The notes beneath the pieces are model-generated. The model saw nothing but the letters and a program-made list of their open reading frames with translations. It did no database searches and was not told the DNA's origin. Positions 1 to 64,000 of a stretch of DNA of 64,000 bases are shown one piece after another. This DNA comes from an uncultured Verrucomicrobiae bacterium (GTDB lineage: Bacteria > Verrucomicrobiota > Verrucomicrobiia > Chthoniobacterales > UBA10450), in NCBI GenBank assembly GCA_963702135.1, contig OY969715.1, positions 1,539,187 through 1,603,186 of the forward strand. Direction: 5' to 3'. Made by a program: the position numbers and the translations under genes. The number at the start of each line of letters is the position of its first letter. The first letter of the stretch is position 1.

Positions 1-102
1 ACGCTCGTCCGTTCGGACGCAGCGCCGCGCGCAAACGAATCGGGCACGTTTTTCTCCAATCCCCTCCGACTTGATAACCGCAATAACGCTAACTCCGAAT
101 CA

Positions 103-561
103 ATGAACACAAGAAGACTACTCTGCTCCACGTGCCTGGCACTCCTCTTCACCGTTTGCCTGCCGGTGGGCAAACTCTCCGTTCAGGCCCAGGACGGAAA
201 TCGCTTTAGCCCCACGATTCAAATGGTGATCGACGGTGACACCGATGAGGCCAGGCACCGAACCAGTCAATCGGGCATTATGGATCCGATTGGCCTGTTT
301 CGGAATGAGCAGGTCGGCATCACTCTCATCTTGCCTGGCAACAGAGTTAATTATTCCGTGAGCATCGCTCCTCTCGATGGTGGAGAGGTAGTCGCTTCCG
401 AAAACTTGACCGTCAACGGTGACCGCGAAGCCCATTTCAGCTTCAAAGGCGGCACCACTCCGGGGCTCTATCGAGTTTTGGTGACGATCGCCTCTGAGGA
501 ATACGAGCTCCAGTTCTATGTTTCCCAGACGGAGCCTGATAGCGGCTGCACCCCTCCCTAG
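103..561 (+). CDS. small secreted hypothetical protein (152 aa) just upstream of the Rhs gene
   Basis: ATG ORF with a Sec-like N-terminus MNTRRLLCSTCLALLFTVCLPVGKLSVQAQ. No recognisable catalytic motif. Same strand as rhs and 24 nt upstream of its start. Confidence 0.55.
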   Translation: MNTRRLLCSTCLALLFTVCLPVGKLSVQAQDGNRFSPTIQMVIDGDTDEARHRTSQSGIMDPIGLFRNEQVGITLILPGNRVNYSVSIAPLDGGEVVASENLTVNGDREAHFSFKGGTTPGLYRVLVTIASEEYELQFYVSQTEPDSGCTPP

Positions 562-585
562 GCGAAGTTCAACCAAATTTTCTCC

Positions 586-3500
586 ATGAAAAGATTTCTT
601 AAGACATTCGCGCCCGCTCTCCTGCTCTGTTTCTTTCTTCCCCGAGTTTCCCCGGGCGAAGGAGAGCCCGGAAATAACAATCCAACCGGAGTGACGGGCG
701 AGTACAATGGCAGCGTTACCACCGGCGGATCGTACGATCCTTTCACAGGCAACGCGAAGCGCTTTATCGACGACCTGACGGTGACCGGTAGTGTTGGGGC
801 CTATCCGCTGAAGTGGACGCGGGTGCTGAACACGCGTGGCATCAGTGGGCCGTTCGGAAACGGTGGCGGCTGGAAGCATAGCTATCAGTGGGGGCTTTCC
901 ATTCTGCCACCCTCGCCCCAGTGTGGACCAGAGCTGCCGGCTGCCGTCGTCTCCTATCCCGACGGCAGGAAGATGACGTTTCGCCACGAGGACAACCCCT
1001 CCAGGTTTGAAGACGAGAGCGGGGCCGAGCCCGGCGATAGGCTTATCCAGATCGGAACAAGCACCGACTACGACTTCAAGCTGAAGGACGGTGGCAGGGT
1101 GGAGTTTCGGACCGTCTATGGGCGACCTCATTTCCCCAAATACATAGTGGACCCGTACGGCCAGAGAACGACGCTGGAGTATATTAATAACGGCTCTGGC
1201 GCCCCCACGTTGTGGAAGATTATCGAGCCGGCTGGGCGCTACCTGAAGATCACTTACAAAACATATCTTCCTGAGCCTCCGGCCTATCCGGGTTCCGTAG
1301 AGATCATAGATTATGTCGAGGCGTATGACGGACCCCAAAGCCATCTGATGGAGACCGTGCATTACGATTACCAGCGGGTAAATGCCTCTGCGGAAGTGCA
1401 TGTCAGATTCTACAATCTGATCCGTGCGCGCTATGACGACGGCCAACAGGGTGTCTATGGTTACCTTGGTCCAGCTCGGACCAATCCGGGCGATCCCGGG
1501 ACTCTGGCGCCCGGTAACGTCGAGACTTGTAATGACGTGCGCTTCGCCGGGGCGATGAAGAAAATCGAGTACGAATATGTTCCCGCGACAAATAGTCAGG
1601 TAAATCCCGTCGCTCGTGGCCAGATTCGAGCGGAAAGGAACGCGACGACCCATCAGCTCATATCGAGCGTGGATTATCCGCCAATGGTCCCTGCCAGCTT
1701 TACCCGAACCGAGACGCGCGCGGATGGCGCAACGCGCAAATTCAAATATTTCAATTACAGCTTCGAGCTTGAAAGCTACACGGATTTTGCCTACCCCGGG
1801 CAACCGTACCACACCACTATGTTCAGTTATCCGCCGGGCGCGCCTGGCAACCATTACTACAGAGCGGAGAGAAACGCACGTCCCCAGGGTTACACTACGA
1901 AAACCGAAAAGGAGTTAAACATCGGCGCGATCATGGCGGTAATTCATCCCAATGGCTCCAGGATCCAATACCACTATACCGATGACAACAACCCGTATTA
2001 TGTCGACTTTAAGACCGACGAAAATAACAAAACAACCTATTACGACCGATATTGTGTCGGAGGTAATCCGTGTGACCCCGTGAACGCGAACCGCATTTGG
2101 AAGATTCGATACCCAGATGGCGGTTACGAAACGTTTACCTATAACCAGTTTGGCCAGCCTCTGGAACATCGCATGACCAGTGGGGGCACGGAAAAGTTTA
2201 CCTATAGTCCCCGTGGCTTGAAAGAAACCTATACGCCACCCGGCACTCTGAGTGATCCCAATCCCGCGGATAATCCGACCATGTATTTTTATTACGACGC
2301 CAGCAACAGTCCGGGCCATCGCATCGATCGCCTTTACTACGCGCTCGATCCGCTCCTGCACGCGACTTTCTACGACTACAACCAGCGGGGGCAGGTGACC
2401 CGGTTGACCCATCACGATACCACCTTTACTCAAAGCGACTATTACCCCGATGCCACATTGCACATCAGCACCGATGAGTTGGGGCACCCCACGACCTACA
2501 CGTATGACGAATATGGGCGGATCCTTTCGGTCGAAAATGCCGTCCACAAGGTTGCCGCCACAAGTTATGACCCGGATCCGAGCCCGACGTCGGATCGCTC
2601 ACTGAGCCATACCACCGCCTCGGTTTACCAGACCACGTCGCCGACTGGAAAAACCATTCGGCACCAATACGACGCGAACTTCCGGCTCATCCAGACGACG
2701 GAGGCGCCGGGGACGGGCGATGAAGCCATCACGACTTTTACCTACGATGAAGTCGGCAACCAAATCACCGTCACTCGGCCAAACGGACAACCGTCTGAGC
2801 CGATTCCCGCGCACACCACCACCGGATACGATGATCGCAATCGGCGGGTTAGCCTCAGCGACGAACTGGGGCATACGACCACCTGGGAATACGATGACGC
2901 CGGCAACATGAAGAAGGAGACGCGAGCGGATTTGAAGTTTCGCACGTGGGATGTGTACGACGCCATGAACCGGGCCAAGCACATCACCGGTTTTCTGCAA
3001 GAGCCAACGAGCTACGAGTACGACCTGGCCGGTAATCTGCGGAAGACGATCTTTAACAATTCAGCCTACGAAACGACCTACGATAAGATGAATCGAAAGG
3101 AAAACGCGATCTATCCCCTTGCCGGAAGCGGGAGCGAAGTCTGGCGCTACGACGCCGCTGGAAGCCTGAAATTTTACAAGAACACGGCTGGTCAATACAA
3201 ACACTTCGGTTACGACACGCGGAACCGCCAAACTCACTCCTATTGGAATACTTCGGAAACAAGCAGCAATGTGGACACCTCGGTCGGCGCCGAGACGGTA
3301 ACAGTGTTCGACCCCGCCAATCGCGTAACCAGCGTCGCGAGCGGGCCCACGGTTGTGGCTTATGGTTATGACGACGCGAATCGCAAGATCTGGGAAGACC
3401 AGACCTTGAACGGCAGCACGCGGCGCGTCGAAACATTCCCCGATGATGACGGGAACCGCGCGATCCTGGCGGTAGCGGGAGCTTATGCGCTCACCTACGG

Positions 3501-5358
3501 CTACACCCAGCGGCAGCAGCTCTGGCATATCAACAAAACGGGCGCAGGCCAGTTCTTCGAGTACACCTACGACAAGAATGGCAACCTTAAGAAACGGCAG
3601 AACACATTGCAGGGCGGCGACTCCACCATTTTCACCTATGACCGGTCGGATCGGGTGACGTTGTGCACACAGACGGGGGCGAATGACGCGGCTTTTGCCC
3701 GGAGCAATTACAACGATTACGATCTGGTGGACAATCTGCAATCGGTGACGCGTGAAGAGGATGGAAACAAGGGAGAACGCTTCACCTACGACGATGCGAA
3801 TCAGTTGAAAACGGTTTCGTATAAAGCAGACATCACCCCGCATGGCCCCGAGCAGCCGGGTTCGGTCCCCGGGGAAGGGGGAGTAATCGTCACCGTGCCC
3901 GAGGACTCAGAGCAGAAAGCGCTGGCGGAACTGGTGGCGGACCCGGACCGCGAACCGCTCGCGGAGCGAGGAGGAGGCGGTGGTGGTGAAATCGACGCGA
4001 TGAGCGGCCCGCGCACGGTGACGTACGTGAACGATGCGATCAACCGGCTTAGCATGGAGGACAGCGGGGTGGTGACCAATTATACCCCCAATGGCCTGAA
4101 CCAGTATACGGCGGTAAGCGGCCACACCGCACCGCTTTACGATACGAAATTCAATCTATCGGGCTACGACGGCTGGATCTATATGTATGATGCCGACAAG
4201 CGGCTCGTTTCGGCCAGCAGCGCCGCGGGCGGGGGCCATAGCGCGCAGTTCGTCTATGACGGGCTGGGGCGCTGCGTGAAGCGAACGATCGACGGCGTCT
4301 CAACGGTGTACACGTACGATGAGTGGAAGACGGTCGTGGAGTGGAGCGACACGGGAGCGTTTGTGGCCTGGAATCTTTACGGGCCGGGAGCGGACGAGAT
4401 ACTGGTTCGCTACCAACCGAACACGGGCGGCTACGTCCACTATCACCTCGACGCGATGGGGAATGTGCAGTTCCTGCTCAGCGGCGAGCTGAATCTCGGC
4501 CTTGAGAAGTATACTTACGATGCGTTCGGGCAGCCTCGGGTCACAGGTTGGAACGGCGATGTGCGCACGATCAGCCGTTATGGCAACCGGTTCCTGTTTA
4601 CTGGTCGAGAATATCTCTATACGCTCGGTATTTACGACTATCGGCACCGCGTTTATCATCCCGGGCTGGGGCGTTTTATCCAGACCGACCCTATTGGCTT
4701 CGGCGACGACCCTATGAATTTCTACCGCTATTGCCGTAACGATCCCGTCAATCACACTGACCCAATGGGCACTTATGCGCAGGGGGCCGGGTGGAACAAA
4801 GACAGCTGGGAAAAGTTTCAATCTGCCCAGGAAAACGCGGCCAAAGTTACCGGAGGCGCAGCTGAGCGTATTGCAAGCGCCTTGAAAAATGGTGGCAAAG
4901 AGTTGGAGTCTCTAAAGAGGGATTTTGAGAGAGTCTATGGACCTGGTTCAGCAACGGAGAAAAACCTCCAGGAAGTAGGCACCACCCTTAAGGGTATGGA
5001 GACCGCCCTTCGTGACAATGGCCAGCTAGGATACTATGCAAATGCTGCAAACAAGGCGGAGACTATTGCCCAAGGTCTCTCAAAAGACACCGCGGCCTGG
5101 ACTGTCCCCTCAGATAGGCATTCACTCTATGTTAACACTGATCACGAAAATTTTGGGAAACCTTCGCTTGTGGGCACTGTGATTCACGAGAGCAGCCACA
5201 ATTTGGGATTGATCGATGCCAAGCGTGATAAGGGAGGCGTTAAGGCTTATAGGCACGGGGACCTAACCCAGCGGGCATATTTCAAACAGTTGCCGTTCAA
5301 AGAGCCCGAAAAAGCATTGCGAAATGCTGATACCTTGACTAGCTTTATAGTCCCATGA
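586..5358 (+). CDS. Rhs/YD-repeat polymorphic toxin (1590 aa) with Sec signal peptide and variable C-terminal tip
   Basis: N-terminus MKRFLKTFAPALLLCFFLPRVSPG. Many YD repeats (YDPYGQRTTLEY, YDEYGRILSV, YDEVGNQITV, YDDAGNMKKE, YDLAGNLRKT, YDKNGNLKKR, YDGLGRCVKR, YDAFGQPRV). Rhs core end RFLFTGREYLYTLGIYDYRHRVYHPGLGRFIQTDPIGF...YRYCRNDPVNHTDPMG. Confidence 0.95.
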   Translation: MKRFLKTFAPALLLCFFLPRVSPGEGEPGNNNPTGVTGEYNGSVTTGGSYDPFTGNAKRFIDDLTVTGSVGAYPLKWTRVLNTRGISGPFGNGGGWKHSYQWGLSILPPSPQCGPELPAAVVSYPDGRKMTFRHEDNPSRFEDESGAEPGDRLIQIGTSTDYDFKLKDGGRVEFRTVYGRPHFPKYIVDPYGQRTTLEYINNGSGAPTLWKIIEPAGRYLKITYKTYLPEPPAYPGSVEIIDYVEAYDGPQSHLMETVHYDYQRVNASAEVHVRFYNLIRARYDDGQQGVYGYLGPARTNPGDPGTLAPGNVETCNDVRFAGAMKKIEYEYVPATNSQVNPVARGQIRAERNATTHQLISSVDYPPMVPASFTRTETRADGATRKFKYFNYSFELESYTDFAYPGQPYHTTMFSYPPGAPGNHYYRAERNARPQGYTTKTEKELNIGAIMAVIHPNGSRIQYHYTDDNNPYYVDFKTDENNKTTYYDRYCVGGNPCDPVNANRIWKIRYPDGGYETFTYNQFGQPLEHRMTSGGTEKFTYSPRGLKETYTPPGTLSDPNPADNPTMYFYYDASNSPGHRIDRLYYALDPLLHATFYDYNQRGQVTRLTHHDTTFTQSDYYPDATLHISTDELGHPTTYTYDEYGRILSVENAVHKVAATSYDPDPSPTSDRSLSHTTASVYQTTSPTGKTIRHQYDANFRLIQTTEAPGTGDEAITTFTYDEVGNQITVTRPNGQPSEPIPAHTTTGYDDRNRRVSLSDELGHTTTWEYDDAGNMKKETRADLKFRTWDVYDAMNRAKHITGFLQEPTSYEYDLAGNLRKTIFNNSAYETTYDKMNRKENAIYPLAGSGSEVWRYDAAGSLKFYKNTAGQYKHFGYDTRNRQTHSYWNTSETSSNVDTSVGAETVTVFDPANRVTSVASGPTVVAYGYDDANRKIWEDQTLNGSTRRVETFPDDDGNRAILAVAGAYALTYGYTQRQQLWHINKTGAGQFFEYTYDKNGNLKKRQNTLQGGDSTIFTYDRSDRVTLCTQTGANDAAFARSNYNDYDLVDNLQSVTREEDGNKGERFTYDDANQLKTVSYKADITPHGPEQPGSVPGEGGVIVTVPEDSEQKALAELVADPDREPLAERGGGGGGEIDAMSGPRTVTYVNDAINRLSMEDSGVVTNYTPNGLNQYTAVSGHTAPLYDTKFNLSGYDGWIYMYDADKRLVSASSAAGGGHSAQFVYDGLGRCVKRTIDGVSTVYTYDEWKTVVEWSDTGAFVAWNLYGPGADEILVRYQPNTGGYVHYHLDAMGNVQFLLSGELNLGLEKYTYDAFGQPRVTGWNGDVRTISRYGNRFLFTGREYLYTLGIYDYRHRVYHPGLGRFIQTDPIGFGDDPMNFYRYCRNDPVNHTDPMGTYAQGAGWNKDSWEKFQSAQENAAKVTGGAAERIASALKNGGKELESLKRDFERVYGPGSATEKNLQEVGTTLKGMETALRDNGQLGYYANAANKAETIAQGLSKDTAAWTVPSDRHSLYVNTDHENFGKPSLVGTVIHESSHNLGLIDAKRDKGGVKAYRHGDLTQRAYFKQLPFKEPEKALRNADTLTSFIVP
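4771..5355 (+). other. Rhs C-terminal toxin tip, putative HExxH zinc metallopeptidase (aspzincin/M35-like)
   Basis: 195 aa after the DPMG boundary (4759-4770). HESSH at 5185-5199 is followed by NLGLID. NADTLTSF at 5323-5346 resembles the NADSY-type C-terminal motif of aspzincins (from memory). GC is visibly lower than in the Rhs core. Confidence 0.55.
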
Positions 5359-5801
5359 GGATGCTTTGTCTTCTGTTGGTTGCGGCACTGGCGCTGACGG
5401 CGAACGGTGATAATGCGCCCTCTTACGACCTTCCTGTCGGGAATCCTCCTCCCCGGTACCGGCTCGAAATTAAGGATAATCCGGCCACCGAGCGTTTTGA
5501 ACTAACGCTGCGTTCGCTTGATCATCGTATGATCTGTTTAGCTCGGGCGAGTTGGCCGAATCAAGATGGTCATCTCGATTGGGGCAGCCAGTGGGTAAGA
5601 GTTCAATCTAAGAACAGGTCTTATCCAGCACGCGATTGGAATTTTGGATCCTGTGAGGGCGACGATTGTACTATTCGGGTACCGGCCCAGGGCAAGCTTA
5701 TTGGTTTTATCGGGTATTCCGAGTTTGGCGACCCGAGGGAGATAGCGGCTCTGCCAAAGCGGCGAGTGCACTTCGATCCATTGGTGTTCGTTTGCCCGTA
5801 A
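5355..5801 (+). CDS. candidate cognate immunity protein, secreted/periplasmic (148 aa)
   Basis: Its start overlaps the rhs stop (ATGA). Signal peptide MRMLCLLLVAALALTANG. Four Cys in the mature part. This is the typical position of an Rhs immunity gene. Confidence 0.55.
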   Translation: MRMLCLLLVAALALTANGDNAPSYDLPVGNPPPRYRLEIKDNPATERFELTLRSLDHRMICLARASWPNQDGHLDWGSQWVRVQSKNRSYPARDWNFGSCEGDDCTIRVPAQGKLIGFIGYSEFGDPREIAALPKRRVHFDPLVFVCP

Positions 5802-5810
5802 GGAGGGAAG

Positions 5811-5937
5811 CAGAAGGGGTCAGTCTTAGAATCTCGGCAAATATTCTGGACTTGATGGCTGCGGCCGGCCCAGAATCTAGCAATGCCTCGCAAAGCGCGA
5901 GTCGAGTTCCCCGGAGCGGTTTACCATTTGCTGGATC
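5811..5937 (+). repeat. direct repeat copy A: REP-like 26-nt motif plus the first 18 codons of a RAYT/IS200-like transposase gene
   Basis: About 95% identical to 7626-7753. Contains AAGGGGTCAGTCTTAGAATCTCGGCA (5814-5839). ATG at 5883 encodes MPRKARVEFPGAVYHLLD, after which homology ends. Confidence 0.9.
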
Positions 5938-5991
5938 CAAGGTTGGAGATAGAACTGACGGCATCAATTGAAAGCCAATTGTCATGAAATC

Positions 5992-6017
5992 TGCCGAGAT
6001 TCTAAGACTGACCCCTT
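5992..6017 (-). repeat. inverted copy of the 26-nt REP-like motif
   Basis: TGCCGAGATTCTAAGACTGACCCCTT is the exact reverse complement of 5814-5839. It directly abuts the orphan rhs fragment. Confidence 0.9.
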
Positions 6018-6036
6018 TTGGCTGCTCCTCGGCAGC

Positions 6037-6436
6037 GGACCGCACCTACGTCCACGGGGGGCGAGTTGACGAAATCGTGGCGAGCCACGCCGACGGTGTC
6101 TGGTATAATCACCATTACGATGGGCAGGGTAACTGCATTTTATTGAGCACGGTTAGCGACGGGTTACAGGAGCAGTACGATTACGACGCATTCGGCTTCC
6201 CGTATTTCTACAACGCGAGCGGAGGCCCTCTCTCTGCGCCCCCGCGCACGCGCTTCCTCTTCACGGGCCGGGAGTGGCTGGGCGACCTGCGGATCTACGA
6301 TTACCGGAACCGGCAATATCAGCCGGAGCTAGGCCGCTTCCTCCAGCCTGATCCAAAGGAGTTTTCCGCAGGCGATTACAATCTCTATCGCTATTGCCAC
6401 AATGATGCGGTCAATAAGAGTGACCCGATGGGTTGA
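6037..6436 (+). pseudogene. orphan Rhs core C-terminal fragment (no N-terminus or shell)
   Basis: RTYVHGGRVDEIV...YDYDAFGFPYF...RFLFTGREWLGDLRIYDYRNRQYQPELGRFLQPDP...YRYCHNDAVNKSDPMG aligns with the end of the main Rhs core. The ORF-track start at 5984 is derived from repeat sequence. The frame stops right after DPMG. Confidence 0.85.
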
Positions 6437-6891
6437 TCGATGTTAAAATCGACCCCAAATTGGATAAGTTGAGTGTGCAAGCGTCCCTCAATTCTTTGAA
6501 AGAGGCTGCGAATGGAGCTCCGGCCGGAGTATCACAAGCGATACAGGAGAAGGATGGCAAACTTTCACTGGCTTCTACATATGGAAAAAATGAGATTGTA
6601 GTGGAGAAGGAGATGATCGGTGGCAGACTGCAAAAAGTCACCACGCTTAAGGAATCAGCTAGAAGTGACGAAGGACACAAAGTTGTCGCCGTTGGCCATG
6701 TTCACCAGGATTCCAGCGTCCACGCTGGACCGGGATTCACTAAGACTGATTACGCGACCGCTCAAGGGTCGGAAGGTCATCCGGGCCAGCCAGTATATAA
6801 AGTCAACGAGTCGAACCCTTCAGTAGTAATTCGCCTTACGCCCCAAGTTGACTACCATGACGCGCCGGTGCCGAGGGTGGTCTCGCCTTAG
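6433..6891 (+). CDS. orphan Rhs toxin tip (152 aa), out of frame with the core fragment by 1 nt
   Basis: TTG at 6433 shares one T with the last Gly codon of the core fragment. Restoring one T gives DPMG-LIDVKID, the canonical DPxGL. Contains GHVHQDSSVHAGPGFTKTDY...PVYKV, reminiscent of DUF4329/JAB-like tips (from memory). Low GC. Confidence 0.6.
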   Translation: MIDVKIDPKLDKLSVQASLNSLKEAANGAPAGVSQAIQEKDGKLSLASTYGKNEIVVEKEMIGGRLQKVTTLKESARSDEGHKVVAVGHVHQDSSVHAGPGFTKTDYATAQGSEGHPGQPVYKVNESNPSVVIRLTPQVDYHDAPVPRVVSP

Positions 6892-6929
6892 GAAAACATG
6901 GGGATGTCTATTTTTCGCACGCCTAGATT

Positions 6930-7601
6930 ATGAAAATCATTCCTACCGCGGTAATCGTGGCACTTTTTTGTCAACAAGCCCTATTTGTTACCTTCTGTCG
7001 TGCATCTCCCGTGGACCATCTTGTTCCGTTGGAAACAAGTTATGGGTTGCTCTTGAAATACGAAATACTATCGCGCGAAAAACTGCTGGTTACTTCCGGG
7101 GAGGTCGCCAGGTTTGTCTCTTTGCCTGGGTCGGCGAGCGTTGAAACTTCCGTCTCCGTCTACAAAATGCCTGGCAAGAGAGGGTCGTTACCGGGTGATT
7201 ATTGGGTTACTGTTACGCAAGCAAGCAAGAGCCTGTGGGAAGCAGCGCAGGCGGAGTCTAACCCTAAGGCGATAAGAATCGAACGCTTGGACGCGCCACT
7301 CCCTCAGGTTACGGCGCAAACCGTTCATGACGCATGGATCAGCACGTTGATCAGAGTTAAACCCACTCCAAGGTCAGAGGAAGTTCTCGTAGACAGCACT
7401 CAGGAGATCTTTTCGGCTGCAAAATCTGAAGGTTCCATCATTGAGGGCCAAGCTCCTTCGTCTCCCGGCCCCAAGACTAAAGCGCTAATCGAGGTCGCGT
7501 TTTCATTGATCGAGTATTGCGACAAGCCGCCCGCACTCCGAAGGAAATTAGCGCGTGACATTCGGAGCCGCGCGATGAAACTGATCGAACACGTGGACTG
7601 A
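6930..7601 (+). CDS. candidate immunity protein of the orphan tip, secreted (223 aa)
   Basis: Signal-like N-terminus MKIIPTAVIVALFCQQALFVTFCRASP. Lies directly downstream of the orphan tip. Low GC. No known motif. Confidence 0.5.
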   Translation: MKIIPTAVIVALFCQQALFVTFCRASPVDHLVPLETSYGLLLKYEILSREKLLVTSGEVARFVSLPGSASVETSVSVYKMPGKRGSLPGDYWVTVTQASKSLWEAAQAESNPKAIRIERLDAPLPQVTAQTVHDAWISTLIRVKPTPRSEEVLVDSTQEIFSAAKSEGSIIEGQAPSSPGPKTKALIEVAFSLIEYCDKPPALRRKLARDIRSRAMKLIEHVD

Positions 7602-7625
7602 CGTGAGGGACAAAAAGAAGAAGGT

Positions 7626-7753
7626 CAGAAGGGGTCAGTCTTAGAATCTCGGCAAATTTACTTGACTTGATGGCTGCGGCCGGCCCAGAATCTAGCAATG
7701 CCTCGCAAAGCGCGAGTCGAGTTCCCCCGGAGCGGTTTACCATTTGCTGGATC
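7626..7753 (+). repeat. direct repeat copy B: REP-like motif plus RAYT 5' end
   Basis: Matches 5811-5937. The 26-nt motif lies at 7629-7654. It continues into the RAYT-like coding sequence. Confidence 0.9.
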
Positions 7754-8046
7754 GCGGTGATCGGCAGGAGGCAATTTTCCGCGATGACGCGGATCGGGAG
7801 CAGTTTCTGGCCACGCTCGGGGAGGTGTGCGCGCGCACGGGTTGGCGTGTGCACGCGTTCGTCTTAATGACGAATCATTACCATCTCCAGGTGGAAACAC
7901 CGGAGCCCAACCTTGTGGCAGGCATGCGCTGGTTTCAGACGACCTATACGATCCGGTTCAATCGACGGCACCGCGTCACGGGTCATTTATTCCAAGGGCG
8001 ATACAAATCGGTCACGAGCACGAGCAAGAGCTTGGCAGGGAATTAG
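7698..8046 (+). pseudogene. IS200/RAYT-type (HUH Y1) transposase, frameshifted and 3'-truncated
   Basis: MPRKARVEFP is followed by an extra C in a C-run (about 7726-7730) compared with copy A. The shifted frame reads LDRGDRQEAIFRDDADREQFLATLGEVCARTGWRVHAFVLMTNHYHLQVETPEPNLVAGMRWFQTTYTIRFNRRHRVTGHLFQGRYKSV (HUH = HYH). Homology ends before the catalytic Tyr region. Confidence 0.85.
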
Positions 8047-8714
8047 GGAGCGGCGCGGTCGTAGACTTCCACCAGGCCCACGCCAGTGCCGCCGTTTGAT
8101 CCCGCAAGCAGCACTGTGTAAAGACCGGGCGGCTGCATCGTGGCTACGGCAGACTCGAGTGGGTTGCTAGGCGCAAGACCCCCCGTGGTCAGTTCGGCGG
8201 TTTGCATCGGATTATCCTGCCAATCGTTATTCGCGACCAGGAGCGCTCCGTCGCCATTGCGCAGTTCCAGAGTCGGATCCGTCAGCGCATCCGGCACGCC
8301 CGTCGCCGAAAGGCTGGGTCCGAGGCCGCGCACGACGATACTGTCCTGCCCGCTCGCCCCGCCGAGAATGAAGCCCGCGATGACAATATCGTTACTGGTT
8401 CCGACAAAAGCGCGCGTGCTAATATTCGCCAACTTTCCTTGGGCCGGGTCCAGATCGTAGATTTCCACCAAGGCGACTCCTGAGGTGTCGCCACTGCCCT
8501 TTACGACCGCGGTGTACGCGCCCGGAGCGAGGTTGGCGTAGATGGCCGATTCCAGATTATTCGCGGGAGCAATGCCAGTGCCCAGAATCGCGGTTTCCTG
8601 GGATGAGTTATCGCGCCAGTTATCGTTCGTGATCGTGCTGAATCCATCGGGGAAATGCAGTTCCATGACCGGGTCAGCCAACACATTGGGAACGCCGGGG
8701 CTCAACGAAGGCAT
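8043..8714 (-). pseudogene. 5'-truncated fragment of a secreted repeat-domain protein (two ANISTR...NDxW beta-sandwich-type units)
   Basis: Two tandem units (GVPNVLADPVMELHF...NDNWRDN...VALVEIYD and GVPDALTDPTLELRN...NNDWQDN...VGLVEVYD). The ORF begins mid-unit (PSLSPGVPN). Its stop overlaps the stop of the RAYT remnant. Confidence 0.55.
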
Positions 8715-8986
8715 TGGTGGAAGAGAGTCCCAATTCCGCGCTTTTCGCCTTTCGATACACGAACAACGCGCAAATCGATCTTCTCTGGCGGCGTAGCGGC
8801 CCTGGAATACAGCACGGTTCTGTAGCCATCGGGCCCGACGGCAAGGTCTATGCCGCGTCCGGATTTCTCCTCATTGAAGTCGATCCAAACACTGGGGCCA
8901 CCCTCCGGTCTGTCTCTGGCCCGTTCGATAGTTATCTAACCCCATCGATTCACCACGGCCGGAAAGAGAATCGGGTCGGTCTGTGA
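8714..8986 (+). pseudogene. possible beta-propeller (PQQ-like repeat) gene fragment
   Basis: The GSVAIGPDGKVYAASGFLLIEVDPNTGATL pattern is typical of PQQ-like propeller blades. Isolated 90-aa ORF in a region of gene debris. Confidence 0.3.
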
Positions 8987-9056
8987 ATTGTCCAACGTCC
9001 ACCCAAAGCTCGAACGGATGCTTGCTTTGCCTGACCTGAAGAGTTGAAATGCGGAC

Positions 9057-9995
9057 ATGAATGGGGAACAGCCCAAGATTGAGATTTTCGCGCCCTTTGG
9101 CGCAGCGTTCGAATTGATGAAGAGAATTCTCTTCCAGCCGTTCGATTTCACGAAATGGTGCTTGATCGGTTTCGCGGCGTTTCTGAGCGGCTCGTGGGGA
9201 ACTGGTCTTCGATTTCCGACGGGTGGAAACTGGGACTTCAAATCGACCACCTACAACCACGCGTCGATTTCCGAGTCGCTGCCGCCCTGGTTGCTCCCGT
9301 TCCTTTTCGTCATCGTCGCGGCGATCATCGTGATCGCTTTGGTCTTTGCCTGGATCTCCGCCCGCGGCCGCTTCATCTTCATGGATTGTGTCGTGAAGAA
9401 CCGCGGCGCGATCGCCGAGCCCTGGAAAGAGTACCGGCGCGAGGGCAACAGTTTCTTCCTGTTCTCCCTCGTGGTGATGCTGCTGGCCATGGTGATAATG
9501 GCGGCGCTGGTTTTGCTGATCCTGGTTCCGCTCGGAGTATTCTCGGGCGGCAAGATGACGAACGGACTCGGCCTTGCGGCGATCTGCGCTCTCATAATCC
9601 TCGGGCTGGTGTGGGTGTGTTTCGCGATCATCTTCGGAGTCGTGGTTCAATTCATGGTTCCGGTGATGTACCGCCGTCGCTGCCTGGCCCGGGAAGCATT
9701 CTTCGATGTCTGGAAGCTGATCCGGTCGCGGCCGGGACCGTTTGTTTTGTTCGTCCTGTTTGGGATCGTGCTCGCGCTGGCCTTGATTGTGGCCGGCACG
9801 ATTGTGTCCTGCATGACCTGTTGCATCGCGGGACTTCCCTACGTCAGCTCGGTGGTCCTTCTGCCCGCTTTCGTTTGGTTGCTCGGTTTCAAGCTGTTGT
9901 TCCTGCGCCAATTCGGGCCGGAATACGACGTCTGGGCTCCGGTGGAGACTCCAGCGCCGGCTCCGCCGGATCTGCTTCCACCGGCAACAGGATGA
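9057..9995 (+). CDS. multi-pass inner-membrane protein, unknown function (312 aa)
   Basis: ATG ORF with at least 5 long hydrophobic segments (LLPFLFVIVAAIIVIALVFAWI, FLFSLVVMLLAMVIMAALVLLILV, and others). Pro-rich C-terminal tail. Confidence 0.7.
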   Translation: MNGEQPKIEIFAPFGAAFELMKRILFQPFDFTKWCLIGFAAFLSGSWGTGLRFPTGGNWDFKSTTYNHASISESLPPWLLPFLFVIVAAIIVIALVFAWISARGRFIFMDCVVKNRGAIAEPWKEYRREGNSFFLFSLVVMLLAMVIMAALVLLILVPLGVFSGGKMTNGLGLAAICALIILGLVWVCFAIIFGVVVQFMVPVMYRRRCLAREAFFDVWKLIRSRPGPFVLFVLFGIVLALALIVAGTIVSCMTCCIAGLPYVSSVVLLPAFVWLLGFKLLFLRQFGPEYDVWAPVETPAPAPPDLLPPATG

Positions 9996-10016
9996 TTTGT
10001 TGCCGAGGAACGTTCG

Positions 10017-10583
10017 CTAGGGATGCGCGGCGGTCCCGTCTGAAGCTGGCCCCGAGCCGGTCCCTCTGTCGTCCGGCACTTCTTCAATCCGGACCCGCGC
10101 CGTCCCTTCGCTGATCATTCCGAGGTTTTCCGCCGCGGGTTTGCAGAGGTCGATAATGGCACCTCGTTTGGTAATGCCACGGTCGGTGATGCGGACGATC
10201 ACGCTTTTGCCGTTGGCCAGGTGAGTGACGCGGACCATCGATCCCAAGGGCAGATGATTATGGGCGGCAGTGAATTCGCCTCTTCCAGCCCGACGATTTG
10301 CGAGCGAGTCAACTGGGACACTATACCAAACAGCGTAGCCCTCCTGGCTGCGAGGCTTTTTCCCAGGCTCTTTTGCCGGCGACGAAGAGGGTTGCGCGTC
10401 TGCCAGGTTTTTTTGGTTCTTCGTTGGAGCGGGAAGGGGAGCGCGGTCACAGCTCGCGCACGCCAGCGCAAGAGCGCAGGCACCGGTGGCGGCGACGGCG
10501 CGAAATGAATCCAGGCCTCTCCGCCCGCGTCTGGCCGCGAGTTCACCGCGTCGGCCTCCGTCAAACGAACGCGCTGTAGGCAT
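10017..10583 (-). CDS. rlpA: septal ring lytic transglycosylase RlpA-family lipoprotein (DPBB domain)
   Basis: Lipobox-like ALACASC. DPBB core GYAVWYS...TAAHNHLPLGSMVRVTHLANGKSVIVRITDRG...IIDLCKPAAENLG. The annotated start overlaps the upstream kinase stop by 23 nt, so the true start is uncertain. Confidence 0.85.
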   Translation of the reverse strand: MPTARSFDGGRRGELAARRGRRGLDSFRAVAATGACALALACASCDRAPLPAPTKNQKNLADAQPSSSPAKEPGKKPRSQEGYAVWYSVPVDSLANRRAGRGEFTAAHNHLPLGSMVRVTHLANGKSVIVRITDRGITKRGAIIDLCKPAAENLGMISEGTARVRIEEVPDDRGTGSGPASDGTAAHP

Positions 10584-12756
10584 AGCTGCCTTCGTGGATC
10601 ACGCCGCGAATCTTGCGAGCCAGGGTCTGGGGCGTGAACGGTTTCTGGAGCAGTTCGAAGCGAGGATCGAGGACGCCCTGGTCTCCGAGGTCGTTATCTG
10701 AGTAGCCGGAAACATAGAGGACCTTCATGGCCGGCCGCGCGGGAGAAAGTTTGGCGGCCAATTCGGGTCCATTCATATGCGGCATGATAACGTCGGTGAC
10801 GAGGAGATGGATGGTGCCGTCGAAATTTCCCGCGGTTTCCAAGGCCTCCAGGCCATCGGCGGCGCAGAGCACGTTGTAACCCTGTTCCTCGAGGACGGCG
10901 CAAACCAGATCGCGAACGATCTCTTCGTCCTCTACCACCAGGACGGTTTCGAAATTATCCGACTTCTCTACCGGGGCCGAAGGTGTCCTGGTGTAGTCGA
11001 CCGGCCCGGTCACCAGCGGCAAATAAATCCGGAATGTGCTTCCCTTGCCTGGCTCGCTCTCCACGGAGATCCCGCCGCCAGTCTGCCGGACGATACCGTA
11101 AACTGTCGCGAGGCCCAGGCCGGTCCCCTTGCCGGGGCCTTTAGTGGTAAAAAATGGTTCGAAGATGTGGGCCTTGGTCTCTTCGTCCATGCCCGCTCCG
11201 GTATCGTTGACCGAAAGTTCCACGTAATCTCCGGCGACCAGCGACGCCGAGATCCGGGGGGCAGTCGTCTCATCGAGGCGAACGTTCGCGGTGCGAATAG
11301 TGAGCTCGCCGCCCTTTGGCATGGCGTCGCGTGCGTTCACCCCGAGATTCAGAACGACCTGCTCGATCTGGCTCGGATCGGCTTTGACGCGTCCGGCCTC
11401 GGCGTCCGGGTGAGTTTGCAAATCGAAACGCTCGCCGATGACCCGCCGCAGGAGTTTCTCCATGTCCGTGACCAGTTCATTGAGGTCGATGATCTTAGGC
11501 TGGAGAATTTGTTTGCGACTGAAGGCCAGGAGCTGCCGCGTGAGGCCGGCGGCTTGTTCTCCGGCTTTACGAATGAGGTCGGCGTTTTGTTTGGCGAGCG
11601 CGTTGCTGGTAGCTCGAGTCGAGATTAATTCCGCGTAACCGATGATGGCCGTGAGGAGGTTATTGAAATCGTGCGCAACCCCGCCGGCCAGCCGGCCGAC
11701 CGCCTCCATTTTTTGCGAATGCCGAAGCTCTTCCTCGCTCTTGCGCAACGCTTCCTCGGTCACGCGCCGCTCCTCCATTTCCCGGACCAGATTGTCGCGC
11801 TGCTCGAAGAACTTCCGGATCGTTCGCGCGAGCTCTGCGAACTCGGAGCGATCCCGTGCCATTCCCTCGATTGGTTTCGGATCGTTGCGCTTCAAGCTCT
11901 CCATGATATGGCGAAGCGGCCGGCTCACCCAGCTCACGAGCGAGGTGTAGATCAAGAGCAGAAGCACAAGAGCAAAAACGAAAACCAGGAGGATTAACCG
12001 CTCGCTCGAGCGGTTCAGCTGCTCTATCGCGGGCATCTCGTTGCGGATGATGAGCCGCGCGAGAGGCTTTCCATCCCAGCTGTGCAGCGGCCGGGAGAAG
12101 ACGATTAACCCATTCTCCTCGTCGCTGTGAATTTTTTGCGCCCGGGCTTCGTCGGTCAGAAGGCTAATCTTCGTGCCCGAAAACATCGACATTTCCTCCA
12201 GCTCCCGGTTATTCCACCAACGGCCGGCGAAGAAAAAACCGTGGCCCGGAGATTGGCGCTCTGAGTCCTTGGAGCCATGCACAGTCGCGCCCCGAACCTC
12301 CATGAGATCGTTCGCGATCCTCACAAAGAAATGGGCGAAAGGTTCCTTGGCGAACAGCGCCGCCAGAGCTTCGCGCGAGATCGGGAGGGGCGGAGGCGTC
12401 GTGTCGGTATTGTTGGTCGAGTGGACGAGCGTGCCGTCCGGATCGTACGTCCAGACCGCGTTTGCCTTGTAGCCCGCCAGAGTAGGGCCGTTCAAATTCT
12501 CCTTGAACCATTGCTCATCCTTCTTCTCGATGGCCTCCACCATCTGGTCGAGGTTGGTGTCATCCTCGGCCAGCGTCTTGAGTGGCTCGCCGTCCTTTTC
12601 GAGGAAGGCGTCGAAAGCCCGGTTGCGCTCATTGACGCGCTCGGCCGTGATGCTGCGAAACTTAGACTTATCGTAGATCCGAAAACCCCAGAGACCGCCC
12701 ATGAAGGTCGCGACAACCAGCACGATCAGAAGCGTGATCTTGGTTTGGACTTTCAT
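10561..12756 (-). CDS. hybrid sensor histidine kinase (TM, periplasmic sensor, TM, HisKA, HATPase, REC)
   Basis: H-box [19 protein letters not shown] boxes [37 protein letters not shown]-terminal receiver VLVVEDEE...[12 protein letters not shown]...KP. Confidence 0.9.
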
Positions 12757-12835
12757 CGTAATCTTAATATTTCGGAGAGGGCCAAAGATCTGGGGATGGC
12801 AAGTCCGGGTTCATCAGACGGCCCCTGGCATCTGT

Positions 12836-13618
12836 TTATTCGCGCAAGCGTTGCTCGCGAATGGCAACAATTTTTAATACGTCGCCCTCCGCGCGGAGGG
12901 TCCACCAGTTCCTCGTGCGGCCCGAGGCGGCGTGACTCGTGTTTCGCACATCGTAGCTGATGAGAAATTCAACATTCGTTTCGCCTTCTCGGCCGGCAAA
13001 GAAACTTACCGGTTGGCTGAGGGTGTATTTGCGCTGCGGCCAGCGTTTCAGATAATTCCGCACATCCTTCAGGACGAATTCTTCGTCGACCGAACCATGA
13101 TCGAAATACAGGATTGGATAGGCGAAATACTTGAGCTGCGCGGTGACGTCATCGCTCTCGGCCTCGCGCAAATAATCCGTCACCAGTCTGGTCACTCGCT
13201 CCGGCGTTAGGTCTTGCCCCGGACCGGGCGCCTCGGCGGGTGGAAAGGGGGAGGGCGCGGAGTCTGCGTTTTCTTCCGCCGCCCGCTCCAAGGCGATGCG
13301 CTGCGGATCGGGTAACTCTCGAGCCGCATCGCTCCTCAGCACAGGCAGATCGGGCAAATTGACCGCGGAAACAGCAGTCGTTTGGATATGCAGCGAAGCG
13401 GCCGTCTCATTATCCACGGTTCCGCTCACGGCAAAGCCCTTTCGGGTTTGGTACCGCTTTAGCGCGCCAGACAATTCGGGGCTCTCCTGGCCGTCCACAT
13501 TGCCAAAATACAGGTTTCGCTTGCGCAGCTCTTCCTGAGCCTGGCGGATTTTTTCATCCGCTCGGAGCGTGGTCGTCACGGTCACGACAAGAGCCAAACA
13601 TACAATCGCACGCATCAT
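12836..13618 (-). CDS. secreted peptidoglycan-binding-domain protein with NTF2-like C-terminal domain
   Basis: Signal MMRAIVCLALVVTVTTTLRA. PG_binding_1-like LRKRNLYFGNVDGQESPELSGALKRYQTRKGFAVSGTVDNETAASL. Confidence 0.75.
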   Translation of the reverse strand: MMRAIVCLALVVTVTTTLRADEKIRQAQEELRKRNLYFGNVDGQESPELSGALKRYQTRKGFAVSGTVDNETAASLHIQTTAVSAVNLPDLPVLRSDAARELPDPQRIALERAAEENADSAPSPFPPAEAPGPGQDLTPERVTRLVTDYLREAESDDVTAQLKYFAYPILYFDHGSVDEEFVLKDVRNYLKRWPQRKYTLSQPVSFFAGREGETNVEFLISYDVRNTSHAASGRTRNWWTLRAEGDVLKIVAIREQRLRE

Positions 13619-13672
13619 TGGAAGAGACCTGATTGGGGGAGAACAGGTTAACAGTGATGGATCGTATGGAAT

Positions 13673-16075
13673 TTATAGATCGGTCGTATGCCAGAACTTC
13701 TGGAATGCCCCCGGCCAGCTGCGATCCAGCACGCTCTGACGTGCTTTTTCGCCCATGCGCGCCCGCATTTTTTGATCGCCCGCCAGAAGAGTGATCGCCC
13801 GTGCGACATCTTCCACGTCGCGGGCCTTGGTCACGAGGCCATTGACGCCATCCTCCACCAGCTCCTTCGGGCCGCCCACATCGGAGACGATCACCGGAAG
13901 CCCGGAGGCTTGCGCTTCGATCACCACGTTCCCGAACGTATCGGTCGTGCTCGGGAAAACGAAAATATCCGCTGACGCATAGGCGATCGCGAGCGGCTCG
14001 CCCGTGAGATATCCCAGGAAAACCGCATCGGGCAACGTTTCGGCCAAGGCTTCCGAGTACGGGCCATGCCCCACGAGGAACAGCTGCACGGGCTGGCCCG
14101 CGGCGCGGACCCTGTCGAAAGCCGCCGCCAGCACATCGAGATCTTTCTCGCGCGAGATGCGGCCGACATAGAGCAGGCGGACGCCGCTGCCGTTCGCTCC
14201 GAAACGCTGCCAGGAGGCTGGATCGCGCCGCGACGGCTGAAACAAGTCGGTATCGAGTCCACGGGGAAGGATCTTCAGTTTTTCCGGCGCAAATCCGCGG
14301 TCGATCCAGCATTTCCGGTACTGCTCCGAGTTTACATAGACCGTGTCGACCTGCCCGTAGAGCCACTGCATGTAGCTCCAGGCGAGGCTTTCCAGAAAAC
14401 GGTCGTCGGTCAAAATGCGGACGTACTCTGGAATGTCGGTGTGATAAATCCCGCTGGTTTGCAGGTTCAACATCTTGGCCGCGAGCAACCCGGTGAGACC
14501 AATCGGTCCGGGCGTGCTGATGATGATCTCGGTGAATTGTTCCCGCTGCACGTAATCGAGGATTTGCAGAATGGGTGGGAAACTCAGCCGTTGCAGCTCG
14601 TATTCCGGCAATTCGAATTCGCCGATCGGCCGGAAATTTTTGATCGGAATATCGTCGATCTTCAAGTCGCGGCGGGAGGTGATGACGATCAATTTTTCGC
14701 CAGCCGCCACGCCGGCCGCCGTCATTTTGCGAATCGTCGTGGCGACGCCGTTCACATCTTCGAGGGTGTCGGTAAACCAGGCCCGTTTCCGGTTTTGCAG
14801 CGCGGCCGGAATCGCTCCCGTCATCTGCCGGAAAACTTCGCGCAGCCAGCGGCGGGAGGGCGCCTGGCTATGAAAAGCGTAAATGTAGGGTGAGAGCAGA
14901 ACGATGATCGGCGCGATCCCGCTCAAGGCCTGCATGCTTTCGATCACGTTCCCGGTTCTGATCTGCTGCACGAATTTTTCGAAAAGGCGAAACGTGAGCT
15001 GCTCGCAAACCATGTTCGCCATCAGAAAAGTGCGGCGTTCGGGTTCGGTCACGCCTTCCATCTCTTTGGCCAGCTGCGCCTTCACTTTCGGCCGCGCGAA
15101 ATGTTTCGAGAGCCCTTTCCAAAGCGAAACGTTGGAGGGCTTGGCCAGCTCGAAGATTTTTCCCGACATCACTCCGTGGGCGACGAAGGTGGCTTTTTCG
15201 CGCAGCGTGAATTCGGTCGGGTCGCGCCCTTCCATGAAGCGGGAAAACATTGTCTCGAGCAGGGGAGCGCTCGGTCCGAGGCGTTCCGTAAAGCGGTCCT
15301 GGATAAAGGAGGAAACGGTGTTGTAGAAACCGTGGGACAGCGCCAGGGGAGTTCCCCCTTCGCCGCGCGGCGTGCAGGCGCCGGCGCGGACGTGTTGGAG
15401 GAATTCCTTCGCGGATCGCGCCCGGGGCGTCTCGGTGTAAGCGCTGGCCAGGAATTTCCCGCCGTGATCATCGGATCCGCCGGTAAAGACTTTCTTCCAC
15501 GGCTCGGCGTGGGTCGGCTGGAGGTCATGCCGGTTCGCCAGTTCCTCGATTTTTTGGGGCGTCAGGCCGGAGAACAATTCCTGGGCGAGAGAACTAAGGA
15601 GGGCGTCGCGCAGGCCATTGATGGCTTCGAAATTCTTGAAAAGGAGAATCAGCCGCTCGAGATGGGAGGCTTCGAGCTTGCCGTTAATGCTGTAAAGCGG
15701 GTGTGCCACCGCATGGCAGATGGCCGCTTTCTGAAGATAACTCTGGAGATCGTAAATGTTCTCGCGCAGAGCTGCGATCTCGGCGTGCTGCGCTTCGGAA
15801 ATTCCCCAAACCAGCAGATGTAGTTTGCACGGATCGTGAGGAAAATACGTAGTAACTTCCTCGCTGATAAAAGTATGCTTTTGATCGGCTATTTCCAAAC
15901 TGCCATCGATCGTATCGTGATCGGTGATCGTGACAAAATCCATCCCGCGTTTGCGCAGCAGCCGGTAGAGCTCTTGTGGATCGGTGCAACTGTCCGGAAA
16001 ATCGAACCGCCGAAAGAGCCATTCCTCAGACCGCGCGCTGCAGCGGGAGTGAATGTGGAGATCGCAAAGGCTCAT
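13673..16075 (-). CDS. PHP-domain / glycosyltransferase family 4 fusion protein (800 aa)
   Basis: N-terminal PHP motifs LCDLHIHSRCS and VTITDHDTIDG. C-terminal GT4 motifs FTDTLEDVNGVATTIRK and FVFPSTTDTFGNVVIEAQASGLPVIVSDVGGPKELVEDGVNG. Confidence 0.85.
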   Translation of the reverse strand: MSLCDLHIHSRCSARSEEWLFRRFDFPDSCTDPQELYRLLRKRGMDFVTITDHDTIDGSLEIADQKHTFISEEVTTYFPHDPCKLHLLVWGISEAQHAEIAALRENIYDLQSYLQKAAICHAVAHPLYSINGKLEASHLERLILLFKNFEAINGLRDALLSSLAQELFSGLTPQKIEELANRHDLQPTHAEPWKKVFTGGSDDHGGKFLASAYTETPRARSAKEFLQHVRAGACTPRGEGGTPLALSHGFYNTVSSFIQDRFTERLGPSAPLLETMFSRFMEGRDPTEFTLREKATFVAHGVMSGKIFELAKPSNVSLWKGLSKHFARPKVKAQLAKEMEGVTEPERRTFLMANMVCEQLTFRLFEKFVQQIRTGNVIESMQALSGIAPIIVLLSPYIYAFHSQAPSRRWLREVFRQMTGAIPAALQNRKRAWFTDTLEDVNGVATTIRKMTAAGVAAGEKLIVITSRRDLKIDDIPIKNFRPIGEFELPEYELQRLSFPPILQILDYVQREQFTEIIISTPGPIGLTGLLAAKMLNLQTSGIYHTDIPEYVRILTDDRFLESLAWSYMQWLYGQVDTVYVNSEQYRKCWIDRGFAPEKLKILPRGLDTDLFQPSRRDPASWQRFGANGSGVRLLYVGRISREKDLDVLAAAFDRVRAAGQPVQLFLVGHGPYSEALAETLPDAVFLGYLTGEPLAIAYASADIFVFPSTTDTFGNVVIEAQASGLPVIVSDVGGPKELVEDGVNGLVTKARDVEDVARAITLLAGDQKMRARMGEKARQSVLDRSWPGAFQKFWHTTDL

Positions 16076-16084
16076 GCGCGAAGG

Positions 16085-16864
16085 CTAAACGCCGCGGCGA
16101 GTCCGCCTGTCCGCGATCCAGTCCCGATAGGTCGTCGCGGTTCGGTTTTCGAGCAGGCGATCCGTTAACCGCAGGATCTGCTCCCAGATTTCAGGATGCT
16201 TCAGATCGGGCGGATGAATACTCACCCGGGCCAATGGCGCCCCGGCAAGTTGGTGAGCCAGCGCGCCGTTCCACACCATGCTGGCGACGCGACGCCAGCC
16301 GCTCCGTACACTATAGACGAGGGTGCGCGCCGGAAAATTATCGCCGAAACGCAAGTCGCGGATGCCGGTCAGACGGGTCGTGTATTCCATTTCCGCTTCC
16401 GCCGCGGCCCGCTCCGCGTCCGGGCCCAACAGCCAGGCGGGCGCAATAAAACCGCGCGGCGTCAATCCGGCGCCGGCAAACTCGCTCCGCGCCTGTGTGA
16501 TTCGGCGCAACGCTTCCTCGTAATCGAGATCATAAAACTCGCCTTCATCACTGGTATAAGTCCGGGTGAAGAATCTCTTTTGCAGGCTTTCGCCGTTGCG
16601 ACGCGGCCTCTGGTGAAAATAGCCGTGGATGACGATCTCGTGTCCCTGCGTTTCCAAATCCTGCAGCCAGCGCACAAAGCCACGGTCATCCGTGGACAAG
16701 CCGCGGTGGTGGTAATTCGGGACGACGAGGAGGGAGCACACCGGGACGTGATGGCGGGAAAGGTCCTTCAGAATTCTCTCCACGGCCACGCGGGTCATCG
16801 GCGCGACGTCGTGCACGGATACGATCAAAGAATCGCGCTCCGCGTCCGCCGAGAGCGCGAACAT
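16085..16864 (-). CDS. DUF2334-type polysaccharide deacetylase-like protein
   Basis: VSVHDVAPMT...LLVVPNYHH...IVIHGYFH...GFIAPAW pattern. The likely start is MFALSAD at 16864; the ORF is open up to 17038. Confidence 0.8.
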   Translation of the reverse strand: MFALSADAERDSLIVSVHDVAPMTRVAVERILKDLSRHHVPVCSLLVVPNYHHRGLSTDDRGFVRWLQDLETQGHEIVIHGYFHQRPRRNGESLQKRFFTRTYTSDEGEFYDLDYEEALRRITQARSEFAGAGLTPRGFIAPAWLLGPDAERAAAEAEMEYTTRLTGIRDLRFGDNFPARTLVYSVRSGWRRVASMVWNGALAHQLAGAPLARVSIHPPDLKHPEIWEQILRLTDRLLENRTATTYRDWIADRRTRRGV

Positions 16865-17039
16865 GGAGGGCAACGATGTCGCGGAGGCTCCGGTCACGCC
16901 GGATTTTCGATCCCAACCGGGATGCAAACAAGCCCAATCGCGTTTCGGGGTGGATCGAGCGCTCCGTCGCTCGATGATCGTCGCCCCGAAAGCTTTCGGG
17001 GCCATCATAAGCATCGCGCGACGGAGCGCGCGATCCACC

Positions 17040-17447
17040 TTAGCGCCCCATTCGAAGAATCTCCTGAAACTCCGCGCTCGTCAGCGGCTGGACCGACAAA
17101 CGCGAGCAACGCAGCAGGGTCATCTCCTTCAGGCGCGGATTGCGTTTGATCTCTTCGAGTTCCACGGGCCGGGGGAGAGCTTTCTCCGAGGCCAGGTCGA
17201 CCGCGCTCCAATCACCTTCGGTTGCGGTCGAATCGGGATACGCTTCGCGGGTTACGCGAGCGACTCCGACCACGGTCTTCTCCGTCACGCTGTGGTAATA
17301 AAGGACTGCGTCGCCCTTTTTCATCGCGCGCAGATTATTTCGGGCAGTGTAATTCCGGACGCCGGTCCAGGAGGTTTTGCCGTCCGCGACGAAGTCCGCC
17401 CATGAATAGGCGGACGGTTCCTGTTTCACGAGCCAGAATTTCTTCAT
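17040..17447 (-). CDS. EVE (PUA-like) domain protein
   Basis: MKKFWLVKQEPSAYSWADFVADGKTSWTGVRNYTARNNLRAMKKGDAVLYYHS is a typical EVE-domain N-terminus. Confidence 0.85.
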   Translation of the reverse strand: MKKFWLVKQEPSAYSWADFVADGKTSWTGVRNYTARNNLRAMKKGDAVLYYHSVTEKTVVGVARVTREAYPDSTATEGDWSAVDLASEKALPRPVELEEIKRNPRLKEMTLLRCSRLSVQPLTSAEFQEILRMGR

Positions 17448-17523
17448 CGCCGCTTAGTTAACTGAGTGTGCGTGATTCCACAACTGCACTTGGTCTGCGA
17501 TCGGGCACGTCTGGAAAGCAATT

Positions 17524-17587
17524 GTAGAGGCGCTTGTGCCAAGCGCCTGTCCGGCAAAACAGGCGCTTGGCACAAGCGCCTCTACAT
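17524..17587. repeat. nested perfect palindrome (28-bp arms, 8-nt spacer; each arm is itself a hairpin)
   Basis: TGTAGAGGCGCTTGTGCCAAGCGCCTGT ccggcaaa ACAGGCGCTTGGCACAAGCGCCTCTACA. The inner self-complementary core is AGGCGCTTG-nnn-CAAGCGCCT. Lies in the divergent EVE/tmk intergenic region. Confidence 0.9.
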
Positions 17588-17641
17588 CCATCATTTCGTC
17601 ACGATTCGACAATCGGGCTTCCGTGTTTCACACTCGCTCTG

Positions 17642-18325
17642 ATGTCGCGCGGCGTGTTTATCACATTCGAAGGCTCGGAGGGTTGCGGGAAATCAACGCA
17701 AGCGAAGCGTCTCGCGTCGCGTCTCGAACAGGCCGGCCGCGCCGTCCTCGTCACCCGCGAGCCCGGAGGGACTGCCATCGGCGAGAAGATTCGCGATCTC
17801 CTTCAGTTCGCGCCTGAGAGTTTTGCGATGGCGGCGGAGACCGAGCTGCTTCTCTTCGAGGCCAGCCGCAGCCAGCTCGTGCGCGAGGTGATTCGACCCG
17901 CGCTGGAGCGGGGGACAATCGTGATTTCCGATCGCTTTTTCGATTCGACCACGGTGTATCAAGGCGTCGCCCGCAAGCTCGAACCGGAAATCGTCGCCGC
18001 GCTTAATGATTTCGCAGCCGGCGATGACCGGCCGGACCTGACCATTGTTCTCGACGTCGATGTCGGCACGGCGCGGACGCGCCTGCTGCGCCGGGTTCGG
18101 CCCGCCGTGGCCGTCGATCGCATGGAGCAGGAGCCGCTCGAGTTTTATGAGCGAGTCAGTGAAGGCTACCGCGAGCTGGCGCGGCGCGAACCAGCGCGGG
18201 TTCGTCTGCTCGACGGTTCGCGTTCGCCGGATGAAATCGAAAGCGAAATCTGGCGTGAAGTATCGGAGCGTTTTCCTGTGGTGTCAGAGTCGCAACCAAG
18301 AGGGGACGCGGCCCGCGCCGGGTAA
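17642..18325 (+). CDS. tmk: thymidylate kinase
   Basis: MSRGVFITFEGSEGCGKSTQ P-loop, then REPGGT and DRFFDSTTVYQG. The ORF-track start at 17534 runs through the palindrome and is unlikely. Confidence 0.92.
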   Translation: MSRGVFITFEGSEGCGKSTQAKRLASRLEQAGRAVLVTREPGGTAIGEKIRDLLQFAPESFAMAAETELLLFEASRSQLVREVIRPALERGTIVISDRFFDSTTVYQGVARKLEPEIVAALNDFAAGDDRPDLTIVLDVDVGTARTRLLRRVRPAVAVDRMEQEPLEFYERVSEGYRELARREPARVRLLDGSRSPDEIESEIWREVSERFPVVSESQPRGDAARAG

Positions 18326-18329
18326 AGCG

Positions 18330-19301
18330 ATGGCCTTCACTCGCCACGGTGCTTTCGAATATCTGAGCCGCGCCCATGAGAGCGGCCGGCTGGCGCACGC
18401 CTACCTGATCTCCGGACCGCCCGGGAGCGGCAAGCGTGGGCTCGCCTCCGATCTCTCCAATCTCGTGACCGGCGCAACCGCGCCCGATGTTTTCGTCTCT
18501 CAACCTCCCGGAGTTTACCTGGCCGAGCCGGAGTCGAAATCACGGCGCATCGTGATCGATCAAGTGCGCGCGCTCGAACATGCATTGCAGATGCGGAGTG
18601 CGGAAGGACGCAGGAAAGTGGCCATCGTGGCTGACGCCGATCGCCTGCAACCGCAGGCGGCGAACGCCTTTCTCAAGACTTTGGAGGAACCGCCTAACGA
18701 CTCACTCCTTCTGCTCTTGAGTTCGATGCCGGAGGTTCTGCCGGACACCATTCTCTCCCGCTGCATCGCCCTGCCGCTGTCCGCGGAGGAAAAGGCGGAT
18801 CTTTCCGGGGAAGAAAAGGAACTGGTGGAGTTGCTCGGGGCTGTCGCCACGCCGGAGGCAAAAGGTGTGCAGCATGCCTATCGAATCGCACGCGGTTTCC
18901 ATCGTTTGCTCGCGCAAATACGCGAGACGATCCAGGAAGAAAACGCGGCGGCTTTGAAGCGGGAGGAGGTGCGCTACAAGAACACCACGGACGGAGCCTG
19001 GCTGGATGAGCGCGAAGATTATTTCAAGGCGCTGACGGAGAGCCAGTACGTGCGGCGGCGTTCGCGCCTCGTCGAAACGCTTTTTCTCTGGTGGTCGGAT
19101 GTGCTCCGGGCGAACACCGGGGTGGCGCCGCGGGAGCTGCCCTCCGCCGCCAGGCAGACGCGCGTCCTCGGAGAAAAACTCTCCACCGCGGAAATCCTCC
19201 GCCGGATTCGGCGCCTGGAGGAAATGCGCGATCACCTGGGCCGGAACATTCAGGAAGCGCTCGCCGTTGAAGTGGCCTTTCTCAGCGTCTTCACCTTTTG
19301 A
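18330..19301 (+). CDS. holB: DNA polymerase III delta-prime subunit
   Basis: HAYLISGPPGSGKRGLA and ANAFLKTLEEPP motifs. ATG lies 4 nt after the tmk stop. The upstream part of the ORF-track frame overlaps tmk. Confidence 0.88.
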   Translation: MAFTRHGAFEYLSRAHESGRLAHAYLISGPPGSGKRGLASDLSNLVTGATAPDVFVSQPPGVYLAEPESKSRRIVIDQVRALEHALQMRSAEGRRKVAIVADADRLQPQAANAFLKTLEEPPNDSLLLLLSSMPEVLPDTILSRCIALPLSAEEKADLSGEEKELVELLGAVATPEAKGVQHAYRIARGFHRLLAQIRETIQEENAAALKREEVRYKNTTDGAWLDEREDYFKALTESQYVRRRSRLVETLFLWWSDVLRANTGVAPRELPSAARQTRVLGEKLSTAEILRRIRRLEEMRDHLGRNIQEALAVEVAFLSVFTF

Positions 19302-19319
19302 TTGAGTGGGAATCAAGAC

Positions 19320-19382
19320 CAAGGAGCGGCGGTTTGAAACCGCCGACCTAACAAAACGGCGGTTTCAAACCGCCGCTCCTTG
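19320..19382. terminator. nested perfect palindrome (26-bp arms, 11-nt spacer) between convergent holB and a kinase gene; candidate bidirectional terminator or REP-like element
   Basis: CAAGGAGCGGCGGTTTGAAACCGCCG acctaacaaaa CGGCGGTTTCAAACCGCCGCTCCTTG. Each arm contains the self-complementary CGGCGGTTTnAAACCGCCG. The right arm overlaps the last codons of the minus-strand kinase. Confidence 0.6.
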
Positions 19383-20660
19383 ATGTTTGTTCTCTCTGAT
19401 GCTGGCTGGCGGCGCGTCGTACTCAGGCTCCACGGAAAGAGTAATGCAGGCTGGCAGCCGAATCCGGACAGTCGTGCCCTGGCCTGGTTCACTGTCTATT
19501 TCGAGTGTTCCTTGATGGCGTTTGATAATGCCGAACACCATGGCAAGTCCCAAGCCGGTTCCATGATCGCCCTTCGTCGTGAAAAAAGGCTCGAGGCAAC
19601 GCTGCCGAACGTCGGCGCTCATCCCGGCGCCGGTATCGGTCACTTCCATGATCACTGCCTCCTCTTGCTCCCGCGTTCGCAGGGTAATGGCGCCCGCCCC
19701 GGAAATCGCGTCCACGGCGTTGATTAACAAATTTGTCAGCACTTCACGGAGCTCGGCGCCGATTCCAGAGACGGTGGCGGAACCGTGCAGATCTGTTTCG
19801 AAGCGAATGCCGTGATCGCTGTCGCGGTCGGCACAGCGAGGCTTGGCCAGCGCCACTGACTGGTGAATGATTTCATTCAGGTCCAGCGTCTCGAACATTT
19901 CGGACACGCCGCGTGGGCGGTAAAAATCTCGCAGACGGCTGACGACGTGCGCGCCGTCGCGGCCCGCCGTGTTGATGATGCGCAGGTATTCCAGCACGGT
20001 GGCCTCATCGCCCCGGGCGGCGGGGTTGGATAATAGCATCTCGCTGTAACCGATGATCGACATCAGCGCGTTGCTGAAATCATGCACGACGCCGCCGGCC
20101 ATTTCGCCAAACGCACTGAGGCGTTCGGTTTGCACGAGCTGGTGCTGCGCCGTCCGCAAATCTTCGACCGCGCCTTCGAGTTGAGAGGTACGTTCGCGCA
20201 CTCGTTCCTCCAGGAAATGATTCTGCTCCTGGATTTCGAGCCGGAGGAACCGGGCCTGAAGCAAACTGCGGATGCGCATGCTCACCTCAGAGGGATCGAA
20301 CGGCTTCACGAGGAGCTCGGTCGCGCCCGCCACGAGGGCCCGGCGTTTATTTTCAGCCGACGAGTCGCCGGTGAGGACGAGCACCGGAATCTGGTCTTCG
20401 CTGAGACGATGGGCCCGTAATCCTTCCAGCACCTGAAAGCCGCTGATGTTCGGCATGGCCAGATCCAGGAGGATGAGATCCGGCTTGAAAGTTTCGATCA
20501 TCTCGAAGGTGTGCGTCGAATCGTTCAGGCTTTCCAGGCGTGAGTAGCCGATCCGATTGAGAAAATTCGTCATCAGGCAGGTGCTGGCGACTTCATCATC
20601 CACCATCAGGATGTGCGCTTTTTTTAATGTCGCTTCATTCATAACTGCATCCTCCCTCAC
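19365..20660 (-). CDS. response-regulator receiver / histidine kinase fusion (REC-HisKA-HATPase)
   Basis: ILMVDDEV...LILLDLAMPNISG...KP receiver. H-box [50 protein letters not shown]. An alternative start, MNEATL, lies at 20642. Confidence 0.9.
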   Translation of the reverse strand: MREDAVMNEATLKKAHILMVDDEVASTCLMTNFLNRIGYSRLESLNDSTHTFEMIETFKPDLILLDLAMPNISGFQVLEGLRAHRLSEDQIPVLVLTGDSSAENKRRALVAGATELLVKPFDPSEVSMRIRSLLQARFLRLEIQEQNHFLEERVRERTSQLEGAVEDLRTAQHQLVQTERLSAFGEMAGGVVHDFSNALMSIIGYSEMLLSNPAARGDEATVLEYLRIINTAGRDGAHVVSRLRDFYRPRGVSEMFETLDLNEIIHQSVALAKPRCADRDSDHGIRFETDLHGSATVSGIGAELREVLTNLLINAVDAISGAGAITLRTREQEEAVIMEVTDTGAGMSADVRQRCLEPFFTTKGDHGTGLGLAMVFGIIKRHQGTLEIDSEPGQGTTVRIRLPACITLSVEPEYDAPPASIRENKHQGAAV

Positions 20661-20674
20661 GGGACGAGTGGATC

Positions 20675-21064
20675 TCAGGCGACGAAAACAGGCGGAGCGA
20701 GACGATCTACCGTGGCCAGGAGAAGTGCCGGTTCCGCCGGCTTCGATAAAAAGGTCATCCCGCCGCGTTCCAGCGTCCCGGCGCCGGCTTCTTCCCGACT
20801 CACCAGGCCGGTCAGAAAAAGAATGGGAATATCCCGAAGACGTGAATCAGTCGCTGCTTCGCGGGCCAGATCACCGCCGTCTTTCCCCGGCATATCGACG
20901 TCGAGCAGCATGAGATCGGGCCGGAATTGCAAGGCCGCGGGCAGGGCGCGGACGGCCTGATTGACGATCATCACTTCGTACTTACCGGAGTTTTCCAGGA
21001 TCATGCCGGCAAGGCGCGAAAGATTTACGTCGTCATCCACAACCAAGACCCGTCTTTTGCTCAT
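20675..21064 (-). CDS. single-domain response regulator (CheY-like receiver)
   Basis: VLVVDDDV...LMLLDVDMPGKDG...FLTG...SKP. Confidence 0.9.
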   Translation of the reverse strand: MSKRRVLVVDDDVNLSRLAGMILENSGKYEVMIVNQAVRALPAALQFRPDLMLLDVDMPGKDGGDLAREAATDSRLRDIPILFLTGLVSREEAGAGTLERGGMTFLSKPAEPALLLATVDRLAPPVFVA

Positions 21065-21249
21065 ACCTACTCACAAGCAGAGCGCGTGCGGGTATCGCCT
21101 GCGGAAACTACGGAGGCAATGATCGGCTGAGGCGAAGCGTCTTCGAAGGACCGGGGTCCCCGGCCGCACATGCCGCAATCATAATAATCGGCCGGGACGA
21201 TTCGTCTGGCTTTCTTGCGGGCCGGTTTGATATCCTGGCGTAACCGGCA

Positions 21250-24200
21250 GTGAATCCAAACGCAGCGATGGTGTGTCCGCACGACACCCTCTTGGTCGTG
21301 CTCTCCATTCTCATGCCACACAGATATTTTGGTCTTTGGACACTCGGTCTCGGCTGGCTGAATGTGACCGTCGATGCGTTAATCCTCCTCGCCTACTTCT
21401 CGATTCCCATCGCTCTCGTCTATTTCGTGCGCAATCGGAGAGACATCACTCTTGCATGGATGTTCGTTTGCCTCGGGGTCTTCGTCCTGGCCAGCGGCAT
21501 CACGTTTTTGATGGAGATCTGGAATGCGCGCCACTCACATTATTGGCTCTCCAGTGCTATCAAAGCCGTCGCGGTGCTGGCGGCCGTGCCGACCGCCATC
21601 CTGCTGGCCCGGCTGATTCCGGCGCTCCGCGCCAGCGAGGAACGGTTCCGGAGTTATTTCGAACTCGGGCTGATCGGCGCGGCAATCACCTCACCGACCA
21701 AAGGGTGGGTTGAGATCAATGACGAGATCTGCCGCATCCTGGGATACGAACGAAGCGAGTTGTTGCGCATGACTTGGGCGGAATTAACTCATCCGGACGA
21801 TCTCGCTGCCGATGTCGCCTATTTTAACCGGGTCTTGGCTGGGGAGATCGAAAGTTACGTCATGGATAAGCGGTTTATCCGCAAGGATGGCCGGGTCATT
21901 GACGCCACCATTTCGGTGAGATGCCTGCGCCGGGCGGATGGTTCGGTCGATTACTTCGTAGCGCTCGTGCAAGACATCACCGAGCGAAAGCTGGCCGAAA
22001 GAGCGCTCCGAGAAAGCGAGGAACGCATGCGCGCAGTCCTGGAATCGGCGTTGGATTGCATCATTACCATGGACCATCACGGCAGGGTGGTTGAATTCAA
22101 TCCAGCCGCGGAAAAGACCTTCGGCTACAAACGCGACGCAGCCATTGGGCAGTTATTGGCCGACCTGATCATCCCACCTGCGCTCCGCGAGCGTCACCGG
22201 CGCGGTTTGGAGCGTTACCTTTCCACGGGCGAAGGTTCGATGCTCGGCCGGCGCATCGAACTGACGGGAATGCGCAGTGATCATTCGGAGTTTCCCGTGG
22301 AACTCGCCATTACCCGGGTCGGTTCGCAAGAACCTCCCATGTTTACAGGTTTCATCCGGGATATCACCGAGCGGAAGCAAGCGGAGGAGGCGCTGGCCGC
22401 GCAGGTCCTTCGCTATAAGACCCTGATGGAGACTTCGACGGATTCGATCTACGTCCTGGACGAAGAGGGTGATCTGCAAGAGGCGAATGCGGCCTTTCTT
22501 CGTCGGCGCGGTTACACCGCGGCAGAGGTAGAAGGTTTGAACGTCGCGGATTGGGACGCGCGGTATGGTCGCGAACAAATACAGGAAAGAATGCGCAAAC
22601 TGGCTGGGAGCAGCGCCGTGTTCGAAACGCGGCACCGTTGCAAGGATGGCTCCATCTTCGATGTGGAAGTTTGCGCGACGAGCGTCCGGATCGGAGGAAA
22701 ACCATTATTCTTTGTCGTGACGCGCGACATTACCGAACGCAAGCAAGCGGAGGATCGGCTGCGGCGGAGCGAGGAAAAATTCAAGGCGCTTTTCGGAATC
22801 GCACCGGTCGGTATCTCGGTCTTGGATCGACAACACAACATAGCAGACGCAAATCCCGCCCTCGAACGAATCGTGCGCCTGTCGAGAGAAGAGTTGTTAG
22901 GCGGAGCTTATCGCCGGCGCAGCTATCTCAACGCGGATGGCACGCCCAAGCCGTCTGATGAGCTTCCGAGCGAGCGTGCCGTCACCAAGGGCCAGACCCT
23001 CAACGATTATGAAGTAGGTATTGTCACAGAAAACGGTGAAGTCATCTGGACCCAAGTGAGCGTCGCTCCACTCGCCTTGCCGGAAGCGAGCGCGGTCGTG
23101 ATCACACAGGACATTACTGAACGCAAGCGGGCGGAGCAGGCTCTGCGTGAGAGCGAAGAACGTTTTCGCGAGCTCGCCGAAAACATTAACGAAGTATTTT
23201 GGACGTGGACCGCCACACCAGGAAATGCGCAGTGCCTTTATGTCAGCTCTGCCTACGCGACGATCTGGGGACGTAGTTGCGAGAGCCTCTATTCGTCGCC
23301 TCAATCGTGGAAGGAAGCGCTGCATCCGCAGGACAAAGAATGGGTCCTGCAAGAAATTGCGCGCTTGGACCTCGAAAAAATCAGCGACTGGACCTATCGC
23401 ATCGTCCGCCCCGATCAATCGATCCGGTGGATCCGGGACCGGATTTTCCCTGTGCGCGATGTGTTCGGCGCAGTCGTTCGATTTGCTGGGATTGCCGAAG
23501 ACATCACTGAGCGCAGGATCGCCGAAGAGGAACTGAAAAAAGAGAAAGAGATCCTAGCGAAGGTATTTGACAATATCCCAGTGATGATCGGTTTCGTTGG
23601 CGCCGACGGCGTCAAGCGCGTCAATCCAGAATGGGAGCGAACCATGGGATGGACGCTGAAGGAATTACAGGACCAAAGTGTGGACATATTTGTGGACGCG
23701 TATCCTGACCTGTCGTACCGCCAGGAGGTTTTGGACTTCGTCGCCGCAGCAACTGGGGAGTGGGCCGATCTCAAAATAAAGGTGAGGGATGGCCGGGTGA
23801 TTGACGCGACTTGTGCTGTCACCCACCTTTCGGACGGGACGAAAGTTGCGATCGCCCAGGACATTACTGAACGCAAGCAGGCGGAGCAGGCTCTGCGTGA
23901 AAGCGAAGAACGTTTTCGCGAGCTCGCCGAAAACATCAACGAAGTATTTTGGGTTTGGACCGCCACGCCAGGAAACGCGCGGTGCCTTTACGTCAGCCCG
24001 GCCTACGCAACGATCTGGGGACATAGTTGCGAGAGCCTCTATTCGTCGCCGCAATCATGGAGGGAAGCGCTGCATCCGCAGGATGCGGAAAGGGTCATGG
24101 AAGAAGGCGCACACATGGACTTCGAAAACATCGCTGATTGGACCTATCGCATTGTGCGTCCCGATCAATCGGTCCGGTGGATCCGCGACCGGATGTTTCC

Positions 24201-24972
24201 AGTGCGCGATGGGAGTGGCGCGGTCGTCCGCTTTGCCGGAATTGCCCACGACATTACCGAAAGCAAAGAAGCGGAACAAACAGTCCGTAAAACAAACCGG
24301 CAACTGCGAAATCTCTCGCGGCGACGGATTCAAGAACAGGAAGATGAGCGGCGACGACTGTCGAGAGAGTTGCACGACCAGATCGGACAGTCCCTCACTG
24401 CCGCAAAGATCAATGTGGAGGTAATCCGAACAACGGAAAACCCCGCCTGCCTTGGGCGAATCGAGGAAACGATCGCGATTCTCGATCAGTTGCTCGGCCA
24501 GGTGCGGCAGATTTCATTGGATCTCCGTCCGCCGATGCTGGACGACCTGGGCTTGGTTCCAGCACTTCGTTCATTTATCGACGAACAAGGACGCCGCGCC
24601 TCGATCGCGGTTCGTTTTTCCGCGGAGCAAATCCCGGTAAAACTCGACCCGGAAATTCAGATAACTTGTTTTCGCATCGCGCAGGAAGCGATCACAAACG
24701 CGGTGCGCCACGCCAAGGCTACGCAACTCGTTATCGCTCTTCGGTGCACGCCAGGGAGAGAATTGCGGCTTCTGGCCCACGACGACGGCATCGGTTTCGA
24801 CGCTCGGGCGAAGCAGGTCCAAGCGGTTGATCTTGGGCTAACCGGAATAAGGGAACGCGCCGCTCTGGTCGGTGGGCGAGCAAAGATCATTTCGTCGCCG
24901 CGCAAGGGAACGACAATTGATGTATCTCTGCCGTTGACGTTTCGAGGCGAACGCCAGACCCGTCGCATGTAA
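21250..24972 (+). CDS. membrane multi-PAS sensor histidine kinase, HisKA_3 (NarL-partner) type, with ethylene-receptor-like TM domain
   Basis: TM region LILLAYFSIPIALVYFV...LGVFVLASGITFLMEIW. About 7 PAS units. HisKA_3 box ERRRLSRELHDQIGQSLTAAKI. HATPase ITNAVRHAKA, DDGIGF, GLTGIRERAALVGG. GTG start; an alternative ATG lies at 21268. Confidence 0.9.
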   Translation: MNPNAAMVCPHDTLLVVLSILMPHRYFGLWTLGLGWLNVTVDALILLAYFSIPIALVYFVRNRRDITLAWMFVCLGVFVLASGITFLMEIWNARHSHYWLSSAIKAVAVLAAVPTAILLARLIPALRASEERFRSYFELGLIGAAITSPTKGWVEINDEICRILGYERSELLRMTWAELTHPDDLAADVAYFNRVLAGEIESYVMDKRFIRKDGRVIDATISVRCLRRADGSVDYFVALVQDITERKLAERALRESEERMRAVLESALDCIITMDHHGRVVEFNPAAEKTFGYKRDAAIGQLLADLIIPPALRERHRRGLERYLSTGEGSMLGRRIELTGMRSDHSEFPVELAITRVGSQEPPMFTGFIRDITERKQAEEALAAQVLRYKTLMETSTDSIYVLDEEGDLQEANAAFLRRRGYTAAEVEGLNVADWDARYGREQIQERMRKLAGSSAVFETRHRCKDGSIFDVEVCATSVRIGGKPLFFVVTRDITERKQAEDRLRRSEEKFKALFGIAPVGISVLDRQHNIADANPALERIVRLSREELLGGAYRRRSYLNADGTPKPSDELPSERAVTKGQTLNDYEVGIVTENGEVIWTQVSVAPLALPEASAVVITQDITERKRAEQALRESEERFRELAENINEVFWTWTATPGNAQCLYVSSAYATIWGRSCESLYSSPQSWKEALHPQDKEWVLQEIARLDLEKISDWTYRIVRPDQSIRWIRDRIFPVRDVFGAVVRFAGIAEDITERRIAEEELKKEKEILAKVFDNIPVMIGFVGADGVKRVNPEWERTMGWTLKELQDQSVDIFVDAYPDLSYRQEVLDFVAAATGEWADLKIKVRDGRVIDATCAVTHLSDGTKVAIAQDITERKQAEQALRESEERFRELAENINEVFWVWTATPGNARCLYVSPAYATIWGHSCESLYSSPQSWREALHPQDAERVMEEGAHMDFENIADWTYRIVRPDQSVRWIRDRMFPVRDGSGAVVRFAGIAHDITESKEAEQTVRKTNRQLRNLSRRRIQEQEDERRRLSRELHDQIGQSLTAAKINVEVIRTTENPACLGRIEETIAILDQLLGQVRQISLDLRPPMLDDLGLVPALRSFIDEQGRRASIAVRFSAEQIPVKLDPEIQITCFRIAQEAITNAVRHAKATQLVIALRCTPGRELRLLAHDDGIGFDARAKQVQAVDLGLTGIRERAALVGGRAKIISSPRKGTTIDVSLPLTFRGERQTRRM
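23110..23515 (+). repeat. PAS-module repeat copy 1 (RESEERFRELAENINEVFW type)
   Basis: Roughly 90% or more nucleotide identity by eye to 23860-24262. Clearly related to 28927-29325 and 29316-29715. Confidence 0.8.
23860..24262 (+). repeat. PAS-module repeat copy 2
   Basis: Same module as 23110-23515, within the same gene. Confidence 0.8.
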
Positions 24973-25279
24973 ACACGGGTGTTGCCGGCTGACGATTCTG
25001 TGCTGGTCTGCGTGCCTTGCTGGAAAATATCCCGGGAGAGGAAGTAGCGGACGAAGCGAGTCACGGTCGCGAGGCGCAGAAACTCGTTAGGTTGGAATTA
25101 CCGAACGGCACCCATTTTAGGGCGTGCCTGGATATGATGATGTGCCGGGCCTGGTTCGTTAGGCGATTTCGCAACGACATGGTCGACCATGTCGGCCTTC
25201 CGCGTTTAGTGCTGTCTTTCCGGTTGCGTAACGGGTTACCTTCGGGCGGCGGCAGCGAAAACCCCACCAGGAGCAAAGC

Positions 25280-26680
25280 TTGAACGAAAACGCAGTGATG
25301 GTTTGTGATCACGATCTTCGACTGGTCGTGCTGTCCATCCTCGTCTCGATCCTGGCCGCCTTCGCGGCGCGCGAGCTTCTGGGACGGATCAACGCGGCGC
25401 GAGGCCGACTCTGGCTCGCCTGGCTGGCTGGAACCTCGGTCGTCGATGGGATAGGCACCTGGTCGATGCACTATACGGGGAAGCTTGCCTGCCACCTGCC
25501 GGTTGCCATGCTGTTCGACTGGCGCGTAGTTTTGCTTTCCTTGCTCGTGGGAATGAGCGGAACCGCCGCGGCCCTTTTTGTCCTGGCCCGTCACAAATTC
25601 GGATGGGGCCGGGCCGTTCTCGGCAGCATCTTCCTCGGCGGCGGTGGAGTTTCCGGTCTGCATTACACCTCCATGGCCGCAGTCGTCCAACCAGCCTGGC
25701 AATATCATTTCTCGCCCGTCGTGATTGCCGCTGTTTTCCTGGCCATTGCGGTTTCGTTTGCGGCCATTGTGCAGGCGTTTCGTTTCCCCGATGGGCCGAC
25801 CGGCCGCCTGCACAAACATGCCAGTTCCGTGCTCCGAGGAATAGTCAATCCGGTGATGCATTACACGGCGATGGCGGGCGTGACGTTTAGCGCAGTGCAG
25901 GCCCCGAATTTGTCCCACTCGGTCGGGATATGGTCTCTGGGCCTTCTTGGAATTTGGATCGTCCCCATCATGATTCTCGTCGTTGGCCTGATAGGCTCAT
26001 TGGCAGATCGGCTGCAAACTCACAGAACATTTCTCCGCCGGTTTTCAAGACAGCTGGTGGAGGTGCAGGAGACGGAGCGCCGCCACCTTGCGCGGGAACT
26101 GCACGATGAAATCGGCCAGGCTCTCACCGCGGGGAAGATTAATTTGCAAGCGGCCATAAGCAGTACGGGTGCGGCTGCATCGGGCAAGCTTGAAGACACG
26201 ATTGCAATCCTCGATCGATTGCTTGGCCAGGTCCGGCAGATATCGCTCGATCTGCGCCCTTCGATGTTGGACGACCTGGGATTGGTTTCCGCGCTCCGTT
26301 CCTTGCTCAATGAACAAGGACGCCGCGCCTCGATCGCTGTCCGTTTTTCCGCTGGGAATCTGCCTGCGAACATCGAGCCGGAGATTCAGACAACCTGTTT
26401 TCGCATTGCCCAAGAAGTGATCACAAACGCGCTCCGCCATGCCCAGGCCACGCAAATTGACGTCGAACTTGAGTGTAAGAAGGGGAAATTACGGCTTCTG
26501 GTTCGCGATAACGGCGCCGGCTTCGCTGTCGAATCGGTGCGAGCGCAAACCCTTGGTCTTGGCCTGGTCGGAGTCACCGAGCGAGCTGCGCTGGTTGGCG
26601 GACGCGCGCGGATTATTTCTTCACCCGGCACGGGCACGACCATTGAGGTCGTTCTGCCTTTGACGCTTCGCTACGAATGA
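25280..26680 (+). CDS. MHYT-domain membrane sensor histidine kinase (HisKA_3 type)
   Basis: Three MHYT-type motifs (WSMHYTG, GLHYTSM, PVMHYTAM) in 6-7 TM segments. ERRHLARELHDEIGQALTAGKI. HATPase ITNALRHAQA, DNGAGF, GLVGVTERAALVGG. TTG start; an alternative ATG lies at 25298. Confidence 0.9.
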   Translation: MNENAVMVCDHDLRLVVLSILVSILAAFAARELLGRINAARGRLWLAWLAGTSVVDGIGTWSMHYTGKLACHLPVAMLFDWRVVLLSLLVGMSGTAAALFVLARHKFGWGRAVLGSIFLGGGGVSGLHYTSMAAVVQPAWQYHFSPVVIAAVFLAIAVSFAAIVQAFRFPDGPTGRLHKHASSVLRGIVNPVMHYTAMAGVTFSAVQAPNLSHSVGIWSLGLLGIWIVPIMILVVGLIGSLADRLQTHRTFLRRFSRQLVEVQETERRHLARELHDEIGQALTAGKINLQAAISSTGAAASGKLEDTIAILDRLLGQVRQISLDLRPSMLDDLGLVSALRSLLNEQGRRASIAVRFSAGNLPANIEPEIQTTCFRIAQEVITNALRHAQATQIDVELECKKGKLRLLVRDNGAGFAVESVRAQTLGLGLVGVTERAALVGGRARIISSPGTGTTIEVVLPLTLRYE

Positions 26681-26920
26681 GCGAACCGCTCTCTCTCGCA
26701 GTGAATCCAATACATTGTTCGTTTTAGTGCTTGTCATTTGCAGTCCGGACAAGGTTATATCGGAGCGGTAGCGGTGATCCCCCCGGTGACGAGGGATGAG
26801 CCGAAACATCGTAATAGTCGACGAGGCGCCAGCGCGAGAATGGCGCGACTGGCTGGCAAGAGGCTCTCTCGTGGGGGGAGTAACACCTGGGCGATGGCCG
26901 ACCTGCTTGGGCGAGATCGG

Positions 26921-29900
26921 ATGAAAGCCCTGATCCCTCCCGATGAAGCAGACCGGTTGAAGGCGTTGGCTGGGTACAAAATCCTTGATACGGAGGCCGA
27001 GCGGAGCTTCGACGATATTACCCTCCTTGCTTCGCACGTTTGCCGGACCCCGATCGCCTTGATCAGCCTGGTGGACCAGAACCGGCAGTGGTTCAAATCC
27101 AATATCGGCATGGTTGAGAGCGAAACGGGTCGCGACATCGCATTCTGCGCGCACGGGATCCTCGAACCAGATTGGTTCGAAGTGCAAGATGTGCTGGCCG
27201 ACGAACGGTTCGCCACGAATCCTTTGGTCACGGGCAATCCCAGGATTCGCTTTTACGCCGGCTCGCCGCTCGTGACACCCGAGGGCCATGCGCTGGGGAT
27301 GTTGTGCGTGATCGATCAGGTTCCGCGTCAGCTAAGTCCGTCCGAAAAGGCAGCGTTGAAGGCCTTGGGCCGTCAGGTGGTCGCGCAATTGGAGCTGCGA
27401 CGCCATATCGCCGAGCGTAAACAATCGGAAGCCGCGCTCCGCCAAAGCGAGGAGCGCTTCCGGAGCTATTTCGAGCTCGGATTGATGGGCGTGGCGATCA
27501 CTTCACCGGCCAAGGGCTACGTTGAGGTCAACGACGAGCTCTGCCGCATCCTGGGATACGAACGAGATGAGTTGCTGCGAAAGACCTGGGCGGAACTGAC
27601 TCATCCCGACGATCTGGCCGCCGATGTCGCTTGTTTCAACCGGGTCCTTGCCGGGGAGATGGATAGTTATTCGAGGAACAAGCGGTTTATTCGCAAGGAC
27701 GGCAAGTTCATTGACACCACCATTTCCGTAAAGTGCCTCCGCCGTGGGGACAGGTCGGTCGATTATTTCGTGGCGCTCTTGCAAGACATCACCGAGCGCA
27801 AGCACGCCGAAGAACGATTGCGCCAGGGCGAGGAACGCATGCGCGCCATCCTGGAGTCGGCTTTGGACTGTATCGTGACCATCGATCATCGGGGGAGAGT
27901 TGTAGAATTCAATCCAGCCGCGGAAAAGACATTCGGCTACAAACGCGCCGCAACGATCGGCCATTTTATGGACGATCTGATCATCCCGCCATCGCACCGT
28001 GAACGGCATCGGCGCGGGTTAGCGCATTACCTCTCGACGGGCGAAGCCGCTGTGCTCGGGCAGCGCATGGAACTGACCGGGATGCGGAGCGATCATTCGG
28101 AGTTTCCCGTGGAACTCACCATCACCCGGATCGGTTCGCATGAACCTCCGATGTTTACAGGTTTCATCCGAGATATCACCGAGCGGAAGCAGGCGGAGGA
28201 GGCCCTGGCCGAACAAGGCCTTCGGTACAAGACGCTGATGGAAACATCCGCGGATTCCATATACGTCCTGAACGAACGAGGCGATTTACAGGAGGCAAAT
28301 GCCGCGTTTTTGCGCCGGCGCGGGTACACCGCAGCGGAGGCGAAGGGCCTAAACGTTGCAGATTGGGACGCGCAGTGGACAGGCGAACAACTGCAAGAAC
28401 GACTCCAAGAAAAACTACGCAAGGTCGACGGCGACACCATGTTTGAAACGCGGCATCGGTGCAAAAATGGCTCGGTGTTCGATGTCGAAGTATCCGCGAC
28501 GCGCGTTCGGATCGGTGGACAACAATTGTTCTTTTGCGTGACACGCGACATCACCGAGCGCAAGCTGGCAGAGGAAGCTCTCCACGCCGCCCACGAGCGG
28601 CTTGGTGCGATCATCCAGAAGGCTCCACTCGCCATTGTCGCGATTGACTCAGCGGCGATGGTTCAGATGTGGAATCCGGCGGCTGAGCGGTTGTTTGGCT
28701 GGACAGAAGCCGAACTAGTTGGCCGGCCTATCCTTCCGATCATTCCCCGGGAAGACCGGCGACAATTCAAGAAACTCATCGCTGGCGAGGTCCTGGAGGA
28801 GCTCCGCGACGGACTGGAATTGCGCCGCCGGCGCAAGGACGGTTCGCTGGTGGACGTCAGCTTTTGGACAGCGCCCCTGCGCAGCACCCGAAACGAGATT
28901 GTTGGCACCATTGGGATGTTCGCGGACATCACCGAGCGCAAATTGGCTGAAGATGCATTGCGCACAAGTGAGGGGCGTTTTCGGCAGATCGCCGAAAACA
29001 TTAACGAAGTATTTTGGGTTTGGACGGCGACGCCCGGGGAGCCGCGTTTGCTTTATGTCAGTCCGGCTTATGCGACCATTTGGGGGCGTAGTTGCGAGAG
29101 CCTTCATTCTTCGCCCCAGTCATGGAAGGAAGCGCTCCATCCCCAAGACAAAGAAGCGGTCCTGGCGAAAATCGCGGACTTGGATCTTGAGAAAAGCAGC
29201 GACCTGACCTATCGAATCGTCCGCCCTGATCAATCGATCCGGTGGATCCGCGACCGGATTTTTCCGGTGCGCGACGAAGACGGCGTGGTTTTTCGATTTG
29301 CCGGCATTGCTGAAGACATCACGACGCGCAAGCAAGCAGAGCAGGCTCTGCGTGAAAGCGAAGAACGGTTTCGCGAGCTTGCCGAAAACATTAACGAAGT
29401 ATTTTGGATCTGGACCGCTCCGCCGGGAAAGGCAGAGTGCCTTTACGTCAGCCCAGCCTACGCGACGATTTGGGGACGCAGTTGCGAGAGCCTCTATTCG
29501 TCGCCTCAATCATGGATGGAAGCGTTGCATCCGCAGGACCAGGGAAGGGTTCAGGAAGAGGGTGAGCGCATGGACTTCGAAAAAATCAGCGATTGGACCT
29601 ATCGCATTGTCCGCCCCGATCAATCGGTCCGGTGGATCCGGGACCGGATTTTTCCGGTGCGCGATGGGCGCGGCGCGGTCGTTCGATTTGCCGGCATCGC
29701 GGAAGACGTGACCCAGAGCAAGGAAGCGGAGGAACAAGTCCGCAGGGCAAATCGGCAAATGCGAAATCTTTCGCGGCGGCGAATTCAAGAGCAGGAAGAT
29801 GAGCGGCGACGACTCTCGAGAGAACTGCACGACCAGATCGGGCAGTCCCTCACCGCCGCAAAGATTAATGTGGAGGTGCTTCGAACAACGGAGAACCCCG

Positions 29901-30445
29901 CGCTCATTACGCGAATCGACGAAACAATCGCGATTCTCGATCAGTTGCTCGGCCAGGTAAGGCAGATTTCACTGGATCTCCGCCCGCCCATGCTGGACGA
30001 CCTGGGCTTGGTTCCAGCACTCCGTTCATTCGTCGACGAACAGGGACGCCGCGCTTCGATCGCGGTGCGTTTCTCCGCCGAGCGCATCCCGGAGAAACTC
30101 GACCCGGAGATCCAGATAACTTGTTTCCGCATCGCGCAGGAAGCGATCACCAACGCGGTGCGCCACGCCAAAGCCACCCAAATCGAGGTCGTTCTTCGGT
30201 GCTCGCGCGGGAAAATATTGCGGCTCTTGAATCGAGACAATGGCATCGGCTTCGATCCCCAACCGAAGAAAGCACAAGCGGTCGATCTTGGTCTGATCGG
30301 AATAAGAGAACGCGCCGCTTTGGTCGGCGGGCGGGTAAGGATTACTTCGTCGCCCGGCAAAGGGACGACGATTGACGTGGCTCTCCCGTTAACGTTTCGG
30401 CCCGAACACCGTGGCCGTCAGATTGAAGCAGTCGCACCGGCATAG
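26921..30445 (+). CDS. cytoplasmic GAF / multi-PAS sensor histidine kinase (HisKA_3 type), paralog of 21250..24972
   Basis: Likely start MKALIPPDEADRLKALAGYKILD (the ORF is open from 26738). GAF region FCAHGIL...RFYAGSPLVTPEGHALGMLCVID. PAS array and kinase core collinear with the 21250 gene. Confidence 0.9.
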   Translation: MKALIPPDEADRLKALAGYKILDTEAERSFDDITLLASHVCRTPIALISLVDQNRQWFKSNIGMVESETGRDIAFCAHGILEPDWFEVQDVLADERFATNPLVTGNPRIRFYAGSPLVTPEGHALGMLCVIDQVPRQLSPSEKAALKALGRQVVAQLELRRHIAERKQSEAALRQSEERFRSYFELGLMGVAITSPAKGYVEVNDELCRILGYERDELLRKTWAELTHPDDLAADVACFNRVLAGEMDSYSRNKRFIRKDGKFIDTTISVKCLRRGDRSVDYFVALLQDITERKHAEERLRQGEERMRAILESALDCIVTIDHRGRVVEFNPAAEKTFGYKRAATIGHFMDDLIIPPSHRERHRRGLAHYLSTGEAAVLGQRMELTGMRSDHSEFPVELTITRIGSHEPPMFTGFIRDITERKQAEEALAEQGLRYKTLMETSADSIYVLNERGDLQEANAAFLRRRGYTAAEAKGLNVADWDAQWTGEQLQERLQEKLRKVDGDTMFETRHRCKNGSVFDVEVSATRVRIGGQQLFFCVTRDITERKLAEEALHAAHERLGAIIQKAPLAIVAIDSAAMVQMWNPAAERLFGWTEAELVGRPILPIIPREDRRQFKKLIAGEVLEELRDGLELRRRRKDGSLVDVSFWTAPLRSTRNEIVGTIGMFADITERKLAEDALRTSEGRFRQIAENINEVFWVWTATPGEPRLLYVSPAYATIWGRSCESLHSSPQSWKEALHPQDKEAVLAKIADLDLEKSSDLTYRIVRPDQSIRWIRDRIFPVRDEDGVVFRFAGIAEDITTRKQAEQALRESEERFRELAENINEVFWIWTAPPGKAECLYVSPAYATIWGRSCESLYSSPQSWMEALHPQDQGRVQEEGERMDFEKISDWTYRIVRPDQSVRWIRDRIFPVRDGRGAVVRFAGIAEDVTQSKEAEEQVRRANRQMRNLSRRRIQEQEDERRRLSRELHDQIGQSLTAAKINVEVLRTTENPALITRIDETIAILDQLLGQVRQISLDLRPPMLDDLGLVPALRSFVDEQGRRASIAVRFSAERIPEKLDPEIQITCFRIAQEAITNAVRHAKATQIEVVLRCSRGKILRLLNRDNGIGFDPQPKKAQAVDLGLIGIRERAALVGGRVRITSSPGKGTTIDVALPLTFRPEHRGRQIEAVAPA
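28927..29325 (+). repeat. PAS-module repeat copy 3
   Basis: SEGRFRQIAENINEVFWVWTATPGEPRLLYVSPAYATIWGRSCESL..., same module as in the 21250 gene. Confidence 0.75.
29316..29715 (+). repeat. PAS-module repeat copy 4
   Basis: RESEERFRELAENINEVFWIWTAPPGKAECLYVSPAYATIWGRSCESLYSSPQSW..., near-identical at the nucleotide level to 23860-24262. Confidence 0.8.
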
Positions 30446-30637
30446 TCGTTGCCGAATACCTTGCGACTTTGTCATCTCGGGACTCCACGCCTTAGCTCAA
30501 CTAATTGAGGCTTGCTAAAGTTTGCCGCACCTGCGCCGAATCGACGGCAATGGGCAATACGCCTCGAGCCACTGGCCTCAAAGATGCTCTGAAATTATCA
30601 GAGTGGAAGATGCGCCGCCCACGAACCATTTCGGTGC

Positions 30638-31339
30638 ATGAAGGAATCGAGTTCAAATAGAGACAACAAAGCTCAATCCGGCACTGTCACTTTGATCCGG
30701 GTATTGCTGGCGGACGATCATGCGCTGGTCCGTGCCGGCATTCGTTCCTTGCTCGAGAAAATGCCCGGGTTGGAAGTCGTAGGGGAGGCGAGCAACGGTC
30801 GTGAAACGCTGGCCCTCGTTAGGTCGGAGTTGCCAAACCTTGTCCTGATGGATATTGCGATGCCGGAGCTCAACGGCCTCGACACGCTGGCGAAAATCGT
30901 CAAGAACTTTCCTGGGGTAAAGGTGATCATCCTTTCTGCGCATGCGAACGAGGAGTACGTGATCCGTGCCTTACGCTCCGGCGCCTCCGGCTACATGCTG
31001 AAAGATGCCGCGACGGCGGAACTGCAGCTCGCGATCGGCTTTGTCACTCAGGACAAGACATATCTTAGTCCATCGCTTTCGCAGACTGTGATCGATAGCT
31101 ATCTCCACCGGGTGGGCGAGGAGTCGAGCCCGTTCGGGCAAGCCACCGCCCGCCAACGCGAAGTCCTGCAATTGATTGCCGAAGGAAAGAACACGAAAGA
31201 AATCGCGTCCACGCTCGGGATCAGCGTCAAGACCGTGGAAACGCATCGCCTCCAACTGATGGCGCGCCTGGATATTCATGATGTCCCGGGGCTGGTGCGA
31301 TACGCGATTCGCGCAGGCCTGGTGTCATCGGAAACTTAG
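30638..31339 (+). CDS. NarL/FixJ-family response regulator (REC + LuxR-type HTH)
   Basis: VLLADDHALVRAG...LVLMDIAMPELNG...ILSAH receiver. C-terminal REVLQLIAEGKNTKEIASTLGISVKTVETHR. Confidence 0.92.
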   Translation: MKESSSNRDNKAQSGTVTLIRVLLADDHALVRAGIRSLLEKMPGLEVVGEASNGRETLALVRSELPNLVLMDIAMPELNGLDTLAKIVKNFPGVKVIILSAHANEEYVIRALRSGASGYMLKDAATAELQLAIGFVTQDKTYLSPSLSQTVIDSYLHRVGEESSPFGQATARQREVLQLIAEGKNTKEIASTLGISVKTVETHRLQLMARLDIHDVPGLVRYAIRAGLVSSET

Positions 31340-31546
31340 CGCTGCTGGGCAGGAGTCGGGAAGCGCGTCCGTTTCCATAAGTATCTGTAAGGGTATTCCG
31401 GACGATACCTAAGGTATCTCCCAATAGCGGTTTCTACTTACCAGCCGAAAATTAGCAGGTGATTCACTTGTTACCTACTGAGCCTTGTTGACGATCGTCT
31501 ACGTCACTCATCGTCTGTGGTAATCGGAACTGAGCTATTGTACGTA

Positions 31547-32254
31547 ATGGTTATATCGGACTTAAAGGCTCTTCTGGGTATAGCAATAAAAACTGAAAGA
31601 TGTGCGCTGGGGATTTCGCAGGAAAAGCTGGCGGAGCGCGCGGGCTTGCACCGCACCTATGTCTCCGACGTGGAGCGCGGGGCCCGTAATCCCTCTATCG
31701 GAAGCGTCGAAAGGCTGGCGCGGGCTTTGGAGGTTTCCGTGGCAAAGCTCTTCGAACACGCGTCAGGCGGCAATGGGACAAAGCAGCTGGTGGAGATTCT
31801 ACTGGTGGAGGACGACCCGCGGGACGTTAAGTTAACGCTCCGCGCTTTCGAGAAAACGCAAATCAACAACCCCGTGCACGTGGCGAGCGATGGGGCTGAG
31901 GCGCTCGATTTCCTCTTCGCGACCGGCTCTTACGCTAATCGGGACGAGAATGACCACCCAAAACTTGTTCTTCTCGATTTGAATCTACCAAAAATCAGCG
32001 GCCCTGAGGTGCTGCGACGGATCAAGGCCGATCCACGCACCCAACATATTCCTGTCATCATCCTCGCCGCTTCGAATCGGGATCGAGATATCGAGCAGTG
32101 CCGGCGGCTCGGGGCGGAGACGTACATCGTCAAGCCGTTAGGTTTTCACAAGTTTAGTGAGGTCACACCTCGTTTGAGTCTTGCCTGGATCTTGGTGAAG
32201 CCGAATGGGACGCTTTCGGCGCAACCTAGAGAGCGTGTTACCGATCGATCCTGA
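31547..32254 (+). CDS. XRE-family HTH fused to a C-terminal receiver domain
   Basis: ISQEKLAERAGLHRTYVSDVERGARNPSIGSVERLARAL (HTH_3-like) followed by ILLVEDDPRD...LVLLDLNLPKISG...ILAAS...VKP. The ORF also has an upstream GTG at 31517. Confidence 0.8.
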   Translation: MVISDLKALLGIAIKTERCALGISQEKLAERAGLHRTYVSDVERGARNPSIGSVERLARALEVSVAKLFEHASGGNGTKQLVEILLVEDDPRDVKLTLRAFEKTQINNPVHVASDGAEALDFLFATGSYANRDENDHPKLVLLDLNLPKISGPEVLRRIKADPRTQHIPVIILAASNRDRDIEQCRRLGAETYIVKPLGFHKFSEVTPRLSLAWILVKPNGTLSAQPRERVTDRS

Positions 32255-32813
32255 CTCTTTCACGCGGTCATTACGGGAACCTGCAGACACAGTCGTAACT
32301 GTCCCGCCTGAGGGAAACGCGCTTCGTTGGAAGCGCCCTGTCGAACATGGCCCTGTCACCTTTCGAAGCAACTCAGGTGGCAAAACGGACGTGCCTTCCG
32401 CGACTGGGTCACCACCCAAAATCACCGGGACGATTCTCGTCATCGGCGATATCCCAGCCAATCTCGACTTCGCCCGCGCCGCGCTGCAATCGTCCGGCTA
32501 CAAGGTCATTCTCGCCGGAAGTGTAAACAGGGCCGTTGCGCTCAGCGAAGAAATCCAGCCGGACGCTGTCCTGTCCGATCTTCATATGCGGCCCTTGGAC
32601 GGGCTCGATTTGCTCGAGATCGCAAGGAGGACTCCGGCGTTGCGAGATGTCCCCATAGTCATCATTTCTTCGACTTGCACGCTCGAGCGCGAGCGCTGCA
32701 GTTGCCTGGAGCACGGCGCGGCTCGTTTTGTTCGAAGACCCATCCAACCGGAAGCGTTACTCGGTGAGATTGCCGAGGCATTGAATGCGAGCAGGAGAGG
32801 AGCAGGCCATTAA
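32205..32813 (+). CDS. atypical receiver-domain protein
   Basis: ILVIGDIPAN...VLSDLHMRPLDG...IISS...FVRRP. The first acidic pair is reduced to GD and the conserved Lys is replaced by Arg. The N-terminal 75 aa and the true start are uncertain. Confidence 0.6.
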   Translation: MGRFRRNLESVLPIDPDSFTRSLREPADTVVTVPPEGNALRWKRPVEHGPVTFRSNSGGKTDVPSATGSPPKITGTILVIGDIPANLDFARAALQSSGYKVILAGSVNRAVALSEEIQPDAVLSDLHMRPLDGLDLLEIARRTPALRDVPIVIISSTCTLERERCSCLEHGAARFVRRPIQPEALLGEIAEALNASRRGAGH

Positions 32814-33804
32814 GATACTGATTGTGGATGGGGACGCGAGCCGTCACAGCGGCATCGCCGAGATCCTAACCAAGAGGGGCTGCGACCTTTTCGAGGTCGG
32901 CGGCGGTGAGGAGGCGCTTAGGATAGCGCGTGAAGTAAAACCGGCGATTGCCATTGTCGACCTGCTGACCCCGGAATTGGACCGGGGTGATTTTGTTCGT
33001 CAGGTTCGCAGCGATCCTGCGATCGCGCGAATGCCGGTAATTTTTTACACGGACGGCTATTTGGAAATTGCCAGCGGCGTGACGCGTGACGGAGAGAGTC
33101 TTCTCACCCCGATGTTGCTCTGCGAAGAAGCGATTCGCGGCAAGGCAATCGTCGAACTGATCGCGCCTGTTGTTTCTGCAAACGGGAACGGTAAGAACGG
33201 GCGGCACGCTGCTGAAAGCATTCAGGAAACATTCATCTTCGCTTGTGCAACCGGCGGGGAACGCGCTCGGATTAATCCTGGGGAGTTGATGACGGAAGTC
33301 ATCGACAACGCGCGCAAGGTATTTCCGAAGACGATCCAGATCACCAGTGCCTATTCGGAAGATCTGTGGCAGATCGAAGGCGATCGCGTGCAGTTGCACC
33401 GGGTCCTGACCAACCTTCTCCGCAATGCTCGCCAAGCCATGCCTCAAGGGGGCTTGGTCGTTGTTTCGGCGCGGAATTTCGACGTCGATCAGCGCTACGC
33501 TTCCATGACCCTCGGGGCAGAGTTGGGCCAATACGTCATGCTTCGAGTAAGTGATACCGGTCGGGGCACGCCCCGGTCGGTGATAGATAATATTTTCACT
33601 CCCTTCCTGGAGAGAAAAGTGATCGGGCCAGGAACGAGCCTGGGATTGATAAAAAGTCACGGCGGTTTCATGTCCGTTTACAGCCGATTTGGCAAAGGAA
33701 CGACGTTTCAAATCTTTCTTCCTGCCAAGGTTGTTGAGGAGCCGTCTCCAAAACGGAAGCGAACGGGGCAAGCTAAGCGCGCGGTCTCGCAATCTGCGTC
33801 ATGA
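32785..33804 (+). CDS. receiver / degenerate HATPase protein (pseudokinase-like, no H-box)
   Basis: ILIVDGDAS...AIVDLLTPELD receiver. The C-terminal half is collinear with the kinase core of 36189..38603 (FPKTIQITSAYSEDLWQIEGDRVQLHRVLTNLLRNARQAMP...VSDTGRG...) but G2 is degraded (FTPFLERKVIGPGTSLGL) and no HisKA phospho-His box is present. Confidence 0.75.
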   Translation: MRAGEEQAIKILIVDGDASRHSGIAEILTKRGCDLFEVGGGEEALRIAREVKPAIAIVDLLTPELDRGDFVRQVRSDPAIARMPVIFYTDGYLEIASGVTRDGESLLTPMLLCEEAIRGKAIVELIAPVVSANGNGKNGRHAAESIQETFIFACATGGERARINPGELMTEVIDNARKVFPKTIQITSAYSEDLWQIEGDRVQLHRVLTNLLRNARQAMPQGGLVVVSARNFDVDQRYASMTLGAELGQYVMLRVSDTGRGTPRSVIDNIFTPFLERKVIGPGTSLGLIKSHGGFMSVYSRFGKGTTFQIFLPAKVVEEPSPKRKRTGQAKRAVSQSAS

Positions 33805-33868
33805 AAGAGCCACACCAGCCCAGTCGATCCAGCCTCCCTCTTTCGCCTGCGCACTCAGGGAACATGTC

Positions 33869-35737
33869 ATGAAGCCACCACCAATCGCAGGACCCGTGAA
33901 TTCGAAAAACGCTCCCCTGCCCGGGGTGGAGCCACTACCCGCTCGCGGGCCCAGTCTCGATACCCGGATTGAGAAGGCGGAGGCGCGGACAGAGCGGGCG
34001 GAGGTTAGGACGGGAGAAGCGGAGGACCGAGCGCACCAGGCAGAGGCGCGAACGGCCGACGCTGAGACGCGGATCGAACAGGCAGAAACCAGGAGTGAAC
34101 AGGCCAAGACCCGCACCGAACAGGCCAAGGCTCGGACGGAGCAGGCGGAGATGCGAACAGAACAGGCTGAAACACGCAGTGAGCAGGCAGAGACAAGAAG
34201 CGAGCAGGCCATCCAGGATTCCGACGCCAGCTACCGCAGGTTATTCGAAGCGGCAAAGGACGGCATCCTTATTCTCGATATCAGCACCGGCCGCATCAAC
34301 GATGCGAACCCATTCCTGGTCGAGCTCCTGGGGTTTTCACGGGAGGAGATGTTAGGCAAGACGGTCGGCGAACTAAGTCCGTTCAAAGACATCGAGGATA
34401 ATCAAGCCATGCTGGAGCGCTTGCAGACGACGGGATTCGTCCGCTATGAAGACCTCCCTCTGCAAGCGCGGGATGGCCGCAAAATGGAGGTCGAGTTCGT
34501 CAGCAACGTCTACGACGACGGTGGGGGAAAAGTAATTCAATGCAACATCCGCGATATTACAGAACGCAAGAGAACAGAAATGATTTCTTTGGAACTCGCG
34601 GCCATTGTCGCGTCGTCGGATGACGCCATCATTGGAAGGGACTTGCAGGGCGTCGTCACCAGCTGGAATGCGGCGGCGGAAAGAGAATTCGGCTACACGG
34701 CCTCGGAGATGATAGGCCAGTCCATTACACGACTCGTCCCCGCAGAGCGGCACGATGAAGAGGTCAACATTCTTGAACAGATCGCACGCGGCTACAGCGT
34801 TCGGCATTTTGAGACTGTGCGTTCACGCAAGGACGGCAGCACTTTCAATGTCTCGGTCACGGTCTCGGCCATCAAGGATCAATCGGGCAAGGTCATCGGC
34901 GCGTCGAAAGTGGTGCGCGACATCACTATCCGCAAGAAGGCCGAGGAGACTATTCACCGGCTGAACGCCGAACTCGAAGAGCGCGTAATTCAACGGACGG
35001 CCGAGTTGGAAGCTGCCAACAAGGAGCTGGAATCCTTCTCTTATTCGGTGTCGCACGATCTCCGGGCACCCTTGCGCGCCGTGGACGGATTTTCACAGGC
35101 GGTGCTGGAAGACTACGGGCCACTGTTGCCCGAGGAGGGACAACGTCACTTGCACACCATCCGCGAGGGCGCGCAGCGGATGGGCAGATTGATCGACGAC
35201 CTGCTGATGTTTTCGCGATTGGGCCGGTTGCCGTTGAGCAAGCGTGCCGTGGAGACCGGCGACCTGGTGCACGCCGTCCTGGAAGATTTGAGTTCCCAAC
35301 GGGCAGGACGGCAAATCGAGGTGAGCGTCGCCGAGTTGCCTGTCTGCCAGGGCGATGCCGTTTTGCTCAAGCAGGTTTGGATCAACTTGCTCTCCAACGC
35401 ATTTAAATACACCCGCCAGCGTGAAAAAGCCGTTATTGAAGTGGGATGTGAGCGGCAACCGATCGCGGCCATAGACCACGGTGAGCCGGAGGAAAAAACG
35501 GATCAGGACGTCTATTTTGTTCGCGACAATGGAACGGGATTCGACATGCGCTACGCGGGCAAACTCTTTGGTGTGTTCCAACGCTTGCACCGCGAGGAGG
35601 AATACGAAGGTACTGGAGTTGGCCTAGCCATCGTCGAGAGAATTGTTCACCGGCACGGCGGACGGGTCTGGGCCGAGGCGGCGGAGGACCACGGCGCCAC
35701 CTTTTTCTTTACGCTCGGGGAGAGATCCAGCCCGTGA
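33869..35737 (+). CDS. PAS-PAS sensor histidine kinase with N-terminal charged heptad-repeat helix
   Basis: Likely start MKPPPIAG (the ORF is open from 33689 and overlaps the previous gene). H-box [57 protein letters not shown]. Confidence 0.88.
33966..34209 (+). repeat. coding 21-nt (heptad) tandem repeat, about 11.5 units (A-E/K-x-R-T/S-E-Q)
   Basis: [82 protein letters not shown]. Codons differ between units. Confidence 0.85.
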
Positions 35738-36192
35738 GCCCAACCTCTTCGGTGGAAATCCTGCTCGTCGAAGACAACGCGCAGGATTTGGAGTTAACCC
35801 AGCGCGCGTTACGCAAGGCAAATCTGGCGAACTTTATTCACGTCGTTCGCGATGGAGCAGAGGCGCTCGAGTTCCTCTTTTGCGAAGGGGCGCATGCCGC
35901 GCGAAAGATTGAAGATCACCCGAAGGTGATCCTGCTCGATCTAAAACTACCCAAGCTCGACGGCCTTCAAGTGCTTAAGCGCATCAAGGGCGATCCACGC
36001 ACCCGGGCGATCCCCGTGGTCGTCCTTACCTCATCGAAGGAACAGAACGACGTCGTGGAAAGCTACCAGCTCGGAGTGAACAGCTACATCGTCAAGCCGG
36101 TAAACTTCGAGCGCTTTGCCGAAGCGGTGCAGCATCTCGGGATGTATTGGCTGTTGTTCAACGAAGCACCCAAGCTCCAAGGAGGAGAATGA
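35734..36192 (+). CDS. single-domain response regulator (CheY/Rcp1-like)
   Basis: GTGA overlap with the upstream kinase stop. [10 protein letters not shown]...[13 protein letters not shown]...VLTSS...VKP. Confidence 0.9.
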
Positions 36193-38603
36193 CTAAACCA
36201 TTGCGCGCTTTGATCGTCGAGGACCGGGCCTGCGACGCAACGCTGGTCGTCCGCGAACTCGAACGGGCCGGCTTCGCTCCGGCGTGGAAGCGGGTGGACA
36301 CGGAAGAGCAATATGTGAGTCAGCTGGAGACCTTGCCCGAACTGATCCTGGCCGATTACAACATGCCGAAATTTGGCGCTATCCGTGCCCTTGAGCTCCT
36401 TCAGTTGGCTGGGCTCGACATCCCTTTCATCATCGTGTCAGGAAGCATCGGGGAAGACGTTGCGGTCGCGGCGATGAAACAGGGTGCCGCCGATTACCTG
36501 TTGAAAGACCGCCTGGGGCGCCTGGGTCCGGCGGTGACCAATGCCCTGGAGCAAAGTCGAGCACGAAAGGAAGTTAAGCGGACGGAAGACGCCATTCGCG
36601 AGAGCGAGGAGCGGATGCGCTCAGTCTTGGAATCGGCTTTGGACTGTGTCATTACCATGGATCATCAGGGCAGGGTTGTTGAATTCAATCCGGCGGCCGA
36701 GAGAACCTTTGGCTACAAACGCGAGGCAGCCATCGGGCAGTTATTGGCCGACTTGATCATCCCGTCAGCGGCCCGCGAGCGTCATCAGCATGGCCTGGCG
36801 CGTTACCTTTCCACGGGTGAAGCATCGGTAGTTCTGGGGAAGCGCATCGAATTAACTGGAATGCGAAGCGACAAGTCGGAGTTTCCCCTGGAACTCTCGA
36901 TTACCCGGATGGGTTCGCAAGAACCTCCGATGTTTACCGGTTTCATCCGGGATATCACGGAGCGAAAGGAGGCGGAGAACCGGCTGCGCGAGCAAGCTAG
37001 CCTGCTGGAGCTGGCCCAGGACGCAATCATGGTCCGCGACATGGAAGATCGCGTCGAATTTTGGAATCACGGCGCGGAGAAATTGTATGGCTGGACGGCC
37101 GCGGAAGTTCATTGCAGGCCAGCTTCCAGTTTTCTTCATGAAGAACCCCCCTCCGTCGCTCTCGCGGCAAAACTGGCCGTAATCGAGAGTGGCAAATGGT
37201 CCGGCGAATGTAAGCACCTCCGGAAGGACGGTGAGAGCGTCATGGTCCGCAGCCGGTGGACCTTGGTCCGGGATGAATTGGGCGTGCCCCAATCCATCCT
37301 GATCATTAACACCGACATCACCGAGCAGAAAAAGATTGAAGAACAATTCTTGCGGGCCCAGCGGCTTGAAAGCATCGGCACCCTGGCCAGTGGCGTGGCG
37401 CACGACCTGAATAACGTTCTGGTTCCGATCCTGATGGCGGCGCCCCTTCTCCGCGAGGAAATGCCGGCGGCCGAGCGGGACAAACTCCTAGCAATTGTGG
37501 AAGCAAGCGCCGAGCGCGGAGCCAGCATCGTCAAGCAGGTGCTTACGTTCGCGCGGGGGGCGGATGGCGACCGCGTCCTCGTCCAGCCAATCTACCTCGT
37601 CCAGGAGATCGTAAAAATCGCCCAGAACACATTTCCCAAGTCGATCGAGGTTCGGACCAACTACCCGGAGGACCTTTGGGCCATCGTGGCGGACCCCACG
37701 CAATTGCACCAGATCCTGCTCAATCTCTGCATCAACGCGCGCGATGCCATGCCCACTGGCGGCACGCTCGCCCTCGCTTTGGAGAATTTCGATGTCGACG
37801 CTCACTATGCCAGCATGACCCCCGGCGCCCAAACCGGGCCGCACGTGATGCTGGAAGTAAGTGACACCGGAACTGGTATCGCCCGTGAAACTATCGATCA
37901 AATTTTTGATCCGTTCTTCACCACAAAGGAAGTGGGCTACGGCACGGGATTGGGCCTCTCGACAGCGCTTGGCATCGTCAAGAGTCATAGTGGATTCATG
38001 CAAGTCTACAGCGAGGTGGGAAGCGGCACTAGCTTCAAGGTCTTCCTGCCCGCGCACGTGAGCGAAGTCGCTGGCGCGCCGATAATCGCGACAACGTCTC
38101 TGCCGCGGGCTAACGGTGAGCTGCTCTTGATCGTGGATGACGAGAAATCCATTTTGCAGGTAGCCAAGGCTATCCTGGAAGATCAGGGCTATCGAGTGGT
38201 TACCGCCCTGGAGGCCACCGGAGCGCTGGCCATTTTTGCGCTCCGCATGCACGAGATCGCCCTCGTTCTGACGGACCTGGCGATGCCACTTATGGATGGT
38301 GTCACGCTGATTCGGACCCTGCAGAAAATGAAGCCCGACGTGCGGATAATCGCCTCGACCGGCCGCGGCGCTCAGGACGGACGCGCGAACGAGCTCGCAT
38401 CGTTGAACATTCACGCCAGCCTGGCCAAACCTTACAATAAGAACAAGCTGCTGACGGTCCTGCACGAGGCATTGGCTCAAGCTTCGGATAACTCCCAGGA
38501 ACAGGAATGTCCTCGTGCGCGCCTTGACGGCGCCCTTCTGCCAACCTGCGCGCCTTCTGAATACCCTTCTTCAAGCGCGCCCCTCCCGGCCCACACCCTA
38601 TGA
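36189..38603 (+). CDS. hybrid sensor kinase REC-PAS-PAS-HisKA-HATPase-REC
   Basis: Start [16 protein letters not shown] overlaps the upstream stop. PAS unit almost identical to the one in the 21250 and 26921 genes. H-box [52 protein letters not shown]-terminal LLIVDDEK...[12 protein letters not shown]. Confidence 0.9.
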
Positions 38604-39268
38604 TCATGACAACGACTACATTGCGAATTCTAATTGCGGACGATCATGAGGTGATGCGCGACGGCACGCGCGCGTTGATCGAACGTCAACCGGGCTGGGA
38701 AGTCTGCGGTGTGGCAGGGACCGGCCGGGAGGCAGTCGCGCAGGCCATTCGGCTTCAACCGAACATCGTCATCATGGACATGAGCATGCCCGACCTCAAT
38801 GGCCTCGATGCCGCGGTCCAAATCAAACGGCGTCTGCCGCGCACCGAGATTCTCGTCTTCACGGCGCATGAAACGGATGAATTGATCCGGGAGGTGTTCG
38901 AAGCGGGCGCAAAAAGCTACATTTTCAAATCCGAAGCTCATCATTTCCTCGTCGACGCGATCCAGTCTCTTTCCGAGCATAAACCATTTTTCACCAGCAA
39001 GGTCTCCGAGGTGTTGTTCGCGGAAATGCTCAATCGCTCCGGCGCCATGCCCCAGGCCACGCAAGCCAGCAGACGGCTTACGCCGCGCGAGCGGGAAATC
39101 GTGCAACTCCTGGCGGAGGGAAGCAGCAACAAGACAGTCGCCGGGGTGTTAGGCATTAGCATTCGCACCGCCGAGACGCACCGTGCCACTGTTCTCCGCA
39201 AGCTCAATCTCGACTCCCTCGCCAGCCTGGTCCGCTACGCTATCCGCAACAAAATTATCGAAGCATAA
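38600..39268 (+). CDS. NarL/FixJ-family response regulator
   Basis: ILIADDHEVMRDG...IVIMDMSMPDLNG...VFTAH. LuxR HTH REREIVQLLAEGSSNKTVAGVLGISIRTAETHR. ATG overlaps the upstream stop. Confidence 0.92.
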   Translation: MIMTTTTLRILIADDHEVMRDGTRALIERQPGWEVCGVAGTGREAVAQAIRLQPNIVIMDMSMPDLNGLDAAVQIKRRLPRTEILVFTAHETDELIREVFEAGAKSYIFKSEAHHFLVDAIQSLSEHKPFFTSKVSEVLFAEMLNRSGAMPQATQASRRLTPREREIVQLLAEGSSNKTVAGVLGISIRTAETHRATVLRKLNLDSLASLVRYAIRNKIIEA

Positions 39269-39303
39269 CCAGCTCCAGTTTTACGCAAAATCCGACGACA
39301 GTT

Positions 39304-39657
39304 TTGGTGGTCGACGACGATCTAGCCATGCGCACGATCGTGAGCTTAACCCTTGCCGCTTTGGGCTACGTTGCCCTGGCTGCGCCGGACGGTGAGGGGG
39401 CGCTGCAAAGCGCCCGCGACCACCCGGAAATTCGGCTCATCATCCTGGACGTTGTGATGTCCGGCTTGTCCGGCAAGAAGCTCGCGGAGCAACTAAAGGC
39501 CAGCCTTCCGCAATCCTCCATCTTGTTCTGCTCGGGTCATCCTGCCGCCACGATGACGCGGCACGACATCGACCTTCGAGTTGACCATTTCCTGCAGAAG
39601 CCCTGCCGTCCTCCTGAACTAAAACGCAAGCTGGAAGAGATGTTGACGACAACCTAG
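39304..39657 (+). CDS. single-domain receiver protein
   Basis: TTG start. VVDDDLAMRT...LIILDVVMSGLSG...FCSG...QKP. Confidence 0.72.
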   Translation: MVVDDDLAMRTIVSLTLAALGYVALAAPDGEGALQSARDHPEIRLIILDVVMSGLSGKKLAEQLKASLPQSSILFCSGHPAATMTRHDIDLRVDHFLQKPCRPPELKRKLEEMLTTT

Positions 39658-39700
39658 CCGCATTTTCGCCGCTTCCGTTCTAACTGAAAGTTATACCGTT

Positions 39701-40873
39701 ATGATGCATGAATTCCTTACGAACAACCGGCAGGAGTTAATCGAGCGCTGCCGGACGAAAGTCGCTCGAAGATCCGTGCCCAAGCTTACCGACGAGGAGT
39801 TGGATCACGGGATAACACTCTTCCTCGACCAAATCATCAAGACCCTCAAGGCCGAGGAGTCAGACCAGGGCGCGGAGAGCCGCCGGCTTTCAGGTCCGTC
39901 CGGCGGGGCGGATGCTATCATGTCCGAAATGGGAGTGGCGGCGAAGGCGCACGGCCGCGAATTGTTGGAACACGGATTTACTATTGACCAGGTGGTCCAC
40001 GACTACGGCGATCTCTGTCAATCCGTCACCGATCTGGCGGTCGACCTTAGTCTGCCGATCTCGAATGACGAGTTTCGAACCCTTAACCGTTGCCTTGACA
40101 ATGCGATCGCGGTTGCCGCCACCGAGTTCAGCGCGCAACGGGATAATGTGTTTGCCGACAAGGATGCCCGCGCGAACGAGCGTTTGGGATTTTTCGCGCA
40201 CGAGTTACGCAATCAACTCAACAGCGCAACTCTCGCGCTTACCGCCATCAAAGCCGGCTCGGTGGGGTTGACTGGCGCGACAGGCGCCGTCCTGGATCGA
40301 AGCCTGGTCGCGTTGCGCCGTCTGATCGACCGTTCCCTTTCGGAGGCGCGTGCGACAGCCGGAATGCCGGTGCGACATCGCCTGTTTTCGCTGGCTGAGT
40401 TCATCGCGGAAGTGCAGCTCTCCGCCTCGTTAGAAGCGCAGGTAAACAAATGCACCTTAACGGTCTCTTATGCTGATTCGCGGCTGGCGCTGGATGCCGA
40501 CCGGGAACTGCTCCTGTCAGCGGTCGGAAACTTGTTGCAAAACGCGTTCAAATTCACCCATTCCGGCAGTGACGTTACCTTAAAGGCATACGCAATCGGC
40601 GAGCGGATCCTCATCGAGGTCGAGGATAAGTGTGGCGGTCTTCCTGTGGGTGACGTTGAAACGATGTTCCTGCCCTTCGCTCAGAGCGGCGCCGACAGGA
40701 GCGGCCTTGGCCTGGGACTATCCATCTCGCGGCGGAGCGTCGAGGCGAATTTGGGGACTCTCAGCGTCCGTGACATCCCCGCGTCGGGATGCGTTTTCAC
40801 TATCGATCTACCCCGTCACGCCATGCCGGTTGGCGCCAAGTACGAAAAGTCACTCTCTGCTTCGTTGCGCTAA
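39701..40873 (+). CDS. soluble histidine kinase (helical N-terminal domain, HisKA, HATPase)
   Basis: H-box FFAHELRNQLNSATLAL. NLLQNAFKFT, DKCGGLP, GLGLGLSISRRSV. No TM segment. Confidence 0.88.
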   Translation: MMHEFLTNNRQELIERCRTKVARRSVPKLTDEELDHGITLFLDQIIKTLKAEESDQGAESRRLSGPSGGADAIMSEMGVAAKAHGRELLEHGFTIDQVVHDYGDLCQSVTDLAVDLSLPISNDEFRTLNRCLDNAIAVAATEFSAQRDNVFADKDARANERLGFFAHELRNQLNSATLALTAIKAGSVGLTGATGAVLDRSLVALRRLIDRSLSEARATAGMPVRHRLFSLAEFIAEVQLSASLEAQVNKCTLTVSYADSRLALDADRELLLSAVGNLLQNAFKFTHSGSDVTLKAYAIGERILIEVEDKCGGLPVGDVETMFLPFAQSGADRSGLGLGLSISRRSVEANLGTLSVRDIPASGCVFTIDLPRHAMPVGAKYEKSLSASLR

Positions 40874-41514
40874 AGTCCGGGCTCTCGAAAGCGCTCCAGT
40901 TCTTTTTCGTAACATTCGGGACACGCGCCATGGCTGAACCGGCTGCCCGTCTCTTTTTGGATGTAGCTCTCGACCAGGTCCCAATAATCGTGCTCGTCGC
41001 GCACTCTGCGGCAATAGACGCAGATCGGAATCATCTCTTGCAGGTGCCGGATTTCAGCGGTGTATTTCAGGATCCTTTCCGCCACCGCCAGCCGCATTTG
41101 GAGGGCTATGCGATCGAGCGGTTTGGTCAGGAAATCGTCAATTCCCGCCGAGGTCGCCAAGGCATAATTTTCGGCGCTCGTATTGTTCGCGGTGAGGAGA
41201 ATGAAGTAGGTATACGGGGTCCGGGCGCGGGCGCGCACCTTCTCGCAGAAGGCCAGGCCATCCAACCCCGGCATCATCCAGTCACTTACGATCAGCCGCA
41301 CTGGTTCGTGGTCGAACCTATCCCAGGCTTCGGCGCCATCGCGAACGATCACGGGATCGTATCCGAGCTTTGAGAGCGCAATCTGCAGGATTTTGGCGCT
41401 AACCGGGTCATCTTCGGCCATTAGAATCGGGTTTTGCTTTGGCGACAAAGCCGCCTGAAGGCGACTGGGCAGTGCGGCCGAGAGGCCGGTCGATTTATCA
41501 TCAAGGGTGGACAT
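40870..41514 (-). CDS. response regulator with C-terminal Cys/His-rich (putative zinc-binding) output domain
   Basis: ILMAEDDPVS...LIVSDWMMPGLDG...LLTA...TKP receiver. The C-terminus is IPICVYCRRVRDEHDYWDLVESYIQKETGSRFSHGACPECYEKEL. Confidence 0.85.
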   Translation of the reverse strand: MSTLDDKSTGLSAALPSRLQAALSPKQNPILMAEDDPVSAKILQIALSKLGYDPVIVRDGAEAWDRFDHEPVRLIVSDWMMPGLDGLAFCEKVRARARTPYTYFILLTANNTSAENYALATSAGIDDFLTKPLDRIALQMRLAVAERILKYTAEIRHLQEMIPICVYCRRVRDEHDYWDLVESYIQKETGSRFSHGACPECYEKELERFREPGL

Positions 41515-41549
41515 GGCAATGGTGGGGCGAGAGCTTCGACAGGCCGGGG

Positions 41550-42074
41550 TTAAAGCGGAATCCGAAGTTTGAGCGAGCCGGTGGCGGAAAGCGCAGTCTC
41601 CAGGGCCAGAACCCGATCGGCCAGCGTTTCCTGTGAACTCATCACACGCAAGCCGACCAGAATGCGCGCCCGCAATTCTTCGGCATGAAATGGCTTCACC
41701 AGATAGTCGTCGGCGCCCGCACTCAATCCTTCGATCATGTCCTCTTTGCTCCCGTGCGCGGTGAGCAGAATAAGGTAAATCCTCTTCTCCACTGCGCGAA
41801 GACGGCGGCAGATCTCGAGCCCGTCCATTCCCGGCATCGACCAGTCGAGGATGGCCAGGGACGGCGCGTCACGACCGCGCAGGAAGGCCATCGCTTCAAT
41901 GCCATCATTGGTGACCACGACATTGTAGCCCCATTTCTGGAGCCGGCTCGAAATGAGCGTACGCGACACCGGATCGTCCTCGGCCACGAGAATTCGGGCT
42001 TTCGAGGAGGCCTGTGGCGGCAACTCGTTTTGATCAAACGAGGGCAGCGTAAATTTTATCAGTTTCTCGTTCAA
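41550..42074 (-). CDS. single-domain response regulator
   Basis: [10 protein letters not shown]...[13 protein letters not shown]...LLTAH...VKP. Overlaps the upstream kinase stop by 41 nt, so the start is uncertain. Confidence 0.85.
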
Positions 42075-44754
42075 GTTCTGTGAACCTTTCCTTCGCTCCG
42101 CCGAAATTGTTTTCCTGGCCGTGCTGCTCCAGACGCAACGCCAAAGTCTCCGCAGTGCCCGCCCCGAAAGCTCCGAGCGAGCTCATCAATTTGTGGGCCT
42201 GTGCCGCCAGCGCCGGACCGTCGCGTGTCTCCACGGCCTCCCCAATCGCTTGCACAATCTGCGGCGTGTTGTCGTTGAAAATCGCGACCAGCTCGCTCAT
42301 CAATTCTTCATCGCCGTCACATTGCGAGAGCAATTGTTCGCGGCTGAAGAGCAGCAGAGCTTGCCGGGCGTCTTCTCCCATCGGGGTGCCAGCCTCGCCC
42401 AGCACTCGAAAGAGATCGTCCTTCCGCAGCGGCTTGGAAACGTAGTCGTCCATCCCCGCCGCCAGGCAACGTTCCCGGTCCCCGGTCATGGCATGAGCGG
42501 TCATCGCTACGATTCTCGTGTGCCGGCCAGTCGCTCCTTCCAACTCGCGAATGCGCCGCGTCGCTTCGAATCCGTCCATCTCCGGCATCTGCACATCCAT
42601 CAAGATGATGTCGAAATTTTCACGCGCGACGGCTTCCAAAGCTTCGCGTCCGTTATCGGCATGCACCAATGAATGGCCCTGTTTTTCGAGGATACCCGCG
42701 GCGACGGCGCGGTTGATCAGGTTGTCCTCGGCCAGCAGGATGCGGAGGCCGATTGAGTTTCGGACGGCGACCGGGGCCAGGCTCGCCGGGGGCGGCGGAA
42801 TGATCTCAACCGTCTTGCCTAGCGCGGTCAGGATTGCATCGATCAACTCGGCCTGGGTCACCGGTTTGGTCAGGTAGCTCGCCACGCCCAGTTCGCCGCA
42901 GCGCGCGATCGCTCCGGCCGGCATCGCCGAGGAGAGCATCATCACCGTCGCGCCGGAGAGCTCCGCGTGTTCGCGAATTTTCTCCACCACCATGAAGCCA
43001 TCCATCTCGGGCATCATCCCATCGAGGATGACAAGCGGGAATGGCATCCCGGCATGCGCCGCTCGCAGCATCTCCACGATCGCGGCCGCGCCGGAAGCAA
43101 CGACGGAGGGCTGCATCCGCCAATGCAAAAGCATTTCGCGCAGAATTCGACGATTCACCGCGTTGTCGTCCACGACGAGGACGCGCAGGCCTTCGAGTTC
43201 GCTGATGTCGACATGCCGAACGTTCGGCGCCGGCGTATGCCGCACCGGCAGCCGCGCGGTGAAGTGGAACGTTGTTCCTTCACCCATGATGCTCTCGACC
43301 CAGAGCCGCCCACCCATATGCCGGACGAGCTGTGAGGCGATTGAAAGCCCGAGTCCCGTGCCGCCATGGGTTCGTGTGGTAGTGCCGTCCGCTTGCGCGA
43401 ACGCTTCGAAAATCAGCGCGCGCTTTTCCTCCGGAATGCCCACCCCGGTATCCGTGATAGTGAAATGCAGACAGTGCTCGTCGTCGGTCGCAGACTCGAC
43501 CGTAACACCCACCGTTACGTCGCCGCGCTCGGTGAACTTGATCGCGTTGTCGGTCAAATTGGTAAGAATTTGACGCAGGCGCATCGGGTCGCCGATCAGA
43601 TGATCAGGCACCACCGCCGAGATGTCGGCTGTCAGTTCGAGTCCCTTTTGATCGGCTCGCATTCCAAGCGGCTTGAGCGTCGCACCGAGGCAATCGCGCA
43701 GGCTGAAGCTGATCGCTTCCAGCTCGAGCTTGCCCGCCTCGATCTTGGAAAAATCGAGGATATCGTTGATCAAACCGAGCAAAGAAAGCGCCGATCTCTT
43801 CGCCATGCTGAGATATTCGCGCTGCTCGCGGTCGAGCTTTGTTTCAAGCACCAGTTCGGTCATGCCAATGATGCCATTCATCGGGGTGCGAATCTCGTGG
43901 CTCATGTTCGAGAGGAACTCACTCTTCGTCCGGTTGGCGGCTTCGGCGGATTCCATCGCGGCTTGCAGTTCAGCGGTTCGCGCCACCACGCGCGCTTCGA
44001 GTTGGTCGCGCATTCGCCGCAGTGCATCTTCGGCCTGCCGGCGTTTCTGCACCATGTTATTGAAAGCGGTGGCTAACTCACCAATCTCATCCTTGCGCGG
44101 TGCCGGCATCGACAAGTCCGTGCGACCATCGGCAAATCTCGTCGCCAAATTTGTCAGCTGTTGAAGCGGTCTGGCAATCGAGCGGCCCATATAATAGGCG
44201 ATTAACAGCGCGATGATGACGCTGCTTAATCCTGCCACAACTACCTGGTAGATTGAACGCCGCGTCAGGTGCATCAATTCCTCGTAGAGCGGCGTGTACT
44301 CCATAATTACAGCGCCGATTACTTGCCCGGATTCTCCTTCGACTGGCACCACGACTTGCATGATACCCTCCGGGTGTTTCTCACCAGACTCCACAAAGGT
44401 GCGCACCTGCCGATCCTTCATCGTGGCCGCGACTTCGCCACCCGGGTCCTGAGTAAAAGGGAGGCCGACCTCTGACGGATCTGCGTCGGCAAAGACCAGT
44501 TTATTAAGGTCCAGTAAGACCACATCCCGGCCCTGGTTCTCATGCAGCCTGGCCATGATTTCCTGGGCAGACGTCGAAAGCTGATTTGAGTCCGAGGAGA
44601 AGAGGAAACTCACCACGCGCGCAACTTCCTGGGCTTCCTTGGTGGCGCCGACCATGGCGATCGCGTGTTGCCGGTTCACCGCGAGCGCACCCACCAGGGC
44701 CACGAGTGAAGACATCCCGAGCAAGGTCCAAAGGATTTTCGTCCTAATTTTCAC
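42034..44754 (-). CDS. hybrid sensor kinase (TM, periplasmic sensor, TM, HAMP, HisKA, HATPase, REC, REC, Hpt)
   Basis: [52 protein letters not shown]. Two receivers ([20 protein letters not shown]...[12 protein letters not shown]). C-terminal Hpt [13 protein letters not shown]. Confidence 0.92.
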
Positions 44755-44768
44755 GTTGGTGCTCGAAC

Positions 44769-45596
44769 TTAGAAAGTGAACTGGAATCCCAGGTACCCAA
44801 GAACGCTGCGATGTTCGTTACTTTCGCTTAGGAGGTCGTGGCCAAGGCTCGCCAGAAGTGCGATATGCTCCGTGAGCGTAACCCGCGTGCCGAAATTCAC
44901 GGTCAATTGGCGGGAACTAAGATCGGCCGGCAAGTCGGAATGCAGTTCCGCCAGGATTTCGAACTTCTCATTTACGGGCCAGGCGCCGACTATGCCTAGG
45001 ATCCATTCGTCCGCGGCGTTGAGGCCAACAACGTAACCGGCCTCGGCCGCGAATTCGAACGGCCCGATGCTTCGCGAAATCTGCGACGGCAAGATCAAAT
45101 GCGTTCCGCGTTCCACCAGACCGCGACGAACCGAGGACGAGGTCATGTTCCATTCGATTTGCGGATAGAACGACATCGAGACGCCGTTCCTCTTTTCGTC
45201 CAGAAAGCGCCACTTGATGCCGGCCGCGGCGTTGCCCAGACCACGCTGGGTTCCGGTATCGCTGTGCTGACGGAGGAGCCATGCGCCTTCCAACTTCAAT
45301 TGCACGTGATCGCCGGCTCCGTAGTTAATGTCGAGCGCCGGGAGCTCACCGAGGTTTTCTCCAGAACTCCGCTCCAAAACGCCCGCCACATTGATTTCCC
45401 AATGGCGATTCCCTGGCGTACCAGGGTCGTCTGTCATCATGGGCGGTCCGCCCTGGGCAGAAACAAACCGAGCACCGAAGAGCACGAAACAGGAGACGGC
45501 AACAACCGTGGAGCGTGAAAGAACGGTATGTCGCCTTCTTTGGGTAATTCCCATAACTCGAGAATGGGTGGTCGATCTATGGGTAAAGGCACACAT
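44769..45596 (-). CDS. outer-membrane beta-barrel protein (MetA/phenol-degradation-type transporter family)
   Basis: Signal [18 protein letters not shown]. Alternating beta-strand pattern. C-terminal aromatic GYLGFQFTF. Confidence 0.72.
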
Positions 45597-45792
45597 AATT
45601 GCTTTCAGTCAGATTTATTGAGCCCCTCCCACAACTTGCGCGTGTGACGGTCTGTGACCCGTAAGTCCCATGGAGAATCTCGGTTAATTAAAAGCCAGCC
45701 CTATACCGGAAACTGCGCGGCTATTACGCGCTTCAAGTTGCGGACTGTACGTAGTCGGATCCGCGCCTCAGAATCTGAGATTGACTAAAACG

Positions 45793-47106
45793 TCACGAGT
45801 CAACCGTCTGTCGCATCAACAGCACGGCATCCGGCTCGGTGCCGCTATCTAACACCGATTTGCCTATTTCAATCGGAGCGTTGTCTTGCGCAGTTGCGGT
45901 TGAAATCGGGTACGGACCCTCCTTGAACAGCCAGGTCAAGGCTTTGACCGCCAATTCAACCAATAGGAATGGTTTCGCGATGAAATCGTTCCCGCCGCTG
46001 AGCGTCGATTGCGCCCGGCTTCCGAAGTTGGAATGGGCGGTGACAAACACTACCGGCGTCGCACGGTTCGTTTCCATCTCACGGATGTTCACGCAGAGAT
46101 CGGGGCCGCTTTCTCCCGGCATCTCGACATCGAGAAAGATCAGGTCGAACTTTTCCTGCTCCAGCAGGCGGTGGGCGGCGAGCGAATCATCCAGGCTCAC
46201 TGCGCGAAGGTTCGCCTGACCAAGCGCGGTGCAGATCGTCTCGCGCGAAATGATTTCGTCGTCGACAACCAGAATCCTCGGCAGCGCTAACTCTTCGGTT
46301 TGATGATGCGCGGCCTGGTCGAACAAGGAGGCCAGGGTGTCGATCGCTTGCGCGACCGTCCGCACGACTGAGGGAGTGATTTTCCCAGGCTTGGCGTGCA
46401 GTTGAATGAGTAACGCCTCCAAGGCATGGGCCACCCGCGCGATTTTCCCCAGGCCAATGGGGCCGGCGGAGGCGGCCAGCCAACGGACTTGCCGGTGCAT
46501 CTTGACGAGTTCAGTCTCGCGCAAGTAGGCCTCTTCCGTCCTGACCAGGACTTGGTGGCCGGCCCGTAACTTCGCCAGTGTTTCCGGCCCATTGATCAGG
46601 AGCGTCGCCACCAGTTCCTCTCGATACTCCGTTTCAAACTGCGGCCCGGGCGTTTCGCTGTCCTCCGGGACAACGCCAACCCTGCCGGTCGCACTCGCAA
46701 TGTTGGACTGGCCAGCACTGAATAGCTCCCGCACAAGCTCCAACATCCGACTCGGCGTGCTTTCCGATTTCGTCACACACTTGTTTGCGCCTGCTTCCAA
46801 GGCGGCCTGACCCAAATGGCCAAGGTAAGCGTTCGAGATAACAAGGATCGGCAACGCCACCATGTCGAACGCCGAACGGATAGTCCCGATAACTTTAGGG
46901 ACGTCCATTCCCGGCAGACATAAATCGAGGATCACCAGGTCTATCGGCTCGTTAGTGAGCGTTTGCATGGCCTTGTGATCGTTGTCCGCAACCTTCACGT
47001 TGAATCCGTGGCTCCGGAATTTGTCCTGACACCAATGAATGGCGATCTGGTCGTCATTCACAATCAGGATCGTTTTCTTCCTGGCGGGAGTAAAAATTCT
47101 TTTCAT
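45793..47106 (-). CDS. REC-Hpt-REC phosphorelay protein
   Basis: ILIVNDDQ...[10 protein letters not shown] receiver. Central Hpt-like [31 protein letters not shown]. Second receiver ILVVDDEI...[13 protein letters not shown]...AKP. Confidence 0.85.
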
Positions 47107-50009
47107 GGGATGGTGACCTGGAACTCTGGAGGGATCGGCAGCAATTGAGTAAGAGCGCTCCGCACGCGCGGAAATTTGCGGCGAATTTCGTCAAAGGAGA
47201 TGTCTGCTCCCGCGAGGACGCCTTCGTGGCCGAGCCTTTCCAATTCGCGCAAGGGCTGCGTGAACGCCTCCACACCGCAGGAGAGGCTGGAGCCGACCAA
47301 CTTGTGGGCGATGCGAGCGACCTCGTCGCCCGAATTAGTTTGGATCGCTACTTCGAGGTCGTCCAACAGGGGAATAGTTTGAGCCAAATAGAGCTCGATC
47401 AAGCGCTGCATTTGCTCCGGGTCGCCATCGGCGACTTCGTGGAGCTGTTCGATGTCCAGCAAGCGTTCGCTCGGCAACGGCCCTGTTGTGGGGCGAAACT
47501 CCGCTGAGCCATCGCTGGGTCCCACGGCCCCGCCGAGCGTCGCCCTGGCGGCTGCCTCGTTAGGCACAGCGGAAACGGTCCACATCGATTCTGCGTCGAT
47601 GGCGCATCGTCGATCCAGGGCTGCTTTGAGTTCGCTCTGCCGCACTGGCTTGCTCAGATAATCGCTCATCCCCGAGGCGAGACACTTTTCGCGATCACCC
47701 TCCATGGCATTGGCCGTCATCGCGATGATATGAATGGGCGCTTTCCAATCGAAGGGCGCTGCGCGTTTTTGCTCGAGTTGCCGGATGCGGCGCGTCGTCT
47801 CATACCCATCAAGCTGGGGCATTTGGCAATCCATGAAGACGACGTCGTAACGAATACGTTGGAGTGCTTCCAAGACTTCCGTCCCATCGGCCACGGCGTC
47901 CGCCCGATAGCCAAGTTTCCGCAACAGGCCTGTTGCTACCTGCTGGTTTACGGCGTTGTCCTCGGCCAGGAGGATGCGCAGTTTCCGAGCTGTGGGAGTG
48001 GGAGCGGGGGGAGGCAAAGTTGGCGAAGCTTTGTCTGCCTGGCTGATGGAAACGGAGACCTCCCCGGCCATGACTGTCGCAAGAGAGTCGAAGAGAAGCG
48101 ATTGCTTGACCGGTTTCACAAGGCAATCGTCAATGCCCGCGGCTTCAAGTTCCTGGGGATTGAGCCGGCCTCCGAAGGAAGAGAGGAGGACGAGCCGGAC
48201 GCCTGCCAGTTTACTTTCGGCTTTGATGCTTCGCGCCAGCGTCAGTCCGTCTGTCCCGGGCATTTGCAGGTCCAGGAGGGCAACCTGATACGGAACACCG
48301 GCGGCCTGGGCGGCGCGCAATTCGGTGAGAGCACCGATCGCATCCTCAGCCACGCCAGTTTTCATCTTCCAGGCGCGCGTTTGGTGGAGGAGGATCTGTC
48401 GGTTGGTTTCGTTGTCATCCACAATAAGGACACGCAGGTCCAGGAGTTCCCCCCGAATCACATCCTGAGCGCGAGCGCCCTCTGGCTGCCTGATCAGGCG
48501 GGCCGTGAACCAGAAAACAGAGCCCTGGCCCGGCGTACTCTCGACCCCAACCGCGCCGTGCATGCGCTCGATCAGTTGCTTGGAGATGACGAGGCCCAGA
48601 CCCGTGCCGCCGTACTTCCGCGTCGTTGAGCCATCGGCCTGGCTGAAAGGTTGGAAAAGGCGCGCTTGCGCGTCTCCCGAGATGCCAATTCCGGTGTCTT
48701 TCACCTCAAAGCGCAAAAGCGCATCCACGTCCGTTTCGCTCTCGACTGAAACCTTCACCACCACTTCACCTCGTTCGGTAAATTTGATGGCATTACCGAC
48801 AAAGTTGATGAGGACCTGGCGCAATCGGCCGGGATCGCCCCGGAGATGCACTGGCACGTTGGATTCCACAAGGCAGGCAAGTTCAAGACCCTTGCTCTCC
48901 GCCCGTTGCGCCAGCATTTCCAAGCTGCCATGGACCGCCTCGTAGAGATCGAAATCGAGTTCTTCAAAGTCGAGCTTGCCCGCTTCGATCTTCGAAAAAT
49001 CCAGAATGTCATTGATCACGGTGAGCAATGACTCGCCACTGCTTTGGATTGTCTCCGCGAAGCCCCGTTGCTCCGCGTCCAGTTCGCTGTCCAGAAGCAG
49101 ACCGGTCATGCCGATGACGCCATTCATCGGTGTGCGAATTTCATGACTCATGTTGGCGAGGAACTCGCTCTTGGCGCGATTGGCGGCTTCGGCATTCTCC
49201 TTCGCGATGAGCAATTGCCGATGCGTGCTTTCCAGTTCCGCCGTTCGCTTCTCCACGCGCTTCTCCAGATGGTCGCGAGCTTCTTGCAAGGCGCTGTCCT
49301 GCGTTTGAATCTGACTCAGCATCTCGTTGAAACCGTCGATGAGCCGTCCCAATTCATCTTCGCCCTGCTTCACCGCCCGCACGGAATAATTCTTCTCGCT
49401 GGCGACGATGTCGACGACGCTGGCCAGATGAAGAATTGGCACGGTGATGAAGCGCTGAAAGCGGCTCGCGAGCGCAAACGCCACGAGCAACGAGACGCAC
49501 AGCACGACTGCCAGCGCCTCGCCGTAGAGCTTCAGGAGATTCGTGCGTGTCGGGCTAAGGTCGGTGCGTAGATAAAGAGTGCCGAGCCGCTTTCCATCGA
49601 TCGCCACCGGAGAAGCGAACAGGATATCGGACCCGATAAAGCGATACCCCTCAGTGAGGGAGCCCTCTGCGGACTTGTCGTGTCCGCCGTCCCGATCCGA
49701 TCCCGTGACGTGCTTGCCATTGGCGAGCACGAGGCAGGCGGTTTTGATGTCGGACCTGTTTTCCACACTGGCGAGCATTTGCACCGCTGCGTCATGATCG
49801 TTGAAGGCCACGGCAGCCGAGGAATTGTGAGCCATGATTTGGCCGAGCGCCGACAGATCACGAACAAAATGCGATTTGATCGTGATTGTTTGAAGAACAA
49901 AGAGCGCAGCCAAAGCGAGGACGAGCACGGTGCCGCAGGTCAGCAGAATGACCAGGATAAGCTTCTTTCGTATGGGAAGGTTGTACAGGCGGTTCATGGC
50001 GGAGTTCAT
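47103..50009 (-). CDS. hybrid sensor kinase (TM, periplasmic CHASE8-like domain, TM, HAMP, HisKA, HATPase, REC, REC, Hpt)
   Basis: [52 protein letters not shown]. Receivers [10 protein letters not shown] and [10 protein letters not shown]...[12 protein letters not shown]. Hpt [12 protein letters not shown]. Start overlaps the upstream stop. Confidence 0.92.
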
Positions 50010-50527
50010 TTTGCGCGAGCCAGGAGGAGGAGCTGCGAGCTGATCTTCAATTGAGCCCGGCTGGCAGCGTCTTGATTGACTTCAAAGCGAATCTTGCCGC
50101 GAGCCAACGCCAGGCCCAGCATGCCACCGTTTTGCGTAAAACCGTCGATTTCGCTGACCGTGAGCACGCTCGAATCGCCCAGTGTCCGCAATATTCCTTG
50201 GATATGGTCGCGCTCGGAGTAGCTAATGAAGAGAACGTGGACGGTGGCCGCCTCCGCGAGACTAACGCGACGGACCGTAATCCGATGCTGCTGCACGGTC
50301 TCACCTTTCACAATCTCCTGGAGGGACGAACCGAATGGATTGTCCCCCAAAATACCGATGACAAGAGGTGAATCCGCGTCGCCCAATGCGGCCGCAGGCC
50401 ACGAGACGAAGCGGGCAGCGTTGAGGACGCATACAGCCTTTACCTGATACTCAAGTAAGGCTTCGGCGGCGAAGAGCCTCGAGCCAGAGGAGATTAGCGC
50501 TACAAAAAGGATGAGTGTCCGCATCAC
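50006..50527 (-). CDS. YfiR-like (DUF4154) periplasmic protein
   Basis: Signal [38 protein letters not shown]...[11 protein letters not shown]...VHVLFIS...[12 protein letters not shown] pattern of DUF4154. Its 3' end (50006-50009) overlaps the kinase start codon (ATGA). Confidence 0.8.
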
Positions 50528-50532
50528 GGCCT

Positions 50533-52551
50533 CTAGAAGCGGTAGGTTAACTTAAGGTGAAAAGTGCGTCCGTTTTGCTGAATGCTATCCTGAACGTGTT
50601 CTGCTCCGCCGGGAAACGCATATCTCCTGTCGAAGAGATTATAGAGGCTGGCCGACGCCTCGAGGTTCTTCGTCAGATTTCGACTGAAAAGGGTCCAATT
50701 AACGAGTAGAAAACTGGCCGTCGATTGATGCAGCAAGTTCTCGGTCTCGCTGGAATATTGAAGCTCGAGCCCGCTGAAGAGTTTGTCCCGATAAAGTGGA
50801 ACCATGAGACTGAACTTGGCAAGGTGCTTCGGCGAATTGCTGAAAAGCTCGCCCGTCAGGGCGTCAGTTGTGCGCTGGAGTGTGTAGCTGGTCCGTACCT
50901 TGAAACTCTTCGGCAACGTCGCTTCGATCTCCACGCTTCCACCTCTTGTTTCGGCCAGGCCGGTGTTTTCGAAGAAGAATTCGTTGGAAACCGCGTCAAA
51001 ACCCTCGGAGATCAGGCCACTAATCCTATTGTTGAATCCGGACGCGCTTAGCCGCAACCCAGGGGTTACGGTCTGCTCCAGCACCAACTCGTAACTTTTA
51101 CTGCGCTCTGGTTGGAGATTGGGATTGAATCGATAGCCAGGAAGCAGATAGGAAAATTCATACGTGTTTGGAGCACGGTAAGCCTGGCCGTAGAGGAGCT
51201 TAAGCGTAGTCTTGTCCACGGGATGCCAAATCAACGCAGTGCGTGGGTTCAATGTACTGCCGAATAACTCAAACCAGTCGTAACGCAGTCCCCCATTGAA
51301 AGTGAGACGCTTGGTAATGGCCCACTCGTCCTGGAGATATATGCCAAACGTTGATGTTTCTGCCTCGAGCTTAAAAAGGTCTTCATGCGGGGAAACGTAG
51401 TAGTTGGCCAGCCTCAATTTCGTATTGTTTTGAAAGGCAAGTCCCATAGTGAGGTGGTGAGTCTTAAAGACCTGCTTGCTGACTTCCAGCTCCCCGATCC
51501 ACCACTGTGCGTTCACTATGTCGCGGTCGATGGTGGACCGACGTGGCTCAAGATCATTCAAAGCGTAGGGATAATCTCCCTTCGAATAATAGGAGTTCGA
51601 CGAAACGTTGGCGCGAATGCTGAAGCCGTCCTCAAAATTGTGCGCGTAGCTGAGTCTGGTAAAGCTCCGCTGATCCAGAAGGTAGAAACCAGGATCATTA
51701 AAGACCGTTTGGTAGGAGCCTGTTGGAACATTTTTGCGCCTGGAAACGTAACCGCCCTGGAGCGTAAAGTCCTTGTAGCTCAGCGTCAGACCCACGCTCT
51801 CGAAGGAATCGTTATCCAGTTCCTCGGCCACTCCGTTATTGTTTGCGGGTTGATTAAATTCCCTGAAGTAAAGCCGATCGTTCCCAACGCTGGTAAAGCG
51901 CGTGCCGGTCAACAGGACGGAAAGACCGTTGCGGAAGACCTTTCCGTAAGTCAGGCGACCCTTGTAGGTTTCCAGGCTTCCAGCCTCACCGGAAACTTCG
52001 ACGCCATCAATATCCGCGGCCGTGCGGGTGATCACGTTAATCACCGCGAAAAAGGCGTTATTTCCATAGAGGACGGAACCGGGGCCGCGAATCACCTCAA
52101 CCCGCTCGATCAGGTCGACGTCGATTGGAAAATCGTTTAGGACGCCGGCGCTGTCGTAGATGGGATCATTCATGCGCAACCCATCGACGAGGATCAGGAT
52201 GCGACCCCCGAAGTCCCCGGGTCGATTGAATCCACGCACGCCGATGTAGCCATAGTTGCGGTCATCTGAGACGTAGAAGTCGCGGACACTCCGGAGGATG
52301 TCGGCGAGCGTGCGATGGCCGAAAATCTGAATTTCCTCCCGGGTAACGATAGTGACCGACGAAGGAGCATCGGTGATTCTTTGCTCATGTTTCGACGCGC
52401 CGTAAACGGTCGGAATCTTGATCTCCATGATCTCGTCGATGCTCAAGCTCTTGAGCTTCGTGAGGTCAGTCGAATCCTCGGCACTGCGGACGGAGGACGC
52501 CGAGCCAAGGAGGGCAACAATGCCTGCGATGATTGGGATCTTTCTATTCAT
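50533..52551 (-). CDS. TonB-dependent outer-membrane receptor
   Basis: Signal sequence, then plug ITDAPSSVTIVTREEIQIFGHRTLADILRSV...IGVRGF...ILILVDGLRMND...IERVEVIRGPGSVLYG. Barrel ending LKLTYRF. Confidence 0.92.
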   Translation of the reverse strand: MNRKIPIIAGIVALLGSASSVRSAEDSTDLTKLKSLSIDEIMEIKIPTVYGASKHEQRITDAPSSVTIVTREEIQIFGHRTLADILRSVRDFYVSDDRNYGYIGVRGFNRPGDFGGRILILVDGLRMNDPIYDSAGVLNDFPIDVDLIERVEVIRGPGSVLYGNNAFFAVINVITRTAADIDGVEVSGEAGSLETYKGRLTYGKVFRNGLSVLLTGTRFTSVGNDRLYFREFNQPANNNGVAEELDNDSFESVGLTLSYKDFTLQGGYVSRRKNVPTGSYQTVFNDPGFYLLDQRSFTRLSYAHNFEDGFSIRANVSSNSYYSKGDYPYALNDLEPRRSTIDRDIVNAQWWIGELEVSKQVFKTHHLTMGLAFQNNTKLRLANYYVSPHEDLFKLEAETSTFGIYLQDEWAITKRLTFNGGLRYDWFELFGSTLNPRTALIWHPVDKTTLKLLYGQAYRAPNTYEFSYLLPGYRFNPNLQPERSKSYELVLEQTVTPGLRLSASGFNNRISGLISEGFDAVSNEFFFENTGLAETRGGSVEIEATLPKSFKVRTSYTLQRTTDALTGELFSNSPKHLAKFSLMVPLYRDKLFSGLELQYSSETENLLHQSTASFLLVNWTLFSRNLTKNLEASASLYNLFDRRYAFPGGAEHVQDSIQQNGRTFHLKLTYRF

Positions 52552-52811
52552 GATTGCTTTCGGTGTCGTGACCCGCTTTTCGAACCCCGCCCGGAAACGG
52601 TATCTGCTACGGAATTCACCACCTACGTATTAGCTCCCCCTATACCCGAGCCCACCCGGCTTTTACGTACTTCGAATGTTGGGTTCTACGGAGACGCAGT
52701 TCTGCGCAGCTGCGTCGGAATGGGGTTTTAAGGGATGTCAGGCCGGAGCCTGATGGGTGAGGGCCATTAAGTCCAAAATCCGCACTGAAATTTGTTGAGC
52801 CGATAAGGACT

Positions 52812-54929
52812 TCAGCCCATCGCACCCCTGGCCCCGAGCTTATCGAGGGTGGAGCTCTGCGCCTCAGCGAGCGCCGACTTCAGGTCGACCATTCGCAACG
52901 GCTTGCAGATGTAACTGTCCATCCCCGTGGTGAGACACCATTCCCTGTCCCCCTGCATTGCGCTTTCGGTCATGACGATAATATAGGGTTGAGGGCCGGT
53001 CCTTTTGCGCACTTGCCTCGTCGTGTCGTAGCCGTCGAGCACCGGCAATTGGCAATCCATCAAGATAATGTCGTAAGGTATCCGGTTGAGTGCTTCCAGC
53101 ACTTCGAGGCCATTAGTGACACTATCGGCCGCATATCCGAGCTTCTTCAGTTGCGCTGTGGTGAGGAATTGGTTCACGGCGTTGTCCTCGGCAATCAAAA
53201 CGCGCTGAGGCGACCTAGCTCTGCTCCCATGATTTGGTTCAGTCCTCAGTTCGCGATGGTCGACGGCCGTTATTTTCCGCGCTGGAACTCGAGCGGTTCC
53301 TTCGGATTGTTTGGGCAATTCTACCGTAAACCAGAAGGTGGAACCGCCGCCGGATGAGCTTTCCACTCCGATATCGCCGTTCATCTTCTGCACCAACTTT
53401 TTGGAGATCGCCAACCCCAGCCCCGTCCCTCCGTAGCGTCGCGTCGTCGAGCTGTCTGCCTGGGTGAAGGCCTGAAATAGTCGGGCCTGTGTTTCGGGGT
53501 GGATTCCGATTCCTGTGTCGGTAACGCGAAAACGAAGAGATGCCATCTCCCTGGTTTGTCGATCGACCGAGATATGCACCTTTACTCCGCCCTTGGGAGT
53601 GAATTTAAGCGCGTTCCCAATCAGATTGATCAGCACCTGCCGGAGGCGGCCACCGTCGCCGCGCAACTCGGTTGGTACATCCGGGTCGACCCACGCGCCT
53701 AACTCCAGGCCCTTGGACCTGGCCGTTTCCTTGAGAAGCTCCAATGTGCCCCGCACCACTTGCGTCAGGTCGATGTCGCCAATTTCCAATTCCAGTTTCC
53801 CGGCTTCGATCTTCGAAAAATCCAGGATGTCGTTCACGATCGTGAGGAGCGCCTCGCCGCTGAGCTGGATCGTCTCGACGAATTCCTGCTGCTCTTTGCT
53901 TAGGGAGGTATCGAGCAACAGGCCTGTCATGCCGATTACGCCATTCATGGGTGTGCGAATTTCGTGACTCATGTTCGCGAGGAATTCGCTTTTGGCGCGA
54001 TTAGCTGCTTCGGCCGCTTCCATTGCTTTATGGAGAGCAGCACGCCGCTCCTCGTCGCGGGAACGCTCCAGACGTAAGACGGAAGCCAGGCTCCAAGCCA
54101 GAGCCGCACAGAAAAGCGCCGATAGGATGACCGAAGAGATAGCAGTGGACGAGCGGAGACCGAGAATTCCAGCTTGCTCCCCCTGGAGTCGCAGCCACCC
54201 CATCAAGAAACTCAGAACGAAAGCCAGAGGAATCAGGCGACGGAGCATGATTCCGCGGATGTCATTAGCAGCAAAGATCTGGCAAAGATATAATTGGGGT
54301 CTGGCGAAAAAACCGCCAACGGACAGGAGAACAAGACAAATGGAGACAAAAGGAGCGACGGGGGATCGAGGATCCTGAGCATAAAACCAAGTGACCCCAT
54401 AGCAATACGACGTCACAACCAGAAGGGTTGGAAAAAACGTCACCAGACAGAGGACCTGGCTTAGGGGCGGTTTTTTGTAGCGAATATCGAGAACGGCAAG
54501 AGCCGTTCCTAAAAGCACGAAAGCGACGGCGGTATTGCCGGCCATGTCAATTAGATAAGGGCGGTCAGAAAAAAGAAGGGCATCCGGACCGGGAGAAAAA
54601 TGAAATTGAAGATGGGCAAGCTTCGAAAGCCCAACCAGAAGGAGAAGAGAACAAAAGAATCGCCCTAACCAGAAAGCTTTGCTTCCCGCTGGGCACTTAG
54701 AGAACCAGAGGGCGGCGCAGGCGAGCATGATACCGATAGCGCTCAGAGGATTCATCCCACCGGCGGTTGGAGCATAATCGACCAGCCATGCCGCAAAGCA
54801 GGCCAAAGCGACGGAGAGGGCTAGGACCGATGTAACGCGCGGCAGATGTGTCAGGGAACGGGGCAGAATGACGTTGATCTCATCGGTCTCCTTCCCGGGA
54901 GTCGGTTCCTCTTTTAACTTGGCCATCAC
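52812..54929 (-). CDS. hybrid sensor kinase with multi-pass membrane sensor domain (HisKA-HATPase-REC)
   Basis: About 8 hydrophobic segments. [61 protein letters not shown]...[15 protein letters not shown] at 54929 or ATG at 54926 is coupled to the upstream stop. Confidence 0.9.
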
Positions 54930-57900
54930 AAAGCAGATTCATTTTGTGCGACGAACGGTCGCGGCTGGTGAAATTCGGATTCAGCCTGTTTTGAGTCCAA
55001 GAGACCGACGGCACCGCTTGTCGCCTCATTGAGCGCAGCCTTCAGATCGGTGATCCGCGTCGGCTTACAGATGTAGCCGTCCATTCCGGCTGCCAGGCAC
55101 AATTCTCTGTCGCCCTGCATCGCGCTGGCGGTCATTGCGATAATGTGAGGTTGATGACCTCCCCTGAGACGCACTTGCCTGGTCGTCTGATAGCCGTCGA
55201 GCTTCGGCATTTGGCAATCCATCAAGATGATGTCGTAGGGAATTTGGTTGAGTGCTTCCAGCACTTCGAGCCCGTTGGCAACGACGTCAGACGCATAACC
55301 AAGTTTCCGCAGTTGAGCGAGGGCCACCTGCTGGTTCACAAGGTTGTCCTCGGCAATCAAAACGCGCTGAGACCGGACAGATTCGGGCGCCTTAGGCTGG
55401 CGATGAGTGATATCCTTTGTTTCTTGTGGTACGACTTGAGCGACACCTTTCGCTTGTTTTGGGAATTCGACTGTGAACCAGAACGTGGAGCCTGCTCCGA
55501 CGGAACTCTCCACGCCGATGTCTCCGTCCATTTTCTCCACCAGCTGTTTGGAGATCGCCAACCCCAGGCCCGTGCCTCCGTAGCGTCGCGTCGTCGAGCC
55601 GTCTGCCTGGGTAAAGGCCTGAAAAAGTCGGGCCTGTGTTTCGAGGTCGATTCCGATTCCTGTGTCGGTAACGCGAAAGCGAAGAGATGCCATCTCCCTG
55701 GTCTGTCGATCGACCGAGACATGCACCTTTACTCCGCCCTTGGGCGTGAACTTTAGCGCGTTCCCAATCAGGTTAATCAGCACCTGCCGGAGCCGGCCGC
55801 CGTCGCCGCGCAACTCGGTTGGTACATCCGGATCGACCCAGGCACCTAACTCCAGGCCCTTGGACCTGGCCGTTTCCTTAAGAAGCTCCAATGTTCCCCG
55901 CACCACCTGCGCCAGGTCGATGTCGCCAATTGCCAATTCCAGTTTCCCGGCTTCGATCTTCGAAAAATCCAGGATGTCATTCACGATCGTGAGGAGCGCC
56001 TCGCCGCTGAGCTGGATCGTCTCGGCAAATTGCTTCTGTTCTCTGGTTAAAGAAGTGTCCAGGAGCAAGCTCGCCATGCCGAGAACCCCGTTCATTGGTG
56101 TGCGAATCTCGTGGCTCATGTTCGCAAGAAATTCGCTCTTCGCGCAGTTGGCTGCTTCGGCTGTATCCTTGGCCCCTCGAAGTTCGACTTCTGCCTGTTT
56201 GCGCTCAATGAGCAGGGCGATCTGGTCACCGACGGAGGAAAGAAACTCCAAGTCGTCCGGACTGTAAGCATTCTCCTTTTCGTAATGCTGCACCGCCAGA
56301 ACCCCGATGGTGCGCGTGGGGGTCCGCAACGGCACGCCTAACCAGGACGTTGAATCGGATCCGCTCTTTGCGACCGCCTCTTGGTCGAACAACTGTGCTT
56401 TGAGTTCTCTGGTGAGCAGAAGAGGTTGACCCGTGCGCACAACATAGCTGCTGCGCGTAAAGCCATTGGAAATGGGTTGGGCCGGAGGCACAGGATCACG
56501 TTTGTCGACCCAAAATTCGAAATGGATCAGATCGGTCCTGGGATCGTGTAAACCGACGAAACAGTTTTCTGCGTAGAGAACCTTGCCGATTGAGCGGTGG
56601 GCCAGGGCCAGCAATTCGTCGATATTGCTCGTTGTAATGACGCCTTGCACGATTTCGGAGATGACCTGGCGCTCGGTTTCCTCCCGCTTCCGCTCGGTTA
56701 TGTCCTGCGCCGTGCCCATGATTTGCCAGGCCGCGCCGTTTGGGCGGCGGTTGAAGACGCTGTCGCGGCTCCAGATCCAAACGAGGTCACCACTGGCGTG
56801 TGTCATGCGATACTCGATATCGATCGTGCGATCGTCCCGCACGTCGGCAAATTGAGCGAAATGCTGCGTCACCCGCGCCAAATCCTCAGGATGCACGATT
56901 GTTGCGAGGAGGTCGTCGCCCATCTCGAGGATTTGGGCGGACGAATATCCCAGTGATTGCGCGGCATCGCGGTTCGTATAGGCGTTCTTGCCGGTCTCGA
57001 GATCGAAGAGATAGATAATGTTCGTTGAGTTCTCCGCGATGCTCTCCGCGAAATGCTTGCTCTCGCGCAGGGCCTCGTTGGCGCGCGAGATTTCCATCTC
57101 TGCCCGCTTGCGTTCGGTGATGTCCACGCAGGCACCGGTCATGTAGAGGGGCTGGCCGGTGTCGTCGCGAAAGGTCTTCCCCTTGTCACCCAGCCAGTGA
57201 AGGGTGCCATCAGGCCATTGGACCCGGAACTCCATTGCGAAATCTGCTCCTTCGCGCGCGCAACGCTCGCAGCCTTCGATCACCCCGGGTCGATCATCGG
57301 GATGCACCGCGGCGATGAATGTATCCAGCGAACGGACGGTGAGTCCAGGAGGCAGGCCGAAGAGAGAATCCAGCGAATCATCCCAGCTCAGCGCATTGGT
57401 GCGGAGATCCCACCGGAAAGTGCCGGTGCCGGATGCCGAGAGGGCGGCTCGCAATCGCTCGTCGCTCACCCGCAGCGCTTCTTCGGTCCGCTTGCGCTCA
57501 GTAATATCCTGAATCGTCCCGTAAAGGCTAAGAACTCGGCCACTTTCGTCCTTCCTGGGCACGGCCATCGCTTGGACATGGACTCGTTCGCCGCCCGGTC
57601 GTAGCGCCACAAGCTCGTATTCCTGGGCTTCCCCCGATTCGATCGCCCGGGTGGTATATTCCTGAAGAATCGCGCCACTCGCCGCGTCGTAGAGGGCAGC
57701 GTGATCCTCCAAGCCTTGTGGGGGTCCATGGCTCGGGTCCCGCCCAAGAATCTCAAATACTTGCGGCGACCAGGTAATCGCCTGGGTGGCCAGATCCCAC
57801 TCCCAGTCCCCGATTTGCGCGATCCGCTGCGCTTCATTCAGGCGCTGCAATGTTTGGTCGGCCGCCTGTTCGGCACGCTTGCGTTCGGTGATGACGCTCG

Positions 57901-59551
57901 CGGATGGGACGAGGAAGACCACCTCGCCAGTCTCGGCTCTCAGCGGTTGGAGGGAAAAATCCACGTCAACGGCCTGGTCTCCAGCTCCCCGGATCTGGAC
58001 GTCGTAACGCGAGGGCTCTCCGCGCGCCCCCCGCTCGACGGCCTCGCGCAACTGTCGTTGCGCTTCCGGTGAGTGAGCCCACCAATGAGTGTCAGCGAAT
58101 GGCTTGCCCAGGACATCTTCCGGTTGCAACCCAGCCGCCGCCAGCGCAGGCCGGTTGCACTCGATTAAGATTCCCTCGGGCGTCATCAATCCGACGAAGA
58201 TGGAAGGTCCGACGCCATCGATCAGATCGCGCAAGCGCTTTTGGCTGCTCCGCGCTGCCTCCTCCGCGTGCTTGCGTTGGGTGATATCTTCGAGTGTGCC
58301 TTCGAAGCAGGTGATTTCCCCGTTGCTCTCACGAACAGTCCGCACATTCTCTGAAACCCAAACCCGGCTGCCGTCTCGGCGATAAATTTCGGACTCAAAC
58401 CCACTCACAAAGCCGTTCTCCCCGACGCTGCGCATAAACTCTCCCAGACGGGCCGGATCGACGTAGCCGAAACTCCGGGTGGCGCGAGGCTCCAGGATTT
58501 GATCCGGCGACGAAAATCCCAGGATGCGTGCGGCCGCGGGGTTAACGGAGAGGAATTTTCCATCGGGCGTCGTCTGGTAGATTCCTTCCGCAGCGTTTTC
58601 GAAAATAGCGCGGTAATTGCCCTCTGCTTTTCGCAGAGCTTCGTCCGCGTTCTTGCGCTTGGTGATGTTGTCGAAGATCGCCACGAAATACTCTTTCTGC
58701 GAGCTGTACACAGTGATGGAAAGCCAGAGGTCTAAACCATTCACGTATGTCTCACATCTCTCCGGATTGCCAGTCAGCGCCACCCGGCGGTAGACGTCGA
58801 ATAGTTCAGGGTTGGTTTCTTTTATTCCAGGAATGAGGTCACTGACGTTCTTACCGATGACATCCTCCAAACCGGTTAGTTTTCTGAAGGCGCTGTTTAC
58901 TTCCAGGTAGGTGAAATCCCGCAACTGGTCCTGCTCGAACACCGTCCGGCAATACGCGTAGCCTTCCAGCATGTTCTCAAAGAGGGAGTGATAGCGCAGT
59001 TCGCTTTCTTTAAGCGCCGTCTCCGAGCGCTCGTGCTCAACCAGTTTGTGCGCCAGTTCCCGCAAGCTCTTTCGCAATTCCAGTTGCGCAACCACCTGAC
59101 GGCTCAAGGCCTGCAAGGCGACTTTCTGAGCAGGGGTTAACTCGCGTGGAACGCGATCCTTCACGCATAACATGCCAATCGAGTGACCGTCGGGTGTTAC
59201 CAGAGGCGCGCCGGCGTAAAATCGAATCTTGGAGTCACCCGTAACGAGTGGATTTGCCGCGAACCTTTCGTCCGTTCGCGTGTCTGCAACTTCGAAAAAA
59301 TCCGGCTGCAGAATCCCGTGCGCGCAGAAGGCGATGTCGCGAGGCGTTTCGCTTTCTGTCGTCCCGATCTTGGATTTGAACCACTGCCGCTCCTTATCAA
59401 CGAGACTGATCAAGGCAATGGGGGTCCCGCACACCTGCGAAGCCAGGAGAGCGATATCGTCAAAATCCTGTTCCGAATCCGTATCGAGGACCTCGTAACG
59501 AGCCAGCGCTTTCAACCGCTCGATTTCGTTGGATGGGAGAGGGGCTTTCAT
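54926..59551 (-). CDS. giant cytoplasmic GAF / multi-PAS / GAF hybrid histidine kinase (about 1540 aa)
   Basis: Likely start [23 protein letters not shown] (the ORF is open to 59623). The N-terminal GAF is homologous to that of 26921..30445. At least 6 PAS units, then a second [29 protein letters not shown]. HATPase. [13 protein letters not shown]...[12 protein letters not shown]. Confidence 0.9.
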
Positions 59552-59583
59552 TTGCCGAGTCTGGTGAGTCGACGGGGCTGTTC

Positions 59584-60291
59584 TCAAATGACTCCCTTGA
59601 CCGCATTTCCGGCGCTGGTCCACGTATCGAAAAAACTCAAATCATGGCGCTGGGATTTCGACACCGCGAGGATGCGATCGATCAGCTGAAGCAAATGCTG
59701 ACCACTGGTGAGGATCTGCTGGACGCTCCCGGCCTGGGCGTTTGTGAGTGCATGCTTTTGCAGCACCTGCGCGAAACCGAGCACGTGATTCATGGGCGTG
59801 CGCAGCTCGTGGCTGGCGCGCGACAGAAATTCTCCCTTGGCTTGGAGAGCAGTTTCAAGCGCCGTTGTCCGTTCGCGAACGCGGCGCTCGAGATCGTTGT
59901 TTGCCGTGCGCAGGTCCCCGTGCAGCCGGAGAATTCGCTCAGCCACGCGCACCCGCGCCGCCAGCGCCTGTTTTTCAAACGGCTTGGTGATAAAGTCGTC
60001 CACGCCGGCGGTCATCGCTTCCAGGAAATTCGTCTTCCCGGAGCGCGCAGTAAGCAGGATGACGTAGGTGTAGTCCGTCCGGCGCTCCGCCCTGATCCGG
60101 CGACAGAATTCCAGTCCATCGAGATCGGGCATCATCCAGTCCGAGATGATGAGCGGGAACTCGCCTCCCTCCCATGCGTTCCACGCTTCGCGGCCATCGC
60201 GGGCTTCGAACACGTCGTGATTAAGGTGGGTCAGCGCGGAGCCAAGCAGCCGTCGGGTAATGTCGTCGTCATCGGCGATGAGAATCTTCAT
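59584..60291 (-). CDS. receiver + DHp (HisKA) protein lacking a catalytic ATPase domain
   Basis: [10 protein letters not shown]...[13 protein letters not shown]...LLTA...TKP. Then [25 protein letters not shown]. The protein ends about 55 aa later with no N/G boxes. Confidence 0.8.
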
Positions 60292-60420
60292 TTCTTGAAC
60301 ATAGATGTAGCGTGTCGAGTGCCTGCCTCATTGCGGTAAGTACGGACTCGCCGCGGCGGATTTTAGAAGCTCGGGCGCCTGTCATAAGCCGAGGCCGTTT
60401 CTGTCCAGAGGAAATCGCGG

Positions 60421-62436
60421 CTATTTCGCTGAAACGTTCGGCAATCGTTGCTGCGCGAAACGGAGATTATTCGCCGCCAGTTCGTAATCGGGCTTGAGAC
60501 GCAAGGCCTTCTCGCAGGCCTCAACCGCGTGACGATATTGGCCAAGCCGGTTATACGCGGCGCCGATATTGTTCCAGGCCTCCGGGTAGTTTGCTCGGAG
60601 CGAGAGCGCCGTTCTGCAGGCGGCGATCGAATCGTCAAAGCGCTCTGCTTGATAATACTCGAGACTCTGGTCCAGGTAGAATTCCGCCGTGGGCGGACGA
60701 TCGACTATCGCTTTCGCCTCAAGGAGAAGGTCACGCGCCATGATATCGGCTGGCGCCAATTCCACGGCCTGCATGGCCAGGCGCAACGCTTCCGCAGGAC
60801 GCGAATGCTTCAGTAGCCAGGCAGCATAGTAGGTGTGGGAGTCAGGGCTGTCTGGCGCCAGACTAAGCGCTTTTTTAAAATCGCGCTCCGCCTGCGCTAA
60901 CTGACCGTTGGCTCCTTCGGCAATGGCGATATTGATAAATAGAGTCGAGTAACGGGGTGCGATTACCTGGGCGCGGCGGAAGTAGCCTAGCGCGTCCGCG
61001 TAGTCGCCCTTCTTCATCAGGACGTTTCCGTAGTTCATCAGTCCCCGGGAATTGCCAGGACTCTTGCTCACGACATCGTGCCAGAGCGATTCGTTACTCA
61101 GCCACACCTTGTTGCGCTGGTTTGTGGCATACGCATTCCCGCAGAGGAAAAAAATGATTACGAAACTGCCCGCAACAGTGATCGGGCGGGGATAGCTCTT
61201 GCGCTCCTTGATGATCAACGAGGCAATGCCGCCCCCGGCAATGATCAACCCAATGTAGGGCATGAATGTCCGGTGATCATTCATCACTTCCGCCATCGGA
61301 AGGAGCGATGTCGGGAGCAGGCCGACAACGTACCACAAGAGCCCAAAGCCGATTACTCGCGTTCGCCGGCAGATCGATGCGGCGATGGCAGAGGCGGTCA
61401 AAAGCAGGGCAAACCCGAGACCGGTCAGAAAGCGCGGGTCTGCGGTTGTTGCGAATGGAGCCAGGTCGTAGTCGGCGGAGAGGCCACTGGGCCAGAGGAA
61501 CGTCTGGAAATAAAGGAGCGCGGAGTAGGGTTGCGTAATCAGGTAGCGCCAGCCATTTCCCGCGCCCGCAGTCCAATGCGACGGCGTCAGGAGTTGAACG
61601 AGAAAGAGCGCCGCGCCACTCGCCAGAAAAGCAGGGGCGATTTCGGTGAGATAACCGATGCAACGCTTCGCCCACGTCGCTCCCTTGGTTTCGGGCTCAT
61701 GAACGAGCAAAAGATAGATTGCAAAGAGAACGGGGAAGATGGCCGCCGGTGGTTTGGCCAACACGGCTATGGCTGCCGGCAGGACGTAAATGAAGGAGCG
61801 CCGTATTCGTGGAAAGGCGAAGTAAACCGCAAATGAGGCAACGATGCCGGCGGTGGATATGACGTCAGAGCACGCGATGATATAATTAACTGTGTCAGCA
61901 TTGGCGGGATGCAGCCCGTACCAACATGCGGCAATCAATCCGATCCACCCGTTCGCTGGGCCCGGGGATAATTTATCGAGGATGTGAACCAGAATATATC
62001 CAAGCAACAGCACCTGAGAAAGGAACAGCGGAAAGATCAGGGAATGAAACCAGAAGGGATTCAGCCCGCCGGCCAATGCATAACTGATGGCTAGCAGACT
62101 GGAAACCAGCGGCCGGTAGGATTGATTTGAGGGGAGAGAGCTGAAGGTGGTGCCGTCCTGAAAGAACTTCGGGATGTTTCCGAGCTTCTGGACAAAGACG
62201 TTATTAACGATGGTGTGCGCGTCATCGAACTGAAAGCCGTTGTGAAAGTGGTTGGAGTAGGCCAGCACCACAAGACCGGCGATCGCAAGGATGGCGAGGA
62301 AATGGGTCTTCCGTAACCGCCAACTCAAGATAAACCGCGATACGACTGTCACCTGGCTACCGCCAACGAAACCACCCCTCCGGTCTGCCCGGAGAGGTGG
62401 CTCGAAACAGGCAGACTGACCGCTGCTGTTCAACAT
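60421..62436 (-). CDS. TMTC-like GT-C membrane glycosyltransferase homologue with C-terminal TPR repeats
   Basis: First-loop motif NGFQFDDAHTIVNN...SYRPL, as in eukaryotic TMTC/PMT-type enzymes (from memory). About 10 TM segments. The C-terminal approximately 230 aa form TPR repeats (ALGYFRRAQVIAP, AERDFKKALSLAP, AVEACEKALRLKP). Confidence 0.82.
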   Translation of the reverse strand: MLNSSGQSACFEPPLRADRRGGFVGGSQVTVVSRFILSWRLRKTHFLAILAIAGLVVLAYSNHFHNGFQFDDAHTIVNNVFVQKLGNIPKFFQDGTTFSSLPSNQSYRPLVSSLLAISYALAGGLNPFWFHSLIFPLFLSQVLLLGYILVHILDKLSPGPANGWIGLIAACWYGLHPANADTVNYIIACSDVISTAGIVASFAVYFAFPRIRRSFIYVLPAAIAVLAKPPAAIFPVLFAIYLLLVHEPETKGATWAKRCIGYLTEIAPAFLASGAALFLVQLLTPSHWTAGAGNGWRYLITQPYSALLYFQTFLWPSGLSADYDLAPFATTADPRFLTGLGFALLLTASAIAASICRRTRVIGFGLLWYVVGLLPTSLLPMAEVMNDHRTFMPYIGLIIAGGGIASLIIKERKSYPRPITVAGSFVIIFFLCGNAYATNQRNKVWLSNESLWHDVVSKSPGNSRGLMNYGNVLMKKGDYADALGYFRRAQVIAPRYSTLFINIAIAEGANGQLAQAERDFKKALSLAPDSPDSHTYYAAWLLKHSRPAEALRLAMQAVELAPADIMARDLLLEAKAIVDRPPTAEFYLDQSLEYYQAERFDDSIAACRTALSLRANYPEAWNNIGAAYNRLGQYRHAVEACEKALRLKPDYELAANNLRFAQQRLPNVSAK

Positions 62437-62445
62437 CGGAGCGTC

Positions 62446-64000
62446 CTACTTCGCATTGGCAACTTTCGTTGGTCTCGCCCGATTCTGTTCCATGCGGACG
62501 GTGACTCTCTGGAGTTGATCGTTTTGCTCTTTGACCTTGGCGGTGAGGATCTCAATGCTCTTCCGCTGTTCGGCGACCAGGGCCTTGAACTCATCACGCT
62601 GCTGCGCGATCGCTGTATCCATCGCCTTGATGTCTTGATTAATCTGACCGAAGGCGGGTGCTCCGGTGCCAAGTTTGCCATTGGCGTCGATGACCACGAA
62701 ATCGCCGTCCGTTACCGTGACACCGCTGATTCCGGCAATAAAAGTGGCGGTGTGACTTGTTCCGATGCGGATGGTATTCGACTCCGAGGCGGTGGCGCCT
62801 GGGTGACCGATATCGATATTATTGGTTCCGGTGGCGAGGGTTATTCCGGCACCGCTACCCAACGCGATGTTGTCATGACCGGTCGTATTGTTGCCAAGGG
62901 CTTGATAACCAACAGCGGAATTGTTAAGCCCCGTCGTGTTGCGATAAAGGACTTGGAAACCAGTGGCCGCGTTTTGATAGCCCGTTGAATTGGTGTAGAG
63001 AGCCTGATAACCGCTAGCTGCATTGCTATAGCCCGTTGTATTGCCAAACAGTGCGAAAGCGCCCAAGGCAGTGTTTTCTGCGCCTGAACTTGGAGTAGTG
63101 CAACTTGAGACGTTCAGTGCTCCAGTGCCGTTGGCTGTATTGTTGCCCGCCAATGTGCACGCACCTGCGCCATCGACACCGTTGGCGCCCGTCGCACCGC
63201 CAGGTCCGGTTGCGCCATCATTTCCTGCAATGCCTCGCTCTCCTGAGGTGCCCTCAGCGCCCGCAGCGCCAGGCGTGCCCGGCTCGCCTTGCGGACCCGT
63301 TGGTCCGGTTGCGCCTGTTGGTCCCGTTGCACCAACTAATCCGTCAGCGCCCGTCGCACCCGCAGCGCCGTCGCTACCGGCAGTGCCTTGAGGACCCATT
63401 GGGCCAACTGCGCCATCGTTACCGGCAGTGCCTTGAGGTCCCATTGGGCCAACTGCACCATCGCTGCCGACAGTGCCTTGAGGACCCATTGGGCCGACTG
63501 CACCGTCGCTACCGGCAGTGCCTTGAGGACCCATTGGGCCAACTGCACCATCGCTGCCGACAGTGCCTTGAGGACCCATTGGGCCAACTGCGCCATCGTT
63601 ACCGGCGGTACCTTGAGGACCCATTGGGCCAACTGCGCCGTCGTTACCGGCAGAACCTTGAGGTCCAATTGGGCCTGCAACACCTTGAGCTCCAGCAGGG
63701 CCAGCAGCACCGTCGCTGCCGGCTGTACCTTGAGGACCCATTGGGCCGGCCGCGCCATCCGAACCATTAGTTCCGTTGGCGCCAGCAGGGCCCGCGGCTC
63801 CAGCTGGACCAACTGCGCCGTCGTTACCGGCAGAACCTTGAGGTCCTACTGGGCCTGCAACACCTTGAGCTCCAGCAGGGCCGACCGCACCATCGTTACC
63901 GGCAGTGCCTTGAGGACCCATTGGGCCGACCGCACCATCGTTGCCAGCAGTTCCTTGAGGACCCATTGGGCCGACCGCGCCGTCCGAACCGTTAGTTCCG
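62446..64000 (-). CDS. collagen-like (GXY) surface/fibre protein, 5'-partial (continues beyond the window)
   Basis: More than 300 aa of uninterrupted G-X-Y triplets (GPMGPQGTAGNDGAV units). Then NTTG/YQAL-type head repeats, IRIGTSHTATFIAGI, and a C-terminal coiled coil. The frame is open to the window edge. Confidence 0.9.
   Translation of the reverse strand, partial: GTNGSDGAVGPMGPQGTAGNDGAVGPMGPQGTAGNDGAVGPAGAQGVAGPVGPQGSAGNDGAVGPAGAAGPAGANGTNGSDGAAGPMGPQGTAGSDGAAGPAGAQGVAGPIGPQGSAGNDGAVGPMGPQGTAGNDGAVGPMGPQGTVGSDGAVGPMGPQGTAGSDGAVGPMGPQGTVGSDGAVGPMGPQGTAGNDGAVGPMGPQGTAGSDGAAGATGADGLVGATGPTGATGPTGPQGEPGTPGAAGAEGTSGERGIAGNDGATGPGGATGANGVDGAGACTLAGNNTANGTGALNVSSCTTPSSGAENTALGAFALFGNTTGYSNAASGYQALYTNSTGYQNAATGFQVLYRNTTGLNNSAVGYQALGNNTTGHDNIALGSGAGITLATGTNNIDIGHPGATASESNTIRIGTSHTATFIAGISGVTVTDGDFVVIDANGKLGTGAPAFGQINQDIKAMDTAIAQQRDEFKALVAEQRKSIEILTAKVKEQNDQLQRVTVRMEQNRARPTKVANAK
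63360..64000 (-). repeat. in-frame 45-nt tandem repeats (15-aa collagen units) with a higher-order repeat of about 190 nt
   Basis: Six consecutive near-identical 45-nt units at about 63387-63656. 63640-63700 recurs at 63831-63890. Confidence 0.85.

Follow-up and report, generated by a model that had tools for sequence, protein, structure and literature searches.

An Rhs polymorphic toxin of what is, to judge from relatives, a soil Chthoniobacterales (Verrucomicrobiota) bacterium ends in a 195-aa tip that is predicted to be a divergent zinc endopeptidase of the aspzincin fold (M35-like), a prediction supported by profile searches, a structural model and alignments. The explanation as a whole, which we consider probable, is that of an Rhs protein exported by Sec and bearing an aspzincin tip, with an exported immunity protein, an action outside the cytoplasm, a delivery independent of a T6SS and an Ig-like partner. 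In what follows, the window is the whole stretch of 64,000 nucleotides that was analysed, and features lie on its plus strand unless noted otherwise.

The Rhs protein and its core

The toxin gene (586..5358) encodes 1590 amino acids, in which PF05593 RHS_repeat was matched by the Pfam scan in 8 stretches (E 1.7e-34) and YD_repeat and Rhs_assc_core TIGR03696 were also found with NCBIfam (E 7.3e-20). TIGR03696 extends over residues 1311-1395, the Rhs-associated core with its aspartyl-protease region (4516..4770), whose terminus ...YRYCRNDPVNHTDPMG has its last base at 4770 and its DPMG at 4759-4770. Cleavage of the core is an established property of the Rhs/TcC family and, by analogy, the tip would be released autoproteolytically at DPMG by the aspartyl protease of the core. 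The window presents the features of the Rhs toxin class, namely RHS/YD repeats, an Rhs-associated core with a DPxG end, an exchangeable tip and orphan modules. The coordinates given in the original prediction for the Rhs gene, the tip, its motifs and the downstream gene were all reproduced on the sequence.

Predicted aspzincin fold and active site of the tip

The tip comprises T1396-P1590 and is encoded by 4771..5355 followed by the stop codon, the predicted metallopeptidase domain thus occupying 4771..5358. A Pfam profile search and an AlphaFold model submitted to Foldseek had been proposed as checks of its resemblance to aspzincins. In the former, the best match was PF14521 Aspzincin_M35 (E 4.5e-6) over profile positions 17-140 of 142 (124 positions), with a score of 27.6 bits which lies under the gathering cut-off of 30; the same profile was matched by all 5 close homologues of the tip and, at E<0.1, by 10 of 43 broader family members. 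The best match to a PDB sequence was GfMEP (1g12, E 0.064), which is not significant alone. The AF2 model of the tip reached a pLDDT of 97.2 and a pTM of 0.91, and its only significant Foldseek matches in the PDB were two M35 enzymes, AsaP1 (2x3a; E 2.7e-4, TMq 0.57) and GfMEP (1ge6; E 5.5e-4, TMt 0.56), so that a match to a zincin fold was obtained. TM-scores to M35 structures were moderate (0.48-0.57) at 16-21% identity, and no viral structure gave a significant Foldseek match with the model. The aspzincin/M35 reading suggested by the order of motifs, HExxH followed by a GTxDxxYG-like stretch and then NAD, is backed by both the PF14521 match and the AsaP1 and GfMEP structures.

HESSH (5185..5199) falls in a predicted helix (residues 133-143 in tip numbering) and would provide two zinc ligands, H139 and H143, as well as the catalytic base E140, as suggested by conservation and by alignment with GfMEP. 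Three residues past its second His comes the G of G-L-I-D (5206..5217), the Asp of which, D149, would be the third zinc ligand, equivalent to D130 in the GTKD of GfMEP. This correspondence was obtained in a MAFFT alignment bridged by short-loop members of the family, which have a contiguous D-Y-A-Y (D-x-A-Y) as in GfMEP; G146-L-I-D149 was placed on G127-T-K-D130 and A159-Y160 (5245..5250) on A132-Y133. This alignment favours the mapping of G-L-I-D on GTxD. The full GTxDxxYG layout, on the other hand, was found in part, as its GLID half aligns but its YG half is displaced by an insert of 8 residues (AKRDKGGVK) that splits the motif in the tip and moves the A-Y pair away. HMMER alone aligned GGVKAY of the tip with GGTKDY of GfMEP, leaving an Ala at the ligand position; this register, with Ala159 as third ligand, was rejected in favour of D149 because 97% of the sequences have D or H at this position and because short-loop members show the contiguous D-x-A-Y.

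For NADTLTSF (5323..5346), the HMMER alignment put NAD187 on N152-A153-D154 of GfMEP, and D187 is therefore predicted to be a second-shell carboxylate equivalent to Asp154, a residue which in GfMEP hydrogen-bonds His117, the first zinc His (PMC3268031). A role of Asp154 as S1' specificity residue had been considered and was dropped in view of this hydrogen bond, and for the same reason no Lys-specificity is claimed for the tip; pocket residues are not treated in the review PMC11985622.

Among 86 family members sharing 28-78% identity, H139 and H143 are conserved at 100%, E140 and D187 at 99%, N185 at 95% and Y160 at 94%. At position 149, 59 of them carry D and 24 carry H (about a third of the family). 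To judge from such constraint on diverged sequences, the motifs of the tip are not due to chance.

An uncatalogued tip family and its probable movement in cassettes

A word-indexed search with the tip returned 4 relatives only, and the family became visible by exhaustive profile search, which gave about 167 clusters/representatives. Right behind the DPxG of an Rhs protein sit 101 of the 123 members with a readable junction. The tip family is uncatalogued, and NCBIfam contains no model that matches the tip, the immunity protein or any of the orphan genes. When the genomes of 185,579 species representatives were scanned with the 5 close tips, no confirmed relative was found; therefore, metagenomes and the source genome are the only known sources of the close subfamily.

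The tip and the gene downstream of it had been described as more AT-rich than the Rhs core and as a swapped-in cassette, and both statements agree with the composition measured. GC and GC3 fall from 0.566 and 0.685 in the core to 0.503 and 0.515 in the tip, the immunity gene (5355..5801) has a GC3 of 0.53, and 588-nt windows as GC-poor as the tip make up only 0.95% of the 64 kb. Furthermore, the 4.18-Mb contig of the window carries a paralogue (P0284) which shares 86% identity with the Rhs protein until DPxG, just after which similarity is gone. Tip and immunity gene would hence move as a single GC-poor cassette. In the window and in locus L070 this tip type serves as main tip, and in loci L001 and L002 it stands in an orphan module.

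A second orphan module within the window spans 5984-7601. It begins with an orphan Rhs core fragment (5984..6436) ending in ...NKSDPMG, followed one base out of frame by an orphan tip (6433..6891) of a type without family match; the junction reads ggttgatc, and ggtttgatc would restore DPMG-LIDVK. This orphan tip is GC-poor like the main one and precedes its candidate immunity gene (6930..7601, 223 aa), which has an N-terminal hydrophobic leader; neither has a Pfam match. Repeat analysis also revealed a MITE-like piece of 210 bp with 32-nt inverted repeats at its ends (5811..6020, no strand assigned), which includes the initial ~18 codons of a gene for an IS200-like transposase and whose right arm provides the beginning of the ORF of the orphan Rhs fragment. 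Further downstream (7626..8046), the second copy of a ~127-nt repeat (repeat families D1 and D2) continues into a gene for an IS200-like Y1 transposase, which is frameshifted and is matched by PF01797 (E 4.3e-9).

The predicted immunity gene and the probable site of action

The start of the downstream gene (5355..5801, 148 aa) overlaps the Rhs stop codon by 4 nt (ATGA), and a homologue follows this tip type in 4/4 loci (window, L001, L002 and L070); from its sequence and position, it is the predicted cognate immunity gene of the tip. Its product has no Pfam or NCBIfam family match. A signal peptide and four Cys (C61, C100, C105 and C147) are kept in 12/12 immunity sequences, that is, 11 homologues and the window protein, which points to an immunity protein that would be exported and disulfide-bonded. 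Behind other tips of the family, 2 unrelated genes have hydrophobic or lipobox-like leaders. Because the immunity protein is predicted to be exported and disulfide-bonded, the protease is expected to act outside the cytoplasm, and its targets are most likely proteins of the periplasm or envelope in bacterial neighbours devoid of the immunity protein. An exported immunity protein alone does not prove the target compartment, since self-protection against a periplasmic precursor needs the same.

The tip could instead be aimed at eukaryotes such as protists, fungi or invertebrates, with the downstream gene shielding nothing other than the periplasm of the producer. The PDB entry of AsaP1, the best structural match, calls it an extracellular toxic zinc metalloendopeptidase, some of the literature describes M35 enzymes of fungi as virulence factors, the Aspzincin_M35 effector T6EC12 also kills yeast (bioRxiv 10.64898/2026.09.28.754971), and Sec-exported Rhs shells are reminiscent of Tc toxins. 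However, SpvB, TcdB and TcA-like domains were absent from the window Rhs protein and from 8 other full-length family members, and the coupling of toxin to immunity gene, the orphan modules and the paralogues with differing tips are hallmarks of conflict between related bacteria (PMC3482391). Consequently, a eukaryotic target appears improbable, and neighbouring bacteria are retained as the likely target.

Export, the upstream partner and delivery

The Rhs protein begins with a predicted Sec-type signal peptide (MKRFLKTFAPALLLCFFLPRVSPG, 586..657), called like the other signal peptides by heuristics rather than by a trained predictor; its n-region is charged, and the mean KD over a hydrophobic window of 10 aa is 2.5. 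By the same heuristics, the n/h/c layout was seen in 62/62 related Chthoniobacterales Rhs N-termini, many of them with an AFA|Q or AxA-type site directly ahead of the conserved mature N-terminus. This supports the classical signal peptide proposed earlier, and export of the Rhs protein would thus proceed by the Sec pathway. Alignment showed that the signal peptide is followed by a conserved N-terminal segment specific to the clade (GNNNPTGVTGEYNGS..YDPFTGNAKR), with a weak match to DUF6531 (E 0.001-0.004) under the cut-off of that model.

Upstream of the Rhs gene lies a gene for a predicted secreted protein of 152 aa with a signal peptide (103..561), whose N-terminal hydrophobic window has a KD of 2.83. 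A homologue was found directly upstream of the Rhs gene in most of 67 Chthoniobacterales loci (matches in 56), and also in L001, L002 and L070. At least 151 proteins belong to this family, every one named 'hypothetical' and without Pfam domain. The AF2 model (pLDDT 79, and >90 across residues ~60-140) suggests a single Ig-like beta-sandwich, and Foldseek returned generic Ig domains of filamin, intimin and S-layer proteins. Possibly, this protein would serve as an anchor or adaptor, by analogy with MafA for MafB.

Pfam and NCBIfam scans of the whole Rhs protein and of its N-terminal 330 aa found no PAAR, prePAAR, VgrG-interacting or DUF4150 domain, no trafficking or T6SS domain was present in the 8 other full-length members of the tip family (Pfam), and no T6SS gene (VgrG, Hcp, Eag, TssA-M) was detected by Pfam among the 30 long ORFs of the 64-kb window that were scanned. 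The absence of a PAAR or VgrG domain and of T6SS genes in the window, as first reported, therefore holds for the sequences scanned, and delivery most likely takes place without a PAAR/VgrG-type T6SS interface. The Rhs protein could nevertheless be an effector of a T6SS encoded elsewhere in the genome, its N-terminus being a prePAAR-like or transmembrane helix that stays uncleaved. Most Rhs toxins studied in diderm bacteria are T6SS cargo in the literature consulted, the gene scan covered 64 kb of ~4.2 Mb, and Aspzincin_M35 effectors delivered by T6SS exist (bioRxiv 10.64898/2026.09.28.754971). Against this stand the lack of any T6SS family in the Rhs protein, its 8 relatives and the scanned ORFs, the signal-peptide layout of all 62 clade N-termini with their frequent AxA-type sites, the predicted export of both the upstream partner and the immunity protein, and the absence of Verrucomicrobia from the T6SS phyletic list in Table 1 of PMC3482391. 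Delivery by a distant T6SS is accordingly regarded as unlikely, and Sec export remains the favoured route.

Relation to known proteases and toxins

The tip shares its predicted fold with GfMEP and AsaP1, and has in common with M35 aspzincins the HExxH, a predicted G-x-x-D third ligand, the subsequent A-Y and the C-terminal N-A-D (PMC3268031); at 195 aa for the tip and 167 aa for GfMEP, both are small domains. It differs from M35 enzymes by its low identity and its Pfam score under the gathering cut-off, by the insert in GTxDxxYG, by a spacer from HExxH to G that is 3 residues shorter and, in about a third of the family, by His instead of Asp at the third-ligand position. Moreover, M35 enzymes are secreted with a propeptide, whereas the tip would be Rhs cargo released by cleavage, and its proteinaceous inhibitor a protein of its own.

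The His found at this position in 24 of the 86 relatives creates the motif HExxHxxGxxH, and HESSHNLGLID literally fits HExxHxxGxxD, so that a protease of the metzincin type (HExxHxxGxxH/D; snapalysin, reprolysins, matrixins) had to be weighed against an aspzincin. Marginal matches to Reprolysin_3, Reprolysin_5, Peptidase_M10 and M7 were obtained, each in 1-10 of 43 members, and ADAM8 ranked first in the PDB search with the broader profile (E 0.063). These metzincin-family matches span only ~35 residues around the motif, however, in contrast to the PF14521 match over 124 of 142 positions including the C-terminal NAD helix. No metzincin was significantly matched by Foldseek (serralysin PrtC, E ~4.6, probability 0.11), no conserved Met for a Met-turn is found downstream of the motif in the 86 sequences, and short-loop relatives carry the aspzincin D-Y-A-Y signature, which makes a metzincin very unlikely. 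That the zincin-like module is catalytically dead or non-proteolytic, for instance a binding or scaffold domain, is highly improbable since, despite the Pfam score under threshold, the disrupted GTxDxxYG and the fact that proteolysis by the tip is predicted from sequence and model, the catalytic residues are strongly constrained across 86 sequences as diverged as 28-78% identity and a dedicated, predicted immunity protein is kept.

The closest functional precedent for the predicted aspzincin tip is T6EC12 of Methylocaldum szegediense, an Aspzincin_M35 T6SS effector whose toxicity depends on HExxH (bioRxiv 10.64898/2026.09.28.754971). Compared by description, T6EC12 and the homologue studied by Wang et al. 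2023 have a PF14521-type HExxH and a downstream Asp (D312, 7 residues past the second His); active-site mutations lower the toxicity of T6EC12, its immunity protein is predicted over the cleft, and the periplasm is among the compartments in which it is toxic. T6EC12 is, on the other hand, a free cargo, predicted to be Hcp-borne, encoded near T6SS genes, with a two-domain scaffold and toxic in the cytoplasm and in yeast, unlike the window tip, which belongs to an Rhs protein exported by Sec and is paired with an unrelated exported immunity protein (both as predicted).

Rhs toxins exported by Sec and Rhs tips of the zincin type had both been predicted by Zhang et al. 2012 (PMC3482391), who described HExxH domains (Tox-MPTase1-5, HopH1/NleD M91 and ALF-MPTase) at the C-terminus of RHS-repeat toxins and put several of them in a 'T2SS/Sec-dependent' export class. 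No Pfam Tox-MPTase or other curated model of this group matches the tip of the window with an E of 1 or below (Tox-MPTase1 being without a model), and Peptidase_M91 matched one close relative only in the tip family (E 0.0084). The original prediction had presented protease-type Rhs tips as poorly characterised. With these predictions and a toxic Aspzincin_M35 T6SS effector, the finding is less unprecedented than had been implied.

Regarding the organisation of the locus, MafB of Neisseria resembles the window Rhs protein in its signal peptide, lineage-specific N-terminal domain and polymorphic C-terminus. The gene for MafA, a small exported partner, is always just upstream, a place comparable to that of the Ig-like gene, and in Maf systems, likewise, each genome has several paralogous loci, and orphan cassettes occur. 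The Ig-like partner differs from MafA in that it looks soluble, has no clear lipobox and shows no sequence relation, and the window toxin differs from MafB by its full Rhs shell.

Proposed mechanism and implications

WapA of Bacillus is a Sec-exported Rhs/YD toxin. Unlike WapA, the window toxin must also cross an outer membrane, since its host is a diderm verrucomicrobium. In the proposed mechanism, the 1590-aa Rhs protein would leave the cytoplasm by Sec, fold as a YD-repeat shell and then cut off its 195-aa tip at DPMG. Zinc would be held by H139 and H143 of HESSH and by D149 of GLID, with E140 as catalytic base, and Y160 and the second-shell D187 of NAD would complete the active site. The protease would attack periplasmic or envelope proteins of neighbours lacking immunity, the exported immunity protein guarding the producer. 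The secreted Ig-like protein may assist as a partner, without use of a PAAR/VgrG-type T6SS interface, and the tip-immunity cassette would move as a unit, which is also found downstream of other Rhs genes in orphan modules.

A further-reaching proposal, which we put forward tentatively and hold to be somewhat doubtful, is that Chthoniobacterales possess a dedicated T6SS-independent pathway for Rhs delivery together with an uncatalogued aspzincin branch in which the third ligand is Asp or His. The Sec-exported Rhs shell, the clade-specific N-terminal domain and the adjacent Ig-like partner would then act together, and the Rhs protein and its partner would cross the outer membrane of the producer and deliver protease tips into the neighbour's periplasm. 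Such a pathway, if true, would be for diderms what WapA or MafB represent elsewhere.

Few toxin classes have received as little study as protease-type Rhs tips and, to our knowledge, no bacterial toxin of the aspzincin type has a known substrate. The family offers a compact, confidently modelled predicted protease of 195 aa and a small, predicted exported inhibitor, with clear mutational targets in E140, D149, Y160 and D187, and the natural alternation of Asp and His at the ligand position is a ready test of how aspzincin and metzincin-like sites are related. Taken together, with several Sec-signal Rhs genes per genome in an abundant soil clade of Verrucomicrobia that includes relatives of Candidatus Udaeobacter, and with an Ig-like gene ahead of most Rhs genes of this clade, the locus makes the exit of a Sec-exported Rhs protein from a diderm cell, and its entry into the periplasm of a neighbour, testable.

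Sequence and predicted fold of the Rhs tip

The Rhs gene (586..5358, forward strand) encodes 1590 residues with eight matches to RHS repeats (PF05593, E 1.7e-34) and a Rhs-associated core domain (TIGR03696, E 7.3e-20; residues 1311-1395) which ends at 4770 in ...YRYCRNDPVNHTDPMG. The C-terminal tip of 195 residues (4771..5355, forward strand) follows directly and contains HESSH (5185-5199), G-L-I-D (5206-5217) and NADTLTSF (5323-5346), whose positions in the original prediction proved exact. Behind it, on the same strand, an ORF of 148 codons (5355..5801), the immunity candidate, shares 4 nt with the Rhs stop codon. As had been claimed, both the tip and this downstream gene are more AT-rich than the Rhs core, with a GC3 of 0.515 and 0.53 respectively versus 0.685; the GC content of the tip is 0.503 versus 0.566 for the core, and so low a value occurs in less than 1% of equally long windows across the 64 kb.

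The best Pfam match of the tip is Aspzincin_M35 (PF14521; E 4.5e-6, profile positions 17-140 of 142), at 27.6 bits slightly under the gathering cut-off of 30, and the same family is matched by all five close homologues examined (5/5). No NCBIfam model matched the tip. With a profile of the close homologues, the best PDB sequence was the archetype of the aspzincins, the peptidyl-Lys metalloendopeptidase of Grifola frondosa (GfMEP, 1g12), a weak match (E 0.064) in which HESSH is aligned with H117-E-S-S-H121 and NAD with N152-A-D154. An AlphaFold2 model of the tip built from a 43-sequence alignment was very confident (pLDDT 97.2, pTM 0.91), and Foldseek comparison with the PDB gave only two significant matches, both M35 aspzincins, namely AsaP1 of Aeromonas salmonicida (2x3a; E 2.7e-4, TMq 0.57) and GfMEP (1ge6; E 5.5e-4, TMt 0.56), the third-ranked match being at E 0.25. 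Viral structures searched with the same model gave no significant match. The zincin fold expected for the tip was thus found in the model, and the aspzincin reading made from the sequence is borne out by profile and predicted fold: by these two lines of evidence the tip is aspzincin-like.

A metzincin identity was also considered, as marginal Pfam matches in the 43 members of the broader family were to Reprolysin_3 in 10 and to Aspzincin_M35 in 10, with other metzincin families matched too and none of these matches above threshold. The metzincin matches are explained by the literal motif HExxHxxGxx[DH]; they span only about 35 residues, the Met of the Met-turn is not conserved in the family, and the fold search of the PDB lends no support, with metzincins such as the serralysin PrtC appearing only at E ~4.6.

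Tip family and predicted active-site residues

A word-indexed search with the tip returned four relatives only; when 1.84 billion representatives were searched exhaustively with a profile, 167 matched at E<=1e-3, of which 104 reached E<=1e-10. The tip domain is C-terminal in every one of these proteins and is directly preceded by the Rhs DPxG motif in 101 of the 123 with a readable junction, and source annotations name them 'RHS repeat-associated' and nothing more.

Conservation was counted in 86 full-length domains with 28-78% identity to the window tip (residues in tip numbering). H139 and H143 are invariant (100%), E140 and D187 are conserved in 99%, N185 in 95%, Y160 in 94%, G146 in 84% and A159 in 76%. 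Position 149 is Asp in 59 domains and His in 24 (D or H, 97%), and a swap confined to two metal-binding residue types is the pattern expected of a zinc ligand. In GfMEP, zinc is held by His117, His121 and Asp130, and His117 is hydrogen-bonded by Asp154 (PMC3268031). HMMER alone lays GGVKAY of the tip on GGTKDY of GfMEP, which places Ala159 at the ligand position. Short-loop members of the family carry a contiguous D-Y-A-Y or D-x-A-Y right behind HExxHxxGxx, as in the D130-Y-A-Y133 string of GfMEP, and in a MAFFT alignment including them GLID149 falls on GTKD130 and A159-Y160 on A132-Y133, with an 8-residue insert separating the two elements in the window subfamily. Counterparts of His117, His121, Asp130 and Asp154 of GfMEP all appear to be kept in the tip, in a site of predicted geometry. 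By its sequences and predicted fold, the family would represent a branch of the aspzincins that is uncatalogued and specific to Rhs, in which the motif is split and the putative ligand alternates between Asp and His.

The immunity candidate

Neither Pfam nor NCBIfam has a family for the product of 5355..5801. In the related loci L001 and L002, the same tip type is followed by a homologue with 76-80% identity, and in a further locus, L070, the gene behind the tip matches the immunity profile at E 6.6e-85, so that tip and immunity homologue are paired in 4 of 4 loci, the window included. In 11 of 11 database homologues, down to 55% identity, the N-terminus has a hydrophobic leader and four cysteines are invariant, which argues for an exported, disulfide-bonded immunity protein. 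Unrelated small genes, again with hydrophobic or lipobox-like leaders, follow two further tips of this superfamily, namely the His-variant that the main L001 Rhs carries and a short-loop NADSY variant present as an orphan in locus L005. These leaders suggest that the proteases of the tip family act outside the cytoplasm, with the caveat that export of the Rhs precursor would oblige the producer to protect its own periplasm anyway.

In L001, the His-variant tip (HESGHSAGLYHGEVDGVTAY...NPDH) ends the main Rhs (4322-9364 of that locus), and the hydrophobic-leader gene behind it, an unrelated one, lies at 9361-9981. This single locus therefore holds two aspzincin-like tips that differ at the ligand position (Asp versus His), and behind each stands a separate, putatively exported immunity candidate.

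Proposed export and the upstream Ig-like partner

The N-terminus of the window Rhs (MKRFLKTFAPALLLCFFLPRVSPG) combines a charged n-region with a strongly hydrophobic core, a pattern mostly missing from the cytoplasmic proteins of the window used as control. With the conserved N-terminal 400 residues as query, 67 loci were found in GTDB species representatives, nearly all of them in MAGs of Chthoniobacterales or other Verrucomicrobiota, including Candidatus Udaeobacter, and often several per genome. The signal-peptide layout claimed for the Rhs is thus present in the window protein and recurs in 62 of 62 readable N-termini of its relatives, many of which have AFA|Q-type sites just ahead of a conserved GNDNPTG...YDPxTGNAKR segment. 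The window Rhs and eight further full-length proteins of the tip family contain no PAAR, VgrG, LXG, WXG or SpvB/TcdB domain, and most of these eight have a signal-like start. Likewise, in agreement with the claim of a window free of T6SS genes, a scan of 30 long ORFs from the 64 kb detected no T6SS component; these ORFs encode mostly two-component signalling proteins and, among others, a TonB-dependent receptor and glycosyltransferases.

The signalling genes form an unusually dense run (19365-59623) with at least 12 hybrid histidine kinases and response regulators, including two paralogous multi-PAS kinases of ~1240 aa each (21250..24972 and 26738..30445) and a PAS-GAF hybrid kinase of 1565 aa. 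Further along, an ORF of 506 aa on the reverse strand (62446-63966) that matches the collagen triple-helix repeat four times (PF01391, E 1.9e-39) adjoins a TPR protein of 671 aa.

Directly 5' of the Rhs lies a gene of 152 codons (103..561, forward strand) which is conserved as a partner of the Rhs: it is matched in 56 of the 67 loci, in most of which it ends no more than ~100 nt before the Rhs start, and it is also present in L001, L002 and L070. The family exceeds 150 members, every one unnamed and none covered by a Pfam model. The partner protein has a signal peptide and is modelled as a single Ig-like beta-sandwich (pLDDT 79, above 90 in the core), whose structural matches (filamin, intimin and S-layer domains) are generic only. 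Among the loci L003-L069, the homologues matched lie at about 9300-9990 and are secreted proteins of ~150-200 aa with a single Ig-like domain.

Export of RHS-repeat toxins has precedent in their placement under 'T2SS/Sec-dependent' export (Zhang et al. 2012, PMC3482391), and the nearest analogue of a Sec-Rhs with an upstream partner is MafA/MafB, with its signal peptide, lineage-specific N-terminal domain and ever-present small upstream partner (PMC3482391). By this analogy, the Ig-like protein may play the part of MafA, as an anchor or adaptor.

Polymorphism, orphan modules and repeats

The source-genome proteins considered were P0284, P0201 and P0219. The first, a second Rhs, is 86% identical to the window Rhs up to DPxG, and similarity is gone just after. 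On the 4,177,484-bp source contig, P0284 carries a different tip and two further paralogues of the Ig-like gene occur (90% and 66% identical), which together imply at least three such cassettes in the genome. In L001 and L002, the window tip type belongs to an orphan module that follows a full-length Rhs carrying another tip.

The window has an orphan of its own. A Rhs core fragment (5984..6436, forward strand) has DPMG as its last residues before a stop codon, and a tip of 152 residues without a Pfam family (6433..6891) lies one base out of frame with it, in the -1 frame, as would result from one missing T between DPMG and LIDVK...; a leader-bearing gene of 223 codons (6930..7601) follows, also on the forward strand. 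The segment 5984-6891 is one of three things: an orphan that has become a pseudogene, a product of sequencing error, or a silent cassette that awaits recombination.

Right behind each immunity-gene stop, at 5811-6020 and 7626-7753, stands a direct repeat of ~127 nt (97-100% identical) containing the 5' end (MPRKARVEFPGAVYHLLD) of an IS200-like Y1 transposase gene. The first copy is a stub of ~18 codons within a 210-bp piece between 32-nt inverted repeats, this inverted repeat being also the start of the orphan Rhs fragment, and the second has one extra C, which shifts its frame relative to the Y1_Tnp ORF at 7744..8046. In L001, Y1_Tnp (+Bac_DnaA_C) genes flank the Rhs array on both sides. The repeats and Y1_Tnp genes may represent cassette boundaries or recombination sites.

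Relation to known toxins and proposed mechanism

Zincin tips have already been catalogued as Tox-MPTase1-5, HopH1 and ALF (Zhang et al. 2012, PMC3482391); in a set of curated Pfam models including those for Tox-MPTase (Tox-MPTase1 not among them), none matches the tip at E up to 1. A full-text literature search pairing 'Rhs' with 'aspzincin' returned a single preprint (bioRxiv 10.64898/2026.09.28.754971), which describes T6EC12, an Aspzincin_M35 T6SS cargo effector of Methylocaldum szegediense that is toxic in the periplasm, in the cytoplasm and in yeast and whose toxicity depends on HExxH and a downstream Asp.

The Rhs architecture, the aspzincin-like profile and predicted fold, the conserved catalytic residues, the co-inherited leader-bearing immunity gene, the clade-wide signal peptide and partner gene, and the lack of T6SS markers among the sequences scanned are the observed elements around which a mechanism can be proposed. 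The Rhs would be exported via Sec and its tip freed by autoproteolysis at DPMG; the tip, with zinc held by H139, H143 and D149, would then cleave envelope or periplasmic proteins of neighbouring cells, and the immunity protein would inhibit it.

Taken together, the sequence comparisons indicate that the tip is carried by a Verrucomicrobia-specific cassette of a Sec-Rhs and an Ig-like partner, with an exported candidate inhibitor. Not a conceptual surprise, the locus is a good entry point for experiments.

What the first reader, a model, noticed from the sequence alone, without database searches (positions are those of the whole stretch)
5984..7601. Displaced orphan rhs module whose toxin tip is frameshifted exactly at the DPxGL boundary
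Downstream of the main rhs-immunity pair lies a second module with three parts. The first is a 130-aa Rhs core end (...RFLFTGREWLGDLRIYDYRNRQYQPELGRFLQPDP...YRYCHNDAVNKSDPMG). The second is a 152-aa tip. The third is a secreted 223-aa immunity-like ORF. The core frame stops right after DPMG (ggt tga). The tip frame starts at TTG, sharing one T with the Gly codon. Inserting a single T would read DPMG-LIDVKID, restoring the canonical DPxGL. The orphan is therefore either silenced by a 1-nt deletion, translated on its own from TTG, or needs a frameshift. The tip has a G-H-V-H...F-T-K-T-D...P-V-Y-K pattern reminiscent of DUF4329/JAB-like Rhs-associated domains, but that comparison is from memory only.
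Basis: partly seen in the sequence, partly recalled or inferred. Interest (0 to 1): 0.7.

Follow-up and report, generated by a model that had tools for sequence, protein, structure and literature searches.

The report
Frameshifted spare Rhs toxin cassette
This is a spare ("orphan") copy of a bacterial Rhs toxin tip with its protective immunity gene, in which loss of one base has cut the toxin off from its carrier fragment; it is an ordinary stage in the life of such cassettes, although the toxin family itself is uncharacterised.

Summary
Downstream of a full rhs-immunity pair lie three parts:
- a 5'-truncated Rhs core end (TIGR03696, E 1.2e-16);
- a 152-codon tip ORF;
- a 223-codon exported partner ORF.

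The core frame ends GGT-TGA and the tip frame starts at the overlapping TTG. Ten distinct related loci, including full-length 1592- and 1679-aa Rhs genes, read DPxG-LID... in one frame, so the window has lost one base (GGN TTG to GG TTG). An independent public assembly of run ERR11593400 carries the same deletion.

The tip keeps every family-invariant residue. Its dN/dS against the nearest relatives is 0.16-0.17, the same as between intact copies, so the lesion is very recent or not disabling. No programmed-frameshift signal is present.

The tip belongs to an unannotated family with a JAB/MPN-like signature (E, HxH, S/T..D). It is not DUF4329 by HMM. The partner ORF co-occurs with it in every locus.

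The orphan core is only 45% identical to the resident rhs. The cassette is bracketed by two copies of a REP/Y1-transposase element, so it was not displaced from the resident gene.

Verdict: a recently broken, silent orphan Rhs cassette with retained immunity. It is a new member of a known kind, of modest interest.

The parts
586..5358 (+). Main rhs gene (1590 aa; context). It has an N-terminal signal peptide, YD repeats, an Rhs core at aa 1311-1395, and a zincin-like tip with HExxH.
   Evidence: TIGR03696 E 7e-20, YD_repeat E 5e-19, Aspzincin_M35 E 1e-5 (below the Pfam cut-off).
5355..5801 (+). Immunity-like gene of the main rhs (148 aa, with signal peptide). Its start overlaps the rhs stop as ATGA.
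   Evidence: No family hit.
5811..6020 (+). A 210-nt internally deleted copy of a REP/Y1-transposase element. It has 32-nt inverted ends (5811-5842 and 5989-6020) and the first 55 nt of the transposase ORF (ATG 5883). It forms the 5' boundary of the orphan.
   Evidence: The RNA fold is -101.7 kcal/mol, z -6.3. The intact element is seen in L019.
5984..6436 (+). ORF holding the orphan Rhs core fragment. The first ~15 codons derive from the repeat element, and Rhs-core homology runs 6029-6433. It ends AVNKSDPMG-stop, with the P of PxxxxDPxGL replaced by A.
6430..6436 (+). Junction GGGTTGA. One base is missing between GG(N) and TTG, and the TGA stop of the core frame overlaps the TTG of the tip frame.
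   Evidence: Relatives read GGC CTG, GGA CTG, GGG CTG, GGA TTA, GGC TTG, GGT CTT or GGA TTG at this point.
6433..6891 (+). Tip: a 152-codon toxin domain of an unannotated, JAB/MPN-like Rhs C-terminal family. All family-invariant residues are kept.
   Evidence: searches (H89, H91, P137 and Q138 invariant; D3, E74, G88, D106 and S127 near-invariant; pLDDT 91.4), and (dN/dS).
6930..7601 (+). Immunity-like partner (223 aa): a signal peptide followed by a new alpha/beta fold.
   Evidence: It lies directly downstream of the tip in every locus that extends past the tip's end (L002, L003, L004, L005, L007, L008, L010 and L019). dN/dS is 0.17-0.23. The model has pLDDT 82.8 and there is no PDB fold match.
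7626..8046 (+). Second, truncated copy of the REP/Y1-transposase element. The REP end is at 7626-7659 and the transposase ATG at 7698. The gene is frameshifted (C5 here against C4 in the first copy) and 3'-truncated. The stretch 7626-7753 repeats 5811-5937.
   Evidence: (Y1_Tnp E 4e-9; REP_Tyr_transpos E 3e-7, below cut-off).

Best explanation
This is a silent orphan Rhs C-terminal cassette: a core stub, a toxin tip and an immunity gene. A real and evolutionarily very recent loss of one base in the short G/T run between the Gly and Leu codons of DPxGL has put the toxin out of frame with the core stub.

The cassette could not be deployed before the deletion either. The stub has no N-terminal shell or export signal. 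Its core is too different from the resident rhs genes for easy homologous fusion. Its only start codon is buried in a very stable hairpin of a repeat element. The deletion therefore cost nothing and is simply the first visible step of decay.

The downstream immunity gene, which has its own start and signal peptide, is the part most likely still in use. It would protect against neighbours that deliver this toxin, which related Verrucomicrobiota carry on full-length Rhs proteins.

Shown: the anatomy, the deletion relative to ten related loci, the toxin-partner linkage, and purifying selection on the tip and partner up to near the present. Inferred: that the tip is not translated, that the partner is an immunity protein and is expressed, and that the toxin acts outside the cytoplasm (because the partner is exported).
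For: - Module anatomy and core match.
- In-frame junctions: found in 10 distinct DNA loci, namely full-length Rhs genes L004/L016 (1592 aa) and L005 (1679 aa), the orphans L002, L007/L013, L008/L009, L012, L014, L017-20 and L021, and L003, whose upstream end is cut off by the contig edge. Many protein representatives are also in frame. Only the window is shifted.
- Same deletion in an independent assembly of raw reads: L001 ends exactly where a k=31 graph would break at the repeat.
- Assembly quality: every gene checked elsewhere in the window is intact, with full-length domain matches.
- Recency: tip dN/dS is 0.156 against L007 and 0.171 against L012, compared with 0.11-0.18 among intact copies. 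Window-private codon changes are 17 synonymous against 3 conservative replacements. All family-invariant residues are kept.
- Not deployable: the orphan core is 45% identical to the main core. ATG 5984 sits in a -101.7 kcal/mol hairpin. The P of PxxxxDPxGL is replaced by A.
- Partner gene: conserved next to the tip, with dN/dS 0.17-0.23.
- Literature: orphan Rhs and CDI toxins are normally not synthesised, whereas orphan immunity is (PMC3967940, PMC3150448).
Against: - The tip shows no decay at all beyond the single deletion. That is equally what a base-calling error or a still-translated tip would give.
- The sequencing platform of the run behind L001 is unknown to me, so a systematic read error is not strictly excluded.
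- Expression of the immunity gene is inferred, not shown.
- dS between the window and most relatives is high (0.55-0.8) or saturated, so the bound on the age of the lesion is rough.
Confidence: 0.62

Rival explanations
1. The tip is still made as a free-standing protein. The deletion created a TTGA stop/start overlap, the same geometry as the ATGA overlaps that couple toxin and immunity genes in these loci. Ribosomes would initiate or re-initiate at TTG 6433 and produce Met-IDVKID..., which is almost exactly the toxin that autoproteolysis after DPxGL would release.
For: - The TTGA overlap is in the sequence.
- ATGA overlaps occur between rhs and rhsI in the window and in L002 and L008.
- This genome hardly uses Shine-Dalgarno sequences: 1 of 24 genes has one. 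The lack of one is therefore not an objection.
- The tip shows undiminished purifying selection and an intact catalytic signature.
- Rhs cleavage occurs after the residue at the L position of DPxGL (PMC8765631).
Against: - The upstream ORF's ATG 5984 is sequestered in a very stable hairpin, so there may be few terminating ribosomes to re-initiate.
- TTG itself lies in a G+C-rich local stem.
- A toxin without the Rhs shell and without a signal peptide has no delivery route, and its exported immunity partner would not meet it.
- No relative has this arrangement.
- The NCBI/ENA annotation of the genome does not call this ORF.
Confidence: 0.12
2. The deletion is not in the organism. It is a consensus or base-calling error in a long-read assembly, and the cassette is really in frame. 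It would then be an ordinary intact orphan.
For: - The window belongs to a single 4.18-Mb contig, which implies long reads.
- The lesion is a one-base length change in a homopolymer context next to a GATC site.
- A second homopolymer length difference (C4 against C5) lies 1.3 kb away in the repeated element.
- The tip shows no other sign of decay.
Against: - An independent k-mer assembly of public run ERR11593400 gives the identical 1337 bp. Its ends are those expected from exact repeats, which argues for accurate reads.
- The runs involved are only 2-3 bases long.
- Other genes checked in the window are intact.
- The C4/C5 difference sits in a transposase remnant that is also 3'-truncated, so real decay explains it.
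Confidence: 0.12
3. A programmed -1 ribosomal frameshift at AUG-GGU-UGA joins the core stub and the tip into one protein.
For: A -1 slip of the P-site tRNA-Gly from GGU to GGG at a slowly decoded UGA would give exactly DPMG-LIDVK (sequence).
Against: - There is no X XXY YYZ heptamer.
- There is no significant downstream structure (z -0.8 to -1.7), and the site itself lies inside the only local stem.
- None of the 10 related loci has the shift, so nothing is conserved.
- The fused product would still lack the shell and an export signal.
Confidence: 0.03

Closest known systems
Orphan rhs-CT/rhsI modules of Enterobacteria (for example Salmonella Typhimurium STM0292 and Dickeya dadantii 3937; PMC3150448, PMC3967940)
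   Same: - The gene fragment lies downstream of a main rhs/rhsI pair and keeps part of the conserved core up to (P)xxxxDPxGL.
- It is followed by a variable toxin tip and a cognate immunity gene.
- The same tip sits on full-length Rhs proteins in other strains.
- It has no export signal of its own.
   Different: - The host is a Verrucomicrobiota-type genome with Sec-signal Rhs proteins rather than T6SS-linked ones.
- The orphan core belongs to a different lineage from the resident rhs, so the recombination route shown in Salmonella is unlikely here.
- The tip is additionally out of frame.
- The cassette is bounded by REP/Y1-transposase element copies.
Tox-JAB-1 with Imm65 (Zhang et al. 2012, PMC3482391)
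   Same: - The toxin domain is RHS-linked and has a JAB-type signature (E, HxH, S, D).
- The toxin is exported by the Sec route.
- The immunity protein has a signal peptide and a conserved Cys; Imm65 is a lipoprotein.
   Different: - No Pfam model matched the tip or the partner.
- Tox-JAB-1 was described only in Bacteroidetes.
- The NxxxE motif is not seen, and the conserved Glu lies only 15 residues before HxH.
- A canonical lipobox is present in only some partners (for example L008, IASC).
Tox-JAB-2 = Pfam DUF4329 (PF14220)
   Same: It is an Rhs-associated JAB-like tip with an H-x-H ... F-S-x-x-D pattern. A true DUF4329 orphan lies in the same array as this tip in L002.
   Different: - There was no HMM hit in 17 members.
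- hhalign probability is 1.4%.
- The immunity family is different (Imm-NTF2-2 against this exported protein).
JAB/MPN (JAMM) metalloproteases (Rpn11, CSN5, AF2198, bacterial Ubl deubiquitinase 8tyx_B)
   Same: These account for nearly all of the top 23 Foldseek matches. The family shares an invariant HxH and a near-invariant (S/T)xxD and Glu.
   Different: The matches are weak (E 0.02-0.4, TM 0.30-0.44). The spacing is HxH-x11-(S/T)xxD, with a nearby Glu instead of the canonical spacing (canonical spacing from memory). Metal binding is untested.
REP-associated tyrosine transposases (RAYT) / IS200-type Y1 transposases flanked by inverted REP sequences
   Same: A Y1_Tnp-domain gene lies between two inverted 24-32-nt repeats (intact in L019). 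A short derivative retains both ends.
   Different: The NCBIfam REP_Tyr_transpos score is below cut-off (30 against 80 bits). Only three repeat copies are in this window, so genome-wide REP behaviour is unknown.

Membership tests
Orphan rhs-CT/rhsI module | Lies downstream of a full-length rhs gene and its immunity gene | tested here: met
   The main rhs is at 586-5358 with rhsI at 5355-5801. The orphan starts about 230 nt later.
Orphan rhs-CT/rhsI module | 5'-truncated fragment of the conserved Rhs core ending in the PxxxxDPxGL motif | tested here: met
   TIGR03696 E 1.2e-16, covering profile positions 2-75 of 76. The fragment is 61-73% identical to the core ends of full-length Rhs genes. The motif is damaged: it reads A-VNKS-DPMG, and the L lies in another frame.
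Orphan rhs-CT/rhsI module | [quoted passage not shown] | tested here: met
   L004/L016 (1592 aa), L005 (1679 aa), P0013 (1413 aa) and P0122 (1488 aa).
Orphan rhs-CT/rhsI module | A cognate immunity gene lies immediately downstream and neutralises the toxin | tested here: inconclusive
   Linkage holds in every locus that extends past the tip's end, and the gene is under purifying selection. Neutralisation cannot be tested here.
Orphan rhs-CT/rhsI module | Shares enough core sequence with the main rhs to be fused to it by recombination | tested here: not met
   45% protein identity. The best DNA stretch is 79% over 53 nt, and the longest exact run I counted by eye in that pair is about 10 nt. 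This is common in orphans but is not a strict requirement of the class (PMC3150448 describes orphans unrelated to the main gene).
JAB/MPN (JAMM) superfamily | MPN/deaminase-like fold | tested here: inconclusive
   The model has pLDDT 91.4. Nearly all of the top 23 Foldseek PDB matches are JAB/MPN proteins, but with E 0.02-0.4 and TM 0.30-0.44.
JAB/MPN (JAMM) superfamily | Glu ... HxH ... S-x-x-D metal and catalytic signature | tested here: met
   H89 and H91 are invariant, and E74 and D106 are at least 90% conserved in 30 sequences, with S/T at position 103. The spacing is atypical.
Pfam DUF4329 (Tox-JAB-2) | Match to the family profile | tested here: not met
   No hit at E<=10 in 7 members and none at E<=0.01 in 10 more. 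hhalign against a DUF4329 tip gave probability 1.4%.
Programmed -1 ribosomal frameshift | Slippery heptamer, a downstream stimulatory structure, and conservation of the shift in relatives | tested here: not met
   There is no X XXY YYZ heptamer. Fold z-scores are -0.8 to -1.7. All 10 related junctions are in frame.
Translational coupling by NTGA stop/start overlap | Overlapping stop and start codons, with a translated upstream ORF | tested here: inconclusive
   The TTGA overlap is present. The upstream ORF's start is buried in a -101.7 kcal/mol hairpin. Translation cannot be tested here.
REP/RAYT-type Y1 transposase element | Y1 transposase gene flanked by inverted REP-like repeats | tested here: met
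   L019 has REP(+) at 1978, a 332-aa Y1 gene at 2045-3043 and REP(-) at 3051. Window remnants match Y1_Tnp at E 4e-9. The NCBIfam RAYT model score is below its cut-off.

The most novel reading that the evidence does not exclude
The one-base loss did not kill the toxin. Instead it converted the cassette into a two-cistron unit, a core stub followed by a free JAB-like toxin, coupled by a TTGA stop/start overlap. The cell would then make a stand-alone toxin whose N-terminus mimics the autoproteolytically released Rhs tip. This would be a route by which polymorphic-toxin tips become independent genes.
Probability: 0.1. Interest if true: 0.55.

Novelty: new member of a known kind. Interest (0 to 1): 0.3.

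Why it matters
Mostly it closes the question: the oddity is a real-looking, very recent one-base lesion in a spare toxin cassette, not a recoding device.

Three things have some value:
- It gives a dated snapshot of the first step of orphan decay. The toxin is still perfect and only the reading frame is lost, while the immunity gene stays intact. This fits the idea that orphan arrays are kept mainly as immunity repertoires.
- It defines an unannotated Rhs tip family with a JAB-like catalytic signature and an exported partner of unknown fold. About 40 representatives at 50% identity cover the tip, some on Rhs proteins of 1400-1680 aa. The family is common in soil Verrucomicrobiota, and the tip ORF is missing from the deposited annotation of this genome.
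- The cassette is repeatedly found next to a REP/Y1-transposase element, which could bear on how such cassettes move.

Tried and rejected
- **Family searches.** Pfam and NCBIfam scans of the tip and of both immunity-like ORFs gave nothing meaningful.
- **DUF4329.** Rejected by HMM and by hhalign.
- **PDB sequence search.** A search with the family profile matched only the Rhs core-end columns, never the tip.
- **Partner fold.** Foldseek of the partner model gave only noise, with TM <= 0.17.
- **Programmed frameshift.** No slippery site, no significant structure and no conservation.
- **Promoter and terminator scan of 5300-8200.** Counts were at background level.
- **Junction scan.** An exact-pattern scan of JGI metagenomes for either allele of the junction (GACCCGATGG N0-3 TGATCGATGTTAAAAT) gave 0 hits. 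No second sample of this strain and no in-frame allele of it was found.
- **Look-ups.** P0162 (a second main-type rhs of the same genome) and P0159 were not on record, so the rest of the genome could not be inspected.
- **Literature.** A search for the run accession gave nothing, so the sequencing platform stays unknown.
- **Flank synteny.** There is none between the window and L003-L006 outside the rhs module, so the ancestral arrangement could not be reconstructed.
- **'Displaced from the resident rhs'.** Rejected because the two cores are only 45% identical.
Full report
**1. The observation**

The sequence is as described. A 1590-aa rhs gene (586-5358) is followed by a 148-aa exported ORF (5355-5801, ATGA overlap). 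About 230 nt later come three ORFs on the same strand:
- 5984-6436 (150 aa), ending ...YRYCHNDAVNKSDPMG-TGA;
- 6433-6891 (152 aa), starting at TTG;
- 6930-7601 (223 aa), with a signal-peptide-like N-terminus.

The stop TGA (6434-6436) and the TTG (6433-6435) overlap, and T6433 is the third base of the Gly codon.

The first ORF matches the NCBIfam RHS repeat-associated core domain TIGR03696 at E 1.2e-16. The match runs to the last but one position of the profile, so the ORF ends exactly where Rhs cores end. Pfam did not detect it. Only two Rhs core ends are present in the 64-kb window: this one and that of the main gene.

**2. A one-base loss relative to every relative**

A protein search with the tip found short proteins that read through the boundary in one frame, such as ...NRSDPFGLIDREID.... 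Fetching DNA from genomes and metagenomes gave ten distinct loci with a readable junction:
- full-length Rhs genes L004/L016 (1592 aa, a Verrucomicrobia MAG) and L005 (1679 aa);
- orphans L002, L007/L013, L008/L009, L012, L014, L017-L020 and L021;
- L003, which is cut off by the contig edge.

All ten are in frame. Their junction codons are GGC CTG, GGA CTG, GGG CTG, GGA TTA, GGC TTG, GGT CTT or GGA TTG, followed by ATC GA. The window reads GG- TTG ATC GAT. It has therefore lost the third base of the Gly codon (or one T), a contraction inside a short G/T run. More distant family members also carry DPxGL directly before the domain.

**3. Is the deletion real?**

The exact 152-aa ORF exists in a Logan assembly of public run ERR11593400. 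That 1337-bp contig (L001) is 100% identical to window 6319-7655, including GGGTTGATCG. Its right end falls 30 nt into a 32-nt exact repeat, which is where a k=31 graph must break. This suggests clean reads.

The window is part of a 4,177,484-bp contig deposited in NCBI/ENA, hence a long-read assembly. I could not establish the platform of the run. Elsewhere in the window, long ORFs are intact, and the suspicious overlapping ORF pairs that I checked carry full-length domain matches, so indel errors are not common here. I put the chance of an artefact at roughly one in eight.

**4. How old is the lesion?**

- The tip keeps every residue that is invariant or nearly so in a 30-sequence family alignment: D3, E74, G88, H89, H91, D106, S127, P137 and Q138.
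- Pairwise dN/dS of the tip is 0.156 against L007 and 0.171 against L012. Among in-frame copies it is 0.11-0.18.
- At codons where the three closest relatives with DNA then in hand agree and the window differs, there are 17 synonymous changes against 3 conservative replacements (V38I, F51Y, T145A).

Nearly all of this lineage's own divergence thus happened under purifying selection. The frameshift is very young, occupying a small fraction of the branch at most, or it does not abolish function. The partner ORF is also constrained (dN/dS 0.17-0.23).

**5. What the parts are**

*Tip.* A full HMMER search of 1.84 billion representatives with the family profile gave 3953 hits. Most match only the 40 core-end columns, but about 40 representatives cover the tip itself, some within Rhs proteins of 1400-1500 aa. 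None of 17 members has any Pfam match in the tip, and no solved structure matches it by sequence. The AlphaFold model is confident (pLDDT 91.4, pTM 0.83). Nearly all of its best PDB fold matches are JAB/MPN proteins (CSN6, a bacterial Ubl deubiquitinase, Rpn11, CSN5 and AF2198), followed by cytidine deaminases. The scores are weak: E 0.02-0.4 and TM 0.30-0.44. Together with the conserved E...HxH...(S/T)xxD pattern, this makes a divergent JAB-like metal hydrolase the best reading.

Zhang et al. 2012 (PMC3482391) describe two RHS-linked JAB toxin clades. Tox-JAB-2 is DUF4329. Tox-JAB-1 has as its immunity protein, Imm65, a secreted lipoprotein. The present family is not DUF4329 by HMM or by hhalign. 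It resembles the Tox-JAB-1/Imm65 situation in having an exported partner with a conserved Cys.

*Partner.* Homologues of the 223-aa ORF lie directly after the tip in every locus that extends past the tip's end. Its model (pLDDT 82.8) has no fold relative in the PDB. An exported immunity protein implies that the toxin acts outside the cytoplasm. This is inference.

**6. Not displaced from the resident gene**

The orphan core (...GRFLQPDPKEF...) is 45% identical to the main core (...GRFIQTDPIGF...). The best DNA match is 79% over 53 nt. A second main-type rhs of the same genome (P0162) has the same main-type core.

The nearest tips sit on either core type. L012 and L014 have the orphan type, while L007 and L008 have the main type, with the switch about 50 nt before the junction. 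Tips plus about 17 codons of core have therefore been exchanged repeatedly.

The window's core stub also carries changes at otherwise conserved positions. A replaces the P of PxxxxDPxGL, Q replaces M, and RTR replaces GNR. The PxxxxDPxGL motif is required for autoproteolysis, and cleavage follows the residue at the L position (PMC8765631).

**7. The boundaries are a repeat element**

A 127-nt direct repeat (5811-5937 and 7626-7753, differing by one C) brackets the cassette. A 32-nt piece of it recurs inverted at 5989-6020, 9 nt before Rhs homology begins.

The repeat holds the upstream region and the first 18 codons of a Y1 (IS200/RAYT-like) transposase. The intact element is visible in L019: repeat(+), a 332-aa transposase gene, repeat(-). 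There it is inserted into the 3' end of the partner gene.

The window thus has two copies. One is a 210-nt internally deleted copy (5811-6020), which folds into a -101.7 kcal/mol hairpin (z -6.3) that buries ATG 5984. The other is a truncated, frameshifted copy (7626-8046). The same repeat lies just downstream of this tip-partner pair in L004/L016, L014 and L017-L020.

**8. Mechanism and rivals**

*Best explanation (0.62).* This is a silent orphan cassette that has just suffered its first inactivating mutation. The toxin is not made, and the partner gene is the useful part. This matches what is known of orphan modules, where toxin fragments lack initiation and export signals, are expressed only after fusion to a main gene, and orphan immunity is expressed (PMC3967940, PMC3150448).

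*Stand-alone translation from TTG (0.12).* This cannot be excluded. The deletion creates a TTGA overlap like the ATGA overlaps used in these loci. The genome hardly uses Shine-Dalgarno sequences (1 of 24 genes). The tip also looks fully functional. Against it, the upstream start is sequestered, there is no delivery route, and the partner would be in another compartment.

*Assembly or base-calling error (0.12).* See section 3.

*Programmed -1 frameshift (0.03).* There is no slippery heptamer, no significant structure and no conservation.

**9. Novelty and score**

Orphan Rhs cassettes, their recombination and their decay are well described. A frameshifted one is a new member of a known kind. 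The placement of the lesion exactly at the domain boundary is best seen as one event in a short homopolymer that happened to be noticed. The modest interest lies in the uncharacterised JAB-like tip family with its exported partner, the demonstrably recent date of the lesion, and the recurrent neighbourhood of a REP/Y1-transposase element. Interest 0.3.

Noticed in passing
window 5811-6020 and 7626-8046; L019 1978-3074; L014, L017-L020, L004/L016: A REP/Y1-transposase (IS200/RAYT-like) element with 24-32-nt inverted ends lies immediately downstream of this tip-partner pair in at least five distinct loci, whose tips are only 58-84% identical. In the window, two copies in direct orientation bracket the orphan cassette, and one abuts its 5' truncation point. 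In L019 the element has clipped the partner gene's 3' end. This could mean target preference, or a role in moving or truncating Rhs cassettes.
   Followed up: partly
window 7698-8046 compared with 5883-5937: The transposase remnant of the second element copy is frameshifted by an extra C (C5 here, C4 in the first copy, whose frame reads MPRKARVEFPGAVYHLLD). It also stops after about 100 codons, against 332 aa for the intact gene in L019. This is a second homopolymer length change within 1.3 kb of the rhs junction.
   Followed up: partly
window 6404-6433: The orphan core reads NDAVNKSDPMG where all relatives have NDP(V/I)N..DPxG. The first P of the autoproteolysis motif PxxxxDPxGL is replaced by A. 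Q replaces a conserved M (RNRQYQPELG) and RTR replaces GNR before FLFTGRE. This suggests relaxed constraint on the core stub while the tip stays constrained.
   Followed up: partly
window 586-5801 and 103-561; L008 1345-6936: The main Rhs has a Sec-type signal peptide rather than PAAR/VgrG features, a zincin-like HExxH tip (Aspzincin_M35 E 1e-5, below cut-off) and an exported 148-aa partner. A secreted 152-aa ORF just upstream (103-561) is 55% identical to the ORF upstream of the related main rhs in L008, so it may be a conserved accessory gene.
   Followed up: partly
L002 1-5232 (ENA ERZ1758386) and L008 6600-10700: Relatives carry arrays of orphan modules: an M91 peptidase tip, an unknown tip, this JAB-like tip and a DUF4329 tip in L002, and two orphans in L008. 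In L002 most start at the same conserved Met of the core (MYQPELGRFLQPDP...), which gene callers take as a start codon. The window has Q at that position.
   Followed up: no
L006 10001-10320 and L023 6001-6305: Downstream of an Rhs gene with a different tip, only the C-terminal third of this tip family survives, with no core and no N-terminal half. This is a later stage of decay of the same cassette type.
   Followed up: no
same genome, outside the window (protein P0162): A second main-type rhs gene (1585 aa, over 90% identical to the window's main Rhs up to the core end) with yet another tip is encoded elsewhere on the same 4.18-Mb contig. Its locus could not be retrieved.
   Followed up: partly
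window 6433-6891: The 152-aa tip ORF is present in the Logan gene calls but not among the proteins deposited with the NCBI/ENA genome record. Both the 150-aa core stub and the 223-aa partner are deposited. The toxin domain is therefore invisible in the public annotation.
   Followed up: no
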